Positions 1-64,000 of a stretch of DNA of 64,000 nt are shown piece after piece. A program made the translations under genes and the position numbers. Under the pieces are notes generated by a model. That model was not told the origin of the DNA, did no database searches, and worked only from the letters and a program-made list of their open reading frames with translations. Position 1 is the stretch's first letter. Every line of letters starts with the position of its first letter. The DNA is from Gammaproteobacteria bacterium (lineage in GTDB: Bacteria; Pseudomonadota; Gammaproteobacteria; JABABF01; JAHRAO01). The stretch is taken from the NCBI GenBank assembly GCA_020027215.1, contig JAHRAO010000031.1, positions 8,603 to 72,602 of the forward strand, given 5' to 3'.

Positions 1-2986
1 GATGGACTTGTTTCAGGTCAAATATCAATTGCGCTAAATCTTCAATTGAATAAATATCGTGATGCGGCGGCGGAGAAATGAGGGTAACTCCCGGTGTCGA
101 ATAGCGCAATTTGGCAATGAGCGGGGTGACTTTATGCCCCGGTAATTGACCACCTTCACCGGGTTTAGCCCCTTGCGCAATTTTTATCTGCAATATGTGC
201 GCATTGACTAAATAGTACGGAGTGACCCCGAAGCGACCGGATGCAATTTGTTTGATACTGGAATTACGAGGAGTATTAAATCGTCTTTCATCTTCACCCC
301 CTTCACCAGAATTGGAATGCCCGTTCAACGAATTCATTGCCATTGCCAGCGCTTCATGGGCTTCCGGCGACAATGCGCCTAAAGACATCCCCGCACTATC
401 AAAGCGTGAAAACATGCTCGCGCACTCTTCTACTTCGGCAAGGGGAATCGCTGGCATATCTTGGCGTAGGGTCAACAAATCGCGCAATACTGTTACCGGT
501 CGGTTGTATACTGTATTTTTGTATTGTTGGTAATCATTGCGGTTGCCACTGCGCACCATTTTGTGTAGATCCTTGACTAATTGGGGGTTGAAAGCGTGGT
601 ATTCACCGCGGTGCATAAACTTAAATACACCACCCGATTCAATTGGGGTAAATGATTGCCATGCGTGTTTGGTGATCTTGCGAAAGTCGGCTTCAATATG
701 TGCGAAAGTCATGCCGCCGATAGGGTTGTTGAGGCCGTGGAAACAGTGATCGATCACCGAGTTATCAATACCCATTGGATCAAAGAGTTGTGCACCGCGG
801 TATGAGGCAACGGTGGCGATACCCATTTTAGAGAGAATTTTAAGTAACCCTTTGTCCAGCGATTGGCGATAGTTTTTTTGTATGGTGCCAATATCTTTTT
901 GTTTTTTTGGATTGGTGTGGTTGGCAATTTGTTCTACTAACAATTGGTAACCTAAATAGGGGTAAACCGCAGTGGCACCGAATCCGATTAAGCACGCGAT
1001 ATGATGTGGGTTGCGTGCACTGGCGGATATAGCAATGATATTTGCATCACAACGCACGCCTTTTTTAATGAAAAAATGATGCACTGCACCGACGGCAAGC
1101 AGGCTGTGCACGGGTACCTTGCCTTTTTCAATCGCCCTATCGGAGAGACAAATGAGCATCACTCCCTTTTTCACCGCACGCAATGCCTGGGCTTCTATAT
1201 CTTCAAGTGCCTCTAATAAACTTTTTTCTTTTGGATCATAGATGCATGGGATGATTTCGTGCGGAAATCCTTGTGTGTCGGTATTGAGTAATTGGTGAAA
1301 AGTATCAGGCGATAAAATCGGCGAAGAGATGGTGATGCGCGTCGCATGCATTTCGGTTTCTTCAAAAACATTGTGTTCGGCACCGAGGCAGGTGGATAAA
1401 GTCATGACCAATCGTTCGCGCAGCGAATCTATCGGGGGATTGGTCACTTGAGCAAATTGTTGGCGAAAACTATCGTAGAGCGGACGGTTTTTTTGCGATA
1501 GAACGGGCATGGGAGTATCATCACCCATTGAACCAATAGGTTCGGCACCTGTTTCTGCCATAGGAATGAGCATTTGCTCGTATTCTTCAATGGTGACTTG
1601 AAACTGCTTCATGTATGTCGGTAACAAATCAATATCGACCGGATCCACTAACGCGTCATTGTTATCGGCACCGATAGAGACTTGGTGACGCCCCAACCAT
1701 TTGCGGTAAGGGTGGCTGTTTTTTAAGAGTGTGTCAATGTCTTCGCTGTGGAGGAGTTTACCGTACTCTGTATCCACCGCTAAAATCTGCCCCGGTCCAA
1801 CCCTCCCTTTTTCGACCACTTGTTCAATATCGCAATTGCGTGTGCCGCTTTCCGACGCCACAGTGATGATGTCATCAGCGGTGAGGGTATATCGTGCTGG
1901 GCGAAGCCCATTGCGATCCATAGCGCAAATGGCATAACGTCCATCGCTGATGACTAAACCCGCAGGTCCATCCCACGGTTCCATATGCATAGAATTGTAT
2001 TCATAAAAGGCACGCAAATTGTCATCCATATCGGGGCGGTTTTCCCACGCTGGGGGTATCAATAGCCGTAAAGCGCGAAAGATATCCATACCGCCAGCGA
2101 CAAATAATTCCAACATATTGTCTAAACTAGAAGAATCCGAACCTTCACGATTGACTAAAGGAAGGAGTTCTTTGATGGGTGGTAAATTGGGGGCAGCAAA
2201 TTTGGATTGTCGTGCAACTGACCAATTGCGGTTTCCTAAAATAGTATTGAATTCTCCATTGTGCGCGAGCATGCGAAACGGCTGTGCCATAGACCACCTA
2301 GGCAAGGTGTTAGTAGAAAATCGCTGATGAAACATACATAAAGCGCTTTTTAGTTGTTGGTTTTGTAGATCGGGGTAAAAATTGGCTAAATCTTTAGGCA
2401 TCACTAAGGCCTTGTAAAGTAGCATGGTTGCTGATAATTGACAGATATAAAATTCCCCACTGGTGACTTGTTGGGTCATTTTCTGGCGCACGGTGTAGCA
2501 CCAAGTATTAAGCGAGTGATTATCCATGTGCGGTGCATCTATGAATAATTGCTCAACGCGCGGTAGATATTTGAGGGCAACGGTGCCGCAATAATGAGGT
2601 GCAATAGGGACTTCACGCCATCCCACTACTTTTAAGTCATCGTATTGAGTGACAACTGTTGCAATCTGTTGGCGTTGAGTGATGGCATGTTCACTATCTA
2701 AAAAGAATGTGCCCACTGCGTAACAAGAGCTCAATTCAGCGTTAAATAACCGCAGGGCTTCGGCGCGCAGAAAATCATCGGGTTTTTGCATGGATAACCC
2801 GCAACCATCGCCAGTCACTCCATCTGCCGACACAGCTCCACGATGTGTCATACGGCGTAGTGATTCTAAGGCAATGTCAATGTGTTGATGATCGGGTACG
2901 CCGCCGATATGGGCAACCAATCCAAAACCACAACTATCGCGTTGGTCAGCTGGGTTATATAATCTGTGATGTATTTGTGTATCCAT
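1..2986 (-). CDS. gltB: glutamate synthase large subunit, N-terminal ~995 codons (3' end runs off the window start)
   Basis: My own minus-strand translation from the ATG at 2986 gives MDTQIHHRLYNPADQRDSCGFGLVAHIGG...THRGAVSADGVTGDGCG...LAHNGEFNT...GEGGQLPGHKV. The frame stays open to position 1, so it is absent from the ORF track. The Ntn-amidotransferase CGFG motif and the FMN-domain motifs are typical of GltB. Confidence 0.9.
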   Translation of the reverse strand, partial: MDTQIHHRLYNPADQRDSCGFGLVAHIGGVPDHQHIDIALESLRRMTHRGAVSADGVTGDGCGLSMQKPDDFLRAEALRLFNAELSSCYAVGTFFLDSEHAITQRQQIATVVTQYDDLKVVGWREVPIAPHYCGTVALKYLPRVEQLFIDAPHMDNHSLNTWCYTVRQKMTQQVTSGEFYICQLSATMLLYKALVMPKDLANFYPDLQNQQLKSALCMFHQRFSTNTLPRWSMAQPFRMLAHNGEFNTILGNRNWSVARQSKFAAPNLPPIKELLPLVNREGSDSSSLDNMLELFVAGGMDIFRALRLLIPPAWENRPDMDDNLRAFYEYNSMHMEPWDGPAGLVISDGRYAICAMDRNGLRPARYTLTADDIITVASESGTRNCDIEQVVEKGRVGPGQILAVDTEYGKLLHSEDIDTLLKNSHPYRKWLGRHQVSIGADNNDALVDPVDIDLLPTYMKQFQVTIEEYEQMLIPMAETGAEPIGSMGDDTPMPVLSQKNRPLYDSFRQQFAQVTNPPIDSLRERLVMTLSTCLGAEHNVFEETEMHATRITISSPILSPDTFHQLLNTDTQGFPHEIIPCIYDPKEKSLLEALEDIEAQALRAVKKGVMLICLSDRAIEKGKVPVHSLLAVGAVHHFFIKKGVRCDANIIAISASARNPHHIACLIGFGATAVYPYLGYQLLVEQIANHTNPKKQKDIGTIQKNYRQSLDKGLLKILSKMGIATVASYRGAQLFDPMGIDNSVIDHCFHGLNNPIGGMTFAHIEADFRKITKHAWQSFTPIESGGVFKFMHRGEYHAFNPQLVKDLHKMVRSGNRNDYQQYKNTVYNRPVTVLRDLLTLRQDMPAIPLAEVEECASMFSRFDSAGMSLGALSPEAHEALAMAMNSLNGHSNSGEGGEDERRFNTPRNSSIKQIASGRFGVTPYYLVNAHILQIKIAQGAKPGEGGQLPGHKVTPLIAKLRYSTPGVTLISPPPHHDIYSIEDLAQLIFDLKQVH

Positions 2987-3233
2987 AAATAATGTGATGA
3001 TATGCCGTCAAGCAGAGAGCACTCCACAGATTGAAAATTAAATGAGTATATCAGTATGAATGCCGATGATTTTTATTATACCAACTTATGCATTCGGTGG
3101 TAGAAGTCAATAAATATGTATCGCGCTACTTTTTTAGGAATAAATTTATTTTACGCTGACTATTGATATTTTAATTTTCTTGTGGTATTATAAAGATTTT
3201 ATATAAGTTTAATAAAACTCGGGGGAGTGATTT

Positions 3234-6200
3234 GTGAATATATTTAATGTCTTTTCTATCAGAAAATTTATTTCTTTAACGTCTTCTATTGGCTTGGCCA
3301 TTGCTGCCATGCTTTTTTTGTTATCTCTATCCAGTGCGGTGAGCGCACAGGACGACGATGATGATGAAGGAGCGGAAGTTGAGGAAGTCTTGGTAACGGG
3401 GTCAAGAATTCCACAAAAATCCAATTTGATTGCCCCCAGCCCTATAACACAGGTCAATGCGGATGAATTCCTTTACACTGGAGTTACCGAAGTAGAAGAT
3501 TTGCTTAATGACTTGCCCATAACCCAAGGTGATAACGATAATACCGCTAATAATGGAGCTGTAGGTATCTCATCTGTGGATTTGCGTGCTTTAGGGCGCG
3601 ATAGAACTTTGACTCTTCTCAACGGGAGGAGAATCACCCGCGGGTCTTCTAAGCAAGCGGGTGGCGGTGCCGATCTGAATACCATTCCGCATTTTCTGAT
3701 CAAACGCGTTGAATTGCTAACGGGCGGCGCCTCAGCAACTTATGGTTCGGATGCTCTTGCCGGCGTGGTCAATTTTATTTTAGATGAAGAATTTAAAGGG
3801 TTTAAGGTTGACATTCAGCGCAGTTTCTATAACCATGAAAATACGGATATATTACACCCGCAATTGAATGCGCGCAATTTTGCCATTCCCGAAAGCACGG
3901 TCAATGATGGCTATACGAGTGCTTTATCTTTGGCTTTCGGCGTAAAAACAGATAAAGGACACATGGCACTCTACGGCATGTATCGTGATGTGGATCCCAT
4001 CTACCACGCGGATCGCGACCATTCTGCCTGTGCATTGAGCAGTAATAATTCATCCTGTGGGGGTTCATCTACTATTCCGCAAACCAGAATCACTGATTTT
4101 GGATCATTGGAGGCTGCGATTCGTTTCCCAGGGACGATCACTCGAGTCGCGCAGATAGCCAACTACGATTCCGCTGTACATGGTGCTAGTTCAACACTGA
4201 ACGCAACATATGTTACAAGTGCTAATCTTTCTGTGCTGAATGAACCAGGTGCAGTTGCTGCGGGGACGCCAGTTGTGGCTGGCTTTGACTGGTATGTGCC
4301 CGCACCCGCGGCAGGAGCATCATCCAACAACCAATTTGATAGACGTGCAGGTACTGTTTTGTTTAACTTTGCCCCGCGCAATATTTTTCAACGCCCAGGA
4401 AAAAGATCCATTTTAGGTGGTTATGGGCACTACGATTTCAACGACCATGTCACTGGTTACGCTGAGGTTAATTATATGAATCTGCGTTCATTGTCCCAAA
4501 TTGCGCCTTCGGGTAATTTTTTTGAAACCGATAATCTTTTCTGTGGCAATCCTTTGCTGTCTGAACAGCAATTCCAAACAATTTGTGGGCGATATGGTTT
4601 AACAAAAAATGATTTTTTCCAGAGTCTCCAAGGAAGAGAAGTCACGGCGCTATTTGTAGAGCGCACATCTTCTCCAACTATGAATCCTCGTCCTAACATA
4701 ACAACCCAAGTGACCGTTACGGGTAGGCCGACGATTAATATTGGTAGAAGAAACTTAGAGGGCGGTGAGCGGCAAGAAGATCTGTCGTACGCATCTTTAC
4801 GCGCCGTTTTTGGCGTGCGTGGCGATTTTGGCACAGCGTGGTCTTACGATGCTTTTGCTAATTTTTCCCGTACCGATTTAACGAATATTTACCTGAACGA
4901 TATATCAATTACGCGTATTAATCGGTCTTTGGATGTCATCAATACCACCCGCGTTGCTACTGCAACAGATGGATCCACTAGTGTGCAGACATTTATAGCT
5001 TGTCGTTCGGCAACCTCTGTTGCTGGCGCACCACCAGTTGATGCCAATTGTGTTCCATGGAATGTTTTTACCAATAATGGCAATAGGCTTGCAGCGACTT
5101 CGACGGGAGGCGTGACCCAAGCGGCGATTGACTATCTCATCTTGCCATTATACGAAAAAGGCGAGACGACTCTATCACAAATAACGGCACATATAGTCGG
5201 TGATTTGGGTGAGTACGGAATTGCGCTGCCATGGGCGGATACGGGGATCAGTTTTTCCGTGGGTTATGAAAGAGTTGCGCAGAGCCTAGAACATCTTCCA
5301 GATTCAAACTATATCTCTGGTGATGGATCAGGTCAAGGTGGGCCAACTGTTCCAGTCAGCGGTTCACTTTTTTCCGACGAAATGTTTTTTGAAGCACATA
5401 TCCCTATCATTGAAAATGCATCTTTTGCCGATGCACTCAATTTAGACATAGGTTATCGGACCGGTTCTTATTCGACAGACCAAGATGTCAATAGTAGTAA
5501 ATTGGCACTATCGTGGGTGATCAGGGAGAATTACAAAGTGAGAGCCAGTGTGCAGCAGGCTATTCGTCACGCACACGCGAGAGAACTTTTTGCCCCTCAG
5601 GGAATCCAATTGATTAATGCGACTGATCCGTGTGCCGGTTCGAATCCAGGTAGGACTGAGGCAGAATGTATGAAAACTGGCTTAATGCCTGGCCAATATG
5701 GTCTTGTGGCGGCGAGTCCGGCGGGGCAGTATAATCGCCTTAATGGCGGGAATCCAAACCTAAGGCCTGAAACATCTGATACATTCTCTTATGGGTTTGT
5801 GCTGACCCCCTTAGATGGTTTATCTGTATCATTGGATTATTATGACATTAATATAGAAGAGACGATAGGTCGTGTTGGTTTTTCTTCAATCATAAGTCAA
5901 TGTATAGAGAACGATCGCTTCTGTAATCTAATTCAGCGAGGGTCTGGAGGCACGCTATGGCTTGGTAATGATCAGGTTGTTGATACTAACCAAAATGTGG
6001 GAACATTTTCAACTTCTGGTTTTGACCTTAATTTTGAGTACCTTTTCGGTATTGGTAGTGCAGGTAAAATGCGGGCGAGTCTAGTTGCCAACTTTCTACA
6101 ATCTTATGAAACTATGTTCCTCGGTGATCTCACCGAGTGTGTTGGTGCTTTCAGTACATCCTGTGGTGTTCCGAACCCCGAAATGGCATACAATGCCCGC

Positions 6201-6506
6201 TTGACGTGGTTGTCCCCATACAGTTTGGTGATGAGCCTTGCATTGAGGCACATCGCTGCTGTTGATCTCATCCCTGCGGCTAGTAACCAAATTGATCATC
6301 TCGCTGCGGCGAACTATATTGATTTAACGGCAATTTATTCACTGTATGATAAGTATGAATTTCGCGTAGGGTTTAATAATTTATTAGATGAAAACCCACC
6401 CTATCGCGGGAATCCACCGACGAATGCTAGTAATGGCAATACTTACTCTCAAATATATGATGCGCGCGGACGGTATGTATTTTTTGGATTTCGCTTGAAT
6501 ATGTAG
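3234..6506 (+). CDS. TonB-dependent outer-membrane receptor (1090 aa)
   Basis: GTG start preceded by a GGGGGAG SD. Signal peptide ends ...SAVSA/QDDDDDEG. Plug-region motifs EEVLVTGSRI and LLTGGASATYGSDALAGVVNFI are present. A long beta-barrel region ends YVFFGFRLNM. Confidence 0.9.
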   Translation: MNIFNVFSIRKFISLTSSIGLAIAAMLFLLSLSSAVSAQDDDDDEGAEVEEVLVTGSRIPQKSNLIAPSPITQVNADEFLYTGVTEVEDLLNDLPITQGDNDNTANNGAVGISSVDLRALGRDRTLTLLNGRRITRGSSKQAGGGADLNTIPHFLIKRVELLTGGASATYGSDALAGVVNFILDEEFKGFKVDIQRSFYNHENTDILHPQLNARNFAIPESTVNDGYTSALSLAFGVKTDKGHMALYGMYRDVDPIYHADRDHSACALSSNNSSCGGSSTIPQTRITDFGSLEAAIRFPGTITRVAQIANYDSAVHGASSTLNATYVTSANLSVLNEPGAVAAGTPVVAGFDWYVPAPAAGASSNNQFDRRAGTVLFNFAPRNIFQRPGKRSILGGYGHYDFNDHVTGYAEVNYMNLRSLSQIAPSGNFFETDNLFCGNPLLSEQQFQTICGRYGLTKNDFFQSLQGREVTALFVERTSSPTMNPRPNITTQVTVTGRPTINIGRRNLEGGERQEDLSYASLRAVFGVRGDFGTAWSYDAFANFSRTDLTNIYLNDISITRINRSLDVINTTRVATATDGSTSVQTFIACRSATSVAGAPPVDANCVPWNVFTNNGNRLAATSTGGVTQAAIDYLILPLYEKGETTLSQITAHIVGDLGEYGIALPWADTGISFSVGYERVAQSLEHLPDSNYISGDGSGQGGPTVPVSGSLFSDEMFFEAHIPIIENASFADALNLDIGYRTGSYSTDQDVNSSKLALSWVIRENYKVRASVQQAIRHAHARELFAPQGIQLINATDPCAGSNPGRTEAECMKTGLMPGQYGLVAASPAGQYNRLNGGNPNLRPETSDTFSYGFVLTPLDGLSVSLDYYDINIEETIGRVGFSSIISQCIENDRFCNLIQRGSGGTLWLGNDQVVDTNQNVGTFSTSGFDLNFEYLFGIGSAGKMRASLVANFLQSYETMFLGDLTECVGAFSTSCGVPNPEMAYNARLTWLSPYSLVMSLALRHIAAVDLIPAASNQIDHLAAANYIDLTAIYSLYDKYEFRVGFNNLLDENPPYRGNPPTNASNGNTYSQIYDARGRYVFFGFRLNM

Positions 6507-6531
6507 TGAAGGTATTTTTATACCATAAAAA

Positions 6532-6558
6532 GGCGGGGATTATCCCCGCCTTTTTTTT
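6532..6558 (+). terminator. rho-independent terminator of the TonB-dependent receptor gene
   Basis: Perfect 7-bp GC stem GGCGGGG/CCCCGCC with a 5-nt loop, followed by T8, 26 nt after the stop codon. Confidence 0.85.
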
Positions 6559-6567
6559 CCACCGTGT

Positions 6568-6618
6568 GGTTATATTAAAAGAAGGGGGTTATATTTTAAA
6601 AAAATAGGAGGTTATATT
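6568..6618. repeat. three direct copies of GGTTATATT spaced 19 and 23 bp apart
   Basis: Copies at 6568-6576, 6587-6595 and 6610-6618. A degenerate fourth copy GGTTATAC lies at 6682-6689. All sit just after the terminator in an ORF-free AT-rich spacer. Confidence 0.5.
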
Positions 6619-6864
6619 ATTCAAATAATAGTGCATAAAGCATAATAAATACTATTTCATAGTATGATGTATACCTGAAATGGTTATACGTTATCTCTCT
6701 AATACAAACAGCAAAAAAAAGTATCTCAAAAGCCTGCAATTAAGTAAAGAACTAGATAAAACATCAAAACCAATACATCAGGTAGTTTTTCTGTATTAAA
6801 ATCCTGTGAGATTATAACTGAGAGAAAGTTCATAGGAAGCGATATCAATGGCTAAAATATATAA

Positions 6865-7157
6865 ATGGCTAAAATAAGAGAAACAAAAGGAGGTAGAAGA
6901 GATGGAGGGTATTCTAGACTATTTGGCAATGAAGATTTAGGGGCATTATTTAGCCAATACATGCAACAAGTATTAGAGCCGGTACAGAGTTAGAACACTT
7001 AATAGAAGATACGGCAAATGTACTAGAAGACATAGATGGATTTATTGATGCTTCACTAGAAAAAGGTACATACTTAATAACTAAAAAGTTGATGAAAAGG
7101 CACCAGCAGGATAATATTACATATCTAAAAGAATGTTTTGCAAAATTAAATATATAA
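6865..7157 (+). pseudogene. frameshifted, C-terminally truncated remnant of a type II restriction endonuclease, paralogous to the ORF at 37318-37998
   Basis: Frame 1 reads MAKIRETKGGRRDGGYSRLFGNEDLGALFSQYMQQVLEPVQS* with the stop at 6991. The -1 frame from 6978 reads AGTELEHLIEDTANVLEDIDGFIDASLEKGTYLITKKLMKRHQQ...* with the stop at 7155. Joined, the two pieces align with [80 protein letters not shown]. The PD-(D/E)xK core is missing. Confidence 0.7.
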
Positions 7158-7873
7158 TCCCCTTAAAGAAGGATGCAAAAAATTATTGCACACTTCTCAT
7201 GGTGTGATGCCCGCGGTGTTATGTGGGCATGGACATATTTAATTCTGTTTTCTTTTCTCTCCTGTCCCGTTCAAATATGATGTGCCGATATAGAAGAAAC
7301 CTATTTGAAGTGTTGAAAGCGCAGGTGGGTCGAATGCCAATCGGCGGCAAATGAACGCACTATAGATGATAATGGCGTGATGTGGGGGAATATCTTTTAT
7401 AGAAATAATTGAGCACTGGCTTTAATATGCAACTCTCTTTGCACAAGCGTTTGAGGAATATCGCCAGCCATTGCGACATTGATGGAAACAAGGGATAAGT
7501 AACGGTGCCGCCTCTCTCCTAAGGGAGGGGGCATCCAACTTTCTGGAATATAGCCTACACTATCACCATAAAATAGTGCATTTAGAAAATCAGCGGATAG
7601 ATGAGACCGTCAACGCATCCGCCCAATTATCTGGCGTGCCACAACTAAAAAATTTCCGCCGCGCATTACATTCTTAAATAAACTCTTCAACCCTGTATGC
7701 TTTATTCTTGCCTTGCCTCGCTTGCCCCGACCCGTTACAGTACTCACGCCTAAAACAGCCAGCGCTGTATGGAACAGCGCCCGCAAGCCCAAAATGGAGC
7801 ATTACTTGTCTTGTGATAATTTTGGGCTTGCGTATCAAGCGAAATACAGGGACGTATTGAGCGTAAAAACAGC

Positions 7874-10800
7874 CTATCTTGGTTGTTTGTTAGGGGCGAT
7901 ACAGCGAATAATAGGGGATTGGGTCGTTTTGCCGTAATCCCAAATGCGATTATTCGTTGCCTTTTCGCTATTTTCAATGATCCTATTGCGATTGGTATCG
8001 CAATATTGAGACGTTGGATCATTACTGTGTCCATTATTCCATCTCGTTTCGGTATCGGTGAGTGCTTTAATTTGTGTAAAAGTCCTGCGTTGGTTTTGCC
8101 CGTAGCGTCTAGCATTCGATATATCACGCCCGCCATATTCTTCTTGTGATACAAAATAATAGTCGGTTTTATTACTGTAATCTGCGTTCTCTACTAAGTA
8201 TATAAACCCATAGCTGCGGTTAAAGATAGAACCAGGCGCACCACTATTATCGCCATCATGGGCAATGCTTGTCCAGATACTTCTGGCATTACCGCTAGTA
8301 ATATATCCTCCGGCACCACCTCTCCGGCTTCCTGCAGTGGTGTTATGGGTGGAGATAGCATAGGCATTTTGAATGGTTCCGTTTGCTTGGCCACCAACTA
8401 ACCCACCTATAAACCTTTGCGAGGCACTAGGGTAGATAATGATCATGCGCGCCCACCCATTTTGGAGGCGGCCGTTAGCCATGTGCCCGATAAGTCCGCC
8501 CGCCGCGTTTGTTTGGTCTAACGTGTGTTCAATAGAGATACGGGCACTGCTATATACGGCACTCACCCAACTATTGCTATGAGTCATTTCTCCAGCAATG
8601 CCACCAATGTATTGTCCATTGGTCAACCTCACTTCTACTTCGTTGCCGATATGTATCAGGGTGGAATTGTCAATTTTGCCGATCAATCCCCCTACGGGGC
8701 TTCGTCCAGTTATTGTCGTTGTGCTAAATACGGATTGAACAAATATATCTTTTATAGTGCTGTTGCGCGCATCGCCTATCAGTGCGCCAACATGGTTTCC
8801 TCCGCGCACCCTTTCTACTGTGAGAGTCAAACTGCTTATATCTGCACCATCAGTGGCACCGAATAGACCCACGTAATTTGTTGTTGTCGTATCAATGTTT
8901 AAATTATTGATAACATAGCCATTGCCTCTGAATATACTCCTAAAGGGAGTACTATCATTGCCAATAGGTATCCAATTGTCACTGAGCGTAATATCGCCAC
9001 TCAATTCATACCCTGTGCATTTGGGAATCGGACACCCCGAAGTGCCTAATGGAGTGGATGTTTGTATATTGCCGTCATCTATTCCATTGCCGTCTAGATC
9101 ATCGCGAATACTTTCCAGTCCTGATGCGTCGCTGATATCAATCAGGCCATCACCATCTATATCCACCGCCATCATTGGCGTGGCGCTAACTTGTACACCC
9201 ATTGATTGCGTACTGGGTGCATAAATAGTGCGTACAGTAAAGGTATATTCTATATCGTTGGTGAGCCCAGTGATAGTTGTTGAAGATAGGCGTGATGGCG
9301 TAATTTGTAACCGCACAGGTTGCGCTAAACCACCCGCTGGAGTCCAAGTGATGACTGCAGTGTTTGGATTGACTTGGTAGTGTATGCCAGGGTTTTCCCA
9401 TTGGAGGGAAACGCGGCGCTCTCCTATTGCTGCTTGTAAATTTAATACCTCTGGCTGAATGGGTGTTTGGGGTTGTAGATCAATGCGTAGGCAGTTCAAT
9501 GCTGGACGATGAGCATCTGTGCCGTAAAGCCATACCGCATTATGTGACACCTGTTCTATTGTTTCTATTCTTCCGCTGGCATCGTTATCGCAGTAAATGG
9601 ATAATAAATCATCGCCGCCTGCATTCACTTCTAAGGTTCCATCATTATCCCAATCAAAACCCGCACTCCAATTAGTATATTTTTTTTCATCCGTCGTTTG
9701 ACCTGATAGCGAATCATTGCGTAACGCCCGCAATTCGTTATCGCTCAGCCCGATTGCTTGAGGATCATTAGGGTTTGCTCCATTATAATAATTCCGTCCA
9801 CGCATAATCGGTTGAGTGGGGCTCTCAGCATAGCGGCCGTAGAAACCACGCCCGCGATTCTGATGCACGCGGCCAAACACCCATACATTTCTTATAATGG
9901 TGTTATCTTGATCTGCGCTCGTTCGCCATGCTTCGCCCAAGGCGCCACCAAACCCCGTGAGAATGATATTACATTCAGGACAGCGGATATCAACGTTTGC
10001 CCATGCATTTTGCATTACGCCATTGAGTAGACTACCCACTAATCCCCCTGCACGAGCAGGAACATTGGTAGAACCAAAAAGCCTACCGCGAATATGGACT
10101 TCACCTCTCGCCCATACCTGTTCGGTCACTCCTTCATTTTGCTGACCGATAATTAGTCCAATGTAAGGGGGGGGAATACCCGACGTACTATCCCGTCCTA
10201 AATATACATTTGCATCAACATAAACCTGGCTAATATAACTGCGGTCGGCGTAGCCGACCGCCCCACCGGTAAATCGTGCGGGGTTGGAAGATGGAAGACC
10301 TGATATTTGGTTCGGCCCCTGTACTGTCACGGTACTACTGCTGAGTGTCAAGCGAGAATCTCTCAAACGACCGACAATGCCTCCGACTTCTCCTCCGTAT
10401 ATCGCATCACTGGTCGCAGATTTTCGTGCTTCGCCCGTCACTTCATAAGTGGAATGATCATTATCGCCAACCACAGTGAGTTGAGTAAGGGTACTGTGCA
10501 GTGCTTGACCAACAATGGCTCCTGTACATTCTTGTCCAGTGATATTCGGTTGGTGCACTACTACATTGCGAATAATGCTATTCCTCACCACGCCGAATAA
10601 GCCGATATTATCCACCAGTTCCCTCCCGCGACAATCTGAGGCTCCGCTGACAGTAAGCTCACCTGTCGCAACAGTGATCATCAAACCGCTAATAGTGTAG
10701 CCATTGCCATCAAAAATGGCGGTAAAGGGATTACTGTTTGTCCCGACTTTCATCCACTCTCCCTGCAAAGCGATGTCCGCTCCTAATTCGTAACCCATAC

Positions 10801-11935
10801 AACCACCGCTTGGACAACCAGTGTTGGTGCTACTCGTACCGTTGTGCATATGTGATCCGTCGAGATCATTGCGCATATAAGATAAGTCTGTGGCGTTGCA
10901 TATTTCAATTAACCTATCGTCATCTATATCAATATCGCTTGTTTCTCCCACCGGCAAAGGTAAAGTTCTTGTTACCGTGCTCACCCCATCACTCACCGAG
11001 AGTAGGGTTGCATATGACCCTGCTACATTCCCAGCAGTATAAGTTGCGGTGACATTGTTCCCGCTTTGTGTGCTCAATACAATATTGCCTTGAGCAGGTG
11101 TTATGAATGACCATTGTAGGGGTTGGGCATCTGGATCTATAGCAGACAAACTAAAGACGCGCATTCCAGAAAGCGCAATAGGCGTGCAACCATAATTTGG
11201 TGAAATAGTAATGCTTGGCAGGCGGTTTAGGATCATTACATTGATATTAATTGTCGCCGTCTTATCACCATTGGACAAACTGATGGTCAATGAGCTCGCG
11301 CTTTGGGGTGCTACTCCATTGGTGTTATAAGTCAATTGGGTGCTCTGCCCATTAGCTGTAGATAACATGGCGGAACCAGTAGACGGCTGTGTGCTAATCA
11401 TCCATTGAGGGTTAGATAGATTGACCCGCGCATTAAGTGTTAAGTTGATGGTTTCATTAGTAAAAAGCGATACAGTGTGGCTCGTTCCTTGGGTAATTGG
11501 CGGGCGGACATCAACCATCACCCTTACCGGTGACGATGTTTGCGTGCCAGTGGTCACAACAAAGGTAAAACTATCGTTACCGATATAATCATCATTGGCG
11601 CGATAGGATAGTGATAAATTATCTAAATTACCCGTTGCTCCAACGGCGAGTTCTGTGCCATTGGCTATTATGTGCCCGTTAGATGGGGCAAAGGTTAAGC
11701 GATATCCGTGCCCATTCGTGCTGGATAGCATAAACGGCTGCGCACCTAACCATGTGGCGATGAGTTGAGAGGGCAATTCAATGTTAATTGTTACTGTGCC
11801 ACCGCCACCTGTGCCGTTACCGCCGCCGCCACCTGTGCCACCGCCACCTGTGCCGTTACCGCCGCCGCCACCACATGCACCTACAAATAGGGCAATGCAC
11901 AAACTAAATACTATATAAGTTATTCTTGTATTCAT
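7874..11935 (-). CDS. giant surface lipoprotein (1353 aa) with Gly-rich linker, Ig-like domains, FN3 domain and two GLUG-motif repeat modules
   Basis: Lipobox LFVGAC at aa 17-21, followed by a (G4-5 N/T G T) linker. Three ~95-aa Ig-like segments come next. Two paralogous modules span aa ~334-816 and ~924-1346. Each module has an Asp-rich Ca-binding-like stretch (DIDIDDD / DIDGDGLIDISD), then CP..C.GYEL, then repeated GG[LI][VI]G GLUG-type motifs. An FN3-like segment (VSLQWENP...YTFTVRTIY) lies between the modules. Confidence 0.85.
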   Translation of the reverse strand: MNTRITYIVFSLCIALFVGACGGGGGNGTGGGGTGGGGGNGTGGGGTVTINIELPSQLIATWLGAQPFMLSSTNGHGYRLTFAPSNGHIIANGTELAVGATGNLDNLSLSYRANDDYIGNDSFTFVVTTGTQTSSPVRVMVDVRPPITQGTSHTVSLFTNETINLTLNARVNLSNPQWMISTQPSTGSAMLSTANGQSTQLTYNTNGVAPQSASSLTISLSNGDKTATININVMILNRLPSITISPNYGCTPIALSGMRVFSLSAIDPDAQPLQWSFITPAQGNIVLSTQSGNNVTATYTAGNVAGSYATLLSVSDGVSTVTRTLPLPVGETSDIDIDDDRLIEICNATDLSYMRNDLDGSHMHNGTSSTNTGCPSGGCMGYELGADIALQGEWMKVGTNSNPFTAIFDGNGYTISGLMITVATGELTVSGASDCRGRELVDNIGLFGVVRNSIIRNVVVHQPNITGQECTGAIVGQALHSTLTQLTVVGDNDHSTYEVTGEARKSATSDAIYGGEVGGIVGRLRDSRLTLSSSTVTVQGPNQISGLPSSNPARFTGGAVGYADRSYISQVYVDANVYLGRDSTSGIPPPYIGLIIGQQNEGVTEQVWARGEVHIRGRLFGSTNVPARAGGLVGSLLNGVMQNAWANVDIRCPECNIILTGFGGALGEAWRTSADQDNTIIRNVWVFGRVHQNRGRGFYGRYAESPTQPIMRGRNYYNGANPNDPQAIGLSDNELRALRNDSLSGQTTDEKKYTNWSAGFDWDNDGTLEVNAGGDDLLSIYCDNDASGRIETIEQVSHNAVWLYGTDAHRPALNCLRIDLQPQTPIQPEVLNLQAAIGERRVSLQWENPGIHYQVNPNTAVITWTPAGGLAQPVRLQITPSRLSSTTITGLTNDIEYTFTVRTIYAPSTQSMGVQVSATPMMAVDIDGDGLIDISDASGLESIRDDLDGNGIDDGNIQTSTPLGTSGCPIPKCTGYELSGDITLSDNWIPIGNDSTPFRSIFRGNGYVINNLNIDTTTTNYVGLFGATDGADISSLTLTVERVRGGNHVGALIGDARNSTIKDIFVQSVFSTTTITGRSPVGGLIGKIDNSTLIHIGNEVEVRLTNGQYIGGIAGEMTHSNSWVSAVYSSARISIEHTLDQTNAAGGLIGHMANGRLQNGWARMIIIYPSASQRFIGGLVGGQANGTIQNAYAISTHNTTAGSRRGGAGGYITSGNARSIWTSIAHDGDNSGAPGSIFNRSYGFIYLVENADYSNKTDYYFVSQEEYGGRDISNARRYGQNQRRTFTQIKALTDTETRWNNGHSNDPTSQYCDTNRNRIIENSEKATNNRIWDYGKTTQSPIIRCIAPNKQPR
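11794..11871. repeat. perfect 39-bp tandem duplication (2 copies) inside the Gly-rich linker of the giant lipoprotein gene
   Basis: tgtgccaccgccacctgtgccgttaccgccgccgccacc occurs at 11794-11832 and again at 11833-11871. It encodes a duplicated 13-aa Gly-rich unit. Confidence 0.9.
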
Positions 11936-12034
11936 AATTGTTTTCAGTGAGTATTTATTGGAGGATGTTGCTGGAGTGTTAAAGAAAATTGATAATATCC
12001 ATACTGTTTTCTAGCTCTTTGTCTTCAATTGCCT

Positions 12035-12346
12035 TCAAGGCATACCTTCGGCAATATGCCAGCTAGCATAGGCAAAACCCGCACTACATATAAAAGCCAG
12101 TATGACTGTAACGGGAGTAATGACAATCACATCAAATTGTATGCCAAATGGATGGAACATGGCAATAATCACTGTTGCGATTACTCCGAATATCCCCCAG
12201 AGCCAGTAATCACTTTTGTGTGTTCGACGCGCGTGGATTATGGCGTGTTTCCCTGCCATTTTTCTGGCAAAAGAAGGGGAATTGACGAGCGGTTCTGTTT
12301 GTCGTAACTGTTTGAATACCCGCTCTAATACTTTACCTTCATTCAT
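12035..12346 (-). CDS. small two-TM membrane protein; putative anti-sigma factor by position only
   Basis: 103-aa ORF starting 5 nt after the ECF sigma stop. It has a basic N-terminal tail followed by two hydrophobic segments. No HxxxCxxC zinc motif is present. Confidence 0.55.
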   Translation of the reverse strand: MNEGKVLERVFKQLRQTEPLVNSPSFARKMAGKHAIIHARRTHKSDYWLWGIFGVIATVIIAMFHPFGIQFDVIVITPVTVILAFICSAGFAYASWHIAEGMP

Positions 12347-12350
12347 AGCG

Positions 12351-12881
12351 TTACAATTGCCAATGGCTTAACTTTGTGCGTAATTTTATTTTACCACGAA
12401 AAATGTGCGATTTTACTGTCCCTATGGGTATCCCTAATATTTGTGCAATTTCACTTTGATCGTACTCGCGATGGAGGTGTAGATGAAGCACCATCCGTTG
12501 AGTAAGAGGGAAGGTTGATAAAAGGTGAGCGACTTGTCGGTGTATGTCATAGTCAATCATGTCGTCAGAAGACGATGATGGCATAGATTCCAATATGGGC
12601 TCGTTGACTGTGGCGATCTTTTGCTTGCGATAATAATCGTTCAGACAGTTACATGCAATGCGGTAGAGCCATGTTTGCAGATTGGACTTGTGATTAAAAC
12701 GTGCTAAATGTTGCAACATTTTTAAGAAAGTATCTTGCAAAATATCATCAGTCAATTGTGCATTCCATCCCGTCATTTGCAAAACCGAGTATCGCAAAGG
12801 CGATTGATAATGCTGAACTAAGGCGGTAAATGCATCAGGATCATCTACGGCTTTGCTCACTAGGGATGGAATGTCTTCCAT
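12351..12881 (-). CDS. ECF-family RNA polymerase sigma factor (sigma-70 group 4)
   Basis: Region 2 motif: DILQDTFLKMLQHLARF...TWLYRIACNCLNDYYRK. Region 4 motif: QRMVLHLHLHREYDQSEIAQILGIPIGTVKSHIFRGKIKLR. Confidence 0.9.
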   Translation of the reverse strand: MEDIPSLVSKAVDDPDAFTALVQHYQSPLRYSVLQMTGWNAQLTDDILQDTFLKMLQHLARFNHKSNLQTWLYRIACNCLNDYYRKQKIATVNEPILESMPSSSSDDMIDYDIHRQVAHLLSTFPLTQRMVLHLHLHREYDQSEIAQILGIPIGTVKSHIFRGKIKLRTKLSHWQL

Positions 12882-12905
12882 TCGCTATTAGGCGCAGCTG
12901 ATACG

Positions 12906-13646
12906 CTACCCGTTTTTTTGTCCTAATTTCCAATGAACCAAATGGGCAATCCCTATAAATAAAGGAATCAACCCTAATGCACCCCAGTTGATACTGAATA
13001 GCATGCTTAGTGCGATGATCAATGCTAAACCCAAACCTATATTCACCATTCCTCTATGCAGAGGCGACCATACAGTGCGTGGCTCTAAATTGCGAATGGT
13101 TTCTTCAGAAAGCGGTTGCCCGCTGTCAATTAATTTGGCAATGATTTCACTGCGCATCTTGTATTTGCGATAACTAAAATAGAGCACAATCCCCAAAATA
13201 GCTATCGGCGTGCCAAATGAAAAGAGAATAGCCCATATAGGGATCAATAAATCCTCCCAATCCACGCCCGTGCCCATATCAATGGAATCCGTATTGCGCA
13301 GTGCGATAATATTTTTTGCGTGCGCAGTCTTTATTGCCTCATGCACCTGTGCTTTTTGTTCATCGTCCAGAGGGATATCGTCAATAATAGTGTGTAGATG
13401 ATCTAAGGCGGTGCGCAGGGAACCTGTATCTTTATTCACAATGCCTTCCAGCAATGCGGATATTTCCGCTTCGGTGTCATCGCTCAGATTCAGATCGCTG
13501 AAATCTACTTGAATACTACCCATATCCCCGTCAATGTTGTATGAAAACGCTGCACTGTTTTCATACTCTGTATTGGCATCTGCGAATACTAAGTTGTTAT
13601 AGTAGATTGTGGCGAGCATACAAGCCAATAACATTAATATTTTCAT
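12906..13646 (-). CDS. secreted/membrane protein, first gene of the ECF sigma operon
   Basis: 246-aa ORF with an AGGAGA SD and a signal peptide (MKILMLLACMLATIY...FADA). An acidic periplasmic region is followed by 3-4 C-terminal TM segments. Confidence 0.75.
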   Translation of the reverse strand: MKILMLLACMLATIYYNNLVFADANTEYENSAAFSYNIDGDMGSIQVDFSDLNLSDDTEAEISALLEGIVNKDTGSLRTALDHLHTIIDDIPLDDEQKAQVHEAIKTAHAKNIIALRNTDSIDMGTGVDWEDLLIPIWAILFSFGTPIAILGIVLYFSYRKYKMRSEIIAKLIDSGQPLSEETIRNLEPRTVWSPLHRGMVNIGLGLALIIALSMLFSINWGALGLIPLFIGIAHLVHWKLGQKNG

Positions 13647-13686
13647 AATAGTTCTCCTATTGCAATAATAAAATTATTTATTCTTA

Positions 13687-13717
13687 TTAGACGATTATTG
13701 TGGCAAAAAAGTTGCAC
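13687..13717 (-). promoter_or_regulatory. ECF-type promoter upstream of the membrane-protein/sigma/anti-sigma operon
   Basis: The minus strand reads GTGCAAC-TTTTTTGCCACAATAAT-CGTCTAA. This gives an AAC -35 element, a 17-nt spacer and a CGTC -10 element, ~40 nt upstream of the ATG at 13646. Confidence 0.5.
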
Positions 13718-13865
13718 CGATATTACATTTATTTTATGCACACATTTTTGTCCATCCGCATGGATTTCATTTTGTCGTCAATTGAGACAATGAATCAAAT
13801 TGCAGGAAGTGGCGACAAGTACTCGTTGTCTGCGGGACAACCGCTACACAACAAATGATTAAGGC

Positions 13866-14221
13866 AGTGGAACGACCTATAAGCCGGGTTCTGTGCGGGT
13901 GGAGAACCCGCGGCAGCCATTCATCTACGATCGACATCACTGCCAACCTTTAACGACCTACCCAATTCCGATGCAGGCGACATCATAGGAATCCTATTTG
14001 GTCTTTCTCCGAGTGGGGTTTACCATGCCGTCTTTGTTACCAAAGACGCGGTGTGCTCTTACCACACCATTTCACCCTTACCTAAAAAATAGGCGGTATA
14101 TTTTCTGCGGCACTCGCCGTGGATGAACATCCCCCAGGCGTTACCTGGCACTCTGCCTTATGGAGCCCGGACTTTCCTCCCCCAGCATAATTGCTGGCGG
14201 CGACTGCCCAGCCGTCCCACT
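13866..14221 (-). ncRNA. rnpB: RNase P RNA, bacterial type A
   Basis: The minus strand contains GGAGGAAAGTCCGGGCTCCATAAGGCAGAGTGCCAGGTAACGCCTGGGGG, then GGTAAGGGTGAAATGGTGTGGTAAGAGCACACC, then CACAGAACCCGGCTTATAGGTCGTTCCACT. The 5' AGTGGGACGGC pairs with the 3' GTCGTTCCACT to form P1. The ends are approximate to a few nt. Confidence 0.93.
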
Positions 14222-14251
14222 ACTTTTTAGTATAAATGATTTGCTACAATT

Positions 14252-15079
14252 ATGGGGCATATGACCATGAAATTAATTGATATAGGCGCCAATTTAACCC
14301 ATCCTGCTTTTGCACACGATTTATCTGTTGTGTTGGATCGTGCTTTCGCCACGCATGTTGTGCAAATGATTGCCACAGGCACGGATGTGCTTTCTATACA
14401 GCAGGGTATTGAGCTCAACGCCATGCATCCCCAGCGCATTTTCACAACAGTGGGATTGCACCCGCACAACAGTAAAGATTTTTCAGATGCAATCGGTGCG
14501 GAATTGATGCAGTTGGCGCATTCACCCGCGGTAGTGGCTATTGGCGAGACGGGGTTAGATTTTAATCGCAACTATTCTCCACCCGCACAACAAGAAAAAG
14601 TATTTGAGTGGCTATTGGAACTTGCTGTTGCCCGCAATTTGCCTTTATTCTTACACGAGCGTGATGCACATGATCGCTTTTTTGATATAGTGCACCATTA
14701 TCGCGAGCAGTTGCACAATGTAGTCGTCCATTGTTTTACTGGCGATAGGCGTGCATTGTTTCGTTATTTAGATTTGGATTTATACATTGGTATTACTGGT
14801 TGGGTATGTGATGAACGGCGTGGATACGATCTCCACCCACTGCTTCCCTCTATTCCCAATAATCGCCTTATGATTGAAACCGATGCTCCATATTTGTTTC
14901 CGCGCGGCGTCATTGTACCGCCGGGAGTCAACCAACAACGCAATGAACCTTGTATGTTGCCATTTATTTTAGAAGAAGTTGCTCGCCATCAAAAAAAACC
15001 TGCGCAAGAGGTCAGTCAGAATTTAATTGCGACAACGCGTGCTTTTTTTGATTTACCCGATATTTCTATGGCGGATTGA
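14252..15079 (+). CDS. tatD: TatD-family metal-dependent DNase/hydrolase
   Basis: Motifs MKLIDIGANLTHPAF...TVGLHPH...AIGETGLDFNR...FLHERDAH...VVHCFTG...IETDAPYL. The true start is probably the ATG at 14261 or 14267. Confidence 0.85.
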   Translation: MGHMTMKLIDIGANLTHPAFAHDLSVVLDRAFATHVVQMIATGTDVLSIQQGIELNAMHPQRIFTTVGLHPHNSKDFSDAIGAELMQLAHSPAVVAIGETGLDFNRNYSPPAQQEKVFEWLLELAVARNLPLFLHERDAHDRFFDIVHHYREQLHNVVVHCFTGDRRALFRYLDLDLYIGITGWVCDERRGYDLHPLLPSIPNNRLMIETDAPYLFPRGVIVPPGVNQQRNEPCMLPFILEEVARHQKKPAQEVSQNLIATTRAFFDLPDISMAD

Positions 15080-15167
15080 TTGTGTTTATTCATTTATTAA
15101 AAATATCCGTTATAATACGGGTAGCGGTTTTTTAGGATTTTTTAATAGTATTAAAGGTGTTTTCTCT

Positions 15168-16196
15168 ATGAGATTAATTTCTATCAGCATTCTATTAGTT
15201 GCATTAACTGTAGGTGTCACGGGATGTCAGTCGTACAAAGCTGCTCCTGCAAAGATTTCGGCAAACTTTTTTGATATGGGTCATAGAGTGGACATTAGCC
15301 CGCACCAAGTCCGACAAGAAAAACCCAAGCGCCCGCGGCTATCTATCGGCGCCGAATGGCATGAAACTAGCCCAGAAGAAGTAGTATTGAAAGTGCTGCT
15401 ATCGGGTAAACGTTTTACCAATTTGATGCATGTGTCGCTAAATGTGACCAATGCTATTGATGCGAATACTCAAGATTCTGCACTTGGATTAGAGACCGAC
15501 GATACATTACCCACCGAAAACGAAGAAACAGAAATTGTGTCCGATCTTGACTCGTCAATGGCTCATAATGAGACGGATCGTCAGGTAGAGGATGCAATGA
15601 GCGATGAAGAATGGGAAGAGGAAATTGCGACCGAATGGGACGAAGTGAGTGGTGCCGAAGTGAATAATGATGACCAGACGAATGCAGAAGATGTCGCAGT
15701 GGAAGAAGATGTTGCCATGGAAGGAGACGTTGCAATGGAAGAAAATATTGCCATGGAAGAAGATAACGACAATATGGTTGATCATATTATGTCTTCACAA
15801 GAAGTCGAAATGGTTGCAGAAAATACAGACGATGTTATCGTTGCCGGTACTGTAGAGAGCGAGGACAATGTGAATGATGCTTCACAAGGCGTTCAAGTGG
15901 CGCTTAACGGAGATACGAATGGCCAAGGCATTGAAAAAACTTTAAACCTACAAGCAAAAGGACATACCCGTTATTCGTCTTTCGGCAAGGCGGGCACCAA
16001 GTTACACTCGCGACGCGACTTTGTCGTCCCCCTCAATGAACTGGAAAATATAGTCACTGCGGTGTGGGCATCGGTATCAGTTCAAACACCCAATGGAGAT
16101 GTTAAAGGTTATATTGTTTCTCCCGATGGAGATAAAAATGCCGCTCACGGTGCATTTAGGCGCTTTCTTTACGCCATTAAACAAGTGAATTATTAA
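15168..16196 (+). CDS. acidic repeat-containing lipoprotein
   Basis: An internal ATG at 15168 gives MRLISISILLVALTVGVTGC (lipobox VTGC). The upstream 47 codons of the tracked ORF overlap the tatD 3' end and look non-coding. The central region is very rich in D/E. Confidence 0.75.
   Translation: MRLISISILLVALTVGVTGCQSYKAAPAKISANFFDMGHRVDISPHQVRQEKPKRPRLSIGAEWHETSPEEVVLKVLLSGKRFTNLMHVSLNVTNAIDANTQDSALGLETDDTLPTENEETEIVSDLDSSMAHNETDRQVEDAMSDEEWEEEIATEWDEVSGAEVNNDDQTNAEDVAVEEDVAMEGDVAMEENIAMEEDNDNMVDHIMSSQEVEMVAENTDDVIVAGTVESEDNVNDASQGVQVALNGDTNGQGIEKTLNLQAKGHTRYSSFGKAGTKLHSRRDFVVPLNELENIVTAVWASVSVQTPNGDVKGYIVSPDGDKNAAHGAFRRFLYAIKQVNY
15687..15758. repeat. four tandem 18-bp (6-aa) imperfect repeats, EDVAVE/EDVAME/GDVAME/ENIAME
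   Basis: Read directly: gaagatgtcgcagtggaa, gaagatgttgccatggaa, ggagacgttgcaatggaa, gaaaatattgccatggaa. Confidence 0.85.
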
Positions 16197-16216
16197 TACT
16201 TCGATTGAGATTTCCT

Positions 16217-16402
16217 ATGTTGCTCACCTATGTGTTCGCCCTATTGATCTTTGCGACTATCGTGGTCATTATGGCCGTTGGCGTGTGCTTTGGTCGTGAA
16301 GCGATTCGCGGATCCTGTGGCGGATTGAGCAAATTGGGTATGAAAGAATCCTGCGATATTTGCGGGGGAGACCAAAAGAAATGTAAGAAGGCGTCTACCT
16401 GA
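16217..16402 (+). CDS. nqrM: NqrM-like (DUF539) small membrane protein
   Basis: One TM segment (LLTYVFALLIFATIVVIMAVGV) is followed by the Cys cluster GSCGG...SCDICGG...C, as in the Na+-NQR maturation factor NqrM. ATG at 16217; the tracked ORF begins at a TTG at 16205. Confidence 0.65.
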   Translation: MLLTYVFALLIFATIVVIMAVGVCFGREAIRGSCGGLSKLGMKESCDICGGDQKKCKKAST

Positions 16403-16411
16403 CGCTACCTA

Positions 16412-17647
16412 ATGTTTCAACCGACTGTACTGTCTATTGCACTGCGTTATGTAATTAGTGTCGGAGAGCGCTTCGCACTAATTTTATCACTTTTTTCGTT
16501 ATCGGGTTTAATCATCGGTGTCATCGCTTTGATAACGGTGATGTCAGTGATGAATGGCTTTTCTCATGAACTCCATACCCGTATTTTTGCCGCCGTGCCC
16601 CATGCTTTTATTTTCCCCAAAGATAAACGCCTTGCCGACTGGCAATCTTTAACACAGCAATTAGAAGAGCGCCCCGACGTTCTAGCCGCGGCACCTTATA
16701 TCGGTGGTGATGTGATGGTTGCAGCACATGGGCGCACGCGGGGAATTGAACTGAAAGCAATTCTACCCGCACAAGAAAAGCGCATTGCTCAAATTGCTGA
16801 CCGATTTACTGTCGGCACATTAAACAATTTAATCCCAGGACAATACGGCATAGTCCTCGGCAATTTACTGGCTAAACAATTACGTGTGGATATTGGTGAT
16901 AAAGTGATGGTCACCTTGCCCCAAGTCAATCAAAGTTTATTGGGTGTTTTCCCCCGTAGCCGACGTTTTCAAGTAGTGGGATTGTTTGCTTTGGGAAATA
17001 CGCTAGATGCGACAACAGCATTCATCAATTTACAGGATGGGCAACGCCTTTATCGCACAGGCAATAGAGTACACGGGATACAAATCAAAACGCCCAATCG
17101 CTACGATAGTTTAAGTATTGCGACGACAATTGCCAATGAATTGCAATACAATCAATTAGATTGGAGCGTCATACATGCCACTCTATTCCGCGCCATTCGC
17201 ATTGAAAAAAATATGATGTTTTTAATGTTATTAGTGGTGATATTGGTTGCCGCGTTTAATATAGTCGCTTTGATGAGTATATCGGTATCCAATCGTAAAA
17301 GAGATATTGCCGTATTGCGCACTTTAGGGATGACGCGTACCCATATCGTATATATCGTGCTTTTGAAAGGGATGATATTGAGTGTTTGTGGTGTGGGAGG
17401 CGGCTTTGCTCTAGGTCTCCCGCTGGCGTATTGGGCGGGAGATATTGTCGCTTTTTGGGAAGAGATATTCGGTATCTACCTATTTGACCCCAATTTATAT
17501 TTCATCACTAAAATTCCGTCAGTCATTTATATCACCGATGTGTTACTGATTGGAGGTAGTGCAATTCTCTTGGGTATTGTGGCTACTTTTTATCCAGCAT
17601 GGTATGCCCGTGATATCTCCGTAATTGAGGAACTGCGCTGGGAGTAA
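16412..17647 (+). CDS. lolC: lipoprotein-releasing ABC transporter permease LolC
   Basis: 411-aa FtsX-like permease (LSIALRYV...) followed by lolD and a paralogous permease. This is the classical lolCDE order. Confidence 0.88.
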   Translation: MFQPTVLSIALRYVISVGERFALILSLFSLSGLIIGVIALITVMSVMNGFSHELHTRIFAAVPHAFIFPKDKRLADWQSLTQQLEERPDVLAAAPYIGGDVMVAAHGRTRGIELKAILPAQEKRIAQIADRFTVGTLNNLIPGQYGIVLGNLLAKQLRVDIGDKVMVTLPQVNQSLLGVFPRSRRFQVVGLFALGNTLDATTAFINLQDGQRLYRTGNRVHGIQIKTPNRYDSLSIATTIANELQYNQLDWSVIHATLFRAIRIEKNMMFLMLLVVILVAAFNIVALMSISVSNRKRDIAVLRTLGMTRTHIVYIVLLKGMILSVCGVGGGFALGLPLAYWAGDIVAFWEEIFGIYLFDPNLYFITKIPSVIYITDVLLIGGSAILLGIVATFYPAWYARDISVIEELRWE

Positions 17648-17650
17648 ACA

Positions 17651-18343
17651 ATGAATAATGCCGAAGTGCCTTTGGAGTGTCAGAATGTCGTTAAAACATA
17701 TAACGATGCCCAGCAGAGTATTTGCGTATTATCCGATGTGGCGTTACGGGTGGCAAAAGGCGAAAAAGTGGCTATTCTTGGGGCGTCAGGTTCAGGAAAA
17801 TCTACTTTGCTCCATATTTTGGGGGGCTTGGATCGCCCCGATTCTGGGGTTGTGCGTTTAGGAGGGTACGAAATTACTCAATTATTACCCCATAAACTGG
17901 ATCGTCTGCATAATACGTATGTTGGTTTTGTTTATCAATTTCACCATTTATTATTTGAGTTTACCGCGGTGGAAAATGTGGCATTACCATTACTCATTGC
18001 GGGAAAACCTGCCCGCACTGCTAATGCGCTGGCGGCAGAATGGTTGAATAAAGTGGGCGTTATGCATCAAACTCATCGTCCATCTCAACTGTCGGGCGGC
18101 GAACGCCAACGGGTGGCGATTGCCCGCGCACTCATTCATTCACCACAGTGTGTATTACTGGATGAACCGACCGGTAATTTAGATCAACACAATGCTGGAC
18201 AGGTGTTGGATTTAATGTTAGCATTGAGTGAGCAGACGCACGTTTCTTTTGTAACCGCCACCCACGACCCCATAGTTAGTGAGGCAATGGATAGAGTATT
18301 GGTTTTAGAAAGGGGAAAACTATGTTCTTCTTCAGCCCCGTAA
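17651..18343 (+). CDS. lolD: lipoprotein-releasing ABC transporter ATP-binding protein LolD
   Basis: Walker A GASGSGKST, signature LSGGERQRVAIARAL, Walker B VLLDEPTGNLD. Confidence 0.92.
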   Translation: MNNAEVPLECQNVVKTYNDAQQSICVLSDVALRVAKGEKVAILGASGSGKSTLLHILGGLDRPDSGVVRLGGYEITQLLPHKLDRLHNTYVGFVYQFHHLLFEFTAVENVALPLLIAGKPARTANALAAEWLNKVGVMHQTHRPSQLSGGERQRVAIARALIHSPQCVLLDEPTGNLDQHNAGQVLDLMLALSEQTHVSFVTATHDPIVSEAMDRVLVLERGKLCSSSAP

Positions 18344-19572
18344 GTCTGTGCATCGGGTTGCGTTATCTCGTTGCAGGGCGTGGAAATCGCTTGTTATCTT
18401 TTCTCGCATGGTTGTCAGTGAGTGGGATGATCTTAGGGGTTGCATTGTTGATAGTCGTGCTATCGGTGATGTCGGGTTTTGACCGTGAATTGCGCGAGCG
18501 CATTCTAGGCTTATCACCACATATCATGGTATATCATCGCAGTGGTGTACACGACTGGGAACAACTCGCACAGCATTTAACAGAGGACCCGCGTATCGTA
18601 GCGGTTGCTCCTTTTGCCTATTTGCAAGGCGTATTGGTACATCACAACAACAATGCAGCGGTACTTGTGCGTGGTGTTGTGCCCTCCGCAGAAAAAAGAA
18701 TTTCATTAGTTCATGAATTTACCGCGCAGGATGGATTAACCGCAATTAATGACGATGGAGCAATCCTTATAGGTGCGCTGTTGGCAGAACGTTTGGGAGT
18801 AAAAGTGGGTGATACCTTAACGCTCATTGTGCCGGGCAGTGGTGGTGTGCAACATTTTAATCCAACGGTGCGCTCTTTCACAGTCGGAGATATTTTCACC
18901 ACCGGTACTGAAATGGATCGCAAATTAGCACTCATTGCGTTACCCACTGCAATGCAGATGATGGATAGTCATCAAGCCGCAGAAGCACAGGGAGTAGGGC
19001 TGAAAATCCACAATGTGTTTCATGCATCGCTCATTGCGCAGTTTATTGCCGATACTTTGGGTGAGAATTACCGCACCCAACATTGGATGAATTTGCATGG
19101 CAACTTATTCAATGCTATTCAGATGTCTAAAAGAATGGTTTTTTTAATAGTAGCGGTGATTATTGTGGTGGCGGCATTCAATTTAATTTCAACGCAAGTA
19201 ATGATTATTAACGATAAACGCGCGTCCATTGCGATTATACGCACAATGGGAGCATCACAGCGCCAAATATTTGGGATTTTTGCCGTGCAAAGCGGAAGCA
19301 TTATCGTGTTGGGAACTTTATTGGGCGGCGCTTTAGGAAGTGGTTTATCGCTATGGGTGAGCGATATCGCCGATTTTATCCAACGCTACTTTGGAGCAGA
19401 ATTGCTCCATGCGGAGGTTTATCCGATCAATTACCTCCCTTCCCATTTAGAGTGGTCTCAAGTTGCGCTAGTACTATTGGCGGCGGTGACGGTCAGTTTA
19501 TGTGCGGCGATTTATCCCGCATTGCGCGCCGCCCGTATTATCCCTGTGCGCGTATTAAGTAAGCAAGAGTAA
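18322..19572 (+). CDS. lolE: lipoprotein-releasing ABC transporter permease LolE
   Basis: 416-aa paralogue of LolC (SLCIGLRYL...). It overlaps the lolD 3' end by 22 nt. Confidence 0.88.
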
Positions 19573-19582
19573 TTATTCCATA

Positions 19583-21385
19583 GTGTCAGATACAATCCCT
19601 ATTCAGTGCGTGCGCAATTTAGCGATTATTGCACATATTGATCATGGTAAATCTACCTTAGCCGACCGATTTATTCAGCATTGCGGTGGTCTCAGCGAGC
19701 GAGAAATGGAAGAACAAGTATTAGATAATATGCCGTTGGAGCGTGAACGAGGTATTACGATTAAAGCGCAAACTGTGCGTTTGCATTATCGGGCAACCGA
19801 TAATGCGGATTATCAAATTAATATTGTCGATACGCCGGGGCACATTGATTTTGGCTACGAAGTATCGCGAGCTCTCGCTGCATGTGAAGGTGCATTGTTA
19901 ATTGTTGACGCTGCACAGGGGGTAGAAGCACAATCCATTGCCAATACTTTTGCCGCCGTAGAACAAAATTTGGCAATTATACCTGTGCTCAATAAAATTG
20001 ATTTGCCACAAGCCGATGTTGAACGCACACAGGCGGAAATTGAGGAAATGATAGGAATTGATACCCACACCAGTTGCCAAATTAGTGCAAAAACAGGCGA
20101 AGGCGTTCTGCAATTGTTGGAAAATATGGTGCACCGTATTCCCCCTCCCGCATGCGACGTGCATGCCCCGATGCAGGCATTGGTGATTGATTCATGGTTT
20201 GACCATTATCTCGGGTTAGTGGTGTTGGTCAAAGTAATGAATGGTATGATATGTGCGGGTGATCGCATTACGGCATACTCTGATGGACGACAACATATTA
20301 TTGACCATGTCGGTGTCTTTACTCCGACCCGTCAGACATTACCCGCTTTGTCCGCTGGGGAAATTGGCTTTGTGGTGGTCGGGGTCAAAGATATTCATGC
20401 GGTTCCCGTTGGCGATACTTTAGTCCCCTATGGCGTCACCAGTCAGCCCTTACCAGGTTTTAAGCGCGTCCAACCGCAGATTTATGCTGGCTTATTTTCT
20501 TCGGGACACGATAACTACGAAGTTTTTCGTGATGCTTTAGATAAATTGGCACTCAATGATGCCGCCCTTTACTACGAACCCGATGTCTCTTCTGCTCTGG
20601 GAATGGGATTTCGTTGTGGTTTTTTAGGTATGCTGCACATGGATATCGTTCAACAACGTTTGGAACGAGAATATAAATTGGATTTAATCACCACAGCTCC
20701 AACAGTGACCTATCAGGTTGTGACTAAAAATAAAAAGGAATTCACCATCTCCAATCCGGTGGCTTTACCCGATATGAGGCACATTGATAAAATCTGCGAA
20801 CCTATTGTGCGGATGCACATATTGACGCCCCAAAACCATTTAGGTAAAATTTTGTCGCTGTGCGAGCAGCGGCGTGGAATTCAAAAGGAGATGCAATTTT
20901 CGTCGCGCCATGTTTCATTAACTTACGAATTGCCATTAAGTGAAGTTGTTGCTGACTTTGTTGACCGCCTGAAATCGGTGAGCAGCGGATTTGCTTCGGT
21001 AGATTATCATTTTGTGCGCTACCAAGAAGCAGATTTAACTCGTTTAGATATATTGATCAATGGCGAACGCATTGATGCTCTTTCTGCTATAGTACATAGA
21101 AACGAAAGTCGTATGCGCGGGTTAGCGGTGAGTGAAAAAATGAAAGAACTCATTCCCCGCCAACAGTATGAAGTCACCATTCAGGCGGCGATCGGTAATA
21201 CTATCATCGCCCGTCAAACTGTTAAGGCGTTTCGTAAAAATGTCACCGCTAAATGCTACGGCGGTGATGTGACCCGTAAGAAAAAATTATTAGCGAAACA
21301 GAATGTAGGAAAAAAACGTATGAAAAGCATTGGTAAAACGAACATTCCACAAACCGTATTCCACGCTATTCTACAACGCGATTGA
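19583..21385 (+). CDS. lepA: elongation factor 4 (LepA)
   Basis: GTG start. GTPase motifs [12 protein letters not shown] and [13 protein letters not shown]. The C-terminal LepA tail [16 protein letters not shown] is present. Confidence 0.95.
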
Positions 21386-21387
21386 TT

Positions 21388-22119
21388 ATGGATATTAATT
21401 TCCCTTTAATATTATTCATTGCAACTGCGGTTACTGGAGCAATTGTGGCCATCGATCGTTTTTGGCTTGCACGGCGAATCAAAAATTCACGGCAATATAA
21501 AATCATTGATTACGGATACTCTTTTTTCCCCCTTTTGTTGATTATTTTCATCTTGCGTTCGTTTGTCTTTGAACCGTTTCAAATTCCTTCCGCCTCTATG
21601 GAACCGGGTTTGCGGAGTGGTGACTTTGTGTTGGTCAATAAGTATCAGTATGGGTTACGTTTTCCGGTGGGCAATACGAAATTTTTCTCCGTTAGTGAAC
21701 CGCAACGCGGCGATGTGATGGTTTTTTTTCCTCCCCACGATGATCGTTATTTTATTAAACGCGTCATAGGGTTACCCGGCGACCGTATTATGTCTCGGAA
21801 TAAAAAATTGCTCATCAATGGGGTGCCCATCCCGCATGAATTGATTGATGAACAGTGGCCATACCGCATTATGCGCGAGTCGATGGGTGATAGTGCTTAT
21901 CAAACGCAGCATTTTTCCTTGAAGCCGGAGAGTGATTTTTCTGAAATTGTCAAAGAAGGGCATTATTTCGTTATGGGCGATAATCGCGATAATAGTCGTG
22001 ATAGTCGGGCGTGGGGGCAAGTGCCAGCAAAGCACTTGGTCGGTAAAGCTGTAGCAGTATGGATGCACTGGGATGAATTTTTTAGTATTCCTGGATTTCA
22101 TCGCAATAAATGGTTATGA
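21388..22119 (+). CDS. lepB: signal peptidase I
   Basis: Motifs FQIPSASMEPGL, GDVMVFFPP, YFIKRVIGLPGD and GDNRDNSRDSRAWG. The ATG at 21388 lies 3 nt after the lepA stop; the tracked ORF starts at a TTG at 21382. Confidence 0.92.
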   Translation: MDINFPLILFIATAVTGAIVAIDRFWLARRIKNSRQYKIIDYGYSFFPLLLIIFILRSFVFEPFQIPSASMEPGLRSGDFVLVNKYQYGLRFPVGNTKFFSVSEPQRGDVMVFFPPHDDRYFIKRVIGLPGDRIMSRNKKLLINGVPIPHELIDEQWPYRIMRESMGDSAYQTQHFSLKPESDFSEIVKEGHYFVMGDNRDNSRDSRAWGQVPAKHLVGKAVAVWMHWDEFFSIPGFHRNKWL

Positions 22120-22787
22120 ACGATAAAAAAGATCCCATAGGATACGTTTTTCGCGACCCACATCTCTTTCACTTAGCGATGTCTCACCGGAGCTACAGTC
22201 TCCAACACAATGAGCGGTTAGAGTTCTTGGGTGATGCGATGTTAGATGCGGTGTTGACGCATTATTTATATATCCATTTTCCCGATCAACCGGAGGGAGT
22301 ATTATCGCGTTGGCGAGCGCACTTGGTGCAACGCAATGCGTTGGTCGAACTTTCCCAACAATTATGTCTTGCCGAGAAAGTGTACCGTTCTTCTTCTGTG
22401 GTTAAAGTAGAAGATTCTATTGTCGCGAATGCTGTCGAGGCATTGATAGGAGCTATTTTTGTCGATGGTGGTTATCTCGCGATAGAAAAGTGCGTTTTAT
22501 CGTGGTATGCGGATAAATTGAAGATAAGTTATTTACAAGATATAGATAAAGATGCAAAATCTAAGCTACAAGAATACGCACAAAAAAAGAAATGGGCATT
22601 ACCCTCTTATCGCCACAATGTTGTCAGGAGTGAATCACACGCCCCTACCTATCGTGCCGCATGTCGTTTAGATCATCCAGAATTAGAATCGTATGGGATG
22701 GGCAAAAATATACGCGCCGCCGAACAAAAAGCTGCCAATAATTTACTCGCCATCCTTGCGCAGCAAAATGATGCCAACACAAAGTGA
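22110..22787 (+). CDS. rnc: ribonuclease III
   Basis: RNase III signature NERLEFLGDA plus a C-terminal dsRBD (KSKLQEYAQKK...GKNIRAAEQKAA). An alternative start at 22116 forms an ATGA overlap with the lepB stop. Confidence 0.93.
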   Translation: MVMNDKKDPIGYVFRDPHLFHLAMSHRSYSLQHNERLEFLGDAMLDAVLTHYLYIHFPDQPEGVLSRWRAHLVQRNALVELSQQLCLAEKVYRSSSVVKVEDSIVANAVEALIGAIFVDGGYLAIEKCVLSWYADKLKISYLQDIDKDAKSKLQEYAQKKKWALPSYRHNVVRSESHAPTYRAACRLDHPELESYGMGKNIRAAEQKAANNLLAILAQQNDANTK

Positions 22788-23676
22788 ACCAGAGACGCGT
22801 TGCGGATTAATTAGTATTGTCGGCAGCCCGAATGTAGGTAAATCTACGCTCATGAATCATTTCATCGGGCAACATATCAGCATCACTTCACGTAAAACGC
22901 AAACGACACGCCATAAAGTATTGAGTGTGCAAACCGAGGCGAATATTCAACGCGTCTTCATTGATACACCGGGCGTGCAACGTCAATATAATCAATTAAT
23001 TCATATGCGAATGAATCGCATAGCTTTTGCGGCATTGGATAATGTCGATGTCATAGTGTTTTTATTAAATCGGCTGGACTGGGGAAAGAACGAAGAATGG
23101 ATTATGTCACAAATTGAAAATTACCCGCAGGCCACTCGTTTAGTTGCCCTCAATAAAGTGGATTTAATGAAAGATAAAACAGCACTTCTACCCCATTTAG
23201 AGTGGATCGCTTTGCGCACTCAAGCGGTGGAAATTTTTCCTTTATCAGCGCGCACGCACTACAATTGTTCCGCATTACGGCGCACTATTGATAGCCATCT
23301 GCCCCGCCGCGCCTTTTTTTTCTCTGCTGATTGCACAACCGATTTACGCGACGATGTGCTTGCTGCGGATATGATTCGCGAACAAGTGATGCGGCAATTA
23401 CATGCCAATGTCCCGTATGTCACAACGGTCATAGTGGAGAAGATGCAATCGCACAACAATGTTTTGCATATTAACGCTTGTATTTGGGTTGAAAGTGTGG
23501 GACAAAAAAAAATAGTTATCGGTAAAAAAGGGCAGCAGTTAAAAGAGATTGGACAGGCGGCACGCTTCACAATGGAAAAATTATTCCACACAAAAATTAT
23601 GCTTACCCTGTGGGTGAAAGTGAAACGTGGCTGGTCAAACGATGAAAATTTATTACGCCAACAGGGGATAGTGTGA
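22768..23676 (+). CDS. era: GTPase Era
   Basis: Motifs MMPTQSEPETRCGLISIVGSPNVGKST, DTPG, NKVD and a C-terminal KH domain. The upstream 25 codons of the tracked ORF overlap rnc and were rejected. Confidence 0.93.
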   Translation: MMPTQSEPETRCGLISIVGSPNVGKSTLMNHFIGQHISITSRKTQTTRHKVLSVQTEANIQRVFIDTPGVQRQYNQLIHMRMNRIAFAALDNVDVIVFLLNRLDWGKNEEWIMSQIENYPQATRLVALNKVDLMKDKTALLPHLEWIALRTQAVEIFPLSARTHYNCSALRRTIDSHLPRRAFFFSADCTTDLRDDVLAADMIREQVMRQLHANVPYVTTVIVEKMQSHNNVLHINACIWVESVGQKKIVIGKKGQQLKEIGQAARFTMEKLFHTKIMLTLWVKVKRGWSNDENLLRQQGIV

Positions 23677-24347
23677 ACCCCACTTTCCCTCCCCAAGCGG
23701 CGTATATTGTGCATTGGCGTTTGTATCGCGAAACGAGCATGTTAATTGACGTTTTTTCGCAAATGGATGGTATAGTGCCGATGGTCTGTAAGGGAGTACA
23801 GCGCCCTAAGGGACTGCGCAGATTAATTCGCCAGTTTTCACCACTCTGGGTAACATGGCGCGGCCGCCGCGATTTGAAAACCATGACTGCCCTTGATGCA
23901 CGTGGCACACCCTATTTCTACAATGATATAACGCTCTATAGTGCTATGTATATCAATGAATTGTTGTTTTACACCGTTCCGAAGTACGAAAATCACTCGC
24001 GCTTATTCAAGGCCTATGAAAAAGTGCTACATGAATTGAATGATGGACAATTAGAAGTCGCATTGCGGCGGTTTGAATTTACTTTGCTGGATGAAATTGG
24101 TTATGGTTTGAATTGGGATGTCGTTTCGGAAGGCTATTACCGTTACGAATACTATAATGGATTGACGCCGTGCAATCATAATACACCGAACCATTTTGCT
24201 GCCGATGTATTGCGTGCGATGCACTCTGGCGATTATAGCCAGCGCACCACCCGTCAGGCAGCAAAAAATTTAGTGCGCATAGTGTTGCACGGCATTCTCA
24301 AAGGACAGACCCTCCATAGCCGTGCCTTGTGTGCGGGACAATTGTAA
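23673..24347 (+). CDS. recO: DNA repair protein RecO
   Basis: GTGA start/stop overlap with era. The N-terminal OB-fold-like AYIVHWRLYRETSMLIDVFS..VCKGVQRPK and the position after era support the call. Confidence 0.85.
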   Translation: MNPTFPPQAAYIVHWRLYRETSMLIDVFSQMDGIVPMVCKGVQRPKGLRRLIRQFSPLWVTWRGRRDLKTMTALDARGTPYFYNDITLYSAMYINELLFYTVPKYENHSRLFKAYEKVLHELNDGQLEVALRRFEFTLLDEIGYGLNWDVVSEGYYRYEYYNGLTPCNHNTPNHFAADVLRAMHSGDYSQRTTRQAAKNLVRIVLHGILKGQTLHSRALCAGQL

Positions 24348-24739
24348 TGGTTATCAAGGGCATCGGCATTGATATGGTGAGCATTGAGCGCATCCGATGT
24401 GTATGGGAAAAATTTGGTTCCCGATTTGTTGCGCGTATCCTCCATACAGAAGAACAAGATTATTTTACCCAGAGCCATGATCCCATCCGCTTGTTAGCAG
24501 GACGCTTTGCGGTTAAAGAAGCGGCGAGTAAAGCATTAGGTTTAGGGATTGGTCGTGACATATCGTGGCGCTATATTTTTGCCCGCCACAATGCTCACGG
24601 GGCACCTCAGTTGCGCTTCACTAAACAGGCAGAACACATTGTGCGCAAAAAATGCATCACCGACCAACAACTCACTCTCACTTACGAGGGCGATTATGTA
24701 GTGGCGATGGTCGTGCTTTCGGGTACTCCGTCCCCATGA
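24347..24739 (+). CDS. acpS: holo-[acyl-carrier-protein] synthase
   Basis: MVIKGIGIDMVSIERI...RFAVKEAASKALG. TAATG overlap with the recO stop. Confidence 0.9.
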   Translation: MVIKGIGIDMVSIERIRCVWEKFGSRFVARILHTEEQDYFTQSHDPIRLLAGRFAVKEAASKALGLGIGRDISWRYIFARHNAHGAPQLRFTKQAEHIVRKKCITDQQLTLTYEGDYVVAMVVLSGTPSP

Positions 24740-25635
24740 ATTTTCCCACCATTGAAAGTTGTGTGGGCAATACGCCATTGGTGCGTTTACAACGTTTGCC
24801 AGGTAAGACACGTAATACCATTTTAGTCAAATTAGAAGGCAATAACCCCGCCGGCTCGGTAAAAGATCGCCCAGCAATCAGCATGATTCAGTGCGCCGAA
24901 CAACGGGGTGATATTGCGCCCGGAGATACGCTCATTGAGGCGACTAGTGGGAATACGGGCATCGCTTTGGCGATGGCGGCTGCCATCAAAGGGTATAACT
25001 TATTGCTGATTATGCCCGAACATATGAGTGGCGAACGCAAATTGACGATGGCGGCTTTTGGCGCGACCTTGATTGAAGTGAGTCGCGAAGAAGGAATGGA
25101 AGGTGCACGCGATTTGGCGATAAAAATGGCATACGAAGGAAAGGGAAAAATACTCAATCAATTCGCTAACCCCGATAATCCCGCTGCACACTATTTAACG
25201 ACTGGTGAAGAAATTTGGCAGCAGACAAAAGGAACCATCACACACTTTATCAGTTCAATGGGCACTACAGGGACAATTATGGGAGTGTCGCGTTATATGC
25301 GCGAACACGGATATCCGGTGGAGATCATCGGATTACAGCCCTGTGAAGGCTCGCATATTCCCGGTATTCGGCGTTGGCATAAGGATTACTTACCGCAAAT
25401 CTACGATGCTTCCCAAGTGGATCGCATAATGGATATCAGCCAAAGCGAATCTGAATCTACGATGCGCTTGTTGGCAAAACGAGAAGGTATTTTTTGTGGC
25501 GTCTCTTCGGGCGGTGCAGTGGCTGCGGCATTAAAAGTTGCCAACACCACTGAACAGGCGGTTATAGTCGCTATTGTGTGCGATCGCGGAGATCGTTATG
25601 TCTCCACTGGGGTATTTGATGAAACGAGCGATTGA
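24736..25635 (+). CDS. cysM: cysteine synthase B
   Basis: ATGA overlap with acpS. The sequence IESCVGNTPLVRLQRL...LEGNNPAGSVKDRPA...EATSGNTGIALAM...GLQPCEGSHIPGIRRW...FCGVSSGGAV follows the E. coli CysM sequence as I recall it. Confidence 0.93.
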   Translation: MNFPTIESCVGNTPLVRLQRLPGKTRNTILVKLEGNNPAGSVKDRPAISMIQCAEQRGDIAPGDTLIEATSGNTGIALAMAAAIKGYNLLLIMPEHMSGERKLTMAAFGATLIEVSREEGMEGARDLAIKMAYEGKGKILNQFANPDNPAAHYLTTGEEIWQQTKGTITHFISSMGTTGTIMGVSRYMREHGYPVEIIGLQPCEGSHIPGIRRWHKDYLPQIYDASQVDRIMDISQSESESTMRLLAKREGIFCGVSSGGAVAAALKVANTTEQAVIVAIVCDRGDRYVSTGVFDETSD

Positions 25636-26452
25636 TTATGATATCACCCATTTGTTAGCGGTCATGACCCACCTCCGTCACCCCGAATACGGATGTCCGT
25701 GGGATTTAGAGCAAGATTTCCAATCCCTACTTCCCCTAATAATGGAGGAAACCGCTGAAGTTGCCGATGCAATCCAAACAAAAGATTTTGCTAATCTGAG
25801 AGAGGAATTAGGTGATTTATTATTACATATTGCTCTCTATACCCAACTCGCATCGGAAGCCGGATATTTTGATTTTGCCCAAGTGGTCGACGAGTTAGTG
25901 AAAAAATTGGTTCGCCGTCACCCACATGTATTTTTAGATGGCGCCATTGATGGGAAAAAACGCACAAAAAAAATGACCGCCAATGAAGCCAGTGAAAGTT
26001 GGAATGCAGTGAAGTCGGATGAACGCCATGCCACAAAAGTTGCAACGGACCCATTAGATAAAGGTGTTCCTCGCTCTATGCCCTCATTGGCACGAGCACA
26101 AAAAGTGCAAAAACGTGCGGCTAAAAGAGGGTTTGATTGGCAGCGGGGTGAAGAGGGCGTGCAGCAAAAACTCTTTGAAGAATTCAACGAATTCAATGTA
26201 GCAGAGAGCCCTGCTGAGCGCGAGAAAGAATTGGGTGATTTATTATTTACTTGTGTCAATCTCGCCCGTCATCATGGCGTGGATGCCGAGACAGCACTGA
26301 TGGGGTCGACGCGGCGCTTTATTCGCCGCGTACAATGGATTCAAAATAAATTGTACGCGCATAAAAGCGATTATCGGCAATTAAATGGTGAAACCTGTAA
26401 TCATTTGTGGGAGCAAGCAAAACTGCACACCTATGATGGCGAAGATAAATAA
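25619..26452 (+). CDS. mazG: nucleoside triphosphate pyrophosphohydrolase MazG
   Basis: L..M..LR.PEYGCPWDLEQ, then EETAEVADAI...ELGDLLLH, and a second MazG repeat (EEFNEF...ELGDLLF). The start overlaps the cysM 3' end. Confidence 0.88.
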   Translation: MKRAIDYDITHLLAVMTHLRHPEYGCPWDLEQDFQSLLPLIMEETAEVADAIQTKDFANLREELGDLLLHIALYTQLASEAGYFDFAQVVDELVKKLVRRHPHVFLDGAIDGKKRTKKMTANEASESWNAVKSDERHATKVATDPLDKGVPRSMPSLARAQKVQKRAAKRGFDWQRGEEGVQQKLFEEFNEFNVAESPAEREKELGDLLFTCVNLARHHGVDAETALMGSTRRFIRRVQWIQNKLYAHKSDYRQLNGETCNHLWEQAKLHTYDGEDK

Positions 26453-26523
26453 TTGCATTTATTCCTTATTCTCCCCGTGCTCGTAAACATCACTCAACGC
26501 GGCACTATGAATTTGTTTGTGCT

Positions 26524-27744
26524 ATGAATATTGCTCTGCATGTCAAAGAACGGCTCGGATTACGGCGTGTTGTATTAGGCATTGCGGGGAGTATTGCCGC
26601 TTATAAAGCTGCTGAGATCGTACGGATGTTGCGTGAGTGTGATGCCGAAGTGCGGGTAGTGATGACTCCTGCAGCAACTGCTTTTATCGCCCCTTTGACC
26701 CTCCAAGCGCTATCCAATAATCCCGTGCAGAGCGATTTGTTGGATCCGCACAGCGAGCAGGCGATGGGACATATTGAGTTAGCGCGCTGGGCGGATGTGG
26801 TGTTGATTGCTCCAGCGAGCGCTGATTTTATTGCCCGTTTGGCAATCGGTCGGAGCAATGATTTATTAGCCGCAGTGTGTTTAGTCACACAGGCACCTAT
26901 CGTATTGGCGCCGGCTATGAATCAATCCATGTGGTCTCATCCCGCAACGCAAAAAAATTGTTCCGTTTTACAACAGCGTGGAATGCTCTTGTCGGGTCCT
27001 GCGATCGGCGATCAAGCCTGCGGCGAATATGGTCCTGGGCGTTTAATTGAGGTAGAGGCAATTATGGAAGCCACCGCACAATTATTTGCTACACGTCTTT
27101 TGACAAATAAACGAGTGGTGATTACCGCAGGGCCCACGCGCGAGTACATTGATGCGGTGCGTTATCTCTCTAACCGCAGTTCGGGAAAAATGGGTTTTGC
27201 TTTAGCCGCCGCGGCGGTGGATGCTGGCGCTAATACATTGTTGATTGCCGGACCTGTCGATGTGCCATCTCCCGCCCGTGTGACCCGTCTCAATGTTGAA
27301 AGTGCCCGTGAGATGGAAGCCCTGTGCATGCAACAGGCTCCGCAGTGTGATATTTTTATTTCGGTTGCCGCCGTTGCCGATTATATGCCCGATAAAAAAT
27401 CCGCCCACAAAATAAAAAAAAGTGATGCGCAAATGACGCTCACACTCGTGCGTACCCCAGACATTCTCGCCCAAGTGGCAGCATTACCGCAGCCACCATT
27501 TACGGTTGGTTTTGCTGCCGAAACCGAAAATTTGGAGAAAAATGCGCGGCAAAAAATCGCCGATAAAAAACTCAACATGATCGCTGTCAATTCAGTGAAT
27601 AATGATGAAATTGGATTTGCCAGCGATGATAATGAGGTGACTTTATTATGGCATGGCGGACAAGAGTTTATGCCGCGCACATCAAAAAGCCAATTAGCGC
27701 GATTAATGATCGAACGTATTGCCCAACATTATGGCACCGAATGA
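26524..27744 (+). CDS. coaBC: bifunctional phosphopantothenoylcysteine decarboxylase / phosphopantothenate-cysteine ligase
   Basis: N-terminal flavoprotein domain (VLGIAGSIAAYKA...APAMN..MW) and C-terminal CoaB domain (VITAGPTREYIDAVRYLSNRSSGKMG...AAVADY). Confidence 0.92.
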   Translation: MNIALHVKERLGLRRVVLGIAGSIAAYKAAEIVRMLRECDAEVRVVMTPAATAFIAPLTLQALSNNPVQSDLLDPHSEQAMGHIELARWADVVLIAPASADFIARLAIGRSNDLLAAVCLVTQAPIVLAPAMNQSMWSHPATQKNCSVLQQRGMLLSGPAIGDQACGEYGPGRLIEVEAIMEATAQLFATRLLTNKRVVITAGPTREYIDAVRYLSNRSSGKMGFALAAAAVDAGANTLLIAGPVDVPSPARVTRLNVESAREMEALCMQQAPQCDIFISVAAVADYMPDKKSAHKIKKSDAQMTLTLVRTPDILAQVAALPQPPFTVGFAAETENLEKNARQKIADKKLNMIAVNSVNNDEIGFASDDNEVTLLWHGGQEFMPRTSKSQLARLMIERIAQHYGTE

Positions 27745-28690
27745 ATTTGCCCTTATCCGCCAGTTGTTTCATTCTGCCCGCTGGCGCGAATTGAACAGCA
27801 CGCATCCATCTTGTCTGTTGGGTCCTGGAGATGATTGTGCTCTTGTGACACCTCCGCCGAATGAACATATTGCCCTATCCATAGATACCGCATTACCCGG
27901 CGTTCATTTTCCCCAAGGCGCGACTGGTGCACAAATTGCTGTTCGCGCATGCAGTACTGCGTTGAGTGATCTTGCCGCTTGTGGTGCCAATCCATTAGGT
28001 TTTTTAGTCGCTGTGCAGATACCGCAATTGGATGAGGATTTTCTGCACGCACTGAGTGATGGTTTATACGAAGTAGCATCGCATTATTCCATTCCTTTGT
28101 TGGGAGGCAATATGGCGCGTGGATTACTTGCCGTTACGGTGCAAGTTGTCGGTTCAACGTCAGCGGCACTAAGGCGTGACCAAGCGCAAGAGGGCGATCG
28201 CATTTTTGTCAGCGGCACATTGGCTACTGCTGCGGCAGGTCTGGTCAAGGTGCGTGATGATTTACACACAGAACACCCATTCGCCGCTGCCTATTGGCGA
28301 CCGACTCCGCGCATTCAATTGGGAATGTGCCTAAGGGGTATCGCTTCTTCCGCCATAGATATTTCCGATGGACTGGTGCAAGATGTCGGGCATATTGCCC
28401 AAGCGAGTGGTTTAGGCGCGCAATTGGATCGCAGTGCTTTACCGGTGCATCCCGATGTCGTTGCCGAGTATGGGAGCGAACAAGCATTGCTGTGGGCAGC
28501 GAATGCTGGCGACGACTATGAATTGTGTTTTACTGTCCCTGTGGATAAAATTCCCCTATTGCATCGCAATGCGCCCACTTTTCCGCCCTGTGTTGAAATA
28601 GGACACATGGTTTCTGGGACAGGAGTATATTATATGGGCGAAGACAGTGATATTCCCGCGAGCGGTTACGATCATTTTGCATCAAATTGA
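27731..28690 (+). CDS. thiL: thiamine-monophosphate kinase
   Basis: EFALIRQLF...GPGDDCALV...SIDTALPGVHF...DISDGL...GDDYELCFTV. The ATG at 27731 overlaps the coaBC end; the tracked ORF begins at a TTG at 27719. Confidence 0.88.
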   Translation: MAPNEFALIRQLFHSARWRELNSTHPSCLLGPGDDCALVTPPPNEHIALSIDTALPGVHFPQGATGAQIAVRACSTALSDLAACGANPLGFLVAVQIPQLDEDFLHALSDGLYEVASHYSIPLLGGNMARGLLAVTVQVVGSTSAALRRDQAQEGDRIFVSGTLATAAAGLVKVRDDLHTEHPFAAAYWRPTPRIQLGMCLRGIASSAIDISDGLVQDVGHIAQASGLGAQLDRSALPVHPDVVAEYGSEQALLWAANAGDDYELCFTVPVDKIPLLHRNAPTFPPCVEIGHMVSGTGVYYMGEDSDIPASGYDHFASN

Positions 28691-28700
28691 GGAGTAGCAA

Positions 28701-29411
28701 ATGGCATTGGCAATGTTTGATTTAGATAATACTTTAATTGCTGGCGATAGCGACCATGCATGGTTAGAATTTTTATTTGAGCGCGATCTGTATCCACGCT
28801 CTCATAACAGCGTGGATGGTCATCCATCATCGCCCGCACGCAATGCGACAGAAGCGCATTTAATCAATCAAAGCGAGTATTTTTATCGTTGTTACCAGCA
28901 AGGGCGTTTAGACACCGATCAATGGTTTCGTTTTGCGCTGCTCCCTTATTCGCATTATCCCAAAGCCCAATTAGAGGAATGGCGAGAGGAGTATGTGCGC
29001 ACTAAAATTATGCCGATGGTGCTCAGTAAAGCAACCGCTTTAATTGAAAGTCATCGCACGAATAGCGATCAATTGCTCATTGTCAGTGCCACAAATGAAT
29101 TTCTTGTCTCCGCAGTGGCAAATTTATACGGCATTGACGATTATTTGGCTACGCGCTTAGAAAGCAACAACGGCAAATATACCGGCGCAATTTCTGGTAT
29201 CCCATGTTTACGCGAAGGAAAGGTCACCTATGTCAGCGAATGGTGCAAGCAGCGCAAATTATCAATAGATACAGCATATTTTTACAGCGATTCGCATAAC
29301 GATATCCCGCTTTTGCAGTGCGTGCGCCATCCCATTGCCGTAGACCCCGATGATCACTTGCACGATTATGCCCGCTCGCGCAATTGGCAAGTGATGAGTT
29401 TGCGCAATTGA
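28701..29411 (+). CDS. HAD-IB family hydrolase (SerB-like)
   Basis: HAD motif I FDLDNTLI, motif II IVSATN, and the motif III/IV region GK...YSDSHNDIPLL. Confidence 0.8.
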   Translation: MALAMFDLDNTLIAGDSDHAWLEFLFERDLYPRSHNSVDGHPSSPARNATEAHLINQSEYFYRCYQQGRLDTDQWFRFALLPYSHYPKAQLEEWREEYVRTKIMPMVLSKATALIESHRTNSDQLLIVSATNEFLVSAVANLYGIDDYLATRLESNNGKYTGAISGIPCLREGKVTYVSEWCKQRKLSIDTAYFYSDSHNDIPLLQCVRHPIAVDPDDHLHDYARSRNWQVMSLRN

Positions 29412-29474
29412 GAATAATTTTCTTACTGAATAAAGAGCACCTCCAATAGGCACAATAATAAAAACAATATAGGT

Positions 29475-30608
29475 TTGGATAATAAAAAGATTATTGGCGA
29501 ATTTTGGACCGCCAAACAAAGACAATCAAACAAGATACATGAAATATCGTATAGGGCTTGTTTTAAACCAAACTTAGTGAGATATTTTGTCAATAAATTT
29601 TCTCATGCGGGAGATTATGTATACGATCCTTTTGGTGGCAGAGGGACAACTGCTATTGAATGTGCCTTGATGGGTAGATTAGTTGTTTCAAACGATATAA
29701 ACCCGCTCAGCAAGGTATTTATAGAACCCAGATTGAACCCTCCTTTTTTATGTGATATTGAAAAAAGGATAAATGAAATATTCTCTGAAACTAAAATTTC
29801 CCATAAAGACAATGATCTTTATATGTTTTACCACCAAGATACCTACCAAGAAATACTATCTATCAAAAATTACTTGAATCGTAAAAGACAACTGGGAGAA
29901 GAAGATTATATGGATAAGTGGATTAGGATGGTTGCTACTAATAGATTAACTGGGCATTCAAGGGGTTTTTTTAGTGTTTATACTTTGCCACCCAATCAGG
30001 CGACAAGTAAAGAAAGGCAAATCAAGATCAATCAGGCTAGGAATCAGATACCTGAGTATAGAAACACAAAAAACATTATCATGAAAAAATCAAAATCATT
30101 ATTATCTGAGATTGATCGTCACAGAAAAATTTTGCAAGAAATCAATAAGAAGTCAATAATATTAACTCATTTTGCCCATGAAACAAAAGAAATTCCAGAT
30201 AATTTTATATCATTGGTTGTCACATCACCGCCATTTATGGACATTGTAGATTACTCACAAGATAATTGGTTAAGGTGTTGGTTTAACGATATAGATTTAG
30301 AAGAAATGAAAGCGACGATAACCAGTAGTAAGTCATTGCAGGATTGGGAAAATAAGATGCGGGACGTTTTGATTGAATTGAAAAGGGTGTTAAAAAATAA
30401 ATCTAAAATTATCTTTGAGGTTGGAGAAATAAAAAAAGGGAAAATAAAACTAGATGAAGTTGTTGTGAAAATATCTGAACAAGCGGGACTGCAATATCAT
30501 TCCACTCTCATCAATACTCAGAATTTTACCAAAACCGCTAATATATGGGGAATTAAAAACAATGCAGAAGGGACTAACTCTAATAGAATTGTGATTTTAA
30601 GAAAATGA
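29475..30608 (+). CDS. orphan DNA methyltransferase (N4-C or N6-A; motif I before motif IV)
   Basis: TTG start. FWTAKQR...CFKPNLVRYFV..FSHAGDYVYDPFGGRGTTAIECALMGR (AdoMet motif I) is followed ~190 aa later by LVVTSPPFMD (catalytic motif IV). The gene is visibly more AT-rich than its flanks. No adjacent endonuclease ORF is present. Confidence 0.8.
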   Translation: MDNKKIIGEFWTAKQRQSNKIHEISYRACFKPNLVRYFVNKFSHAGDYVYDPFGGRGTTAIECALMGRLVVSNDINPLSKVFIEPRLNPPFLCDIEKRINEIFSETKISHKDNDLYMFYHQDTYQEILSIKNYLNRKRQLGEEDYMDKWIRMVATNRLTGHSRGFFSVYTLPPNQATSKERQIKINQARNQIPEYRNTKNIIMKKSKSLLSEIDRHRKILQEINKKSIILTHFAHETKEIPDNFISLVVTSPPFMDIVDYSQDNWLRCWFNDIDLEEMKATITSSKSLQDWENKMRDVLIELKRVLKNKSKIIFEVGEIKKGKIKLDEVVVKISEQAGLQYHSTLINTQNFTKTANIWGIKNNAEGTNSNRIVILRK

Positions 30609-30815
30609 GTCAAGGTTATACAAGGTCCCCCGACATAGAATTTTCAGACAGAAATAGAAACAACCGATAAGGGTAAAAGGTGTGCGGAAATGCACAATAT
30701 TCCCGCTGTGTGGCAAGAAAAAGTGATGAAGAAAGACACGCGCACAAGAAGCCACTCAATTTACAAGGCGAATGAATTGATGCTTTTGCACTACAATACA
30801 AAAATACACAACTAT

Positions 30816-30892
30816 GCCGGAATAGCTCAATTTGGCAGAGCAACGCACTTGTAATGCGTAGGTTGTCAGTTCAAGTCTGACTTCCGGCACCA
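30816..30892 (+). tRNA. tRNA-Thr (anticodon UGU), CCA encoded
   Basis: GCCGGAATAGCTCAATTTGGCAGAGCAACGCACTTGTAATGCGTAGGTTGTCAGTTCAAGTCTGACTTCCGGCACCA. The cloverleaf folds by eye. The anticodon loop is CTTGTAA. Confidence 0.93.
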
Positions 30893-30950
30893 TTTCTCGA
30901 TGCAGTGGGTCATACGCTATTCTGATAGTTTTTAGATCTTCTTCCACCTC

Positions 30951-30978
30951 CCGACATTGTGGGCGGTAGTGCTATAAT
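30951..30978 (+). promoter_or_regulatory. putative sigma-70 promoter with extended -10 (TGcTATAAT) for the 31031 gene
   Basis: CCGACA, 16-nt spacer, then TGCTATAAT (TATAAT at 30973-30978), ~50 nt upstream of the ATG at 31031. Confidence 0.35.
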
Positions 30979-31030
30979 AAAGATAAATCCATTATGGATT
31001 CTATGTAATGCGTGAGTGAGGTCACAGACG

Positions 31031-31786
31031 ATGAAAAAAATAGCTATTGCATTGATTGCTTGGATTATTGCGATCAGCGGGCATGCGGCGAATGATTTAC
31101 CCCCGCCAATGGTGGAGGCGCTGGAAAAAGCAATTGATGGCGATCTCCGTAGCGAAAAGGATCGCGCAAGAGATGCCAATCGCAGACCGTTGGATACGTT
31201 AAAATTTTTTGGTGTGCGTAGTAATATGCGTGTATTAGAATTGTTGCCGGGAGAGGGCTGGTACACCAAAATTCTCGGTCCTTATTTGCAACATGGCGGC
31301 GAATTGTCGGTGGCTATAGGCACTCAGCGCATAGAGAAGCGGATAGAAAAGTGGGGATTATCCAAGGTGCGGATTTTAGCGAAGGATACGAAATTTGACC
31401 TCAGTGGCGGGCGCGGATTTTTTTCGTTGAATAAAGTGAAATTGCCAGTGAATTATTTTGACGCGATAGTGACTTTCCGCAATGCCCATAATTTTGGTGC
31501 CCCCTCAAGGAAGATGTTAAACAAAGTCCTATTTAAGTCGCTCACATCTGGTGGAATTTACGCTATCGTCAGTCACACAAAACGACACATGGAACCTTTT
31601 AACAAAGAAACTTGGCGACGAGTTGATCCGGTGCAACTCATTAAAGAAGTCCAGGAAGCGGGCTTTATCTTTGAGGATTATTCTGATATTCATTACCGCC
31701 CAGACGATGAGTTGCGCTACGATACGACTCGCCCATCCATTAACCGCAATAGTGATCGTTTTACGCTGAAGTTTATTAAGCCGTGA
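31031..31786 (+). CDS. exported class I SAM-dependent methyltransferase-like protein
   Basis: The internal ATG gives the signal peptide MKKIAIALIAWIIAISGHA. The motif I-like VLELLPGEGWYT is followed by GGIYAIVSH. Confidence 0.7.
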   Translation: MKKIAIALIAWIIAISGHAANDLPPPMVEALEKAIDGDLRSEKDRARDANRRPLDTLKFFGVRSNMRVLELLPGEGWYTKILGPYLQHGGELSVAIGTQRIEKRIEKWGLSKVRILAKDTKFDLSGGRGFFSLNKVKLPVNYFDAIVTFRNAHNFGAPSRKMLNKVLFKSLTSGGIYAIVSHTKRHMEPFNKETWRRVDPVQLIKEVQEAGFIFEDYSDIHYRPDDELRYDTTRPSINRNSDRFTLKFIKP

Positions 31787-31803
31787 TTATGGTGCCGTGA
31801 GGC

Positions 31804-33252
31804 ATGAGTGTACAGGACAACGGCTGGATAAGCTATTCTTCACAGCATTTTTATGATGAGTTGCTGACTGCGCGGCGACAACCGCGTAGAATAGCACGCA
31901 AACTGATCCCTTACTTACAAAGACTGTCGTTAGACGATCTCAATGCCCGCCATAAGAGCGCTGAATTGGCGATCCGTGAAATGGGCATTTCATTTACTGT
32001 TTATAGCGAAGCCGGGGAAATAGATCGTGCGTGGCCTTTTGATATTATTCCCCGTATTATCCATGAAAAAAATTGGCGTGAAGTGAGCCGCGGACTCGTC
32101 CAACGCGGAAAAGCACTCAATGCTTTTATTAACGATGTTTATAATCAACAACGTATTTTTGCCGATAAAATCATCCCGCCAGAACTCGTATTAAAATCAC
32201 CCTATTACAAAAAAGAATGTAGGGGTATGCAACCAGCTTATGGGGTGTGGTCGCACATTTGTGGGAGTGATTTAGTGCGCGATCACAAAGGCACTTTTTA
32301 TGTTTTAGAAGATAATTTGCGTATCCCGTCAGGGGTTTCTTATATGTTGGAAAATCGTGAGATTACTAAACACGTTTTTCCAGACCTCTTTGAACATTAT
32401 CGGGTGGTTCCTGTTGATGATTACGCTTCGCAACTCTTTCGTATGTTGGCATCACTATCGCCGCGCCAGCGTAAACATCCGTGTATTGTGGTGCTCACCC
32501 CTGGAATTTATAATTCTGCTTATTTTGAACACGTCTTCTTGGCGAAAAGTATGGGCACCAAATTGGTGGAAGGGCGCGATTTGTTTGTGGATACCGATGA
32601 TTGTGTGTATATGCGCACGGTAGATGGTTTGGAGCGTATTGATGTGATTTATCGCCGAGTAGATGATGATTGCCTCGATCCAAAGGTATTTAATAAAGAA
32701 TCTTTATTAGGTGTGCCGGGTTTGATTCGTTCGTGGAGGCAGAATAAGGTGGCGATTGCCAATGCTCCCGGATGTGGTGTTGCAGACAGCAAAGCGGTGT
32801 ATGCCTATGTGCCAGATATGATTCGTTATTATCTCAAGCAAAAACCGATTATTGACAATGTGAAAACATACCTGTGCTCCGATCCGACCGATAGAGATTA
32901 TGTGTTGGATCATATTGACCAATTAGTCATCAAACCAGTCTATTCTTCAGGGGGATATGGAATTACGGTCGGACCACATGTCAGCCGTGCTCAGCGCACC
33001 CGCTGTGCAAAAAGTATTGGGCGTGATCCACGGGGTTATATCGCCCAGCCGATGATTGCACTTTCTACGGCACCGATTTTTGATGGTCGTAAGGTAGCCC
33101 CACGCCATTTGGATTTGCGCCCCTTTATTTTGCAAGGTAAGTCATCATGGGTCACCGCGGGTGGATTAACGCGCGTGGCGATGAAAGAAAATTCTTTAGT
33201 CGTTAATTCATCGCAAGGTGGCGGGAGCAAGGATACTTGGGTGATCCGGTAG
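31804..33252 (+). CDS. circularly permuted type 2 ATP-grasp protein (COG2308 / DUF404-DUF407 type)
   Basis: GSDLVRDHKGTFYVLEDNLRIPSGVSYMLENR, VVLTPGIYNSAYFEHVFLAKSMG, IDVIYRRVDDDCLDP, GVADSKAVYAYVPDMIRYYL, APRHLDLRPFIL and LVVNSSQGGGSKDTWVI. These match the family as I remember it. Confidence 0.88.
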   Translation: MSVQDNGWISYSSQHFYDELLTARRQPRRIARKLIPYLQRLSLDDLNARHKSAELAIREMGISFTVYSEAGEIDRAWPFDIIPRIIHEKNWREVSRGLVQRGKALNAFINDVYNQQRIFADKIIPPELVLKSPYYKKECRGMQPAYGVWSHICGSDLVRDHKGTFYVLEDNLRIPSGVSYMLENREITKHVFPDLFEHYRVVPVDDYASQLFRMLASLSPRQRKHPCIVVLTPGIYNSAYFEHVFLAKSMGTKLVEGRDLFVDTDDCVYMRTVDGLERIDVIYRRVDDDCLDPKVFNKESLLGVPGLIRSWRQNKVAIANAPGCGVADSKAVYAYVPDMIRYYLKQKPIIDNVKTYLCSDPTDRDYVLDHIDQLVIKPVYSSGGYGITVGPHVSRAQRTRCAKSIGRDPRGYIAQPMIALSTAPIFDGRKVAPRHLDLRPFILQGKSSWVTAGGLTRVAMKENSLVVNSSQGGGSKDTWVIR

Positions 33253-33260
33253 ATGATCGT

Positions 33261-34184
33261 ATGTTGAGTAGAGTCGCCGAACGATTGTATTGGACTGCTC
33301 GTTATTTAGAGCGCAATGAAAATTTAGCATGCTTGATTAATACCTACACTCGGTTTGTTTTGGATATCCCCACAACATCGGATTTCGGATGGGATAATCT
33401 CATTCAAGTCGTCGGTGGCGAGGATGCATTTGAGCACCGCTATAAAGATTACTCCGAAAAAAATGTATTGCGCTTTTTAATTACTGACAAAAAAAATCCC
33501 GGCGCTATTTGTTGCACAATGCGAGCCGCCCGCGAAAATGTGCGCACAACTCGCGACACCACGCCCGATCAATTTTGGGAATTAGTCAATGCCTTGTATT
33601 TATACGTTAATGATAATGCCGATAACGCTATTGCGCGCCGTGGGCGTTTTGAATTTCTTGAGCATTTAATCGCAAAAATGCAACAAATGACTGGGGTGAT
33701 TAATTCGAGATTGTCGCGCGAACATGCCTATCATTTTATTCATGTAGGGCGAATGCTGGAGCGTTCGGATATGAGCAGTCGCATTATTGATGTTGCCGTC
33801 ACAATGGCGTTGCGCTACGGTGATAAAACATTGCCCGAGATGAACTGGTTGTGGGCAAATTTGCTCAAATCTTTGGGCGCATTGACCGCCTATCGTGAAA
33901 TAGCCGGTCCTTTGATTGATGCCAATGGAGTGGTCAATTTCATTTTTAACCACACCCAATTTCCGCGTTCTATTCAACATTGCCTCACCGAAATGCAAAC
34001 AATCGCCAAACAATTGCGCCACCCGCAGAAATTTATTCTTTTACTCGGCAAAACACAAAAACGTATTGAGCTACTGCGGGTTGATAAGGTGACTCTCAAG
34101 AAAATGCATCATTTCATTGATCAACTCCAGCGTGATTTCTCACAATTAAATCGCCAAATATACAAACTCTGGCTCGCGCATTGA
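33261..34184 (+). CDS. alpha-E domain protein (COG2307 / DUF403)
   Basis: MLSRVAERLYWTARYLERNEN... and ...HFIHVGRMLERSDMSSRIIDV. It lies immediately after the ATP-grasp gene, which is the canonical pairing. Confidence 0.85.
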   Translation: MLSRVAERLYWTARYLERNENLACLINTYTRFVLDIPTTSDFGWDNLIQVVGGEDAFEHRYKDYSEKNVLRFLITDKKNPGAICCTMRAARENVRTTRDTTPDQFWELVNALYLYVNDNADNAIARRGRFEFLEHLIAKMQQMTGVINSRLSREHAYHFIHVGRMLERSDMSSRIIDVAVTMALRYGDKTLPEMNWLWANLLKSLGALTAYREIAGPLIDANGVVNFIFNHTQFPRSIQHCLTEMQTIAKQLRHPQKFILLLGKTQKRIELLRVDKVTLKKMHHFIDQLQRDFSQLNRQIYKLWLAH

Positions 34185-35224
34185 AAAGATTCTACTGCCA
34201 TCTCTGTAACCACTCGGTTTTCTTTGATAGTATTTCGTGCCTGAATTGTCATGCACTCTTAGGTTTTGATGTGCACCAAATGACCATGCGCGCTGCTTTA
34301 CCAGATGAAAAAGCAGCCTTACCCGATTTCCGGTTGTGTGCCAATGGTTGGCGCTATCAGGCGTGCAATTGGCTGGTCAACGAAAATGACCCTCACCCTT
34401 ATTGCTTTGCATGCCGCTTCAATCGCATTATTTTAGATATGGTCCACGAACAAAACTTATTGCGCTTTCGTTGTTTTGAGCAGGCAAAAAAAAGATTATT
34501 GTTCACTCTATTAGAGTTACAGATCCCATTGCATAATGGATTTGACTCTCCACATGATGGATTATTGTTTGATCTTGTTGAAGATCAGCGAACGGCTCCC
34601 GAACGCTATATAGAAAGCTTTGTACATACGGGATTCAAAGGAGGCGTGATTACCATAAATGCCCTTGAAGCGGATGATGTCTTTAGAGAGCAAATTAAAA
34701 GGGAGATGAATGAACCCTACCGCACATTGCTCGGACACTTGCGGCACGAAATAGGGCATTATTATTGGTCAATCCTTTCGCTTTCTAGTGCAATGCAAAT
34801 CCAATTCCAGAAATTATTTGGAGATGTGCATCAGGATTACAAAAAAGCATTGGAGCATTATTACAATAATGGCAATAGACAATGGCACAATGAATATATC
34901 AGCCGTTATGCCAGTGCCCATCCATTAGAAGATTGGGCTGAAACATGGGGGCATTACTTGCATATTTACGATGCTTTGGATACGGCTTTTTCTTATGGTT
35001 CATTGGCACATTCGCCGGCGACAATGGATATTGGTACGCGCATTTCCACTTGGATGGAGTGGAGTATTATGCTCAATGAATTGAATCGCAGTATGGGTAT
35101 CGACGATCCTTATCCTTTTGTCCTCAACGCACAAGTCATTGATAAATTGACCTATGTGAACCATACCATTGAACAATTACGTGTTCAAGAGATCAGAGCC
35201 CCCGTTTTTAGTCACCGCCGGTAA
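34181..35224 (+). CDS. zinc-ribbon + HExxH zinc metallopeptidase (Peptidase_Mx-like)
   Basis: TTGA start/stop overlap with the alpha-E gene. N-terminal zinc ribbon CHLCNHSVFFDSISCLNC. HExxH motif in LRHEIGHYYW, and a downstream EDWAETWGHY. Confidence 0.75.
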   Translation: MKRFYCHLCNHSVFFDSISCLNCHALLGFDVHQMTMRAALPDEKAALPDFRLCANGWRYQACNWLVNENDPHPYCFACRFNRIILDMVHEQNLLRFRCFEQAKKRLLFTLLELQIPLHNGFDSPHDGLLFDLVEDQRTAPERYIESFVHTGFKGGVITINALEADDVFREQIKREMNEPYRTLLGHLRHEIGHYYWSILSLSSAMQIQFQKLFGDVHQDYKKALEHYYNNGNRQWHNEYISRYASAHPLEDWAETWGHYLHIYDALDTAFSYGSLAHSPATMDIGTRISTWMEWSIMLNELNRSMGIDDPYPFVLNAQVIDKLTYVNHTIEQLRVQEIRAPVFSHRR

Positions 35225-35923
35225 ATTGTTAAACGCGTCTTGGATGTTCTTATCCCAACTGCGACGTAATACCACTAAATAATTATCGTCATCCTGAAAT
35301 GATTGGTAGTAAGGTTCCTGGCAACTGTCTGCAGGCACATACAGCAATTCTATGGGTGGTCCGACTGTCGCATTACTTGCCATAGTGGAATCCATAGACA
35401 CCAATGCACAGCGCATCGCAATTTCTGGCAGGGTATCTTTTCGGATAATCCGATCTAAAATGGGTTTGCCATACTTTGTTTCGCCGATTTGTAGGAAAGG
35501 ATGCTGACCAGAAATAGTAATATAGTTGCCCTCTGGATAAATCATATAAAGCTCGTGTTCACCGCCTTCAATTGTGCCGCCGAGAATGAAGGTTGCTTCT
35601 GTCTTAAAATCGGGTTCTCGCCCATTGGTATATTTTTGTTGGGTTTTAATACTCAATTCGCCAATATAATCCGCTATTTCCCTGATATCGTGTGTTTGGT
35701 AAATTTTGGAGTCATCGCCTTCAATATCGCGGCGGATTTCGGCAATGACCGCTTGTGAGGTGGATAAATTGCCTGCTGCCAATAAGACTATGCGGTGTGA
35801 ATGGTGTTCAAGGAATTGGTGTAGTTTACCGTAAATGCTCACTTTATCTGCCCCAGCATTGGTGCGCGAATCAGAGCAGAAAATTAGCCCCGTTTCAATG
35901 CGGATAGCAATACAGTAGGTCAT
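35177..35923 (-). CDS. Anbu-type proteasome-like Ntn peptidase (COG3484)
   Basis: The N-terminus MTYCIAIRIETGLIFCSDSRTNAGADKVS is the Anbu signature, with Thr2 as the predicted nucleophile. The 248-aa beta-subunit-like length fits. The gene is adjacent to the ATP-grasp and alpha-E genes. Confidence 0.85.
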   Translation of the reverse strand: MTYCIAIRIETGLIFCSDSRTNAGADKVSIYGKLHQFLEHHSHRIVLLAAGNLSTSQAVIAEIRRDIEGDDSKIYQTHDIREIADYIGELSIKTQQKYTNGREPDFKTEATFILGGTIEGGEHELYMIYPEGNYITISGQHPFLQIGETKYGKPILDRIIRKDTLPEIAMRCALVSMDSTMASNATVGPPIELLYVPADSCQEPYYQSFQDDDNYLVVLRRSWDKNIQDAFNNLPAVTKNGGSDLLNT

Positions 35924-35935
35924 CTTCTGTGTGCT

Positions 35936-36343
35936 TTATTCAACTGCGTGTATATCAACAAATATTGCTTTGTGCAGTGCGGCATAGAAATCTTGATAAA
36001 ATTTGGCAACGGTCACTTGGTCGTTACCGTATTGTGCACTTGTTCGCACTAATAATTGATTATTATTTTGTTTCCTCACGCTAATGGTCAGACGGGTATT
36101 CACTTCGCTGGTTTTCAGTGCGGTGATGGTTCCCAATTCTGCATCCGCCCGCTCAATGATAAAATCTAAATCTTGTAGTGTGGCGATGATATTGCGCATC
36201 ATTGCGTTCATATCATTTCCATCAAAAGAGCGCTCTTGCAGAGCACGGAGTTCTAATTGATTAGGCGTGTTCAGTAAGCGTGATGTCAGCGAAGAGCAGG
36301 CACACAACATCATTACAGTCATCACAATCCATATTATTTTCAT
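35936..36343 (-). CDS. lipoprotein (135 aa), paralogue of the upstream 180-aa lipoprotein
   Basis: Lipobox MLCAC. ALQERSFDGNDMNAMMRNIIATLQDLDFII...FYQDFYAALHKAIF parallels LQSRFYSAKDEGQMLAAMVALLQDTGYTI...LYNDFYNKLSKALF. ATGA overlap with the upstream gene. Confidence 0.75.
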   Translation of the reverse strand: MKIIWIVMTVMMLCACSSLTSRLLNTPNQLELRALQERSFDGNDMNAMMRNIIATLQDLDFIIERADAELGTITALKTSEVNTRLTISVRKQNNNQLLVRTSAQYGNDQVTVAKFYQDFYAALHKAIFVDIHAVE

Positions 36344-36882
36344 ATTCGTTTTGCTTCTATGAATAGGGCTTTGGATAATTTGTTGTAAAAGTCATTATAT
36401 AGTTCTTCATCGTTGAGGACTCCAGCCCGCGATAAACTGCCGTCTAGGTTGCGAATCACGCGCTGGAATGTCGTACGCACTACAAATCCCGATTTATCGC
36501 GTTTAGAAGGGCGCGATACTATACTAATACGAATATACTGCTTGTGCTCAAATGACGCAACATGACTTGAAGAGGTTAAGCTACTTAAAAATCCTAAAAA
36601 CATTTTCCCCGCAACATCCTTGGCATTGATCGCACTGGCAATTTTTGATGCCGAAATTAAACCGAGTTTTTTATGGGCGGCATCAATCGTATAGCCCGTA
36701 TCTTGTAACAAAGCGACCATTGCCGCCAACATTTGCCCTTCATCTTTAGCGGAGTAAAACCGAGATTGGAGTTGCCTATCGCCGAGCGTAGTTGGGGTCA
36801 GCGCTAATGGATTTGCCGGAAGGCACGCCGTTAAGAAAAATGCAATAAAAACAACAGGTGCTGTTTGGTAGAGCAGTTCCAT
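36340..36882 (-). CDS. lipoprotein (180 aa), function unknown
   Basis: Lipobox FLTAC. The start shares 1 nt with the upstream stop (TAATG). Confidence 0.75.
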   Translation of the reverse strand: MELLYQTAPVVFIAFFLTACLPANPLALTPTTLGDRQLQSRFYSAKDEGQMLAAMVALLQDTGYTIDAAHKKLGLISASKIASAINAKDVAGKMFLGFLSSLTSSSHVASFEHKQYIRISIVSRPSKRDKSGFVVRTTFQRVIRNLDGSLSRAGVLNDEELYNDFYNKLSKALFIEAKRI

Positions 36883-37277
36883 TAAAACTGCGAAGAACGG
36901 TATGCAAAATCGCGCACTTTATTTTCTTCGTCAAACTTGACAATAATCGTCAAGGAGCGTTGCGTTCGCGAGGCAACTCGGTTTGAATGGGTACCACCTG
37001 CAATAACGGCAAAAATCCATGTATTTTTCTTTGAGATTATTTCCTCAGTGGCAACGCGATCGTATATCCAGACCTCGCCCTGTTCATCGGTGGACACAAT
37101 ATTGGGTGTCCCTAATACCTCTGCAACGGCAACGGCATTCATCCCGATACGAATTTCTTTTTGTACCGTGCCGACGGTCAGTTTTTTAGCCGATGTGTCG
37201 CCCACTTCAGCCGTCTGCTCACTGACTGCGACACAGCCTGCAAAGAGTATGGCGATAAAAAAAATAGAGAACTTCAT
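36882..37277 (-). CDS. BamE/SmpA-OmlA-like small lipoprotein
   Basis: The internal ATG at 37277 gives MKFSIFFIAILFAGC (lipobox). LTVGTVQKEIRIGMNAVAVAEVLGTPN...EVWIYD resembles the SmpA_OmlA fold motif. The longer tracked ORF (start 37325) would overlap the endonuclease gene. Confidence 0.65.
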   Translation of the reverse strand: MKFSIFFIAILFAGCVAVSEQTAEVGDTSAKKLTVGTVQKEIRIGMNAVAVAEVLGTPNIVSTDEQGEVWIYDRVATEEIISKKNTWIFAVIAGGTHSNRVASRTQRSLTIIVKFDEENKVRDFAYRSSQF

Positions 37278-37292
37278 AAAAATTTTTGTTAA

Positions 37293-37300
37293 TAAATTTT
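37293..37300. repeat. 8-bp direct repeat TAAATTTT (left copy), putative target-site duplication
   Basis: It directly abuts the left inverted repeat. An identical octamer directly abuts the right inverted repeat at 38786-38793. Confidence 0.7.
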
Positions 37301-37323
37301 GGACATTATATCTAATGTTAGCC
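37301..37323. repeat. left terminal inverted repeat GGACATTATATCTAATGTTAGCC
   Basis: The reverse complement of 38763-38785 is GGGAATTATATCTAATGTTAGCC. This repeat overlaps the last sense codon and the stop of the endonuclease gene. Confidence 0.9.
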
Positions 37324-37998
37324 ATTAATAAAACCCTTTATTTTGTCTTTTATTTCAGAAATTTTTAGTAATTCTTTGATGAAAAACAATATATTCTTTT
37401 GTCCGTCTTGCTTGCGTAAATATATAATTTCATCATAATCTATTTCTAGCAATTCACAGAATTGTCTACCAGTTAGTATTTCGCCAATAGGTATTTTCTT
37501 TTTGAATCCGTGAAAAATTGCTTCTCGGTCGTTTTGATTAAAGCAACAAATATGACTAGAAACAGTACTTTGCAATCTGTGTCCATTGCGCTCTGCAAAA
37601 CTATGTACTGTTGCCCTCTCCGCAGACGCCTTTTTGGTATCGAAGACATGTCCGTCTTTTAATTCTACGATATAACAGTTTTGTTTGCCGTGCCTTCGCT
37701 TAAATATAATAAAATCAGGTTCGGCAATTCCACTATGGTCAAAAAGTTCACATTTCTTTACTTGTTTTTTTGGTGCAACAGATACCCCTTCTGGTATTAA
37801 TTCTTTTTCTAAAAAGTCGTCTAGGTTCTCTATTTTATATACCCTATTCATTATCATACGCTCTAATTCAAAGCCAGCAGATATGACTGTCGATTGTATT
37901 CTGCTAATAAGTTGCCCTAGCGATTTATTGCCAAATACCCTTTCATATCCGCCAGAGGATTCCTTAACCCTGCTGTTTTCAATGAGTGCCATACACAA
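37318..37998 (-). CDS. type II restriction endonuclease (PD-(D/E)xK)
   Basis: 226-aa ORF overlapping the 3' end of the methyltransferase gene by 20 nt. The candidate catalytic motif is AEPDFIIF...YIVELKDG. Specificity is unknown. Confidence 0.7.
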
Positions 37999-38740
37999 TA
38001 TCGCAACCGAGAAAATTACGCCCTACAGAGAGCGCGGAATCCATAACGGAGAAAGAGCCAGCAGCGGGGTCAAGTATCACATCGCCTTCATTGCTTGTTG
38101 CAGATATAAGCTGCGCCTGTAATTTGTGCGGTTTTCTATGAGTATGCCCGTTTTTTTCTATCTTTTCAAAATATACATCTGGTATATTGTGTATCGTCCA
38201 TACTCCCTTTGCTTTTCTTGGTTGCTTTTGTAATATGAGTATGTGTTCACTGGTTCTGCGAGAGCGATAACCCATGCCTATTCTACCCTTATCCCATACA
38301 ATCATGTCTACTATGTCAAAACTGGTTCTATCAAGCCAATGCTTTACTCCCTGACATAAATGAAATTTATCTACCCACAAAAACAAATGTCCAGAGGGTA
38401 AAAGCACTTCATGAATGTGGACTATAAAATCCATTATCGTCTTTTCGTCCATTTGAGGAAGATTGCTTCGATTTTTCCCTCTACTTTTTCCTTCGTTGCC
38501 GTATTTCAAATGGTCTAGTACCCCTCTGTATTGAGGATCGAAAAAACATACGGGGTACGCGTCCGACTGCAGATTTACTAAAAGCTTTCTACCGTCCATC
38601 TTTAGTTTTATGTTCAATGATAATCCTTGCGGTATATCAATAGTAGGTTGTTGTATTTTTCTCTCCATAGAGAATACTGACTTAACTACATTGTCAAATG
38701 TATCTGGTATCTGTTCAATTATTTTAGCGTGTCGTGCCAC
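37979..38740 (-). CDS. beta-class N6-adenine/N4-cytosine DNA methyltransferase (N6_N4_Mtase type)
   Basis: GTG start with a GAGG SD. Motif IV is the variant FFDPQY. The C-terminal segment [48 protein letters not shown] carries the AdoMet motif I region. Confidence 0.85.
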
Positions 38741-38762
38741 TGATTAACCTCATTATTGCTTT

Positions 38763-38785
38763 GGCTAACATTAGATATAATTCCC
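38763..38785. repeat. right terminal inverted repeat GGCTAACATTAGATATAATTCCC
   Basis: It lies 23-45 nt upstream of the methyltransferase GTG. It is complementary to 37301-37323. Confidence 0.9.
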
Positions 38786-38793
38786 TAAATTTT
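38786..38793. repeat. 8-bp direct repeat TAAATTTT (right copy), putative target-site duplication
   Basis: Identical to 37293-37300 and directly adjacent to the right inverted repeat. Confidence 0.7.
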
Positions 38794-38801
38794 TAAGAGG
38801 C

Positions 38802-38810
38802 ATTATAACA
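38802..38810 (-). promoter_or_regulatory. extended -10 element TGTTATAAT just outside the cassette, reading into M-R and the lipoprotein genes
   Basis: The minus strand reads GCGAATGTGTTATAATGCC. No good -35 element is present (TTGCGC at best). Confidence 0.35.
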
Positions 38811-38817
38811 CATTCGC

Positions 38818-39591
38818 TTATTGGCGCAATTTTTTGCTGGTTCGGAGTAAATGGAGAGCATAAATATAGGTGATGCAAATGAATACTCCTATCATGGTTA
38901 ATGCCCACAACACATTAATATCCGAAATACCCAGAGTGCCGTAACGAAAAGTATTGACCATATACAAAATGGGATTGAGCAGTGATATTTTTTGCCACAA
39001 TTCTGGCAATAGGTTGATAGAGTAAAAAATCCCCCCCAAGTAAATCAATGGGGTAATCACAAAAGTAGGAATAACGGTTACATCATCAAAAGTGCGCGCA
39101 TATACGGCATTAATGAAGCCTAGTAAAGCAAAGAGCGTTGCAGTCAATAATAAAACCACAATCATTATCCCCCAGTATTGAATTGATAGATCGGTAAAAA
39201 AAAGTGCGATCACCGCAGCGACCCCTCCCACCAATATACTTCGCGTCACTCCCCCTAAGACATAACCGTGCAGAATGATATAGTTGGGGGTGGGAGAGAT
39301 TAATAATTCCTCCAAGCTGCGCTGAAATTTAGCTCCGAAAAAGGATGACACGACATTGGCATAAGCACTGTTAATCACTGCCAGCATCACCAAGCCTGGG
39401 GCGACAAATTGCGTGTAGTTATAGCCTTCCATAGGTCCGATGCGCGTGCCGATAATCTCGCCAAAAATGATGAAATAGAGCACAATCGTGATCGCAGGGG
39501 GGACTATGGTTTGCACCCAAATGCGCATAAAACGGCGCACTTCTTTAATATAAATGGTGTGGAACGCAATCCACTTTTGGTAAGGCGTCAT
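38818..39591 (-). CDS. ABC-2 type transporter permease (YadH-like)
   Basis: 257 aa with six hydrophobic segments. It overlaps the upstream ATPase gene by 4 nt. Confidence 0.85.
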   Translation of the reverse strand: MTPYQKWIAFHTIYIKEVRRFMRIWVQTIVPPAITIVLYFIIFGEIIGTRIGPMEGYNYTQFVAPGLVMLAVINSAYANVVSSFFGAKFQRSLEELLISPTPNYIILHGYVLGGVTRSILVGGVAAVIALFFTDLSIQYWGIMIVVLLLTATLFALLGFINAVYARTFDDVTVIPTFVITPLIYLGGIFYSINLLPELWQKISLLNPILYMVNTFRYGTLGISDINVLWALTMIGVFICITYIYALHLLRTSKKLRQ

Positions 39592-40514
39592 GGTGGATCC
39601 GAACGGGTGAGAGAGAGAAACAATTCCTCCAAACGATTAGACTGCGGACGCATACTACTGACTTGGATCCCATTCTCATTCAGGTGGTTAAAAATATCGT
39701 TGAGCGATTGGTCACGGTGTGTGTTCACTTTCAAAGTATTGCTGTCCACAATGTGGATTTGGGCATCCCCATACGACCAATCTTCGGTTTTGACAAGCGG
39801 GGAGATTAAATCCATCACAAAAACTTCCCGCTGCAATAATTTCAACAATTCCCGTATGGATGTATTTTGGATAATGGTGCCATGGTCAATAATCGCAACA
39901 TTGCGGCATAAATGCTCTGCTTCTTCTAAGTAATGCGTGGTCAAAATAATAGTTGTGCCTTCACTGTTCAATGTGCGCAAGAGTTCCCATAGCAAACGGC
40001 GTAAATCTATGTCTACACCAGCGGTGGGTTCATCTAAAATAAGCAATTTTGGGCGATGGACAATTGAGCGGGCAATCATCAGTCGTCTTTTCATTCCTCC
40101 CGATAGCGCGATCGCCCGAGTGTGACGTTTTTCCCATAGCCCCATCAATTTCAAATCGTGTTCGGCGCGTTCGGTGGCAACTGAATGCGGAATGCCGTAA
40201 TATCCCGCTTGGGTGACAACAATATCCATAGTGCGTTCAAAAGCATTGAAATTAAATTCTTGTGGCATCACCCCTATGTTGAGTTTAGCCCGCGCAAAAT
40301 CTTCGTCTATGGATATGCCGAATATATCGATGGTTCCAGCCGTTTTTCGTATTAGTGAATTGATAATGCCGATAGTCGTTGATTTGCCTGCGCCATTCGG
40401 TCCTAACAAGGCAAAGAAATCCCTCTGCGCGACTTCTAAGTCAATGCCTTTAATTGCCTCTACTCCATTGGCATAAACTTTCCTCAATCCGTTTATAGAG
40501 AGTGCTGGGTGCAT
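39588..40514 (-). CDS. ABC transporter ATP-binding protein (YadG-like)
   Basis: Walker A GPNGAGKST, signature LSGGMKRRLMIARS, Walker B LLILDEPTAGVD. Confidence 0.9.
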   Translation of the reverse strand: MHPALSINGLRKVYANGVEAIKGIDLEVAQRDFFALLGPNGAGKSTTIGIINSLIRKTAGTIDIFGISIDEDFARAKLNIGVMPQEFNFNAFERTMDIVVTQAGYYGIPHSVATERAEHDLKLMGLWEKRHTRAIALSGGMKRRLMIARSIVHRPKLLILDEPTAGVDIDLRRLLWELLRTLNSEGTTIILTTHYLEEAEHLCRNVAIIDHGTIIQNTSIRELLKLLQREVFVMDLISPLVKTEDWSYGDAQIHIVDSNTLKVNTHRDQSLNDIFNHLNENGIQVSSMRPQSNRLEELFLSLTRSDPP

Positions 40515-40525
40515 AAGTGTTCAAT

Positions 40526-40600
40526 GGAGCGGGAAACCGGTCTCGAACCGGCGACCTCAACCTTGGCAAGGTTGCGCTCTACCAACTGAGCTATTCCCGC
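40526..40600 (-). tRNA. tRNA-Gly (anticodon GCC), CCA encoded
   Basis: The minus strand reads GCGGGAATAGCTCAGTTGGTAGAGCGCAACCTTGCCAAGGTTGAGGTCGCCGGTTCGAGACCGGTTTCCCGCTCCA. The anticodon loop is TTGCCAA. Confidence 0.93.
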
Positions 40601-40696
40601 TATTTTGATTAAATTGCTGAAATTTATCATAACACAATTAAGAAAATAGCGTAATAGCACTGCTATGCATGGCATAGCGGGTGATGGATGCCGCAC

Positions 40697-40725
40697 TTGA
40701 CATCCCAGCAATAGATGTATACAAT
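40697..40725 (+). promoter_or_regulatory. sigma-70 promoter candidate for tsaB-uppP-trpS and downstream genes
   Basis: TTGACA (40697-40702), 17-nt spacer, TACAAT (40720-40725), ~115 nt upstream of the tsaB ATG. Confidence 0.5.
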
Positions 40726-40839
40726 TGTGATGCGGTATCCTGTGCGCGCCTTATCGGTTATCTTGCGCAATGTTCCCATGCAATTGTTTTGCTGTCAGCA
40801 TAGATGGTGAAGGAATTGCATGAAATGCGCATGTGAATT

Positions 40840-41550
40840 ATGAATACGATTTTGGCAATAGAAACTTCAACCCTTGCGTGTTCGGTTGCGTTGCAAAGCA
40901 ATAATCAACTGTGGGAGGAATACAAAGATGCCCCGCGCCAGCATACACAATTGCTGCCCCAAATGATCGCTTCACTGATGCATCAAGCACAATTATCCTG
41001 GTCACAATTGGAGGCTATTGCTTTTGGACAGGGGCCAGGATCTTTTACCGGCTTGCGTATTGCCGCTGCAATGGCGCAAGGAATGTCTTGGGCACATGAC
41101 ATCCCAGTGCTCAAGGTTTCTTCTTTTGCCGCATTGGCGCACCGTGCAATGCGGCACGCATTGGCGCACGATGACCTTGTGGACAAAAAAGAAATGATTG
41201 TGGGGGTGGCGCGTGATGCGCATATGAATCATTTATATTGGGGGACATATCGTTGCTCCCCCACAAGACTGCCTGTTCCATTGCAGTCGGATAGGCTCCT
41301 CCCCGCCGAAGAAAAAATATCGCCCATGCCGCATCATTGTATCGCTGTTGGTGATGCATGGGCTATGCGGGATAAGTTTCCCAGCTTAAAGTCCATATCG
41401 CCGGTCGCATGTTATGCACATCTGCTGCCGAGTGCTCGAGATATTATTGCGTTGGCCGATGATTTATTGGCGCGCAATGAAACGACGACTCCCCAACACG
41501 CATTGCCAGTTTATCTCCATACCGCCACTGCGTGGCAAAAACGCTCGTGA
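40840..41550 (+). CDS. tsaB: tRNA t6A37 biosynthesis protein TsaB (YeaZ)
   Basis: ILAIETSTLACSVAL...FGQGPGSFTGLRIAAAMAQG. Confidence 0.88.
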   Translation: MNTILAIETSTLACSVALQSNNQLWEEYKDAPRQHTQLLPQMIASLMHQAQLSWSQLEAIAFGQGPGSFTGLRIAAAMAQGMSWAHDIPVLKVSSFAALAHRAMRHALAHDDLVDKKEMIVGVARDAHMNHLYWGTYRCSPTRLPVPLQSDRLLPAEEKISPMPHHCIAVGDAWAMRDKFPSLKSISPVACYAHLLPSARDIIALADDLLARNETTTPQHALPVYLHTATAWQKRS

Positions 41551-42353
41551 ATGCTATAGATTTGTCGTGGTGGCAGGTGATTGTCTTGTCTGTGGTGCAA
41601 GGCATTACCGAATTTCTTCCCATCTCCAGTTCAGCGCATCTCATTCTCGTCGGGCAATTCCTCGGTTGGAATGATCAAGGATTAGCGTTTGATGTTGCGG
41701 TACATCTAGGCACTATGATTGCGGTAGTACTATTTTTTCGCCGCGACCTTTATTCAATGAGTATTGCGTGGGGACAATCCATTATCCAACGCCACCAATC
41801 TGCACAGAGCCAATTGGTGTGGTTCATAATGTTGGCAACCCTTCCGGCTGTCGCCATTGGTTTTGCCGTGCACGATTGGGTGGCGAGTGAGTTGCGCACT
41901 ATGTCGGTTATTGGGCTGGCAAATGTCGTTTTTGCCCTCCTACTTTATGGTGCGGATCGGTTTGGCGGTCGGGTGCGGGATATACAACAGATGACTGTGT
42001 ATTCCGCACTATTTATCGGGTTTATGCAGGCATTAGCACTCATTCCAGGAACATCGCGTGCTGGTATTGTCATGACCGCGGCATTACTTTTGGGTTTTAC
42101 GCGTTCTGCCTCAACGCGTTGTGCGTTATTATTATCTATACCCATTATCGGTGCGGCAAGCGCTCTCAATTTGGTGAAATTAATACAATCGTCAGCGCCC
42201 ACCCCATGGATAATGATTGCGCTGGCGATGCTATTGACTGCGATAATAGCGTATGTGTGTATTCATTTACTGTTGTGTTGGGTGGAAAAGATTGGTATGT
42301 TGCCTTTTGTATGCTATAGATTATTATTGGGGCTAGTTCTGTTATGGCCATAA
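41532..42353 (+). CDS. uppP: undecaprenyl-diphosphate phosphatase
   Basis: VVQGITEFLPISSSAHL...ALIPGTSRAG, with eight hydrophobic segments. The start is ATG 41532 or GTG 41547, overlapping the tsaB end. Confidence 0.9.
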   Translation: MAKTLVNAIDLSWWQVIVLSVVQGITEFLPISSSAHLILVGQFLGWNDQGLAFDVAVHLGTMIAVVLFFRRDLYSMSIAWGQSIIQRHQSAQSQLVWFIMLATLPAVAIGFAVHDWVASELRTMSVIGLANVVFALLLYGADRFGGRVRDIQQMTVYSALFIGFMQALALIPGTSRAGIVMTAALLLGFTRSASTRCALLLSIPIIGAASALNLVKLIQSSAPTPWIMIALAMLLTAIIAYVCIHLLLCWVEKIGMLPFVCYRLLLGLVLLWP

Positions 42354-42373
42354 ACGAGGGAAAAGCGCGTTCA

Positions 42374-43387
42374 ATGCGCGTGTTGACGGGTATCGCTACA
42401 ACTGGCGCGCCTCATTTAGGAAACTATGCCGGCGCCATTCGTCCGGCAATTGATATGAGTCTACACGCAGAAGTGCGCTCATTTTATTTTTTAGCCGATT
42501 ATCATGCTATGGTCAAAATCCATGATGCACAAGCGATGCAACAGGCATTACTTGAAGTTGCGGCGAGTTGGTTAGCATTGGGGTTGGATACCGACCGCTC
42601 TATTTTTTACCGCCAATCCGATATTCCAGAAATTATGGAGCTCAATTGGCTATTATTGTGTGTGACTCCGAAAGGATTACTCAATCGCGCGCATGCTTAC
42701 AAAGCAATTGTTGCCGATAATAGCAAACGCACAAAACAGCGCGATATTGATTATGCGGTGACTATGGGGTTATATGGCTATCCAGTATTGATGGCGGCAG
42801 ATATATTGATGTTTAATGCCGACCGAGTTCCAGTCGGACGCGACCAACTACAGCATTTAGAGATGACCCGTGACATTGCCCAAAATTTTAATCGCTTATA
42901 TGGCGAGGCTTTTGTCCTACCGCAAGCAGAAATTATCGAACAGGTTGCTGTGTTGGCGGGATTAGATGGCAGAAAAATGAGCAAAAGTTATCGCAATACT
43001 ATCCCTCTGTTTGCCGACTGCGATCAATTACGCAAGCTCATTATGAAAATTGAGACCAATTCATTGCCGCCGGGCGCGCCCAAAGACACTGAAAGTTGCA
43101 CTCTCTTTCAAATTTATCGCGCTTTTGCTACTAAAAGTGAAACTGCTGCAATGGCAGCCCGTTACCGTGAAGGTATTGCATGGGGAGAGATGAAAAATGA
43201 ATTGTTTGAATATATTGACGCCACTATTGCCCCATCTCGTATAGAGTATGCTAAATGGAAGGCATCGCCCGATACAATTTACAATATATTAAATAACGGC
43301 GCTCAACGCGCACGTGAAATATCTGTTCCTTTTATGGCGCAGTTACGCACACTCGCAGGTATAGATGGAGGAAAGACCTATGTTTGA
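42374..43387 (+). CDS. trpS: tryptophan--tRNA ligase
   Basis: MRVLTGIATTGAPHLGNYAGAIRP (HIGH-type motif), VPVGRDQLQHLE, and KMSKS in GRKMSKSY. The ATG at 42374 has a GAGGGA SD. The 10-codon N-terminal extension in the track was rejected. Confidence 0.92.
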   Translation: MRVLTGIATTGAPHLGNYAGAIRPAIDMSLHAEVRSFYFLADYHAMVKIHDAQAMQQALLEVAASWLALGLDTDRSIFYRQSDIPEIMELNWLLLCVTPKGLLNRAHAYKAIVADNSKRTKQRDIDYAVTMGLYGYPVLMAADILMFNADRVPVGRDQLQHLEMTRDIAQNFNRLYGEAFVLPQAEIIEQVAVLAGLDGRKMSKSYRNTIPLFADCDQLRKLIMKIETNSLPPGAPKDTESCTLFQIYRAFATKSETAAMAARYREGIAWGEMKNELFEYIDATIAPSRIEYAKWKASPDTIYNILNNGAQRAREISVPFMAQLRTLAGIDGGKTYV

Positions 43388-44336
43388 ATCTAAAGGGCTG
43401 GCAATTTTTTTTACCCTACTCTTCAGTGCAATTTACATGAACCTATTATGGTTATTGGCTGTACCAATATGGTTGGGGATTTTTATTGGCGCCACTTTAG
43501 CATGGCTCCCCGAACGATTTGCACACCGCACTACATATAGTGAGCAATGGTGGTGGCATGTCATTGGCATCATTACCTTACTACTCATCACCGCCGTCAT
43601 CTTATTCACGACGCTTCCCGCATTACTGAATCAACATGATGTATCGTTGGATAAAGTATTGCCGTTATTTATTGCTACGCTGATTTTGTATGTGTATTGT
43701 GTGTATTTAGATAACCAAAAATGGAATGACTCGGTGCACGCACGTCTCACTGCGGGAAAAGAGTTAGCGGTAACTACTTTTCCTTTGTTGCTTACTTTTT
43801 GCACCGCGGTCATCCTGATGTCCAGTGTATTATGGTTCACCTGGTTCCTTCGAACAGAATATCCATCTACCGACTATATTGCCATCAAATTATTAGACCG
43901 CGGCATTATTCCTCCCCTTACCATATTGCTCTTTATTTGGGCGTTACTCTTACTCGTCAATCATTGGTTACGCTTGCGAGATATGCGGCGTTCTTTTATG
44001 ACTTTACTGCGCGCCGTTGAGCGCGAAAAAGATTGGCATTACTACCGTCAAAAAAGCGAAGAATCTTATATGTTACCTTACTATATTGCGTGGGCGATTC
44101 CCATTTTAGGTTTTGTCGGCACGGTATTGGGTATTTCACTCGCTGCCAGCGGCATAGAAAAAATTATCGGCACGCAACAGGGGCTGGGTTCGTTGTCCAG
44201 CAATTTGGGGGAAGCCATTGCACCACTCGGTATTGCTTTTGATACGACTTTAGTGGCATTGTCATTGAGTTTGATATTGACTCTTATTCAAACCCTTTTA
44301 CAACGTTGGGAAGCGGCGATATTTAATGAACCGTAA
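43380..44336 (+). CDS. polytopic membrane protein with C-terminal MotA/TolQ/ExbB-like proton-channel core (component A)
   Basis: ATG at 43380 with a GGAGGA SD 7 nt upstream, 8 nt inside the trpS 3' end. About five extra N-terminal TM segments precede a core with IPILGFVGTVLGISLA and LGIAFDTTLVALSLSLILTLIQ, resembling the MotA_ExbB signature. Confidence 0.75.
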   Translation: MFESKGLAIFFTLLFSAIYMNLLWLLAVPIWLGIFIGATLAWLPERFAHRTTYSEQWWWHVIGIITLLLITAVILFTTLPALLNQHDVSLDKVLPLFIATLILYVYCVYLDNQKWNDSVHARLTAGKELAVTTFPLLLTFCTAVILMSSVLWFTWFLRTEYPSTDYIAIKLLDRGIIPPLTILLFIWALLLLVNHWLRLRDMRRSFMTLLRAVEREKDWHYYRQKSEESYMLPYYIAWAIPILGFVGTVLGISLAASGIEKIIGTQQGLGSLSSNLGEAIAPLGIAFDTTLVALSLSLILTLIQTLLQRWEAAIFNEP

Positions 44337-44871
44337 TTCTGCTGGAACAATTGCTCCACACTCGCCCCGTGGGGGAGGTAAAAAATCCACAGAAAATAAT
44401 GCGCCTATGGTTGAAATTTTTGGCGGATTGTTTGCTTTGATGCTAGTGCTGTTCGTCATCGTTAACCTGCTCTCTGAAGCGGCGGTGCGCGAGCGCATTG
44501 ATAACACGAATGAAGAAGGGCTCTACCGCATCAACTGGGGTGATAGCGGTAGTGGGTATGTTGTTTTGACATTTCCCGCGAATGTGCGCATCATAGAAAA
44601 CAATATGGTAGTAGATAAAGATAACATTTGTGCGGCGAATAGCCCTTTTGTGGAATATGTGCATCACATCTATAACCAGAAAAAGAAGCAAATTGTATTT
44701 GCCATTTTAGAAAATAGTGTGCCGGTGATGCGCCGCGCGCGCGACTGTATTGCCCAGCGTCTGCCGGGACGTTCTCTCACTATTGGCTGGATTATCGCTA
44801 CGCGTGAGTTATTGAAATCCGTGCCATTGAATGATATCCCGCCTTATATTGAAAAAGTTATTACACAATGA
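44326..44871 (+). CDS. ExbD/TolR-like single-TM protein (component B, 181 aa)
   Basis: Overlaps component A by 11 nt. The TM segment APMVEIFGGLFALMLVLFVIVNLL carries an acidic residue at its cytoplasmic end, as in ExbD/TolR. A ~120-aa periplasmic domain follows. Confidence 0.6.
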   Translation: MNRNSAGTIAPHSPRGGGKKSTENNAPMVEIFGGLFALMLVLFVIVNLLSEAAVRERIDNTNEEGLYRINWGDSGSGYVVLTFPANVRIIENNMVVDKDNICAANSPFVEYVHHIYNQKKKQIVFAILENSVPVMRRARDCIAQRLPGRSLTIGWIIATRELLKSVPLNDIPPYIEKVITQ

Positions 44872-46556
44872 CTCGCAGCGCACTCCCTCCTTTTGCCGGA
44901 ATTGCCTTAGCGGATATTCTCGCGAATGGCGTTGCGGTACTCATTTTGTTGGTGATTATTTCTATCAGCGTGAAATATGTGGAGGAGCGCAAACAAATTG
45001 AACAAGTGGACGAAGTGTCTTTAGTTTTGAGTCGCGATTTGGCGGTGTCAATGGTCATGAATAATTTATCGGCGAGTGCACCGGCTTTATTGCACGATTA
45101 CCATCGTTCGCCTTTGGATTTGCAACTTCATCCGGCAATTATGCCGATTTTAGAAATATACTCCGACCATGTGCGCAATTTTTATGACGGAAACACTTGG
45201 CTATCCGATGAATTATTGCTGGCAGATAATCGCTTAGATGAATATCTTTCTCGCTTATCGGCATTGCAAAAACAGCGCATGCGCGTAGATATTTACGATA
45301 TTCAATTGTTTTATATCACTATGTCTATACTCAAAAAACATGCTATCGCCCCCCGCCATTGGCATTTTATGACTGCAAATCAAGCACATGGAAGCAACAC
45401 CGATCATGCCGGTATTAACGATAGATCCAATGGAGTTGCTGCGCGTGGTGCGACATCCGAACAGAGCGGTGAGGCAATGGGCGGATCAAATGAGTCAGAA
45501 GAATGGATTGAAGAGGGAACTGCCGAACACAGTACGTCCGCAGCAGAAAATGGATTAGATTTAGAGCGTTTATATGGTAACGGTAGTGTGCCTTCTTCGG
45601 TAGAAATACTCCCTTCGGGGCAATCGGGTTACCTTCTACCATCCGAAAACCCGCCACCTTTAGGGCAATCGGAACACAGTGTGACTTTTGATGCTCAAAA
45701 ACGACCGCTCCTCAATCGCGCCCAATTTCGTTTAGCAGGTGATTTAGCGACTTTTATACCGGTGAAAGGCGGTGATATAGGGCAACCGCTCCTCTTAGAA
45801 GATGTATTAACGGCTCTATTTGGCTTAATGAATCACGTGCAAGGGCAATTGGATGAGGGATTGTCGCCAACATTTGACTTGTTGCGTTTTCACGATGATT
45901 TGCACACCGCACTGCTGTCTATTCCGCAACAGATCAGCGAATCTGACAAAGAGGTGGTTACAGATTTAGTAAACGCTTATGCTGCTTTGTGGGTAGAAGA
46001 ATCAGATAACCTATTGGATACGGATGAGGCAATCCGTTCCACCGATGGTCGGCGACTATTGCAGGTGCGTGCTAATGATCTCCTTATTACCGCTCGGGTG
46101 ATCAGCCATTCTAGTCACCGGCCATTGTTTTTTTTACCCGCTCCAACAGCAGTAAAACTTGCTTTGGCGCGCTATCCCGGTATAGTAGAAGGGCAAATAT
46201 CACAAGTAGGGCGAGAAAGTTTTATCATCATGCCGACTCTGCAACAAGAAGGATACCGTTGGCGTGCAGTCACTATGGTGTCGGCACAGTTTGATGATTT
46301 TCTTTTTGGTTTACTCTATAGCAATGTAGTGGATACTGCACGGGGATCACTGCAATTACTAATCCCTGCGGATGAAAACCAGGTGCATATTAGCGGTTAC
46401 CCTCTGCACAGTGAATTCCCATCAATAGAAAACCGTGTCGGCAACAGATTGTTCAGTTGGCATATTGCGGTTGCGGTTGTTTTATTGTTCGGCATTGCTG
46501 TGCGTTTCTTTTTGCGCCGTCGAACATGGTTGGTTGTGCAAAGAGCAAGTCAATGA
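44868..46556 (+). CDS. large bitopic protein with ExbD/TolR-like N-terminal TM and ~480-aa periplasmic region (component C, 562 aa)
   Basis: ATGA overlap with component B. The N-terminal TM is FAGIALADILANGVAVLILLVIISI, with Asp in the ExbD-like position. An acidic low-complexity linker (GGSNESEEWIEEGTAEH) and a C-terminal TM (IAVAVVLLFGIAVRFF) are present. Confidence 0.6.
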   Translation: MTRSALPPFAGIALADILANGVAVLILLVIISISVKYVEERKQIEQVDEVSLVLSRDLAVSMVMNNLSASAPALLHDYHRSPLDLQLHPAIMPILEIYSDHVRNFYDGNTWLSDELLLADNRLDEYLSRLSALQKQRMRVDIYDIQLFYITMSILKKHAIAPRHWHFMTANQAHGSNTDHAGINDRSNGVAARGATSEQSGEAMGGSNESEEWIEEGTAEHSTSAAENGLDLERLYGNGSVPSSVEILPSGQSGYLLPSENPPPLGQSEHSVTFDAQKRPLLNRAQFRLAGDLATFIPVKGGDIGQPLLLEDVLTALFGLMNHVQGQLDEGLSPTFDLLRFHDDLHTALLSIPQQISESDKEVVTDLVNAYAALWVEESDNLLDTDEAIRSTDGRRLLQVRANDLLITARVISHSSHRPLFFLPAPTAVKLALARYPGIVEGQISQVGRESFIIMPTLQQEGYRWRAVTMVSAQFDDFLFGLLYSNVVDTARGSLQLLIPADENQVHISGYPLHSEFPSIENRVGNRLFSWHIAVAVVLLFGIAVRFFLRRRTWLVVQRASQ

Positions 46557-48157
46557 ATGCACCTCAGAAAAGAAATATCTCCAATGCCGTTTGGCTGATG
46601 GTGTTGGGGGTGTTGGTCGTGGCATTGCTGACGGTAACTCGTTTGCGTTTGCCGTCTACTGCATTGGATATGATCCTCATCGATAGCGACAATATTACTC
46701 AAGATGTGCGCGCACAGCGTTTTGATGCACTCATTGCCGAGCATGCCAGTGCGCTTAAAAATTGGGCGGATTACAGCGAATCTTTAGCTGTGCGCGATCG
46801 TGCGGTGCAAATATCATCTCTGTGGATGGATCGTTGCGAGGTGACCCAAGGTGATTTTTATCGTTTTGTCAGCTGGGTTGCGCGCCAACCACCGCCCATC
46901 ATGGCACATCTACCGGAGCAACAACCGCGCCATTGGCAGTATCGCAGTAGTTCACATCGTCATCGCATTTCTGGGAGGCTGAGTGCCCCCGCTAATGGCA
47001 TTACTTATTACGATGCGCGCGGTTATTGTCATTTTGCGGGCGGGCGATTACCGACTGCGGAAGAATGGATTGTGGCGGCGTCTCCAAATGGACAATTATA
47101 TCCATGGGGTGATGAATTTAATAGCGCTGCGTGGCCTTACTTGAAACCTCGCTTAAATGCTGCACAAAAATGCCAAACCCACGCGTATGCTCGCTCGCGC
47201 TGGGGAGTGAGTGATATGGCGAATAATGTTGCCGAATGGAGTGAAGGATGGCTCACGGCACAGAATAAACAACCACTAGTGCATGGTGGCGATGGTTATC
47301 GCCAACCGGCAGCGGTGCATGCTTTGAGTATGCTCTACCAATCCCCATCGCCGACATCGCGATCTCCTTATATAGGTTTTCGCTGTGTGTATGACTCCCC
47401 ACCGTCCCCTGCTCCGTGGAGAACAATTCCGCAAACCCAAAGCATTCTCTCTGGAAATTATCAAATTGGGGTGCCCGAGCAATCCATCATGGCGAGTGTG
47501 GTGGCAAATTTGCCGCACTCACAATTGGCACAAGTAAGCCAATTAGTGGAGAGCCAACAGGAAAAAGAGGGCACGAGCGATCGACTCTATTTTAATGTTT
47601 CAGCATGCGAAATTACGCGCCGCCACTACAAATGGTTTCTCCGCGATCCTTTAGTGCATCTTAAATTATACGCCGACAAAACCGAACCACAAGGATGGGA
47701 TTACCATCCGCATGACTGGCAGCGACAATTAACCCACCCCGATTTGCCCGTGACAGGGGTAGATTGGTGGTCGGCGCGCGCTTTTGCGCGCTGGATCGGC
47801 GGGCGATTGCCCTCGGCGGTGGAGTGGAGTGTCATTTACTTGCGCCATCAACTGACCTATCCGTGGGGAAACAAATACGATCCGGCACTGGCGGTCACCG
47901 GCGATAGGAAAGATGCCCTCCCACTACATTGCGGCGATATGGAAAACGATCGGATTGATGGAGTCAAAGATTTAGGAGGCAATGTCTCTGAATGGACAAG
48001 TAGTATTACTCCGCATCATGGCGGTTATGCGATGGTGATTAAAGGGGGGAGCTATTTGCTTCCTGGCAAAGACACCGCGCGCATTGATCATAATCGCTTA
48101 GCCCCCCCATCGTACCGCTCCCCGGGCGTCGGTTTTCGTGTTGTGATTGACCCGTAG
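46553..48157 (+). CDS. membrane-anchored protein with two FGE-sulfatase/SUMF1-family domains (component D, 534 aa)
   Basis: ATGA overlap with component C; the tracked ORF start at 46457 was rejected. Signal anchor VWLMVLGVLVVALLTV. Domain 1: GGRLPTAEEWIVAAS..YPWGDEF..MANNVAEWSEGW..YIGFRCVYD. Domain 2: GGRLPSAVEWSVIY..YPWGNKYD..LGGNVSEWTSS..GVGFRVVID. Confidence 0.8.
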   Translation: MNAPQKRNISNAVWLMVLGVLVVALLTVTRLRLPSTALDMILIDSDNITQDVRAQRFDALIAEHASALKNWADYSESLAVRDRAVQISSLWMDRCEVTQGDFYRFVSWVARQPPPIMAHLPEQQPRHWQYRSSSHRHRISGRLSAPANGITYYDARGYCHFAGGRLPTAEEWIVAASPNGQLYPWGDEFNSAAWPYLKPRLNAAQKCQTHAYARSRWGVSDMANNVAEWSEGWLTAQNKQPLVHGGDGYRQPAAVHALSMLYQSPSPTSRSPYIGFRCVYDSPPSPAPWRTIPQTQSILSGNYQIGVPEQSIMASVVANLPHSQLAQVSQLVESQQEKEGTSDRLYFNVSACEITRRHYKWFLRDPLVHLKLYADKTEPQGWDYHPHDWQRQLTHPDLPVTGVDWWSARAFARWIGGRLPSAVEWSVIYLRHQLTYPWGNKYDPALAVTGDRKDALPLHCGDMENDRIDGVKDLGGNVSEWTSSITPHHGGYAMVIKGGSYLLPGKDTARIDHNRLAPPSYRSPGVGFRVVIDP

Positions 48158-48202
48158 GAACATATCGCACAATGGAGATGCTGCGATTGTTTGCGCTTCT
48201 TC

Positions 48203-48889
48203 CTACAATGAAGTCATTGTTGTGCTGGGTGATGAGGGTAATTTCGCCAGCGAACCTACTTTTTCACGAAGCCCTTTTTGGTACATTTCTTGGCTCGCTT
48301 TTTCTTCACCCATATATTGCAGTAATTGCGCTAATTCGGCATAGACTGTCACAATAGGGTGAAAGCTCAAACTTGATTGCAGATAATCACGCGCTTTTCC
48401 CCACAGATGGTTTTGTAGGCACAGGCGACCTAAACAGAGCAGAACATGCGGGTCTTCGGGGTATTTTTCCAACCATTTTTCCGCTTTGGCTAAGTGTTTT
48501 TTCGGGTGATCTTTTTGCGCTAGACCATACCACTCTAATAGTATGGGCTCTACTTGGTGTTGCATTGTTTTATATACTTGTCGCTCTAAAAGATGGTAGT
48601 TGCCTTGCTCAATTTGTTGTTTAATTTTTTCTAATTGCCGCGCCGATTTATCAACTGTTTTTTTGGCGGTTCGCGGCAATTTTTTGCGATGGATTAAGCG
48701 GGTAATGCCGTAGGTGATTGCGCTAAACAGAAGCGTCCATAGGATAAAAATGATTCCGAGAAACCATAGCCCGCTTTCTACTTGTATCTGGCGATAAACG
48801 ATCAAAACATAACCGGAATCGCGAGCAATGGTATCAACCAACCATGCTAGAGAGGCTAAAATAATGAGCAGGGTAAGCCAAAAACGCAT
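48203..48889 (-). CDS. hemY: HemY-like protein (short form, 228 aa)
   Basis: N-terminal two-TM HemY_N-like region (MRFWLTLLIILASLAWLV..GYVLIVY...VESGLWFLGIIFILW) and TPR-like C-terminus. It follows hemX. Confidence 0.7.
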   Translation of the reverse strand: MRFWLTLLIILASLAWLVDTIARDSGYVLIVYRQIQVESGLWFLGIIFILWTLLFSAITYGITRLIHRKKLPRTAKKTVDKSARQLEKIKQQIEQGNYHLLERQVYKTMQHQVEPILLEWYGLAQKDHPKKHLAKAEKWLEKYPEDPHVLLCLGRLCLQNHLWGKARDYLQSSLSFHPIVTVYAELAQLLQYMGEEKASQEMYQKGLREKVGSLAKLPSSPSTTMTSL

Positions 48890-48890
48890 C

Positions 48891-49880
48891 TTATGGATTT
48901 GCGAGCTTATTTTCAGTGCGGATTAAAGAGAGTGCGCGGTCAATTTTGACTAGAGGGGTGTCCAAAGTGTATTTGAGTAAGGTGTCTAATTCCGCGACAA
49001 AACTATCTTTTTGTGCGCTATCTAAAGAGTAGGTGCTGAGCCACTTTTTTGCTTCTTTGATATTCTGGCGAAATATTTTTTCGTGCCCAGCGAGTATGGA
49101 GAGTTGAGCATTGCTCAAAGTCAAGGTTAAATTCTGCCGTAAAAAGACATCTTGATCGGGTTCAATGAGCGCTGGGTCACTATGGAGGCGCCGAATGCGC
49201 ACTAAACCGACTAATGCATCCATCCGCTCGCCAAACCAGTTTTGACTCGCTGAAGGTGAAGATGTGCGTAATTGTTGTTGCTGTGCTAAATGCTCGCTGG
49301 TGTGTGTGGGCAAGTGTTCAATGTGCCCGATCAATGCTTCTAGAGAGGTAAAAATACCGTCTATATCGGGTGGCGTAAAGGATTGTAAGGTGAGCATATC
49401 GGTACGCAATGCTGAACGAATGGGGTTGAGTATGGGGTCATGTAGTTGCGCTAACAGGTTATCGGCTAATTTGAGCAGATTTTCTGCGGCAATAGGGTCG
49501 CGATATAAAATGAGGTTTCGATTGGCTTGTAGGAGTAATTGTTCAATTTGCTGGCGTTTCCACGTTTGGGCGGCGTGTCCTGAAATGGCGATAATTTTCT
49601 GATTTTGTTGCTGTTGTATGTCCGAGAGGAGAGCAAAATCATCCCGTTGGCGCTGTATCTGTAAGGATGTTTTTTCTAAATCTACCGTCAACTGACGCAA
49701 TTGGCGGGTATGTCCAGCAATTTGCCGAGTCAGTGTATCAATCTGTTGGATTCTATTCCATTGCGTGTAAAGCACATACCCGCCGCTGCCGATAGAGACC
49801 ACTACCAGAATGAGAATGCCCATCCATACTTTGCGCCGCACAGTAGCGTGATTATTTGTTGTGTCGTTCATCGTATGCAC
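48891..49880 (-). CDS. hemX: HemX-like membrane protein
   Basis: 329 aa with one N-terminal TM and a coiled-coil periplasmic region. It lies between hemD and hemY. Confidence 0.72.
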   Translation of the reverse strand: MHTMNDTTNNHATVRRKVWMGILILVVVSIGSGGYVLYTQWNRIQQIDTLTRQIAGHTRQLRQLTVDLEKTSLQIQRQRDDFALLSDIQQQQNQKIIAISGHAAQTWKRQQIEQLLLQANRNLILYRDPIAAENLLKLADNLLAQLHDPILNPIRSALRTDMLTLQSFTPPDIDGIFTSLEALIGHIEHLPTHTSEHLAQQQQLRTSSPSASQNWFGERMDALVGLVRIRRLHSDPALIEPDQDVFLRQNLTLTLSNAQLSILAGHEKIFRQNIKEAKKWLSTYSLDSAQKDSFVAELDTLLKYTLDTPLVKIDRALSLIRTENKLANP

Positions 49881-50631
49881 GAATTATGGTGTGTGTGATT
49901 GCCCGATTGCTTGAATCTTTTGCTAATACAATATCACAAAAGCCCTGTTCACGGGCAGCATTCAATATGCGCGGACTGGTCACACATAGCATATAATTTT
50001 TCATTTTATCCGCACTCTGTGCGGCTAAGTGCACGAGATTATTGAGTATTTCTACGCTCGTGACGGTAATGATATCAATGTGTTCTAACGCGTGCTTGAG
50101 GGAGTGGGCATGCTGTTGCGGGCATATGGTGCGATACAAAATACAGTTTGTCATTTGTAATCCACGTTGTGCTAATTCATCGGTTAAAGATCTCCCAGGG
50201 TGCGCCCCTTTGAAAACAACACCTTGCCCTGGGCATGGGTCTTGTAAAGCGGGGTGTTGTAATAATGCATCTGCCCCCTCTCCGCATAGCGGAGGGGTGG
50301 TGGGAATATGGGCTTCGTTGAGCATTTGTGCAGTAGTGGCACCTACCGCATAACTCTTAACCGACAGAGGCCAGTGCAGTTTCATCGCAGCGATCCGCTT
50401 GATTGCGAATTGTGCGGCACTGCGACTGACGAAAACCGCTATTTGATATTGAGAAATGTCCGATAAAATTGCTGTGCTTGCCGCAAAGGCATTGCCTGTC
50501 ACCGGCTCAATTATTATAGTTGGAATGGATATTGGTGTACCCCCGGCGCGGGTGATTTCATCGGCAAGCTCTGCCGCCCATGGATGAGGGCGTGTGACTA
50601 AAATGCGCGTGTTGTTGAGTCCCGCTTTCAT
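49852..50631 (-). CDS. hemD: uroporphyrinogen-III synthase
   Basis: ILVTRPHPWAAELADEITRAGGTPISIPTI... It follows hemC with a 4-nt overlap. Confidence 0.82.
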   Translation of the reverse strand: MKAGLNNTRILVTRPHPWAAELADEITRAGGTPISIPTIIIEPVTGNAFAASTAILSDISQYQIAVFVSRSAAQFAIKRIAAMKLHWPLSVKSYAVGATTAQMLNEAHIPTTPPLCGEGADALLQHPALQDPCPGQGVVFKGAHPGRSLTDELAQRGLQMTNCILYRTICPQQHAHSLKHALEHIDIITVTSVEILNNLVHLAAQSADKMKNYMLCVTSPRILNAAREQGFCDIVLAKDSSNRAITHTIIRAYDERHNK

Positions 50632-51539
50632 AAAGATAAAAGCGCAGTGGCTCCCTGCGCCAGTAGATCGTGTGCTGCTATTTCTGCCGCTTGTTTTGAG
50701 GATGGCGTGCGCGCCCGGGCGCGGTATAGACAGCCGTCTGTATTGCCCACCGCCGCATGCAGAATAATATCATCTGCTTCAATGTACGCATAAGCCGCAA
50801 TCGCCGAATAACAATTCCCGCCTAAAAGGTGCACACAGCGCCTTTCTGCGTCTGCACAACGCACACTAATATCATTGTTGAGTTCACCGAAGAGTTGTAA
50901 CCATTGTGGGTCATCACTGCGCCCCTGTACTGCGATAATGCCTTGCCCGGCGGCGGGCGGAAAAATGAGCGGGTCTAGCCAATGGGCATTGTCCGGCATA
51001 ATTTGCAGTCGTAACAACCCTGCCGCTGCTAAAATAAGCGCATCGCATTCTCCATTGTGCCATTTCTTTAAACGGGTATGAATATTGCCGCGTAGTGGGG
51101 TAGAGTACACTTGGTGACACAGGGCACTCACTAATGCTTGTCGGCGCGGGCTTGCTGTGCCGATGACTGTCCCCGGCGGTAAGCTGTTCAGCGTATTGCC
51201 GGCATGCGTGAGTAAGATATCCCGTACATCGTGGCGTGTCATGAGTGCCGCTAAACAAAGCCCAGCGGGCAAATCGTAGGGCATATCTTTGAGCGAATGC
51301 ACCGCACAATCGGCTTCGTCTTTGAGGAGCGCTTCTTCCAAAGCACTCACAAATAAACCCTTGCCCCCCAATTCGGCTAATGACCCCGATACACTATCAC
51401 CGCGCGTGGTGATGGGCACAATTTCCGTGCGCAATTGCGGTTGGATGTGGTGTAATTGCTTGACAACAAATTGTGTTTGCCACAAAGCAAGTGGACTACG
51501 ACGGGTGGCGAGCCGTAATACGGATGAGCGAGAGGGCAT
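50628..51539 (-). CDS. hemC: porphobilinogen deaminase (hydroxymethylbilane synthase)
   Basis: LRLATRRSPLALWQT..V...L......IVPITTRGD...GGKGLFV..LE.ALL...D.AVHSLKD.P....RGN..TRL. Confidence 0.92.
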   Translation of the reverse strand: MPSRSSVLRLATRRSPLALWQTQFVVKQLHHIQPQLRTEIVPITTRGDSVSGSLAELGGKGLFVSALEEALLKDEADCAVHSLKDMPYDLPAGLCLAALMTRHDVRDILLTHAGNTLNSLPPGTVIGTASPRRQALVSALCHQVYSTPLRGNIHTRLKKWHNGECDALILAAAGLLRLQIMPDNAHWLDPLIFPPAAGQGIIAVQGRSDDPQWLQLFGELNNDISVRCADAERRCVHLLGGNCYSAIAAYAYIEADDIILHAAVGNTDGCLYRARARTPSSKQAAEIAAHDLLAQGATALLSL

Positions 51540-51561
51540 ATTAGGGCATTATAATGAGTGC

Positions 51562-52950
51562 ATGACTAAAAAGAACAAACCCGCTCGTAACCAACTTTTA
51601 TCGGCACCCGCTGACCGAATGGCAACCGAATTTACCGCATCGGTAGATATTGACCGGCGGCTCTATCGTCATGATATTGCGGCTTCGTTGGTACACGCTA
51701 ATATGTTACACCGTATTGGCGTGATAGATATCAACGATCTGCATAAGATTCAGCATGGTTTGCAAGAAATATTGGCAGACATTGAGAGTGGCACCATGCA
51801 ATGGTCTACAACGTACGAAGATGTGCATATGAATATTGAAGTAGCATTGACTGAACGTATCGGCGAAGCGGGGAAAAAATTGCATACCGCCCGCTCACGC
51901 AATGACCAAGTGGTCACCGATATGCGCTTATGGTTGCGCGATGAAATTGATGAATTGTCTACTCTTTTGCACCAAGCGCAAGATGCATTGCTCAATGTTG
52001 CCGAACGCGAAGTGGATACCCTTATGCCGGGTTTGACGCACCTACAGCCTGCGCAACCGGTAAGTGCGGGGCATCATATTATGGCGTGGCATGCCATGTT
52101 AGTGCGCGATAGAGAGCGATTGGCGGATTGTCGCCGCCGCACTAATCGTTCGCCACTGGGGGCTGCGGCTTTAGCAGGAAGTAGCTATCCCGTTGATCGC
52201 CAATGGACTGCCAAAGAATTGGATTTTGAACAGGTGATAGATAATTCAATGGACGCGGTCAGCGATCGTGATTTTGTGATGGAATTTATTAGTATGGCGG
52301 CAATGCTGATGGTGCATTTGTCGCGTATTGCCGAAGAACTCATTTTATGGTCGTCACTGCCTTTTTCATTTATTGAATTGCCAGATACCATAGCAACCGG
52401 CTCTTCGATTATGCCCCAGAAAAAAAATCCAGATGTGCCGGAACTCATTCGCGGCAAATCGGCGCGAGTATTGGGCAATTTGATGTCTATTATGACCCTG
52501 ATGCGCGCACAACCGTTGACTTATAATCGCGACAATCAAGAGGACAAACAGCCTTTGTTTGATACGGTGGATACGGTAAAAAGCTGCTTGACAATTTGCA
52601 CCCACAAGATTTTCCCGCACATGCGCTTTAATCGTAATCTCACTGCGGCAATGGCGGAAAAAGGTTATACCAATGCAACCGATTTTGCCGATTATCTGGT
52701 GGGTAAAGGTCTCTCGTTTCGTGATGCTTATCAAGTGACGGGGCAGGTCGTCAAAGAAGCCTTAGCGCACAAAAAGAGCTTAGATTCATTGCCTGTGGAC
52801 CAATTGCAAAGTATCCACCCACAAATCGGAGAGGACGTTTATCAATTCTTATCACTAAAGAGTGTGGTTGCCTCGCGCGATCATATTGGCGGCACCGCTC
52901 CCGCACAAGTCCGCGCGGCGCTTGCCCGCGCCCGCCGGAACTCACCGTGA
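51562..52950 (+). CDS. argH: argininosuccinate lyase
   Basis: The in-frame ATG at 51562 gives MTKKNKPARNQ...FTASVDIDRRLYRHDIAASLVHANML...TARSRNDQV...GSSIMPQKKNPDVPEL. The 91-codon upstream extension in the track overlaps hemC and was rejected. Confidence 0.92.
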   Translation: MTKKNKPARNQLLSAPADRMATEFTASVDIDRRLYRHDIAASLVHANMLHRIGVIDINDLHKIQHGLQEILADIESGTMQWSTTYEDVHMNIEVALTERIGEAGKKLHTARSRNDQVVTDMRLWLRDEIDELSTLLHQAQDALLNVAEREVDTLMPGLTHLQPAQPVSAGHHIMAWHAMLVRDRERLADCRRRTNRSPLGAAALAGSSYPVDRQWTAKELDFEQVIDNSMDAVSDRDFVMEFISMAAMLMVHLSRIAEELILWSSLPFSFIELPDTIATGSSIMPQKKNPDVPELIRGKSARVLGNLMSIMTLMRAQPLTYNRDNQEDKQPLFDTVDTVKSCLTICTHKIFPHMRFNRNLTAAMAEKGYTNATDFADYLVGKGLSFRDAYQVTGQVVKEALAHKKSLDSLPVDQLQSIHPQIGEDVYQFLSLKSVVASRDHIGGTAPAQVRAALARARRNSP

Positions 52951-53556
52951 CTACTGGAGCATGCGTTTGAGCGCTTGTCGGATAAGGTTTTCAGTCGTTA
53001 AGGGCGTTTCGCTTTGTTGCATATCTTTTCGCACACTGGCGATGGCGCGCGCCGCTTCCCGTTCTCTATAACCGAGCTGGACGAGCGCACTTTGCGCCTC
53101 GTGGTCGGTTTTACTGATCAGTGTTGTGCGGGATGGGGAAACGGATGATTGCCAGTGAGTAAAGCTTCCGCGCAGTTCTACTACTAAGCGCTCAGCGGTC
53201 TTGCGCCCGACCCCGGGGATGGCGACTAATGACGTAATTTCTTCTTGATTGATGGCGAGCACGACATCATCGGCGCTCAAAGTGGATAACATCGCCAATG
53301 CAATTTTGGCGCCGATGCCGCTGACGGTAATTAAACGTCGGAACAAATCGCGATCGGTTTGCGATAAAAACCCGTAGAGCACATGGGCATCATCGCGTAT
53401 CACTAAATGGGTGTGTAAAGTGGTGGGGGTGCCAATATCTTTTAAGTGGGCAAATACGGGGATAGGCGCAAATATTTCGTACCCGATCCCGTTCACATCT
53501 AACACGATCAGTGGCGGGCTCTTTTTGAGTAATTTCCCGCTAATTTGCCCGATCAT
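52951..53556 (-). CDS. ruvA: Holliday junction DNA helicase subunit RuvA
   Basis: MIGQISGKLLKKSPPLIVLDVNGIGYEI...LITVSGIGAKIALAML...IPGVGRKTAERLV. Confidence 0.93.
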   Translation of the reverse strand: MIGQISGKLLKKSPPLIVLDVNGIGYEIFAPIPVFAHLKDIGTPTTLHTHLVIRDDAHVLYGFLSQTDRDLFRRLITVSGIGAKIALAMLSTLSADDVVLAINQEEITSLVAIPGVGRKTAERLVVELRGSFTHWQSSVSPSRTTLISKTDHEAQSALVQLGYREREAARAIASVRKDMQQSETPLTTENLIRQALKRMLQ

Positions 53557-54052
53557 TGCCGATAGACGCTCGTGTTAATTTATCTAATCCCTGCCGTGTA
53601 TGTGCGTGACAAATTGCCACACCCAAAGCATCGGCACTATCTTCGCTCGGTATGGAGGGGAGTGCTAATATTTTCTGTATCATATACTGAACTTGATTTT
53701 TGTCGGCGCCGCCAGTGCCGACTACGGCTTTTTTTGTTTGGCGCGCTGAATATTCGCTCATGGGTATATCATTCATTGCGCTCAATAGTAATATAATACT
53801 GCGCGCTTGTCCTAATTTCAGGGCGGCAGAAGCATTGCGTCCCATAAACACTTGCTCAATCGCCATTTCTGTCGGCTGGTACTGCTGAATAATATCGCGC
53901 ACGGCACAGTAGATACGGTGAAGGCGCTGTGCCATATCCCCTTGCCCAGAATGAATATCACCGCTCGCTATATGTTGATGGCGCTGACCGTCCCACGCAA
54001 CGACCCCATATCCAGTAATGACGCTCCCCGGATCAATGCCTAATATAATCAT
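53540..54052 (-). CDS. ruvC: crossover junction endodeoxyribonuclease RuvC
   Basis: MIILGIDPGSVITGYGVV...MAIEQVFMGRNASAALKLGQARS...EDSADALGVAICHA. Confidence 0.93.
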   Translation of the reverse strand: MIILGIDPGSVITGYGVVAWDGQRHQHIASGDIHSGQGDMAQRLHRIYCAVRDIIQQYQPTEMAIEQVFMGRNASAALKLGQARSIILLLSAMNDIPMSEYSARQTKKAVVGTGGADKNQVQYMIQKILALPSIPSEDSADALGVAICHAHTRQGLDKLTRASIGNDRAN

Positions 54053-54073
54053 TGCGGCGCTTATGGCGCAGAA

Positions 54074-54817
54074 TTATTGATTTTTATTGAGCGCAGCATC
54101 ACTCAAACCCGCGTTGTGGAATACATTTTGCACATCATCTAAATCTTCTAAATTGGTTAGTAAACGTAGTGTTTTTTCGCTATCGGCTTCATTGAGTGGT
54201 ATTGACACTTCGGTAGCCATCACGATTTCGGCAAATGCAGGTGTCAGTTCTTTCGCTTGTAAGGCTTCTAATACTTGCGGAAAACTTGCTGGGGTGGTGA
54301 TCACCGATATGGATTGATCTTCTTCAACGACCATGTCTTCGGCACCCGCGTCTAAAACAGTTTCCATAATGCGATCCTCATCGGTGCCTGGGGGAAAAGA
54401 GATCTGTCCGGTGCGCTGAAACAAATAAGATACTGACCCTTCGGTGCCCATTTTGCCACCGGCTTTAGAAAAAGAGTGGCGCACTGCGGCAACTGTGCGT
54501 TGGCGGTTATCGGTCATCGTTTCAACTAAAATGGCGATGCCCCCCGGTCCATAGCCTTCATAGGTAATTTCCTCTAAATTGTCTCCTTCGTTGCTCCCCG
54601 CTCCGCGTGCAATCGCGCGATCTATGGCATCTTGTCCCATATTCACCGCGCGTGCTTTGTCAATAGCAACCCGCAATCTCGGGTTGTCAGCGGGTTCGCC
54701 GCCTTGTCGTGCAGCAACCGTGATTTCGCGAATGACCCGCGTGAAAACTTTGCCGCGCTTGGCATCTTGCGCTGCTTTACGATGTTTGATATTAGCCCAT
54801 TTACTGTGTCCGGACAT
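54074..54817 (-). CDS. yebC: YebC/PmpR family DNA-binding regulator
   Basis: MSGHSKWANIKHRKAAQDAKRGKVFTRVIREITVAAR.GG. Confidence 0.93.
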   Translation of the reverse strand: MSGHSKWANIKHRKAAQDAKRGKVFTRVIREITVAARQGGEPADNPRLRVAIDKARAVNMGQDAIDRAIARGAGSNEGDNLEEITYEGYGPGGIAILVETMTDNRQRTVAAVRHSFSKAGGKMGTEGSVSYLFQRTGQISFPPGTDEDRIMETVLDAGAEDMVVEEDQSISVITTPASFPQVLEALQAKELTPAFAEIVMATEVSIPLNEADSEKTLRLLTNLEDLDDVQNVFHNAGLSDAALNKNQ

Positions 54818-56579
54818 CTTTTGTGTTCATTGGAAAGTGGATCTCGTGCAATTGTTTGGCGGTAACAGGCGCTGGTGCACCGGTGATGAGACACGATGCG
54901 TTTTGTGTCTTGGGAAAAGCGATCACTTCGCGAATAGAATTGGCATGTCCGTAGAGCATTGCCATGCGGTCAAACCCGTAAGCGATCCCGCCATGTGGCG
55001 GACAGCCATATTCCATCGCCCGACAAAAAAAACCAAACTTTTCTTGTGCCTCATTTTTATCAATACCTAATAGTGAAAAAACTAAATACTGCATTTCGCT
55101 ATCGTGAATACGAATCGAACCGCCCCCCAATTCATTACCATTGAGTACCATATCGTAAGAATGGGATAGAGCTGCGTTGGGATCGTCGCGGAGAGTTGCT
55201 AAATCACATGCGGGAGCGGTAAAAGGATGATGCATAGATGTGCGCTCCCCTTTGTGGTCAATTTGAAAGAGAGGGAAATTGACTACCCACAGTGGAGCCC
55301 ATTGATTGGGGTTAAATAATTTCAGATCTTTTCCTAACTGGTGGATGAGGGCTGACATATAGGCATTGACGACCGATGCGCGCCCCGCACCGAAAAAGAG
55401 GATATCGCCACTATGCGCTTCCACTCGTTGCATTAATTGCTGCACGACATCTTCGGGTATAAATTTGAGGATAGGCGATTGTAATGCTGGAGGAGAAGTA
55501 GAGAGATCGGTGATTTTTATCCACGCCAACCCCTGTGCCCCCAAATTACCGACAAAATGAGTGTAGTCATCAATTTGTTTGCGCGATAATTGCGCTCCTT
55601 GAGGGACTTTGAGTGCGACAACCCTACAGCGATCATCTGCCGCCGGCACGCTAAAGACCTTAAACGGAATATCGCGCACCACATCGGCAATATCGTGTAA
55701 TTCTAAAGGATTGCGCAGGTCGGGTTTATCACAGCCAAAACGGCGAATGGTTTCGTTGTAATCCATTTTAGTTACCGGTGGTAATTCTTCATCGAATAGG
55801 GCGCGAAACTGGGCACTGACCATGCCTTCACCTATAGCCAGTATATCATCTACACTGACGAAAGACGCTTCTATATCAATTTGGGTGAACTCGGGTTGCC
55901 GATCGTTGCGCAGATCTTCATCGCGAAAACAGCGCGCAATTTGGTAGTAGCGATCTACCCCGCTCATCATAAGCAATTGCTTGAATAGTTGGGGTGATTG
56001 GGGCAAAGCATAGAAAGATCTGGGATGGAGGCGGCTCGGAGTGAGGTAATCGCGCGCTCCTTCAGGAGTGGCTTTAGTCAGCAAAGGCGTATCAACCTCC
56101 ACGAAACCTTTATTATCTAAAAATGTGCGGGTGGCACATGCTAATTGCGCGCGGCGACGTATATGGTTTTGCATTTCCGTTCGGCGCAAATCTAAATAGC
56201 GGTAAGAAAGGCGGGTTTCTTCGCTGGCGTGTATATATTCGTCTAATTGAAATGGCGGAGGCAGGGCGCGATTAAGCAATTTCAATTCATGCACGTAGAC
56301 TTCTATGGTGCCGGTGGGCATATCGGGATTAATGGTTTCTTGAGATCGCTCGCGCACTATGCCGACAGTGCGCAATACATATTCACTGCGCATCTGATCG
56401 GCAAGCGCAAAAGCAGTTTTTTCTTGTGGATCAAAAACAACTTGCACTATGCCGCGATAATCGCGCAGATCAATAAATATCACGCCGCCATGGTCGCGCC
56501 GTCTCGCTACCCAGCCGCATAACGCCACTTCGCGACCAATGTCATCGGCACTCACATCGCCACAATAATGACTACGCAT
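54801..56579 (-). CDS. aspS: aspartate--tRNA ligase
   Basis: MRSHYCGDV....G.EV.LCGWV.RRRDHGGVIFIDLRD..G..QVV, the class II motifs FRDEDLRNDRQPEFTQID, and GGIAYGFDR. Confidence 0.95.
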   Translation of the reverse strand: MRSHYCGDVSADDIGREVALCGWVARRRDHGGVIFIDLRDYRGIVQVVFDPQEKTAFALADQMRSEYVLRTVGIVRERSQETINPDMPTGTIEVYVHELKLLNRALPPPFQLDEYIHASEETRLSYRYLDLRRTEMQNHIRRRAQLACATRTFLDNKGFVEVDTPLLTKATPEGARDYLTPSRLHPRSFYALPQSPQLFKQLLMMSGVDRYYQIARCFRDEDLRNDRQPEFTQIDIEASFVSVDDILAIGEGMVSAQFRALFDEELPPVTKMDYNETIRRFGCDKPDLRNPLELHDIADVVRDIPFKVFSVPAADDRCRVVALKVPQGAQLSRKQIDDYTHFVGNLGAQGLAWIKITDLSTSPPALQSPILKFIPEDVVQQLMQRVEAHSGDILFFGAGRASVVNAYMSALIHQLGKDLKLFNPNQWAPLWVVNFPLFQIDHKGERTSMHHPFTAPACDLATLRDDPNAALSHSYDMVLNGNELGGGSIRIHDSEMQYLVFSLLGIDKNEAQEKFGFFCRAMEYGCPPHGGIAYGFDRMAMLYGHANSIREVIAFPKTQNASCLITGAPAPVTAKQLHEIHFPMNTKDVRTQ

Positions 56580-56907
56580 TGGCGGTCGGGGGTGATTGAT
56601 TTGTAGAGGAGGAGGCGTTGGACTGCGCTTTTTTTTCTGTGGCAGTGTTTTTTTCTGCTGGCTTCTTTTCTTTTTTTGTTTGGCTTTTGCTTTCTTCCCG
56701 CTCGCCAGCGATATTCTTTTTGTTGTTTTGTTTGAAATCCGTTTCGTACCACCCTGTGCCCGCTAAACGAAATCCCGCCGCCGAAATTTGCTTGGCGAGC
56801 GATGGCTTGTGGCATTGGGGACAGTCGCGTAAAAGCGGATCGTCAATGCGTTGCAATACTTCTAATTGATGCCCGCACTTGCGGCAATAGTATTCGTATA
56901 TCGGCAT
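56572..56907 (-). CDS. FmdB-family zinc-ribbon protein
   Basis: MPIYEYYCRKCGHQLEVLQRIDDPLLRDCPQCHKPSLAKQISA, followed by a basic K/E-rich tail. Confidence 0.85.
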   Translation of the reverse strand: MPIYEYYCRKCGHQLEVLQRIDDPLLRDCPQCHKPSLAKQISAAGFRLAGTGWYETDFKQNNKKNIAGEREESKSQTKKEKKPAEKNTATEKKAQSNASSSTNQSPPTANA

Positions 56908-57028
56908 ATTCGTATCAAGGTTGGTTTGGCATTATTTTACGCCAAAATACATATATAGATGGTAATTATGTTGTCTTGCGCCTGGCCCTCTGTCGGCGAT
57001 GCTCATCCTCAAATCAATGCAATGGTCA

Positions 57029-57835
57029 TTACCGCACATAAAGTGCCTGCCGCACGGCGAGTGGGAAACCTTGCCAAATAGATTGTAGAGTGTAGCGGGT
57101 GTGGTAGATTTGCATCCCTTCATCCTCTAAATGCAGTCGGTACTTGGCTTTGATTTCCAACCAATGCTGTTCGCGTTCCCGAGATGATTGTAATTGATCA
57201 ATTTCCCGCTCAGTGCGTTTGGGGTTCGTGCACGGATAGTGATCAATAATCGCCATTTTATGCGGTGGCGGCGATAAAACTTCACAATACCACCAATCTA
57301 TGCCCCATCCGATTAAACTACCGTCATAGTGGTGCTTGAGGAAAGTAATCAACTGGTCACTGCGAAATAACGGACATGTGACTTCAATAAAATTGGTGTA
57401 ACGCATGAACGAAAAAGGGGCGCGCACATTCTTGCGGTGTGAAATGGCGCTGTGCACCCGAAAAGCTGGCTGGGCAATCCACAAATCGTATTGCATACAG
57501 GTGGTAAACAAATGATTGATGTGCTCGGCGTCAATAATAATATCGTTATCCATGACCAAAATATATTGATAAGCGGCAAAAATATCTGGGTATTGGTGAT
57601 AATCGTGGCGTAGATTTTGAAATTTCCCGCCTTTACGCGCGGCATAGTAGTCGGCAACATCTCTGTATTGATCGCTCTGATTGCCGTAATAAGTCACCCA
57701 TAAATCAAATTGTCGCCCCGAGAGCCATTGCGCAATATTGGCATTATCGCCCGCCGCTGTATACACGAGCCATTTGCTGAGCGGTGATGAAATGCCGAAA
57801 TTTTCCTCGCTAATGGGTGATTGTTGTGTGGTCAC
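57029..57835 (-). CDS. DUF707-like, glycosyltransferase-like protein
   Basis: 268 aa; WLVYTAAGDNANI..W....FDLWVTYYG...YYAARKGGKFQNL...YILVMDNDII resembles DUF707 as I recall it. It overlaps the GT25 gene by 4 nt. Confidence 0.55.
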   Translation of the reverse strand: MTTQQSPISEENFGISSPLSKWLVYTAAGDNANIAQWLSGRQFDLWVTYYGNQSDQYRDVADYYAARKGGKFQNLRHDYHQYPDIFAAYQYILVMDNDIIIDAEHINHLFTTCMQYDLWIAQPAFRVHSAISHRKNVRAPFSFMRYTNFIEVTCPLFRSDQLITFLKHHYDGSLIGWGIDWWYCEVLSPPPHKMAIIDHYPCTNPKRTEREIDQLQSSREREQHWLEIKAKYRLHLEDEGMQIYHTRYTLQSIWQGFPLAVRQALYVR

Positions 57836-58653
57836 TGTACTTTCCGTTTTCGCGCAAAAAAAGTGCGCCGCCCGTATTTAGCAAAATCTCCCCACTGTCG
57901 AGTCAATAATTTGTAAGGAATGGCGATAGAGTAAAAATAGAACGGATACAGCCAACGATAGATGGACTGCCAGTAAAACAATGTGTTGACAAAAGGCGTT
58001 TGCTGAATAGTACTGTTCAGATGGGCTGACTGTATATTGTCAGTGTGTTGGGCGAGATCGGCGGTGACAATAAAAGCGGATAATCGTTTGTGTTTAACCA
58101 AGCGGACGAAATGAGCGTCTATCGGATGAGCATTCATTGGAACTGCGTGGCGAATAATTTTTTCTGCCCCCGACCGATTCACGATATATCCCATGGCGAG
58201 CCAAGTATTGGTTGCGCCGAGAAAAAACGAATTGTTGGGCAGGGTAATGGCGTATTCTTTTTGCTCCTTTTTGGCATAGAGATACAATAGATCCCACCGC
58301 GTCGGTCGGTGATCCCACGCTTGATTAAAGAGTGAGCAGAAATTCGGTAGTAAGCGGATGTCATCTTCAAATACGATGCAGTGTGCACTGTCTCCGCCGA
58401 GAAATGTACGCAATACGGTAATATGCGATAAATAACAACCGATCTCTCCCACTGGGGCAAAGGATATGCTTTTGCGGTCTAATAAACCGTGGTGCAGGTA
58501 ATGGGTCAGTTGGGTTTTATTGATCTGTGCCCCTATGATAGCGGGAATAATTTCCAATTGGGGGATGTGTTGTTGAAGGGCTTGCGCACATGCCACCCGT
58601 TGAGGAATATCATCGCGGGTAATACAGTAGGCGGGGATGTGCTCAATGGACAT
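57832..58653 (-). CDS. glycosyltransferase family 25 (LPS/LOS glycosyltransferase-like)
   Basis: The N-terminal IPAYCITRDDIPQR pattern, GEIGCYLSHITVL and IVFEDDI are typical GT25 motifs. Confidence 0.72.
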   Translation of the reverse strand: MSIEHIPAYCITRDDIPQRVACAQALQQHIPQLEIIPAIIGAQINKTQLTHYLHHGLLDRKSISFAPVGEIGCYLSHITVLRTFLGGDSAHCIVFEDDIRLLPNFCSLFNQAWDHRPTRWDLLYLYAKKEQKEYAITLPNNSFFLGATNTWLAMGYIVNRSGAEKIIRHAVPMNAHPIDAHFVRLVKHKRLSAFIVTADLAQHTDNIQSAHLNSTIQQTPFVNTLFYWQSIYRWLYPFYFYSIAIPYKLLTRQWGDFAKYGRRTFFARKRKVQ

Positions 58654-58668
58654 GGCATTTTTATCGGG

Positions 58669-59664
58669 TCATCTTGCGCATAGCATTTTGATGCGCCGAG
58701 TGCGTTTGTGGCAATATTCAGCAAATTGATAGTAGGCGGGCTCAAAAGCAGCAAATAACTGCTCGTCGTTCACGTAGGATTGGCTATACATTGGATGGTA
58801 TAACGAACAAGGCCAATGCTGTTGGTAGGCATGGTATTCATGATTGTTGTGCCAATCTTGGTCTTGTGCTACCCGCTGCGTAAAATAGGCGGACAAGTCG
58901 GGACGAATAAATTTGAAATGACGGATAATAGCTAGTTTGTTGTGGTAGCGGAGCGATTGCTGACTATGCGGTGAAGTAATGAAATGACACCCGCTGTGAA
59001 TGTGGTGGGTCTGCTGGAAATCAAAATGAAAGAAGCACCGTTTAACTAAGCAGGGGTTGATGCCAAAAACCCGCCGCCGCACGCCACCGGTACAATTCCA
59101 TCGGTCGGCATTGGCGTGCCATATTGTGCGTATAGGGTGGCGATATTTGCTATGGATGTTGGGGCGATAGTGATGATTCAATGCATCATAGTAACACGAA
59201 TGGCTTAAAAAATCCTCCCCCATTTGATAAGGCAAGGCTTGGTGCGCATAAAAATCTACCGTGATAGAGAGTATTGCATTGGCACCGCCCATTTGTGCGC
59301 GCAATACATTGAGATCGCTTGCCCCATCGGCGATAAATAGTTCATCGGCATCGGCAATGAGACACCATTTATGCTGACATTTCTCGCGTAATAAAGACAG
59401 AATCCAATCCATGCCAAAATTGTGGGTGCGATAGCTGTCGTCGGTGCGATATAATTCGCTGTTGATATGGGGATGATTGCGTAAATAGTCAAATGACCCG
59501 TCATCCGAACCATTGTCAATAAAAATAAAATGAGTGATGCCAATTGCTTGATAGTGGCGAATGAAATGATCTAACAATAATCGCTCATTGCGAACAACAC
59601 AGAGCAAAAATAAAGCATCATCGTTTATGGGATCGTGAAATTGTCGGTATTGCTCAAGCGACAT
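58669..59664 (-). CDS. glycosyltransferase family 2 (Glyco_tranf_2_4-like)
   Basis: LLCVVRNERLLLDHFIRHYQAIGITHFIFIDNGSDDGSFDYL and CLIADADELF (DxD-like). Confidence 0.72.
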   Translation of the reverse strand: MSLEQYRQFHDPINDDALFLLCVVRNERLLLDHFIRHYQAIGITHFIFIDNGSDDGSFDYLRNHPHINSELYRTDDSYRTHNFGMDWILSLLREKCQHKWCLIADADELFIADGASDLNVLRAQMGGANAILSITVDFYAHQALPYQMGEDFLSHSCYYDALNHHYRPNIHSKYRHPIRTIWHANADRWNCTGGVRRRVFGINPCLVKRCFFHFDFQQTHHIHSGCHFITSPHSQQSLRYHNKLAIIRHFKFIRPDLSAYFTQRVAQDQDWHNNHEYHAYQQHWPCSLYHPMYSQSYVNDEQLFAAFEPAYYQFAEYCHKRTRRIKMLCAR

Positions 59665-59759
59665 GATAGGATGTGCTCTTACTATAGCATATTGTCTGTG
59701 GGCGCATCATCTATTGCATATGTGATTTGCAGATTTCATCAGTTATAATAGCAATATTG

Positions 59760-61640
59760 ATGGCACAACGCACAATGAATGAGCAATCGTATCGTATAGC
59801 GACAGAGTATCCCGAAGACAAACTTACTTCCTACGCGGATAAAGAAGCGCTTATTTCCTATGCTGAGGGCACAATACCCAAGTTATTTGCCGCACGGGTG
59901 GCAGCTTCTCCCGAGAAAATAGCCTATACTCAGTATTCGTCGCCCAAAAGCGAATGGAAAAGCATCACGTGGAAAGAGATGGGTATGGAGGCATTACGCT
60001 GGCAATGCTCTATTGCTAGTGACCATATCGCCACTGGAACACGTGCCGCCATTGGTATGCACAATTGTCGTGAATGGGTGCTTTGCGACCAAGCCTGCTT
60101 GGCGGCTGGATTGGTGGTGACCCCTTTGTATGTGGAAGATCGTGCCGATAATATGGCATATATTCTCCAACACACGGATACCCAGATATTATTTCTGCGC
60201 AATTATAGGTTGTGGCGGGATATGGAGCCCCACTGGGCACATTTGCCCGCACTCAAACGTGTGGTCATTATGACCGATGGGGATGAATTGCGTAAAAATA
60301 CCGATACCCGCTTGATGTCTTTGGCACAATGGTTAGATGCAGGAGAAAACCATGAACCCGCAACGCATCCGAGTACCCAGCCGGGGGACCTTGCGACAAT
60401 TGTCTACACTTCTGGAACAACAGGCAAACCAAAGGGAGTCATGTTATCGCACACAAATATCTTAACGAATGCTTTAGCGGGTTTGCGGAGTGTCACTGTA
60501 TTGCCGGAGGATAAATTTTTATCCTTCTTGCCGTTATCGCACATGTTTGAAAGAACGGTCGGATATTATTTGCCGATGATGGTTGGTGCGCAAGTGACTT
60601 TTAACCGCTCCATCATGCAATTGGTTGAGGATTTGTCTATTTGCCGTCCGACAATGATGATTTGTGTGCCGCGTGTATTTGAACGCGCTTACCACGCTAT
60701 TTTGGCACGTTTGAGTGGATTTGCATTGCAACTGTTTAAGATGGCAGTGCACATTGGTTGGCAACGTTTTGAGATAAGGCAAGGGAGAGGTCAGTGGCAA
60801 TTATCGCAGTTAATGTGGCCATTATTGGATGCTGTGGTGGCAAAAAAAGTCCGCACGCGGTTTGGCGGACAATTACGCTATGTCATCAGTGGAGGCGCCC
60901 CCTTGCCGTCCACTATCGCCCGCGTTTTTATTGCGTTGGGTATTGATATTCTGCAAGGGTATGGATTAACCGAAACAGGACCGACACTGACCGTCAATAC
61001 GCCCATGCGTAATAACCCCCTTAGCATAGGTTTGCCATTGATCGGCACTGAAATACGCCTCTCATCGGCAGGCGAATTGCAGGCACGCAATACCAGTGTG
61101 ATGCAAGGATATTGGCAAAATGAGGACGCCACAAAACAATTGATTGATGCCGATGGCTGGCTCTCCACGGGCGATATTGCTTCTATTGATGACAATGGCT
61201 TTATTCGTATTACCGGGCGGTTGAAAGAAATCATTGTGTTATCCACGGGCGAAAAAATACCGCCCGCAGATGTAGAATCTGCAATTTGCGAAGATACATT
61301 ATTTGAACAGGCGATGATTGTTGGTGAAGGACGCGTTTGTCTATCAGCATTGTTGGTGTTAGACAATGATGTTTGGCAAGATGAAGCGAAAAAATTGGGT
61401 GTGGATGCCCATGACACGGATGCTTTGACTGTGCCGCAAGTCACACAATACCTGCAGAAAAAAGTGTCCACGCGTTTGCGTGGTTTCCCCGTTTATGCTA
61501 AAGTGCGTGCAGTCCGTGCATTCCTCACGCCGTGGACTGTTGCCGATGGCACCCTTACGCCAACATTGAAAATGAAACGTTCGCTATTAGCACAACGTTT
61601 CGCCGCCGAAATTGAGGGAATGTATGCCACCAAAAAATAG
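59760..61640 (+). CDS. AMP-dependent long-chain acyl-CoA synthetase/ligase
   Basis: AMP-binding motif IVYTSGTTGKPKGVMLSH, then GYGLTETGP, then WLSTGDI...GRLKEII. The ATG at 59760 is preferred to the TTG at 59727. Confidence 0.88.
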   Translation: MAQRTMNEQSYRIATEYPEDKLTSYADKEALISYAEGTIPKLFAARVAASPEKIAYTQYSSPKSEWKSITWKEMGMEALRWQCSIASDHIATGTRAAIGMHNCREWVLCDQACLAAGLVVTPLYVEDRADNMAYILQHTDTQILFLRNYRLWRDMEPHWAHLPALKRVVIMTDGDELRKNTDTRLMSLAQWLDAGENHEPATHPSTQPGDLATIVYTSGTTGKPKGVMLSHTNILTNALAGLRSVTVLPEDKFLSFLPLSHMFERTVGYYLPMMVGAQVTFNRSIMQLVEDLSICRPTMMICVPRVFERAYHAILARLSGFALQLFKMAVHIGWQRFEIRQGRGQWQLSQLMWPLLDAVVAKKVRTRFGGQLRYVISGGAPLPSTIARVFIALGIDILQGYGLTETGPTLTVNTPMRNNPLSIGLPLIGTEIRLSSAGELQARNTSVMQGYWQNEDATKQLIDADGWLSTGDIASIDDNGFIRITGRLKEIIVLSTGEKIPPADVESAICEDTLFEQAMIVGEGRVCLSALLVLDNDVWQDEAKKLGVDAHDTDALTVPQVTQYLQKKVSTRLRGFPVYAKVRAVRAFLTPWTVADGTLTPTLKMKRSLLAQRFAAEIEGMYATKK

Positions 61641-61703
61641 CCCTGCCGACCATTCGTTCTGCGATGCTGTTATTTTCTTGTATAAATTGTTAAAATAGTC
61701 GCC

Positions 61704-63752
61704 ATGCATTATCCCTTGGTTTTTGTATCGGCAAATATTGCCGTGCGTTCGACTTTCATTGCCGTTGCGCTTGTATATTTGGTCAGCGGATGCGGGGGTA
61801 GCAGTGCCCCTGCCCCAACTGCGGTGAATAATGTGATGACCACGACTGTGACCTGGACACAAACCCCGCGTAATCAACTGTGGTCTGTCCGCGCTTCACA
61901 CTCACTCGTTGCGCACAACAATTTTCTATGGTTGATCGGCGGGGGTACGTTCAATAGCCAACACAATGACACTTGGCGTTCGGCAAACGGAGGGCAATGG
62001 CATCCAGTTACCACCAACGCACAATGGTCGCCACGCACCGCCCACACCAGCGTCATCCATCAAGAGAGAATATGGTTATTAGGTGGCAGTGCTGGCTTGC
62101 CCAAAAACGATGTGTGGTCATCCACCGATGGTCGTACCTGGTCATTAGTCAATGCCAGTGCACAGTGGTCATCGCGCAGTAACCATACGAGCGTGGTGCA
62201 TGATAACAAAATTTGGGTGCTCGGCGGTGAGCAAACGGATCAACATCATAACGATGTGTGGTCATCCACCGATGGCCGCACGTGGATATTAGCCAATGCC
62301 AGTGCGCCGTGGGCTGAGCGTGCCAATCATAGTAGTGTGGTCTACGATGGTAAAATTTGGGTGCTCGGCGGTGAAGATGCTAATGGTGTGCGGTTTAACG
62401 ATGTGTGGTCATCCCCCGATGGTCGCACCTGGTTGCGCATAACTGCCAATGCGTCGTGGACTGCGCGCACCAATCATACTAACCTCGTTTATGAAGGGAA
62501 GATGTGGTTGTTTGGTGGGTTTGATGGAAATAATCGCAACGATGTATGGTGCTCAACAGATGGTTCGATGTGGACGAATGTGAATACGAGCGCTGGGTGG
62601 GCTGCGCGTTCGCAGCATGCCAGTGCGGTATTTGACAATAAAATGTGGGTGGTTGGTAGCAGTGGAGCGGGTAATAATTTTCGCGAGTTGTTAGTGGATG
62701 CGTGGTGGACAACCGATGGACGGAGCTGGACGGCGAGTATACGAGAAGATCGGTGGTCACCTCGTGTATCGCACGGGAGTGTGGTATGGAATGACAAATT
62801 ATGGGTTTTGGGTGGATTGATCGGTTTACGTGATGTGAATGATGTTTGGTCGTCGACTAACGGTATGAGTTGGGTTGAAGAACTACCACAAGAAACGACC
62901 TCACAAGAGACAACGCGCTGGTCGGTGCGGCGCGGTTTTTCACCGGTGATATTTGACGATAAAATGTGGGTCGTCGGAGGCAGTTCGGGCACCCAACTGT
63001 TTAACGATGTGTGGTCATCCACCGACGGACGTTCATGGATACAAGCGACTTCTAGTGCGTCGTGGAGTGCGCGCAGTAATTACGCCAGCGTCGTTTATCA
63101 AAATAAGATGTGGTTATTAGGTGGATTTGCAGGGATGGATGTCAATGAGGTCTGGTCATCCCCCGATGGGAGTTCTTGGACTTTAGTGGTGGATAATGCG
63201 CCTTGGGTGCCGCGCCGCGATCTCACTAGTGTGGTATGGAATAATCGTATGTGGGTGATAGGAGGTGCTTCAGGGAATGTCTACTATAACGATATTTGGA
63301 CATCCACTGATGGACGTAATTGGATGCAAGTGTCCCCCACCGGTAGCATTTGGATACCGCGTAGCCAACACCGTAGCGTGGTATTTGATGAACGTATATG
63401 GGTAATGGGCGGACGGTTTAGTAACGCCTTTAATGATGTGTGGCATTCAACAGATGGTCGTTCGTGGTCAAGTGGAGTGAGTTCATCAACCACTTGGACG
63501 CCGAGATTTCTCCATACGGCACAAGTTTTTGACAATAAAATTTGGGTGCTCGGTGGCACCAATGGCACCGCCTTCATTGATGAAGTGTGGTATACCGCAG
63601 GAATTACTGACGCGGTATCACAAGCGACATTTGATGTTTCAGAAACTTACGACGACTTTGGCGGTTTACGTGAGCGCATTGAATATTGGCATAACGAACG
63701 CCCGCAACGATTTGACGCTCAAGGATTAGTGCTTCCCCCTCCGCGCGAGTGA
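61704..63752 (+). CDS. lipoprotein made of 12 tandem beta-propeller blades (Kelch-like GG + Asp-box SxDGxxW)
   Basis: Lipobox LVSGC. There are twelve ~47-50-aa repeats of the form W..R..H..VV.d.K(I/M)WV(L/V)GG......NDVWSS(T/P)DGR(T/S)W. Confidence 0.85.
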   Translation: MHYPLVFVSANIAVRSTFIAVALVYLVSGCGGSSAPAPTAVNNVMTTTVTWTQTPRNQLWSVRASHSLVAHNNFLWLIGGGTFNSQHNDTWRSANGGQWHPVTTNAQWSPRTAHTSVIHQERIWLLGGSAGLPKNDVWSSTDGRTWSLVNASAQWSSRSNHTSVVHDNKIWVLGGEQTDQHHNDVWSSTDGRTWILANASAPWAERANHSSVVYDGKIWVLGGEDANGVRFNDVWSSPDGRTWLRITANASWTARTNHTNLVYEGKMWLFGGFDGNNRNDVWCSTDGSMWTNVNTSAGWAARSQHASAVFDNKMWVVGSSGAGNNFRELLVDAWWTTDGRSWTASIREDRWSPRVSHGSVVWNDKLWVLGGLIGLRDVNDVWSSTNGMSWVEELPQETTSQETTRWSVRRGFSPVIFDDKMWVVGGSSGTQLFNDVWSSTDGRSWIQATSSASWSARSNYASVVYQNKMWLLGGFAGMDVNEVWSSPDGSSWTLVVDNAPWVPRRDLTSVVWNNRMWVIGGASGNVYYNDIWTSTDGRNWMQVSPTGSIWIPRSQHRSVVFDERIWVMGGRFSNAFNDVWHSTDGRSWSSGVSSSTTWTPRFLHTAQVFDNKIWVLGGTNGTAFIDEVWYTAGITDAVSQATFDVSETYDDFGGLRERIEYWHNERPQRFDAQGLVLPPPRE

Positions 63753-64000
63753 AGCAATTTTTCTAAATAGCGCGCAATAATATCAATTTCTATATTGACT
63801 GAACTGCCGAGTTGGTAGTCGGCGGCAATGGTCTGTTCACGGGTGTAGGGGATGATATTCACTGCAAATTGATCGCGCTCAACCATATTGATGGTCAAAC
63901 TCACTCCATCGATGGCTATGCTTCCTTTGGGCACAATATATTGCGCTAAATGGTGGGGGATGTGGAAATATAATTGTTGTGAATCTCCTTGTGGATTGAT
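63719..64000 (-). CDS. ribE: riboflavin synthase (alpha chain), C-terminal part; 5' end beyond the window
   Basis: KGSIAIDGVSLTINMVERDQFAVNIIPYTREQTI....GSSVNIEIDIIARYLEKLL. The frame stays open to position 64000. Confidence 0.85.
   Translation of the reverse strand: MNPQGDSQQLYFHIPHHLAQYIVPKGSIAIDGVSLTINMVERDQFAVNIIPYTREQTIAADYQLGSSVNIEIDIIARYLEKLLHSRGGGSTNP

Follow-up and report, generated by a model that had tools for sequence, protein, structure and literature searches.

A gammaproteobacterial Anbu locus in which ATP-grasp, Alpha-E and predicted zinc peptidase genes converge on Anbu

Anbu is the least understood bacterial relative of the proteasome, with solved structures and without a reported activity, substrate or partner. 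In its classical setting the gene closes a co-directional operon that runs from an ATP-grasp gene (COG2308) through Alpha-E (COG2307) and a transglutaminase-like gene (COG1305) to Anbu itself (COG3484), as in the PA1733 region of P. aeruginosa and in Y. bercovieri (Valas & Bourne 2008, PMC3235984; Fuchs et al. 2017, PMC5666114; Piasecka et al. 2018, PMC6376114). Proteasome inhibitors bind to Pa-Anbu (PMC5666114), purified Anbu displayed neither peptidase activity nor a stable complex with its operon partners (PMC6376114), and as of 2021 the function of Anbu was still unreported (PMC8665760). The locus described here lies in a window of 64,000 nucleotides, the whole stretch of DNA that was analysed, from an uncultured cold-seep gammaproteobacterium. 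Its Anbu gene is inverted relative to the ATP-grasp and Alpha-E genes, and a predicted zinc peptidase, hereafter Mx, follows Alpha-E. This raises the question of whether such a locus is an oddity of one genome or a module in its own right, and what such a module might do.

Four genes and a convergent junction

The plus-strand ATP-grasp, Alpha-E and Mx genes are tightly packed and run tail-to-tail into an Anbu-1-type gene (Table 1). All four products have the Pfam or PDB matches expected from the families that a preliminary description of this DNA had proposed, namely CP_ATPgrasp_2, Alpha-E, PF15887 and the Anbu structures. The two overlaps that it had pointed out, the short one between Alpha-E and Mx and that of 48 nt between Mx and Anbu, were both read directly in the sequence. 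The former is a TTGA junction, at which the TTG start of Mx (34181-34183) is interlocked with the TGA stop of Alpha-E (34182-34184). Anbu is convergent with the other three genes and therefore lies outside their operon, so that its detachment from its partners, also claimed earlier, is borne out and sets the locus apart from the published co-directional operon.

Table 1. Position of the genes and of the convergent overlap in the window
Feature	Position	Strand	Match or detail
CP ATP-grasp (COG2308 type), 482 aa	31804-33252	+	CP_ATPgrasp_2, E 5.9e-161 (full profile); CP_ATPgrasp_1, E 9.9e-134
Alpha-E (COG2307 type), 307 aa	33261-34184	+	Pfam Alpha-E, E 4e-73
Zn-ribbon and HExxH zincin (Mx), 347 aa	34181-35224	+	Peptidase_Mx PF15887, E 1.2e-84; Zn_ribbon_DZR_6 PF10005, E 1.9e-19
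Anbu, 248 aa, Anbu-1 type	35177-35923	-	PDB 5loy (E 3.2e-59), 5nyw (E 7.5e-52) and 5lox (E 3.3e-51) over residues 2-235; also 5nyj and 5nyf
Overlap of Mx and Anbu coding 3' ends, 48 nt	35177-35224	both	Mx stop TAA at 35222-35224; Anbu stop (TTA on +) at 35177-35179

The ATP-grasp protein is a predicted amide or peptide ligase, which matches PDB 3n6x by sequence (E 2.5e-145) and is 57-68% identical to its orthologues in related loci. The longest reading frame of Alpha-E opens with TTG at 33237 (315 aa); the ATG at 33261, 8 nt past the ATP-grasp stop, is more likely to be the start, because MLSRVAERLYW is the N-terminus in relatives. The AF2 model of Alpha-E is all-helical (pLDDT 91.4) and gave nothing significant in a fold search against the PDB (top match E 0.084), and neither Alpha-E nor Mx has relatives among the sequences of solved structures.

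In Mx, eight cysteines (C6, C9, C20, C23, C53, C62, C75 and C78) and the zincin residues H189-E190-I-G-H193, E250, D251, E254 and H258 are invariant across 51 sequences. Its TTG start at 34181 is supported by homologues of about 348 aa that share the N-terminal CxxC...CxxC, a feature missing from the 312 aa of the public call P0001, which begins at Met36. Of the gene starts given in the preliminary description, that of Mx was thus upheld by homologues, while that of Alpha-E probably has to be moved. The AF2 model of Mx (pLDDT 88.7) found no significant fold match in the PDB, the top one being the MtfA-like zincin 3khi (E 0.22). Peptidase_Mx (formerly DUF2248) zincins are predicted metalloproteases by fold prediction only (Lenart et al. 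2013, PMC3650047), and NCBI annotates proteins of this family as 'putative zinc-binding metallopeptidase'. This 2013 prediction was all that was found in the literature on Peptidase_Mx, PF15887 and DUF2248, and no characterised member was found there; a metallopeptidase partner may already be mentioned in Iyer et al. 2009.

The Anbu protein begins MTYC..., with Thr directly after the start Met and no propeptide. The catalytic residues Thr1, Asp17 and Lys32/33 are present (D18 and K33 if Met is counted as 1) and are invariant across 84 aligned sequences, bar one Ser at the Thr1 position. Its S1 residues are T20, Y30, A48, L52 and S55, without Arg at any of these positions, as compared with T20, F30, T48, L52 and S55 in the amphiphilic pocket of Pa-Anbu and a basic pocket in Anbu-2 (PMC5666114). 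As such, and with the Anbu-1 consensus protein 5loy as its best match, the protein is assigned by sequence to the Anbu-1 subtype, with an S1 pocket of the Anbu-1 kind. Catalytic and S1 residues are alike whether the partner is Mx or a transglutaminase (TGase). The predicted catalytic and metal-binding residues of the locus proteins are all intact.

Recurrence of the four-gene arrangement

The four-gene arrangement, mostly with overlapping 3' ends, is found in dozens of distinct gammaproteobacterial genomes. How often Anbu is inverted or paired with Mx, a comparison already suggested in the preliminary description, was answered by an Anbu-centred scan of 80 species genomes, which an Anbu alignment had picked out as those with the closest Anbu genes. 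The order Anbu> <Mx <Alpha-E <ATP-grasp was present in 24 of the 80 (plus 2 cut by contig ends), and 7 further genomes had the order <Alpha-E <ATP-grasp Anbu> <Mx, in which the ligase genes have moved across Anbu and the tail-to-tail contact of Anbu and Mx is kept. Mx was convergent with Anbu in all 33 adjacent pairs, and in most of the sampled genomes Anbu is convergent. The four-gene order was also found in locus L001 and 8 metagenome loci, while an Mx-centred scan returned a convergent Anbu in 16 loci. On a 4.8-Mb contig carrying an Mx homologue of 52% identity, all four genes are arranged alike, with a 3' overlap of 29 nt.

In the Anbu tree, the Anbu of the window falls in a well-supported clade of 12 loci with the same architecture and one that lost Mx. 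At least 13 changes are needed to account for the Mx-adjacent state across the tree; with the labels interleaved to this extent and the S1 pockets identical, a deep split of Anbu into one clade of Mx-type and another of TGase-type loci is ruled out. The window is thus one more member of a widespread, conserved Anbu variant and is not peculiar to this genome. It is a rather divergent member (at most 64% identical to any relative), and its own value is confirmatory. The variant architecture claimed earlier therefore stands as a real departure from the classical operon, but not as a local oddity.

A proposed ligase core with accessory peptidases, and other readings

We consider it likely that in this locus a conserved variant of the Anbu/CP ATP-grasp/Alpha-E system is present in complete form, a variant that combines a ligase core with interchangeable peptidases. 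Here, ATP-grasp together with Alpha-E would form an amide (peptide or isopeptide) bond in an ATP-driven reaction via an acyl-phosphate intermediate, and the target could be a small molecule or a protein; the ATP-grasp of the Y. bercovieri operon does release phosphate from ATP (PMC6376114). Peptidases placed on this core would trim, remove or degrade the product, namely the zinc enzyme Mx and the Thr-Ntn enzyme Anbu in the present case, with a Cys enzyme of transglutaminase fold as the counterpart peptidase of the classical operon. The peptidases, of three types in all, might be modular accessories of one ligase core, and Mx plus Anbu the set of the window's lineage. However, the Mx family is far wider than the Anbu module and its distant members mostly stand alone (as do most homologues at 41% identity or below), which means that the ligase product is not necessarily what Mx acts on.

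A stricter form of exchange, in which Mx substitutes functionally for the transglutaminase-like protein at the same step of the pathway, is possible but doubtful. Mx directly follows Alpha-E, which is the slot of the small transglutaminase in the classical operon, and the two are strongly anticorrelated around Anbu, TGase being present in 2 of 26 Mx-adjacent Anbu loci as against 27 of 38 Anbu loci without an adjacent Mx (Fisher p = 4e-7, with loci counted as independent and shared ancestry not corrected for). In the window, neither TGase nor DUF2126 was detected over the 64 kb with a local HMM for which 32 loci had been used (best E 0.48), as the preliminary description had stated for transglutaminase. 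Yet Mx and TGase coexist, without Anbu, on Caballeronia and Hymenobacter plasmids; in L120, L160 and L165, which are likewise without Anbu, the order ATP-grasp, Alpha-E, TGase, Mx puts Mx in Anbu's position; and L053, L054 and L057 carry all three peptidases together. In 17 of the 80 genomes the DUF2126-TGase cluster lies beside Anbu, and in the latter three loci it is accompanied by Mx. Of the earlier proposal that Mx takes the place of the transglutaminase, what survives is that the two rarely share an Anbu locus; elsewhere they coexist or Mx occurs alone. That Mx mostly excludes the Cys-peptidase-fold TGase near Anbu and coexists with it elsewhere offers a natural comparison and argues for hydrolytic, not cross-linking, accessory slots, and the four-gene version with just two peptidases should be easier to reconstitute.

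The convergent junction itself invites two further readings. With no terminator separating the convergent genes, each transcription unit must run into the other, which may couple their expression or may simply reflect compaction. No terminator-like structure was found at 35177-35224, promoter and terminator scans stayed at chance level, and RNA folds of the Anbu/Mx junction were no better than shuffles (z 0.29 and -0.97). The absence of a terminator or stable hairpin would suit an overlap that acts as a regulatory device, tying the expression of Anbu to that of the ligase/Mx operon by convergent transcription or antisense pairing, as would the overlap of 3' ends in 25 of 33 adjacent pairs in other genomes, the survival of the tail-to-tail pair when the ligase genes relocate, and marine metatranscriptome contigs of a Porticoccus relative, which cover all four genes at low depth and in some cases span the junction. 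However, these contigs, which are weak evidence of expression, lack strand information and might stem from carried-over DNA, the overlaps range from 8 to 110 nt and differ in sequence, the protein tails encoded there are variable and in part disordered, and gaps replace the overlap where the ligase genes lie on the other side (0-28 nt) and in some same-order loci (9-171 nt). Overlap length is 2 mod 3 in 23 of the 25 pairs and 0 mod 3 in the window. Since overlapping genes are not easily parted, the overlap may have persisted neutrally, and we regard the regulatory reading as unlikely. The window sequence was found in a single sequencing run, of DNA from a cold seep metagenome. Matches to sigma-54 sites in the window were no more frequent than expected by chance, and none lay upstream of the two units; nor did any lie upstream of ATP-grasp (38 loci) or Anbu (44 loci) in relatives, and a search for k-mer motifs common to the upstream regions of related loci found none. 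Convergent ends whose overlap is conserved allow 3'-end coupling of functionally linked genes to be put to the test. It is more improbable still that the Anbu/Mx pair forms the conserved unit, with Mx as a partner that is dedicated to Anbu and activates or gates the open ring or prepares substrates for it, and with the 3' overlap setting the ratio of the two products by convergent transcription. Such a partner would explain the inactivity of purified Anbu, and the pair stays intact where the ligase genes have moved (7 loci) and, in a single case (L060), with no ligase genes nearby.

The neighbourhood could also be fortuitous, Anbu working alone or with the lipoprotein genes and merely abutting an unrelated operon. 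A gap of 12 nt separates Anbu from the last of three lipoprotein genes upstream on the same strand, which ties Anbu transcription to that of unrelated genes, and Anbu lies on the strand opposite to the ligase genes. However, the lipoprotein genes have no homologues in 81 related loci and the genes upstream of Anbu vary by genome, while the association of Anbu, Mx, Alpha-E and ATP-grasp recurs across many genera; a single, recently transferred element is an unlikely source, as the proteins of related loci are only 43-60% identical. We thus judge coincidence very improbable. The lipoproteins and the upstream exported protein, without homologues in related loci, were likewise discarded as conserved partners. 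Scarcely credible, finally, is an anti-phage defence or toxin-antitoxin-like module, given that PADLOC matches none of the four proteins and that the classical operon is induced by nitrogen limitation in Pseudomonas putida (PMC3235984).

Comparison with known systems

Within the Peptidase_Mx/DUF2248 family, the Mx of the window is a full-length match with the HExxH motif and the eight invariant cysteines; most members stand alone, whereas this one belongs to a subgroup locked tail-to-tail with Anbu. ATP-grasp/Alpha-E clusters that include a giant transglutaminase-DUF2126 protein, a circularly permuted GS-like amidoligase, were reportedly described by Iyer and colleagues in 2009. The ligase core is common to these clusters and to the window, while the latter, over its 64 kb, has neither DUF2126 nor a transglutaminase domain. 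Compared with the classical Anbu operon, the window has a Zn-ribbon zincin after Alpha-E and no transglutaminase, and its Anbu gene lies on the opposite strand, outside the ligase operon and with overlapping 3' ends. It nevertheless shares with that operon the ATP-grasp, Alpha-E and Anbu-1-type families, ATP-grasp and Alpha-E genes that adjoin Anbu, and an intact Thr1/Asp17/Lys33 set.

Gene content, junctions and enzyme integrity

The preliminary description had named four genes, encoding a circularly permuted ATP-grasp protein (COG2308), an Alpha-E protein (COG2307), a Zn-ribbon/HExxH zincin (Peptidase_Mx, formerly DUF2248; here Mx) and the proteasome-like hydrolase Anbu (COG3484), and these were borne out by ORF listing, Pfam and a search of solved structures; none of the four products has a model in NCBIfam. 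Direct reading of the junctions likewise confirmed that TTGA is common to the Alpha-E stop and the Mx start, and that the coding 3' ends of Mx and Anbu overlap by 48 nt (stops at 35222-35224 and 35177-35179, respectively). Since the Alpha-E proteins of relatives open with MLSRVAERLYW, the Alpha-E start in the window is probably the ATG at 33261, 8 nt past the ATP-grasp stop, which differs from the longest-ORF picture. Judged from the sequence, the TTG at 34181 is the correct Mx start: Mx homologues of about 348 aa have the N-terminus and first CxxC...CxxC in common (MKRFYCHLCN... in the window), and the public gene call P0001 (312 aa) opens at Met36 and loses this Zn-ribbon element (34181-34288).

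Coordinates of genes in the window and of features in related loci from other genomes and metagenomes
Locus	Feature	Position	Strand	Match
Window	256-aa protein	31016-31786	+
Window	ATP-grasp protein, circularly permuted	31804-33252	+	CP_ATPgrasp_2, E 5.9e-161; 3n6x (structural-genomics entry), E 2.5e-145
Window	Alpha-E protein, second gene, 3' of ATP-grasp		+	Pfam Alpha-E, E 4e-73
Window	Zn-ribbon (PF10005) + Peptidase_Mx (PF15887) protein	34181-35224	+	PF15887, E 1.2e-84
Window	Anbu	35177-35923	-	5loy (Anbu-1 consensus structure), E 3.2e-59; four natural Anbu structures
Window	Three lipoprotein-like genes	35936-37325	-
L007	Module lacking Mx	10001-13164
L160	Transglutaminase-Mx locus	2607-7029
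L120	Transglutaminase-Mx locus	2280-7122
L018, L027, L039, L043	Cellvibrio loci	~10000-18100
L033	Cellvibrio-type locus	~1400-10300
L048	Acidic LTELRRRTEERLDWKR protein	9547-9837
L051	Acidic LTELRRRTEERLDWKR protein	6085-6360
L053	Acidic LTELRRRTEERLDWKR protein	3617-3889
L054	Acidic LTELRRRTEERLDWKR protein	9392-9748
L064	Acidic LTELRRRTEERLDWKR protein	9395-9820

The Anbu of the window carries Thr directly after Met, together with Asp17 and Lys32/33, and its S1 positions (T20, Y30, A48, L52, S55) make a pocket of the amphiphilic Anbu-1 kind, as opposed to the basic Anbu-2 pocket (Fuchs et al. 2017, PMC5666114). Across an alignment of 51 Mx sequences, eight cysteines (C6, C9, C20, C23, C53, C62, C75, C78), H189-E190-x-x-H193 and the E250/D251/E254/H258 block are invariant. 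AF2 modelled Mx with confidence (pLDDT 88.7), and the model had no significant neighbour in the PDB; its top match, the MtfA-like hydrolase 3khi (E 0.22), would point in the same direction as the remote zincin prediction for DUF2248 (Lenart et al. 2013, PMC3650047) but adds nothing firm. Alpha-E is modelled as all-helical (pLDDT 91.4), with no match in the PDB.

On the minus strand, the Anbu start lies 12 nt past the last of three small lipoprotein-like genes, whose ends overlap or abut (stop/start overlaps of 4 and 1 nt), and given this packing their transcript probably ends with Anbu; as none of 81 related Anbu loci holds a homologue of these genes, the link is specific to this genome. On the plus strand, a gene for a 256-aa protein whose N-terminus resembles a signal peptide ends 17 nt short of the ATP-grasp start; the protein had no match in Pfam or NCBIfam and only a weak mad2 match in PADLOC (E 0.002), and was not found in the related loci.

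Distribution of the architecture and its overlapping 3' ends

An Mx homologue with 52% identity, on a 4.8-Mb contig, lies in an identical four-gene set with a 29-nt 3' overlap. For a broader survey, an Anbu alignment was searched against one genome per species (GTDB), and the best 80 loci (43-60% identity) were classified with the proteins of the window and a local transglutaminase HMM.

Gene orders among the best 80 Anbu loci (> and <, strand)
Order	Loci
Anbu> <Mx <Alpha-E <ATP-grasp (window order)	24 (and 2 truncated at contig ends)
<Alpha-E <ATP-grasp Anbu> <Mx (ligase genes on the other side of Anbu, tail-to-tail pair retained)	7
<Alpha-E <ATP-grasp Anbu>, Mx non-adjacent or contig ended	4
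Anbu> <Alpha-E <ATP-grasp, no Mx	11
Anbu adjoining transglutaminase, often a ~1100-aa TGase-DUF2126 protein	17
ATP-grasp gene adjoining Anbu, same strand	2
Uninformative	14

The order found in the window is the commonest single architecture among these loci, and the counts indicate that a convergent Anbu is the usual state in this part of Anbu diversity. Hosts include Porticoccus, Haliea/Halioglobus, Marinimicrobium, Gilvimarinus, Glaciecola, Pseudidiomarina, Woeseiaceae, Wenzhouxiangellaceae and many gammaproteobacterial MAGs.

All 33 adjacent Anbu/Mx pairs are convergent, and in 25 of them the coding 3' ends overlap, by 8-110 nt and most frequently by 47, 44, 41, 59 or 29 nt. Overlap length is 2 mod 3 in 23 of these 25 pairs (junctions of L001-L081), hence the relative reading frame has been kept across genera, as is expected for a junction of single ancestry that was never opened; the 48-nt overlap of the window is in another phase, so one tail of the pair has shifted. 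The codons inside the overlap specify poorly conserved tails, the AF2 model predicts disorder for the seven C-terminal residues of Mx, and neither a terminator-like element nor a fold of unusual stability lies at the junction in the window. The overlap may have a regulatory effect; equally, it "locks" Anbu and Mx together, because a break there damages both genes.

Exchange of peptidase partners

The preliminary description had Mx standing in place of the transglutaminase (TGase, COG1305), and this held in so far as the two rarely share an Anbu locus: TGase was found in 2/26 Mx-adjacent Anbu loci versus 27/38 others (Fisher p = 4e-7, a value that ignores phylogeny). A clean swap, however, it is not. 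Mx, Anbu and a giant TGase-DUF2126 protein are all present in L053 and L054, and in L057 the giant TGase is placed between Anbu and Mx, while annotated plasmids of Caballeronia and Hymenobacter carry TGase, Alpha-E, ATP-grasp and Mx without Anbu, and Mx stands alone on a Ralstonia megaplasmid and in Sphingomonas. In an Mx-centred scan of JGI metagenomes, restricted to loci with downstream room, a convergent Anbu was present in 16 and absent from 50, and Mx at 41% identity or less was nearly always alone. The same scan gave the order ATP-grasp > Alpha-E > TGase > Mx in three loci (L120, L160 and L165); whereas Anbu comes last in the classical operon, there Mx takes its place. Of these, L160 and L120 have ATP-grasp, (Alpha-E,) transglutaminase and then Mx on one strand without a downstream Anbu, and L165 is similar, with an Alpha-E match upstream of its ATP-grasp gene.

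In a maximum-likelihood tree of 84 Anbu sequences, the Anbu of the window falls in a clade (starred) of 12 loci of the same architecture and one Mx loss, L007, whose Anbu is sister to that of the Mx-bearing L001. The Mx-adjacent state changes at least 13 times over the whole tree, with TGase-type loci interleaved, and Anbu has the same catalytic and S1 residues whichever partner type it has. These results fit a ligase core (ATP-grasp and Alpha-E) that bears varying combinations of three unrelated peptidase types and whose partners were often gained and lost. L007, from a Halioglobus MAG, has Mx cleanly gone (Anbu> <Alpha-E <ATP-grasp, ~80 nt between), and with L001 offers a recent natural Mx deletion open to comparison.

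Two further arrangements were observed. Four Cellvibrio loci encode on one strand Anbu, a giant TGase-DUF2126 protein, an apparent ATP-grasp/Alpha-E fusion (ORFs of ~850 aa) and a small transglutaminase, an order that recurs in L033 with one extra ORF after Anbu. In five related genomes, a conserved, very acidic protein of ~90-120 aa with the motif LTELRRRTEERLDWKR is encoded immediately upstream of Anbu, on its strand, after an AMP-binding enzyme gene (directly or one short ORF apart); it has no Pfam match, is absent from the window, and could be an unrecognised partner or substrate.

Proposed function and relation to the classical operon

The classical operon was the most strongly induced P. 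putida locus under nitrogen limitation (Valas & Bourne 2008, note added in proof, PMC3235984). Phosphate release from ATP was shown for the ATP-grasp protein of Y. bercovieri, and Anbu alone cleaved no standard substrate and did not associate stably with the other products of its operon (Piasecka et al. 2018, PMC6376114); proteasome inhibitors bind to Pa-Anbu, whose ring is open and dodecameric (Fuchs et al. 2017, PMC5666114), and no Anbu function was known as of 2021 (PMC8665760). By inference, the ATP-grasp/Alpha-E pair probably forms an amide bond on an acceptor, and Mx and Anbu probably hydrolyse the product, or proteins that carry it as a mark. Since a zincin and a Cys-peptidase-fold protein can take each other's place, a hydrolytic rather than a cross-linking role of the peptidase slot is favoured. 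Upstream of the two units, a search for sigma-54 promoters found none, either in the window or in 38 and 44 related loci, and no shared upstream motif emerged; nitrogen control of the Mx variant is therefore unsupported. Defence-system models matched none of the four proteins.

A single run contains the window sequence, and it is a DNA run from a cold seep metagenome. In L002, the Porticoccus relative, each of the four genes is partly covered, at low depth, by contigs from four marine metatranscriptome runs, among them 100%-identical 151-nt pieces that span its Anbu/Mx junction; as the contigs are unstranded and DNA carry-over is possible, they suggest no more than transcription of the module in the sea.

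The literature found describes only the transglutaminase operon, although Iyer et al. 2009 might describe a metallopeptidase partner, and the Zn-peptidase variant is apparently undescribed. Set against the co-directional classical operon, the window is one more member of a real, conserved variant of this known but unsolved system.

Follow-up and report, generated by a model that had tools for sequence, protein, structure and literature searches.

A probable transposase-less derivative of an IS1595-family transposon carries a predicted Type II restriction-modification system in a gammaproteobacterial contig

Results and discussion

We analyzed a 64-kb stretch of a gammaproteobacterial contig (hereafter, the window), in which a DNA methyltransferase gene (M) and a predicted restriction endonuclease gene (R) are enclosed by terminal inverted repeats (TIRs) and directly flanked by an 8-bp duplication. 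The element very probably derives from an IS1595-family transporter IS (tIS); it is transposase-less and non-autonomous, and a predicted Type II restriction-modification (R-M) system is its passenger. We regard it as a derivative of the mobile insertion cassette (MIC) type because homologous ends, genes, and duplications occur in transposase-bearing relatives; since it contains no transposase gene, it is itself neither an IS nor a tIS. The original prediction, made from the letters of the window, had read the repeats and the duplication as the footprint of a DDE-type transposon and the unit as a MIC-like R-M element lacking a transposase, a reading that is strengthened by the intact IS1595-family relatives with homologous TIRs and 8-bp duplications described below.

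Terminal repeats and target-site duplication

The two 23-nt repeats match at 21 of 23 positions, the inner 19 being perfect, and enclose a span of 1485 bp (37301 to 38785; Table 1). On the plus strand, TAAATTTT is followed by GGACATTATATCTAATGTTAGCC at the left end, and GGCTAACATTAGATATAATTCCC is followed by TAAATTTT at the right end. Exactly 2 copies of the 23-mer are present in the window, the second inverted and with 2 mismatches, and no second copy arose in 100 shuffles; the pair also outranks every other inverted repeat within 6 kb in the window. A repeat finder stretches it to 31 nt at 90% identity because the octamer core, AAATTT, is palindromic, and the octamer scores 8/8 when read as a direct repeat and 6/8 when read as an inverted one, so that 6 of its 8 bases might also be taken for an extension of the repeat, a point against the transposon reading. 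By itself, TAAATTTT is frequent (9 copies in the window versus 7.5 expected), and its evidential weight comes solely from its exact abutment on both repeat ends. That the inverted and direct repeats coincide by chance, as the commonness of the octamer and the chance recurrence of the 19-mer core in unrelated genomes might suggest, is effectively refuted by the shuffles, by the rank of the inverted repeat, by its exact bracketing of a low-GC R-M pair, and by its homology to transposon ends elsewhere. A dif/Xer-like site was considered as well and ruled out, the copies being inverted and flanked by the duplication.

Table 1. Positions of the cassette components and flanking features in the window
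Feature	Position	Strand	Remarks
Small lipoprotein, flanking host gene	36882..37277	-	Signal MKFSIFFIAILFAGC; weak BamE-like match; ATG 15 nt past the duplication
8-bp target-site duplication, R-side copy	37293..37300	.	Identical to 38786-38793; TAAATTTT = AAAATTTA in element orientation
R-side TIR (IRR of the IS1595-family parent)	37301..37323	-	Outer-to-inner GGACATTATATCTAATGTTAGCC; holds the last codon and stop of R
Type II restriction endonuclease (R), predicted	37318..37992	-	224 aa from ATG 37992, a start matching homologs
Beta-class N6/N4 DNA methyltransferase (M)	37979..38740	-	253 aa; GTG start; GAGG Shine-Dalgarno
22-nt leader, M-side repeat to M start	38741..38762	-	Homologous to the stretch just inside IRL in the intact element
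M-side TIR (IRL)	38763..38785	-	Outer-to-inner GGGAATTATATCTAATGTTAGCC; 20/23 versus IRL of L068, 19/23 versus IRL of L069
8-bp target-site duplication, M-side copy	38786..38793	.	Logan contig L001 terminates exactly at 38786
Host extended -10-like box TGTTATAAT, candidate	38802..38810	-	Just after the ABC permease stop (sequence reading)
ABC-2 transporter permease, flanking host gene	38818..39591	-	Stop 24 nt from the duplication

The R-M genes

M and R are the only genes between the repeats, both on the minus strand; that span does not encode the DDE transposase, with its N-terminal zinc ribbon, that an autonomous IS or tIS needs. M matches PF01555 (1e-16) and the PADLOC model MTase_II PDLC03271 (6e-83), and its motifs IV (DPQY) and I (DPAAGS) are invariant in an alignment with 6 relatives of 57% to 81% identity. 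For R, the longest ORF begins at TTG 37998; the protein matches the PADLOC model REase_II PDLC03487 (1e-49), has 470 homologs with lengths of about 222 to 226 aa, and carries a PD-(D/E)XK-type motif, EPD...ELK, with invariant E93-P94-D95, E112, and K114. Comparison of R with Pfam, NCBIfam, and PDB sequences returned no match and no named characterized homolog. As separate adjacent genes with intact catalytic motifs, M and R have the make-up of a predicted Type II R-M system, presumably expressed as one operon. An HhaII/GANTC specificity, suggested by the gene sizes, was dropped; M is weakly CcrM-like, over its C-terminal 50 residues.

The cassette has a GC content of 0.370 versus 0.455 for the window, and, relative to the mean for the remaining 53 ORFs, R is lower by about 3.3 SD and M by about 1.8 SD. 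This AT-richness, the confinement of the segment to two genes, the inverted repeat, and the octamer abutting both of its copies had all been part of the original prediction, and each was recovered: the repeats at the same coordinates, and the gene content by ORFs and profile matches.

The reading frame of R runs into the R-side repeat, which contains its stop codon (37318-37320). Glycine is the C-terminal residue of 45 of 119 R homologs (38%) versus 5.8% glycine overall, an excess expected if the GGN-stop of such a repeat terminates many of them.

Intact IS1595-family relatives

In 3 metagenome contigs (L068, L069, and L070), a homologous M-R pair (55% to 57% amino acid identity) lies directly behind an IS1595-family transposase. 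The gene order is transposase (310 to 311 aa), M (56.6% identical to the window M), and R (55.6%), and both R-M proteins match the same PADLOC models as the window pair; the GTG start of the window M aligns with the ATG of the L068 M. The L068-type transposase matches PF12762 (4.7e-44), PF12760 (2.9e-12), and NF033547 (9e-57). The intact unit is 2510 bp long, has the ends GGGAATTA(T/C)ATACAATCTTAGCC and GGCTAAGATCGTATATAGTTCCC, and occupies two different sites, each with a perfect 8-bp duplication (ATAATTTA in L069 and L070, TTAATTTG in L068). The L068 and L069 elements are identical at 2502 of 2510 positions in unrelated flanks, which indicates that the element moved recently. Its targets are AT-rich and contain AATTT, and the window duplication TAAATTTT resembles them; the 8-bp AT-rich target duplication, an IS1595-family trait, is also present in the window element.

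The homology extends to the ends. The M-side repeat of the window aligns with IRL of L068 (GGGAATTATATACAATCTTAGCC; Table 1), with the similarity running about 20 nt further inward, and the R-side repeat matches the L068/L069 sequence at the R stop (IRR) at 16 of 23 positions. The R stop codon lies within the repeat in all repeat-bearing lineages. Between IRL and M, L068 and L069 have about 95 nt and a 930-nt transposase gene; in the alignments with these contigs, the 22-nt leader of the window marks the place where the transposase gene of the parent would sit. These comparisons support the view that an intact IS1595-family element with a window-like R-M cargo represents the parent type of the cassette. 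The original prediction had proposed looking for an autonomous IS with the same ends, and near-identical ends are found on these transposase-bearing contigs.

The ends GGACATTAT and GGGAATTAT fit the pattern ggnnatTAT, which we take to be that of the ISNwi1 subgroup in the ISfinder table, along with 8-bp duplications and the transposase motif DDEK+ER4; the L068 transposase contains ...DEFATRHN, in which E is followed by R at +4. The ends of the IS1016 subgroup, presumably GGGgctg, agree with the ISApl4 repeat GGGGCTGTACTAGA.

Insertion mediated by the R-M gene products themselves, a possibility raised in PMC2853133 and consistent with a unit that contains no transposase, is scarcely credible here: the relatives encode a DDE transposase of their own, with ends that match, and 8-bp duplications with AT-rich targets have been reported for IS1595-family elements (PMC12561309, PMC5704250).

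Decayed and repeat-poor relatives

The L059-L065 lineage has a transposase remnant upstream of M (46% identity over residues 166-292, E 1e-27) and keeps only the R-side repeat, which matches that of the window at 19/23 with one gap. Judged by these alignments, it is a decay stage consisting of transposase remnant, M, R, and one repeat. In L055, the sequence at the R stop matches the R-side repeat of the window at 16 of 23 positions, and no convincing alignment was obtained for its left end, apart from GGTAATATAT at the GC/AT boundary; the nearest R-M relatives, L056, L057, and L058 (62% to 66% R identity), have no recognizable repeats, which weighs against the transposon reading.

According to the original prediction, the same R-M genes without the repeats in related strains would speak against a transposon, as would an octamer and inverted repeat belonging to a widespread intergenic repeat. 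None of its listed counterindications materialized: some relatives lack one repeat, and in one such lineage the transposase remnant lets the missing repeat be read as decay rather than as refutation.

Searches for further copies

The transposase-less cassette is present in one copy in the window, and an exact scan of 185,579 species-representative genomes, 241 million metagenome records, and IMG/VR with the 19-nt repeat core revealed no second copy. All exact 19-mer matches were single, unpaired, and distant from any R-M homolog, mostly falling in unrelated ORFs or in the bamA-accD intergenic promoter region of Campylobacter concisus; unpaired and without a nearby M or R homolog, they were judged to be chance matches rather than true cassette relatives. 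The exact scan is too strict for this purpose because true relatives differ at 3 to 4 positions, and only the protein route found them. Against plasmids, a BLAST search with the repeat region gave chance matches only (E about 1-3; one was inspected and proved unrelated). R had no match among phages and, among plasmids, only homologs of 42% to 43% identity, located next to VapC on conjugative plasmids of Campylobacter, with no transposase. For H12 and H13, the closest relatives that the L068 transposase has on plasmids, no ends could be read.

Proposed arrival of the cassette and loss of the transposase gene

In the scenario that we favor, an IS1595-type DDE transposase would have recognized the 23-bp terminal repeats (GGnnATTATAT...TTAGCC) and, by DDE transposition, inserted the element into the AT-rich intergenic sequence AAAATTTA in the gap between the ABC permease and lipoprotein genes, duplicating 8 bp. 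The pre-insertion site would read AAAATTTTTGTTAATAAATTTTTAAGAGGCATTATAACAC, with one TAAATTTT between ...TTTTTGTTAA and TAAGAGGCAT.... The transposase gene would have been lost through a deletion extending from the sub-terminal leader to the M ribosome-binding site. Loss before arrival, which would make the cassette a true MIC moved in trans, and loss after arrival, in place, appear about evenly balanced.

The second course has a specific form: a complete transposase-M-R tIS arrived by means of its own transposase, the gene was later deleted on site, and the cassette never moved in trans. We consider this a serious possibility, if somewhat short of an even chance. The L059-L065 lineage shows the transposase gene decaying beside M-R, and in L068 both the stretch after IRL and the one before M are similar to the 22-nt leader, with TAAyGAG in common, which would allow the transposase gene to be lost by a short-homology deletion. 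However, the window has no transposase remnant (tblastn with two IS1595 transposases found none, best E 0.1), and both repeats are retained, as a mobilizable MIC needs. An assembly break in public reads, which hints at a recent or polymorphic insertion, also speaks against deletion in place: of the contigs from Logan run SRR27685851, L001 stops precisely where duplication and repeat meet, and L002 begins 30 nt before the same junction. A k=31 assembly graph that branches at the junction leaves such a signature, which hints at an empty allele; the branch could instead reflect a variant located 30 nt upstream of the junction. No empty site was found; the nearest protein-database relative of the flanking permease is 65% identical, and neither the lipoprotein (131 and 147 aa) nor a 180-aa neighbor nor R had a hit in exact look-ups.

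Candidate promoters and pairing of the repeats

The extended -10-like box TGTTATAAT may have been parted from the lipoprotein gene by the insertion, and would now lie upstream of M; a consensus promoter scan omitted it because it has no fitting -35. The M-R promoter could be this host box, outside the element, or a promoter within the repeat. The R-side repeat has a perfect TATAAT facing outward, toward the next co-oriented host gene, both in the window and in L059.

The original prediction had added that the two repeat copies might pair in the M-R mRNA. Physically, this is possible (-35.1 kcal/mol for the 5'-3' duplex versus -12.3 +/- 3.2 for shuffles), although any two terminal repeats that are transcribed together would be able to pair, and we give a function of the pairing little weight. 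We regard as very unlikely an inverted repeat that is mainly regulatory or RNA-structural (a duplex, an outward or antisense promoter, or an operator), with coincidental octamers. The duplex, provided that both copies are transcribed, the outward TATAAT, and the conservation of the R-side copy in relatives without the M-side copy would fit such a role, but an intact IS1595-family transposon has these repeats as its ends and is flanked by perfect 8-bp duplications at two other sites, the window duplication is 8/8 and exactly placed, and the M-side copy of the intact element precedes the transposase gene rather than M.

Implications

Furuta et al. 2010 left the movement of R-M units open, and the comparisons made here suggest one answer, namely, that at least this R-M family rides IS1595-family transposons. 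Three stages appear in public data: an intact transposase-M-R element, one with a decayed transposase, and a clean cassette without a transposase that has kept both ends. For annotation, an R-M pair within GGnnATTATAT...TTAGCC repeats and an 8-bp AT-rich duplication should be annotated as an IS1595-type MIC. In other respects, the window is an ordinary case of defense genes as transposon cargo, of a kind already known (Furuta et al. 2010).

A more far-reaching reading, which we hold to be improbable though worth stating, is that the IS1595-family transposon and its R-M cargo have co-evolved as a single selfish unit spread across phyla: post-segregational killing by the R-M system would stabilize insertions, the transposon would provide mobility, and the window form would still be mobilizable, its repeats doubling as outward promoter and RNA-duplex regulator. 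Cited for it are the R frame ending within the transposon end and the glycine end in 38% of the 119 R homologs.

Comparison with known systems

Furuta, Abe and Kobayashi 2010 (NAR 38:2428; PMC2853133) described transposon-like R-M units that have inverted repeats and 8-bp duplications, the cases being a Type IIP R-M unit of Xanthomonas oryzae with 65-bp inverted repeats and a Neisseria gonorrhoeae unit with 26-bp inverted repeats; these authors raised a transposase acting in trans and left insertion by R-M products open. The window cassette shares with these units imperfect inverted repeats, an 8-bp duplication, repeats that are unique in the genome (for the window, within its 64 kb), and the lack of a functional transposase inside. 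At 23 bp, its repeats are shorter, and they overlap with the stop codon of R. Furuta's units have an empty site in a sister genome, whereas none turned up for the window cassette. They have no identified parent transposon family, whereas the window cassette has an intact IS1595-family relative that matches it in ends and cargo.

Among IS1595-family elements, MTnSag1 and tISCpe8 make 8-bp duplications (PMC5704250) and ISApl4, of the IS1016 group, makes 8-bp AT-rich ones (PMC12561309); the terminal repeats of tISCpe8, MTnSag1/ISSag10 (with lnu cargo), and ISApl4 are 25 bp or 14 bp long and start with GG (PMC5704250, PMC12561309). IS1595-family tIS carry passenger genes beside the transposase, and L068-L070 are of the same type with an R-M cargo. 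The window element differs from a tIS in having no transposase gene and in carrying a complete predicted R-M system, not a resistance gene.

Among MICs, MIC231 of Bacillus cereus and the qnrS2 mic of Aeromonas plasmids are thought to be moved by the cognate IS transposase acting in trans (PMC3129680, PMC4444841). The window element has the structural features of a MIC in common with them: IS-type TIRs around passenger genes, no transposase, and a target duplication. For MIC231, trans-mobilization has been demonstrated. MIC231 and the qnrS2 mic derive from the IS231/IS4 family, whereas the window element would derive from the IS1595 family.

R-M cassette and its boundaries

The restriction-modification (R-M) cassette, a 1485-bp segment (37301-38785), is filled by two overlapping minus-strand genes encoding a methyltransferase (M) and an endonuclease (R), and its 23-bp terminal inverted repeats are abutted on the outside by direct copies of one octamer (see table). 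Reading of the region bore out the original prediction on the repeats, the octamers and their positions, on the absence of other genes between the repeats, and on the AT-richness of the segment relative to its surroundings (GC content of 37.0% versus 45.5% for the window). The GC contents of R and M lie about 3.3 and 1.8 SD, respectively, below those of the other 53 window open reading frames (ORFs).

Features of the R-M cassette and its flanks (window coordinates)
Feature	Position	Strand	Details
Octamer TAAATTTT, R-side copy	37293-37300		Directly outside R-side repeat
R-side terminal inverted repeat GGACATTATATCTAATGTTAGCC	37301-37323		
M-side terminal inverted repeat GGCTAACATTAGATATAATTCCC	38763-38785		
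Octamer TAAATTTT, M-side copy	38786-38793		Directly outside M-side repeat
M	38740..37979	Minus	253 aa; GTG start; GAGG ribosome-binding site upstream
R	37992..37318	Minus	224 aa, counted from the ATG agreeing with homologues
ABC-2 permease gene (flank)			Stop 24 nt from duplication
Small lipoprotein gene (flank)			ATG 15 nt beyond duplication

There are two copies of the 23-mer in the 64-kb window, one of them inverted with 2 mismatches, and 100 dinucleotide-preserving shuffles yielded no second copy. The pair is the strongest inverted repeat anywhere in the window (arms within 6 kb); the runner-up (48150-48178/51049-51077; 29 nt, 79%) encloses four minus-strand ORFs. The octamer is present in 9 copies versus 7.5 expected, and its evidential weight lies solely in its exact abutment on both repeat ends. 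Because its core, AAATTT, is palindromic, a repeat finder lengthens the inverted repeat to 31 nt at 90%; the octamer pair matches at 8/8 positions as a direct repeat and at 6/8 as an inverted extension.

M is a beta-class N6/N4 methyltransferase (PF01555, 1e-16; PADLOC MTase_II PDLC03271, 6e-83) with DPQY and DPAAGS motifs invariant across relatives. R had no match among Pfam, NCBIfam, and PDB sequences; over its full length, it matches PADLOC REase_II PDLC03487 (1e-49). Its family numbers at least 470 proteins, about 222-226 aa long, and the EPD...ExK nuclease motif of this family is invariant. The protein-collection cluster representative for window R (P0001; 37318-37998, minus strand) is 177 aa long with an internal-Met start, whereas homologues place the full protein at 224 aa with its ATG at 37992. 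The R-side repeat includes the final codon of R and its stop codon.

Possible promoters and RNA pairing

By sequence reading only, the insertion separates the lipoprotein start from an extended -10-like box of the host (TGTTATAAT; 38802-38810, minus strand), and M-R may therefore be read from this host promoter. A perfect TATAAT in the R-side repeat points towards the lipoprotein gene, whose ATG follows 29 nt later; in L059, a contig carrying an R-M relative, this box is found 24 nt ahead of argS. If one transcript spans both repeats, these can pair, with a predicted energy of -35.1 kcal/mol versus -12.3 ± 3.2 for shuffles. Any transposon transcribed across its terminal repeats would share this property; the mRNA duplex proposed originally is energetically possible, but nothing points to its use.

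An intact IS1595-family relative

DNA around R homologues was located by exact-protein look-up. Homologue P0052 (R 55.6% and M 56.6% identical to those of the window, matched by the same PADLOC models) was found in three metagenome contigs (L068-L070; two samples), where it immediately follows a gene in the same orientation for a 310-311-aa IS1595-family transposase (PF12762, 4.7e-44; PF12760, 2.9e-12; NF033547, 9e-57; all scores far above curated cut-offs). The transposase-M-R unit is 2510 bp long, with the left end GGGAATTA(T/C)ATACAATCTTAGCC and the right end GGCTAAGATCGTATATAGTTCCC, and is bounded by perfect 8-bp duplications (ATAATTTA in L069/L070, TTAATTTG in L068). The element copies in L068 and L069 are identical at 2502/2510 positions and their flanks are unrelated (157/316), so that this is one element at two different sites, which indicates recent movement. 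A frameshift near residue 290 (about position 2166 in L069/L070, where tblastn splits) distinguishes the transposase frame of L068 from that of L069/L070, and one of the copies may have an altered C-terminus. Immediately beyond the right-hand duplication of the transposase-M-R element, L068 also carries a second, different IS1595-family IS (3698-4727; transposase 48% identical) with the start GGGAATTATATATGAAACTAAC; no other end was found for it.

The M-side repeat of the window matches the left repeat (IRL) of L068 at 20/23 positions, with homology running ~20 nt further inward, and in every lineage the endonuclease 3' end lies inside the right-hand repeat (...GGC TAA, GGT TAG, or GAC TAA). 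In element orientation, the window duplication is AAAATTTA, and AATTT is common to AAAATTTA, ATAATTTA, and TTAATTTG, which accounts for the palindromic core of the window octamer and points to a probable common target preference. The ISNwi1 subgroup of IS1595 has "ggnnatTAT" ends and 8-bp duplications in the ISfinder family table, and we take the ends GGACATTAT/GGGAATTAT to match this pattern. L068-L070 supply an intact element with homologous ends, akin to the autonomous IS suggested as a search target by the original prediction, and the interpretation of the segment as a transposon-type R-M cassette is both supported and sharpened by this intact relative with its matching ends and 8-bp duplications. 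The best explanation is that an IS1595-type DDE transposase would have acted on both 23-bp ends of the cassette, making a cut with an 8-bp stagger in an intergenic site that contains AATTT.

Probable loss of the transposase gene

L068-L070 represent the intact stage of a decay series. Seven contigs from one sample (L059-L065; R 58-59% identical) cover a single locus flanked by argS and a solute-binding protein gene, in which the stretch upstream of M without a called gene (about 1371-1670) is a pseudogene remnant of an IS1595-family transposase, covering its C-terminal half (residues 166-292 of the L068 protein; 46% identity, E 1e-27). The R-side repeat is retained there (GGTTAGAATTAGATATAATTCCT; 19/23 to the window repeat), and no left repeat is left. 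The 64-kb window encodes no IS1595 transposase gene, which is cleanly absent from the cassette: a 22-nt leader separates the M-side repeat from the M start, which aligns with the ATG of M in L068. In L068, both the sequence after IRL and the spacer between transposase and M are similar to this leader (TAAyGAG in common), so the deletion junction is not placeable more precisely. Decay in place in L059-L065 indicates that such loss happens, and a complete element may likewise have arrived in the window and then lost its transposase gene. About equally probable, and slightly favored, is movement in trans of a transposase-less cassette (a true mobile insertion cassette, MIC), consistent with the clean retention of both ends and a possible presence/absence polymorphism.

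In L055 (R 72% identical), the R-side repeat is recognizable (16/23) and an AT-rich insert starts with GGTAATATAT after a GC-rich flank, with no convincing alignment for the left end; no repeats were found in L056-L058 (62-66% identical). Homologues of 42-43% identity on Campylobacter plasmids lie next to a VapC toxin gene, with no transposase beside them. A C-terminal glycine in 45/119 R homologues, versus 5.8% glycine overall, suggests that many family members may end in such a repeat.

Search for further copies and an empty site

The further copies of the ends that the original prediction proposed to look for did not emerge: when 185,579 representative genomes, 241 million metagenome records, and IMG/VR were scanned for exact matches to the 19-nt core, all matches were single and unpaired, none was near an R-M homologue, and they were treated as chance. 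Most fall within unrelated ORFs. The one recurrent match, in the bamA-accD intergenic region of Campylobacter concisus (after GGG; L029 1036-1054 and about 30 other loci), is situated immediately 5' of accD, resembles a -10 region, and was judged a chance, promoter-like match.

[quoted passage not shown] In Logan assembly SRR27685851, from the same organism, the permease contig (L001) ends exactly on the last base of the octamer and the M contig (L002) begins 30 nt before that point. This break corresponds to a k=31 graph branch at the first repeat base, as coexisting occupied and empty alleles would give; it is a hint, since the same pattern would arise from a variant located 30 nt upstream of the junction. 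L002 also stops inside R (window 37647) for no visible reason, and this fragmentation weakens arguments from contig ends.

Other features of the window

The only other strongly low-GC ORF (29475-30608, plus strand; 32.5% GC) encodes a second, unrelated Type II-like DNA methyltransferase (PF01555; PADLOC MTase_II PDLC03325, 9e-134, profile positions 52-423). It lies ~200 nt upstream of tRNA-Thr (30816-30892). No endonuclease gene adjoins it, and neither inverted nor direct repeats were found on its flanks. GGCC (32 observed versus 186 expected) and TCGA (51 versus 186) are far rarer across the window than expected under a maximal-order Markov estimate, which may reflect a long history of HaeIII-like and TaqI-like restriction; no connection with the cassette is evident.

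Comparison with known systems

Furuta, Abe and Kobayashi (2010) described "transposon-like" R-M units, a Type II unit with 65-bp inverted repeats in Xanthomonas oryzae and one with 26-bp repeats in Neisseria gonorrhoeae. Each has 8-bp duplications, and the corresponding empty site is known from a sister genome; the authors noted that they could not rule out the action of a transposase in trans (PMC2853133). MICs are an accepted category (PMC3129680). Elements of the IS1595 family (ISApl4, MTnSag1, tISCpe8) reportedly have 8-bp AT-rich duplications, GG-starting repeats, and passenger genes, as "transporter IS" (tIS) (PMC12561309; PMC5704250; PMC7986276). In structure, the window element is both an MIC and a unit of the Furuta type, but not an autonomous IS or tIS, because it is without a transposase. 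The useful addition is a transposase-less R-M cassette linked to an intact IS1595-family parent.

Follow-up and report, generated by a model that had tools for sequence, protein, structure and literature searches.

The four genes described here, referred to as A, B, C and D, lie at 43380-48157 of the window, that is, the whole 64,000-nucleotide stretch of DNA that was analysed. All four ORFs were confirmed on the plus strand at these positions by an ORF check of the window. The genes and the features that precede them are as follows:
40697 to 40725, plus strand: promoter-like site TTGACA-17-TACAAT upstream of tsaB, with 11 of 12 consensus matches (a consensus match only)
42344 to 43387, plus strand: trpS (tryptophanyl-tRNA synthetase), whose stop overlaps the start of gene A
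43380 to 44336, plus strand: gene A, 318 aa, a putative divergent MotA/TolQ/ExbB-type channel subunit
44326 to 44871, plus strand: gene B, 181 aa, a single-pass protein of an orphan family
44868 to 46556, plus strand: gene C, a 562-aa bitopic protein with an anchor at each end
46553 to 48157, plus strand: gene D, 534 aa, an N-terminal hydrophobic anchor and two FGE-sulfatase-fold domains

The ATG of gene A (43380) overlaps the trpS stop (ATGTTTGA), and GGAGGA lies 7 nt 5' of it at 43367-43372; an alternative ATG is present at 43365. Genes A and B share an 11-nt overlap (ATGAACCGTAA), and both the B/C and the C/D junctions are ATGA (44868-44871 and 46553-46556, respectively). An earlier note on this DNA had described four ORFs chained by these overlaps, the first starting inside the trpS 3' end behind a GGAGGA SD, and re-reading of the sequence agrees with it in each position. 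PF00579 was found on the orthologous trpS neighbour in L081, L085 and L088. The seven ORFs tsaB, uppP, trpS, A, B, C and D all abut or overlap, and a tsaB-uppP-trpS-A-B-C-D transcription unit may begin at the 40697-40725 site. The genes follow one another as A-B-C-D in about 72 of the 80 species genomes that match best, so the expected co-localisation of the four genes in other genomes was found. We thus conclude that A-B-C-D are real genes and not chance ORFs.

According to the hydropathy scan, A contains about 7-8 TM segments, i.e., 3 core segments and 4-5 extra N-terminal ones, of which about five had been counted earlier. The N-terminal 4-5 helices are poorly conserved, and the TolQ-like 3-TM core occupies about residues 166-318. 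The protein ends about 12 residues past the last TM helix and has almost no cytoplasmic domain. When A was compared with Pfam PF01618 (MotA_ExbB), the score of 18.3 bits was below the curated gathering cut-off of 22.9 bits. Weak matches to this family were seen in 17 of 23 A orthologues, and a fragment of one orthologue scored 28.5 bits, above the cut-off. The A family profile aligned with TolQ/ExbB across the whole 3-TM core (hhalign 76%), and with two plasmid-encoded MotA/ExbB proteins scoring above the Pfam cut-off (hhalign 99% and 98%). No ExbB, TolQ or MotA was found in a comparison of the A profile with PDB sequences. ILGFVGTVLGI and AFDTTLVALSLSL both occur in A, and these motifs are nearly invariant across orthologues. 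Two stretches of the core were assigned by hhalign alignment:
44100 to 44138, plus strand: A residues 241-253, PILGFVGTVLGIS, equivalent to the TolQ/ExbB TM2 channel motif 'GLFGTVWGI'
44223 to 44249, plus strand: A residues 282-290, PLGIAFDTT, the last-TM motif

The former carries the conserved Thr, and the stretch is invariant in the A family. In the latter, which is comparable to the ExbB/TolQ 'APGIAEALIAT', Asp288, Thr289 and Thr290 are invariant. Among 23 A sequences, PILGFxGTVxGIS and PLGIAFDTT do not vary; they align to TM2 and TM3 of TolQ/ExbB. Taken together, the hhalign matches of 98-99%, the weak PF01618 matches and the invariant channel motifs uphold the MotA/TolQ/ExbB-type assignment, and A can be regarded, on its sequence, as a true but divergent member of this superfamily.

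In B, one TM segment was found at about residues 28-50, after a cytoplasmic tail (hydropathy scan). The TM is followed by an alpha/beta domain on the periplasmic side (about 68-165), with two invariant Cys that are consistent with a periplasmic location. The earlier note had taken B for an ExbD/TolR-like protein and assigned it an acidic TM residue:
44413 to 44415, plus strand: B Glu30 codon, proposed proton-binding residue, not conserved

The single pass and the short tail were confirmed; however, neither the family label nor the acid was. No Pfam or NCBIfam family matched B, PF02472 (ExbD) was absent from all 26 B family members scanned, and the B profile gave hhalign 7% against ExbD/TolR. 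When 1.84 billion representative proteins were searched, the B profile returned only 45 clusters, a count far too small for the family to include ExbD/TolR, and none of the five small distant matches scanned was ExbD (PF02472). The AlphaFold model of B retrieved TolR 5by4 and ExbD 8vgd in Foldseek, non-significantly (E 0.3-1; TM 0.44-0.63, a range that includes C), and the resemblance to TolR/ExbD would be a weak and purely structural one. Among PDB sequences, B matched ZorB best (8qyd_F, E 0.093), in the TM region, where the ZorB Asp aligns with a Gly. As for residue 30, among 79 orthologues it is Ala in 43, Glu in 34 and Ser in 2.

The long subunit C has two TM segments, N- and C-terminal (hydropathy scan), and the following parts were distinguished:
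44913 to 44915, plus strand: C Asp16 codon, motif AL(A/V)DILAN, cytoplasmic end of TM1
45111 to 45368, plus strand: C residues 82-167, small alpha/beta periplasmic domain, modelled confidently (pLDDT about 90)
45372 to 45674, plus strand: C residues 169-269, acidic/Gly-rich low-complexity linker of varying length, predicted disordered
45675 to 46427, plus strand: C residues 270-520, second periplasmic domain, helical at 310-373 and beta-rich at 397-500 in the model
46458 to 46514, plus strand: C residues 531-549, C-terminal TM helix and then an Arg-rich tail (model and hydropathy)

The second, C-terminal TM helix, already pointed out earlier, occurs in the orthologues as well. The acidic residue proposed for TM1, Asp16, proved to be invariant, in 19 of 19 and then in 78 of 78 orthologues. 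It lines up with MotB 'YADF' and, by eye, with ZorB 'YADL', and is a candidate for the proton-carrying residue. In the 82-167 domain R139, D141, Y143 and HWHF164-167 are invariant; the order of strands and helices is TolR/ExbD-like, with a non-significant Foldseek match to TolR 5by4 (TM 0.47). No significant structural match was obtained for residues 270-520, and every Foldseek match of the B and C models was non-significant (E >= 0.16). The N-terminal TM with an acid is borne out for C, but the ExbD/TolR-like label is only weakly backed: no Pfam or NCBIfam family matched C, PF02472 was absent from all 19 C family members scanned, hhalign against ExbD/TolR gave 0.2%, and the Foldseek E-values were 0.3-1. 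Sequence and profile comparisons of B and C with MotB were likewise non-significant.

These properties of B and C bear on the possibility of a divergent Ton/Tol-type energy transduction, in which A would act as ExbB/TolQ, B as ExbD/TolR, C as a TonB/TolA-like transducer and D as the target or adaptor, the disordered linker of C spanning the periplasm to an outer-membrane or cell-wall target. The linker is long, variable and of low complexity, as in TonB and TolA, and the B N-terminus 'E-N-N-A-P-M-V-E-I-F' can be aligned with 'E-I-N-I-V-P-L-L-D-V' of TolR/ExbD, the full lengths being collinear. A TonB-dependent receptor is encoded elsewhere in the window, and non-TonB transducers on TolQR-like motors have been reported (PMC12204202). 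However, more than half of the B orthologues have no acidic TM residue at all, so A-B alone could not conduct protons canonically. The invariant Asp belongs to C, and the SHLS/His motif was not found in the TM helices of B or C. Pfam gave no TonB or TolA match in B or C family members, and the C-terminal part of C reached only hhalign 0.2% against TolA. Moreover, C is tied back to the inner membrane by its C-terminal TM helix and is therefore not free to reach the outer membrane. We consider this arrangement unlikely. An OmpA-like domain was not matched by Pfam in the cassette proteins either and, as had been noticed before, a TonB-, TolA-, Pal- or OmpA-like partner is missing from the cassette.

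D matched FGE-sulfatase PF03781 in two stretches (Pfam, E 1.3e-53), and its domains of this fold span about 84-279 and about 350-534. Together with the hydrophobic anchor at 13-31 (single TM, hydropathy), this agrees with the predicted membrane-anchored protein with two FGE/SUMF1 domains. A lipobox was looked for in D and was absent. The earlier note had raised the question of the catalytic Cys pair, which binds copper and reads CxxxxC behind the GGS motif. Neither domain has it, be it in the window protein or in 74 orthologues, while the structural motifs and the disulfide Cys of the fold are kept. Since both domains miss the catalytic pair, D is classified by its residues as a tandem, membrane-anchored pseudo-FGE. 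Matches to GldK/PorK were weak and partial.

Could D nevertheless be an active sulfatase-maturating or other FGE-family enzyme, exported or anchored by A-B-C and serving sulfated-polysaccharide metabolism? Sponge symbionts are rich in sulfatases and such metabolism is known there, D gives a strong FGE-sulfatase Pfam match, and it is partly similar to EgtB, SenA and OvsA. However, the equivalog scores are far below the cut-offs, and D has no DinB/iron domain, which is required by EgtB and OvoA. The Cys pair is missing from both domains in 74/74 orthologues examined, the best solved relative of D is the inactive, non-catalytic paralogue SUMF2, and no sulfatase gene was a conserved neighbour among the cassette loci examined. 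An enzymatic D is thus highly improbable. Lacking the catalytic cysteines, D is probably a binding or scaffold module with a predicted periplasmic location. FGE folds also serve as T9SS ring proteins, and for non-enzymatic periplasmic binding by such folds there is a precedent, including the T6SS immunity protein Tsi3 (10.1101/2021.05.21.445229).

The neighbours around the A-B-C-D cassette are otherwise unrelated among genomes. Most of the best-matching carriers are recognisable sponge-symbiont MAGs from several phyla; those seen belong to Pseudomonadota, Nitrospirota, Desulfobacterota and others, none to Bacteroidota, and all are uncultured. Identities of 68-76% across phyla indicate that the cassette moves horizontally between them. 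The proteobacterial housekeeping context assumed earlier therefore holds for this lineage only, as the cassette crosses phyla and its closest matches are mostly sponge symbionts. No published or named system of A-B-C-D composition was found in the literature, NCBIfam or PADLOC, as the earlier note had supposed.

Such spread would also suit a Zorya-related envelope defence module that senses or blocks phage entry, or neutralises periplasm-delivered toxins, with D acting like Tsi3, in the dense and phage-rich sponge microbiome. HigBA toxin-antitoxin genes and a transposase border one cassette copy. Among the nearest annotated relatives of the A core is a MotA-like protein that is encoded on a Microcystis plasmid and has a ZorA3-like tail; its gene is followed by two small single-pass genes and a DUF559 nuclease in a defence island. 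In PADLOC, A gave weak ZorA matches, the best PDB match of B is ZorB, and T6SS immunity proteins can be FGE-like (10.1101/2021.05.21.445229). On the other hand, the PADLOC E-values of A were 0.014 or higher, with no matches for B, C and D. A stops so soon past its last TM helix that a ZorA-type cytoplasmic tail is lacking. No nuclease, helicase or other cytoplasmic effector is encoded in the cassette, and no T6SS effector gene is adjacent. Its retention in symbiont genomes of 1.7-2.4 Mb, and the translational coupling to trpS within the tsaB-uppP-trpS block of this lineage, are atypical of defence islands. A defence role is, in our opinion, quite unlikely.

The cassette probably encodes a new membrane-energised envelope machine, and we favour, with moderate confidence, an undescribed PMF-driven inner-membrane machine of the MotA/ExbB '5:2 motor' kind. 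In such a machine A would form the ion-conducting ring, presumably a pentamer. The invariant TM Asp of C would couple ion flow to movement, as a functional equivalent of MotB, ExbD, TolR or ZorB, and C, re-anchored by its C-terminal TM helix, would relay this movement into the periplasm through the TolR-like domain, the flexible linker and the second domain. B may be a second, MotB/ExbD-related single-pass subunit which has lost the obligatory acidic residue, and could either sit in the ring as the inactive partner within a B:C heterodimer or serve as a peripheral adaptor. As A has essentially no cytoplasmic domain, the output would have to be periplasmic, as in Ton and Tol. D would be the working end, a membrane-tethered module that is moved, gated or assembled by the motor and acts on an envelope or host-derived ligand. 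We infer that B, C and D are physically coupled to A; for the proposed role of D and its contact with the motor, it is synteny that points this way. To our knowledge, a single-Asp heterodimer in such motors is without characterised precedent. Myxococcus AglRQS exemplifies one channel gene with two partner genes, and the combination of a single TolQ-like gene, a heterologous pair of TolR-like genes and a novel periplasmic transducer is a further precedent (PMC12204202).

Compared with ExbB-ExbD-TonB and TolQ-TolR-TolA, the proposed machine shares the full 3-TM core of A with its GTVxG Thr motif, a polar/acidic last TM helix, N-in single-pass partners with small alpha/beta periplasmic domains (in the models), one partner with a long flexible periplasmic spacer, and the proposed periplasmic output. 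It differs in the 4-5 extra helices and the nearly absent cytoplasmic domain of A, in B and C being undetectable with PF02472, in the Asp being carried by the long subunit and not the short one, in having no Pal, TolB or TonB/TolA C-terminal domain, and in the FGE fold of the fourth component.

The Myxococcus AglR-AglQ-AglS operon and those combining TolQ-like, paired heterologous TolR-like and vWA transducer genes (PMC12204202) likewise have a MotA/TolQ-like gene followed by two different single-pass TolR/MotB-like genes, a non-canonical periplasmic partner, and a motor used outside flagella and Ton. In contrast to them, the cassette has a B without a conserved acid, a tandem pseudo-FGE as the partner, and no Glt or vWA proteins.

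In sequence, the A channel core is closest to proteins of Zorya-like plasmid triads (Microcystis p1 and a Sagittula plasmid), laid out as a MotA-like gene with two small single-pass genes; AL(A/V)DILAN of C resembles ALVDAVTN and FLDIMTN of their third genes, and the B TM region is most similar to ZorB. Unlike Zorya, the cassette lacks the long ZorA cytoplasmic tail, an OmpA-like peptidoglycan-binding domain in B or C and, at the loci examined, cytoplasmic effectors; it lies in a housekeeping or symbiont-core setting and not in a defence island. In Zorya and flagella the output is cytoplasmic, whereas here it would be periplasmic.

With GldK/PorK-GldL/PorL-GldM/PorM of the T9SS, to which the earlier note had drawn a parallel, the cassette shares a functional logic in which genes for a PMF motor, for a long bitopic subunit in the periplasm and for a periplasmic FGE-fold protein occur together. 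Apart from the FGE fold, which is a generic one, no homology to GldL, GldM or GldK was found: GldL, unlike A, is not a homologue of MotA/ExbB, GldM/PorM was not among the structural matches of the C model, D is no lipoprotein and reaches 45 bits with the GldK model (TIGR03525, cut-off 350), GldN is missing, and no Bacteroidota are among the carriers seen. The resemblance is best read as analogy, not membership.

Finally, like human SUMF2/pFGE and Tsi3, D keeps the fold motifs and disulfide Cys without the catalytic pair and is a predicted periplasmic protein, probably of binding or scaffolding role (10.1101/2021.05.21.445229). Unlike them, it has the fold duplicated in tandem and carries a membrane anchor, and the genetic link is to a motor rather than to an effector.

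Gene A of the cassette encodes a MotA/ExbB-like channel, B and C encode single-pass proteins, and D a tandem FGE-fold protein. The earlier note had described four ORFs chained by overlaps and all junction sequences agree with this, the A/B overlap being 11 nt and the B/C and C/D pairs each being joined through ATGA. The features are as follows.

40697-40725, before tsaB: promoter-like site, 11/12 consensus matches
43380-44336, + strand: gene A, 318 aa (alternative ATG upstream at 43365)
44326-44871, + strand: gene B, 181 aa
44868-46556, + strand: gene C, 562 aa
46553-48157, + strand: gene D, 534 aa, counted from the ATGA-coupled ATG

A GGAGGA sequence lies at 43367-43372, 7 nt 5' of the A ATG (43380), which itself overlaps the trpS stop, and the upstream genes tsaB (40840), uppP (41532) and trpS (42344) overlap one another. 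Since the genes overlap and the sole strong promoter-like site precedes tsaB, tsaB-uppP-trpS-A-B-C-D may be one seven-gene transcription unit. On the 3' side lie convergent hemY-like, hemX, hemD and hemC genes. The hemY-like ORF (48203-48889, - strand), downstream of hemX, encodes 228 aa only; typical HemY proteins are longer, and it may be truncated or divergent. Elsewhere in the window, a 1352-aa ORF (7874-11935, - strand) has one Pfam match only, a weak one to the fibronectin type III domain. Its large product may be a surface protein or a eukaryote-like repeat protein; such proteins are often noted in host-associated bacteria. A TonB-dependent receptor (Plug and beta-barrel) has an ECF-type sigma factor and a DUF6249 protein in its vicinity (3234-6506, + strand, and 12351-13646, - strand), so a conventional Ton system is probably also present in the organism; there are no canonical tolQ/exbB or tolR/exbD genes within the 64-kb window.

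The assignment of A to the MotA/TolQ/ExbB superfamily, proposed earlier from the resemblance of its motifs, is upheld by a consistent weak Pfam signal and by transitive profile matches. The window protein scores 18.3 bits against Pfam MotA_ExbB (PF01618; residues 229-310), below the 22.9 cut-off; the same model is matched by 17 of 23 A orthologues, and a fragment of an orthologue lies above the cut-off with 28.5 bits. The family profile aligns with a TolQ/ExbB alignment over the entire 3-TM core (A 166-317; hhalign 76%, E 2e-5). A tblastn search of plasmids with A gave three matches in all, each annotated MotA/TolQ/ExbB; the two that were scanned, from Microcystis and Sagittula, both exceed the Pfam cut-off, and hhalign with the A profile gives them 99% and 98%. 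Searched against PDB sequences, the profile did not find ExbB, TolQ or MotA. PILGFxGTVxGIS and PLGIAFDTT, the counterparts of the ExbB/TolQ channel helices, are invariant in the family, and the 4-5 extra TM helices at the N-terminus are poorly conserved. On these profile matches A is placed in the MotA/TolQ/ExbB superfamily. Its cytoplasmic loop (~35 residues) and C-terminal tail (~12 residues) are short, and therefore any mechanical output of the cassette must be periplasmic. NCBIfam and PADLOC returned very weak ZorA matches only for A. That the cassette is a module for defence or immunity at the envelope, related to Zorya, appears quite unlikely: it has neither a ZorA tail nor effectors, it is kept in reduced genomes and it is coupled to trpS.

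The two plasmid genes stand in triads (L089 5569-8950, Microcystis aeruginosa NIES-2481 plasmid p1; L090 5485-8611, a Sagittula stellata plasmid), in which a MotA-like gene with an FDTT/GTVxG core is followed by two small single-pass proteins. In Microcystis a ZorA3-like coiled-coil tail extends the MotA-like protein, and a DUF559 nuclease comes after the triad, within a defence island; a TPR protein follows the Sagittula triad. Both may be uncatalogued Zorya-like variants.

The earlier note had proposed acidic TM residues in both partner proteins, Asp16 in C and Glu30 in B. The former is conserved: AL(A/V)DILAN at the N-terminus of C is invariant in an alignment of 19 homologues, and its Asp is kept in 78/78 orthologues from genome loci. 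The motif resembles MotB 'IAYADF' and, compared by eye, ZorB 'ISYADL'; it also resembles 'ALVDAVTNG', encoded by the third of the Sagittula triad genes (hhalign E 1e-3). No family was found for C in Pfam, NCBIfam or PADLOC, and Pfam gave scattered chance matches only on the members of the C family. Comparisons of its N-terminal part with TolR/ExbD/MotB and of its C-terminal part with TolA were not significant in hhalign; these are weak negatives, since small reference alignments of 7 sequences were used and the same set-up gave 6% only for TolQ against MotA. The C profile matched troponin T alone among PDB sequences, through low-complexity regions, and these matches were dismissed as compositional.

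The AlphaFold model of C (mean pLDDT 69, domains near 90) has a long TM helix at residues 9-69. Residues 82-167 form a compact alpha/beta domain, in which R139-x-D141 and HWHF are invariant; a disordered linker, rich in acidic residues and Gly and variable in length (169-269), leads to a second domain that is helical at 310-373 and beta-rich at 397-500, and the last element is a C-terminal TM helix with Arg residues after it. With TM helices at both termini, the predicted topology of C has each end fixed in the inner membrane and ~480 residues in the periplasm between them. Foldseek with the whole-chain model found nothing significant in the PDB, TolR 5by4 standing at rank 8 (TM 0.47 on target). 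The cassette could also be a Ton/Tol-like system with C as its transducer; we consider this unlikely, the main obstacle being the location of the Asp together with the C-terminal re-anchoring of C.

Glu30 of B, by comparison, is not conserved, the position being Ala in 43, Glu in 34 and Ser in 2 of 79 orthologues; judged by the refuting condition that the earlier note had set, its proposal for B does not hold. The B motif E-x-N-N-A-P-M-x-x-I-F-G-G lines up with E-I-N-x-x-P-h-h-D-V of TolR/ExbD, and the top match of the B profile among PDB sequences is the ZorB TM region (8qyd_F, E 0.093), in an alignment that places a Gly of B opposite the ZorB Asp. With the AlphaFold model of B (pLDDT 75), Foldseek ranked TolR 5by4 fourth and ExbD 8vgd nineteenth (TM 0.63), with E 0.3-0.9 for both; neither the B nor the C whole-chain model had a PDB match with E < 0.1. 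C102 and C141 of B are invariant, which suits a periplasmic domain. Against 1.84 billion representative proteins the B profile collected 45 clusters at E <= 1e-3, too few to contain ExbD/TolR, which is a large family, and a Pfam scan of five small distant matches detected ExbD in none. Pfam gave scattered chance matches only on members of the B family, NCBIfam and PADLOC gave nothing, and tblastn of B against plasmids had no match. In hhalign, B showed nothing significant against TolR/ExbD/MotB, also with a rebuilt and trimmed TolR/ExbD reference (again a weak negative), and no sign of paralogy with the N- or C-terminal parts of C. As far as sequence comparison goes, B is an orphan family; in our interpretation it is a subunit of the MotB/ExbD type from which the obligatory acidic residue has been lost. 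Position 30 of B (44413-44415) and position 15 of C (44910-44912), which precedes the invariant Asp, covary in 78 genomes (Glu/Ala in 34, Ala/Val in 39, 5 exceptions); this could mean that the helices of B and C touch or, equally, reflect a split into two clades.

At its N-terminus D carries a hydrophobic anchor that lacks a lipobox, and two FGE-sulfatase domains (Pfam 1.3e-53) follow, in line with the anchored tandem FGE protein first proposed. The EgtB, SenA, GldK and GldJ equivalog models score far under their cut-offs on D, and its nearest solved relative by sequence is SUMF2/pFGE, a non-catalytic paralogue. The fold motifs and four domain-1 Cys are conserved in 74 orthologues. The catalytic CxxxxC pair, which the earlier note had suggested looking for, is missing from both domains throughout these 74, and because of this D is a predicted pseudo-FGE. 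An enzymatically active D, for which the conserved fold might speak, is highly improbable with its catalytic cysteines missing. Most plausibly D is a binding or scaffold module. PorK/GldK provides one precedent for an FGE fold acting as binder or scaffold. Another is the periplasmic T6SS immunity protein Tsi3 (10.1101/2021.05.21.445229).

The best-supported reading of the cassette is a motor of the MotA/ExbB 5:2 kind powered by the PMF, with a ring of five subunits round two partner helices. A would make the ring, and C would carry the proton on its Asp and relay movement into the periplasm. B would be the Asp-less second partner, either a second axle subunit or a peripheral adaptor, and D the working module in the periplasm. 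The analysis shows to which families A and D belong, which residues are conserved, what membrane topology is predicted and how strictly the four genes are linked; the stoichiometry, the ligand and the contacts between the proteins are what we infer here.

A genome scan with one genome per species gave at least 582 genomes with an A relative; synteny, hosts and phyla were taken from the best 80 of these. The genetic linkage expected from the first reading of the operon is strict: A, B, C and D have the same order and strand (tblastn) in about 72 of the best 80 of at least 582 genomes, the exceptions being contig ends and three orphan A copies. Flanking genes vary between lineages, so that conservation is confined to these four genes. 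No fifth conserved gene was found in five gene-called contexts, which replaced an all-against-all clustering of stop-to-stop ORFs dominated by spurious ORFs of high-GC loci. The trpS-ABCD arrangement is found in the closest relatives, and tsaB-uppP-trpS-ABCD recurs in one 1.7 Mb gammaproteobacterial MAG only.

Several local features were also recorded. The orphan A-like genes, without B, C and D downstream (L013, 7494-8663; L015; L067), may be second copies or remnants; that of L013 adjoins unrelated CoA-transferase-like genes in metabolic surroundings. Gaps of 0.9-1.5 kb from C to D or B to C in some loci (L001 11225-12155, L032 9445-10972) may hold lineage-specific inserted genes. A Peptidase_M48 gene lies less than 9 kb from the cassette in 4 of the 5 gene-called contexts (L081 19932-, L085 20261-, L086 15051-16124, L087 3728-4435); its position and strand vary and this could be coincidence. 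In L087 (Azotimanducaceae-like, 5.8 Mb genome; 7351-8763, 14712-17282) the cassette has mobile-looking surroundings, with a eukaryote-like spondin-N protein, a HigB/HTH toxin-antitoxin pair and a DDE transposase.

Most of the best 80 records are recognisable as sponge-symbiont MAGs by taxon names or study codes, the origin not being confirmed record by record (e.g., for Oxydemutatoraceae). They include Spongiihabitans, Porisulfidus, Poriferihabitaceae and Azotimanducaceae, Methylococcales symbionts of Iophon and Hymedesmia, and bins of published sponge studies; the sponge origin of such records is corroborated (PMC12988363, PMC12859430, PMC12625764). The 80 cover Gamma- and Alphaproteobacteria, Nitrospirales (including one complete chromosome), Thermodesulfobacteriota, 'Deltaproteobacteria' and Spirochaetales. 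Cassette proteins of Nitrospirales (L072, L076) are 72-76% identical to those of gammaproteobacterial Poriferihabitaceae/Spongiihabitans, and a Thermodesulfobacteriota copy (L068) is 68-71% identical to a Poriferihabitaceae copy, the gammaproteobacterial loci in these comparisons being L045, L053, L061, L070 and L075; different gammaproteobacterial lineages, by contrast, share ~40% only. This indicates that the cassette passed horizontally between phyla, recently, among sponge symbionts.

A bolder reading, tentative and on balance doubtful, is a horizontally exchanged sponge-symbiosis module: a PMF motor whose B:C axle is asymmetric, with an active Asp in one subunit and the other subunit degenerate, would move a lectin-like tandem pseudo-FGE in the periplasm and so remodel or sense the envelope in response to host matrix, e.g., sulfated glycans, aiding the persistence of unrelated symbionts in the sponge mesohyl. 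If true, the cassette would represent a functional class new among 5:2 motors and also a molecular determinant that is shared within an ancient animal-microbe symbiosis. The cassette is in any case a concrete, testable candidate for a shared symbiosis factor, because its carriers are mostly sponge symbionts of several phyla (best 80 of at least 582), show signs of inter-phylum transfer and keep it in small genomes. All carriers seen are uncultured, and heterologous reconstitution would therefore be the first route to function.

To our knowledge, MotA/ExbB-type 5:2 motors are the only route by which diderm bacteria bring inner-membrane energy to the periplasm or outer membrane. Earlier partner sets (flagella, Ton, Tol, Agl-Glt, Zorya) each opened new biology. 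Two recent surveys of motor diversity report further new combinations of motor and partner, among them one TolQ-like gene accompanied by a heterologous TolR-like gene pair, and a text search of both found no mention of sulfatase or FGE (PMC12505986, PMC12204202). Literature searches combining FGE or sponges with MotA/TolQ/ExbB motors turned up no description of the cassette, in keeping with the initial view that no named system has this composition. The cassette belongs neither to the FGE enzymes nor to T9SS GldKLM, Zorya or TonB/TolA, and by HMM B and C fall outside ExbD/TolR. It would work like a motor of the Ton/Tol/Agl type, and the nearest relatives of A are in the Zorya-like plasmid triads. 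The motor class is thus familiar; what is new is that its partner proteins lie outside all described families, that the conserved Asp is on one of the two partner subunits only, giving a possible asymmetric, single-Asp axle, that the proposed output is a pseudo-enzyme of the FGE fold, and that the association with sponge symbionts crosses phyla.
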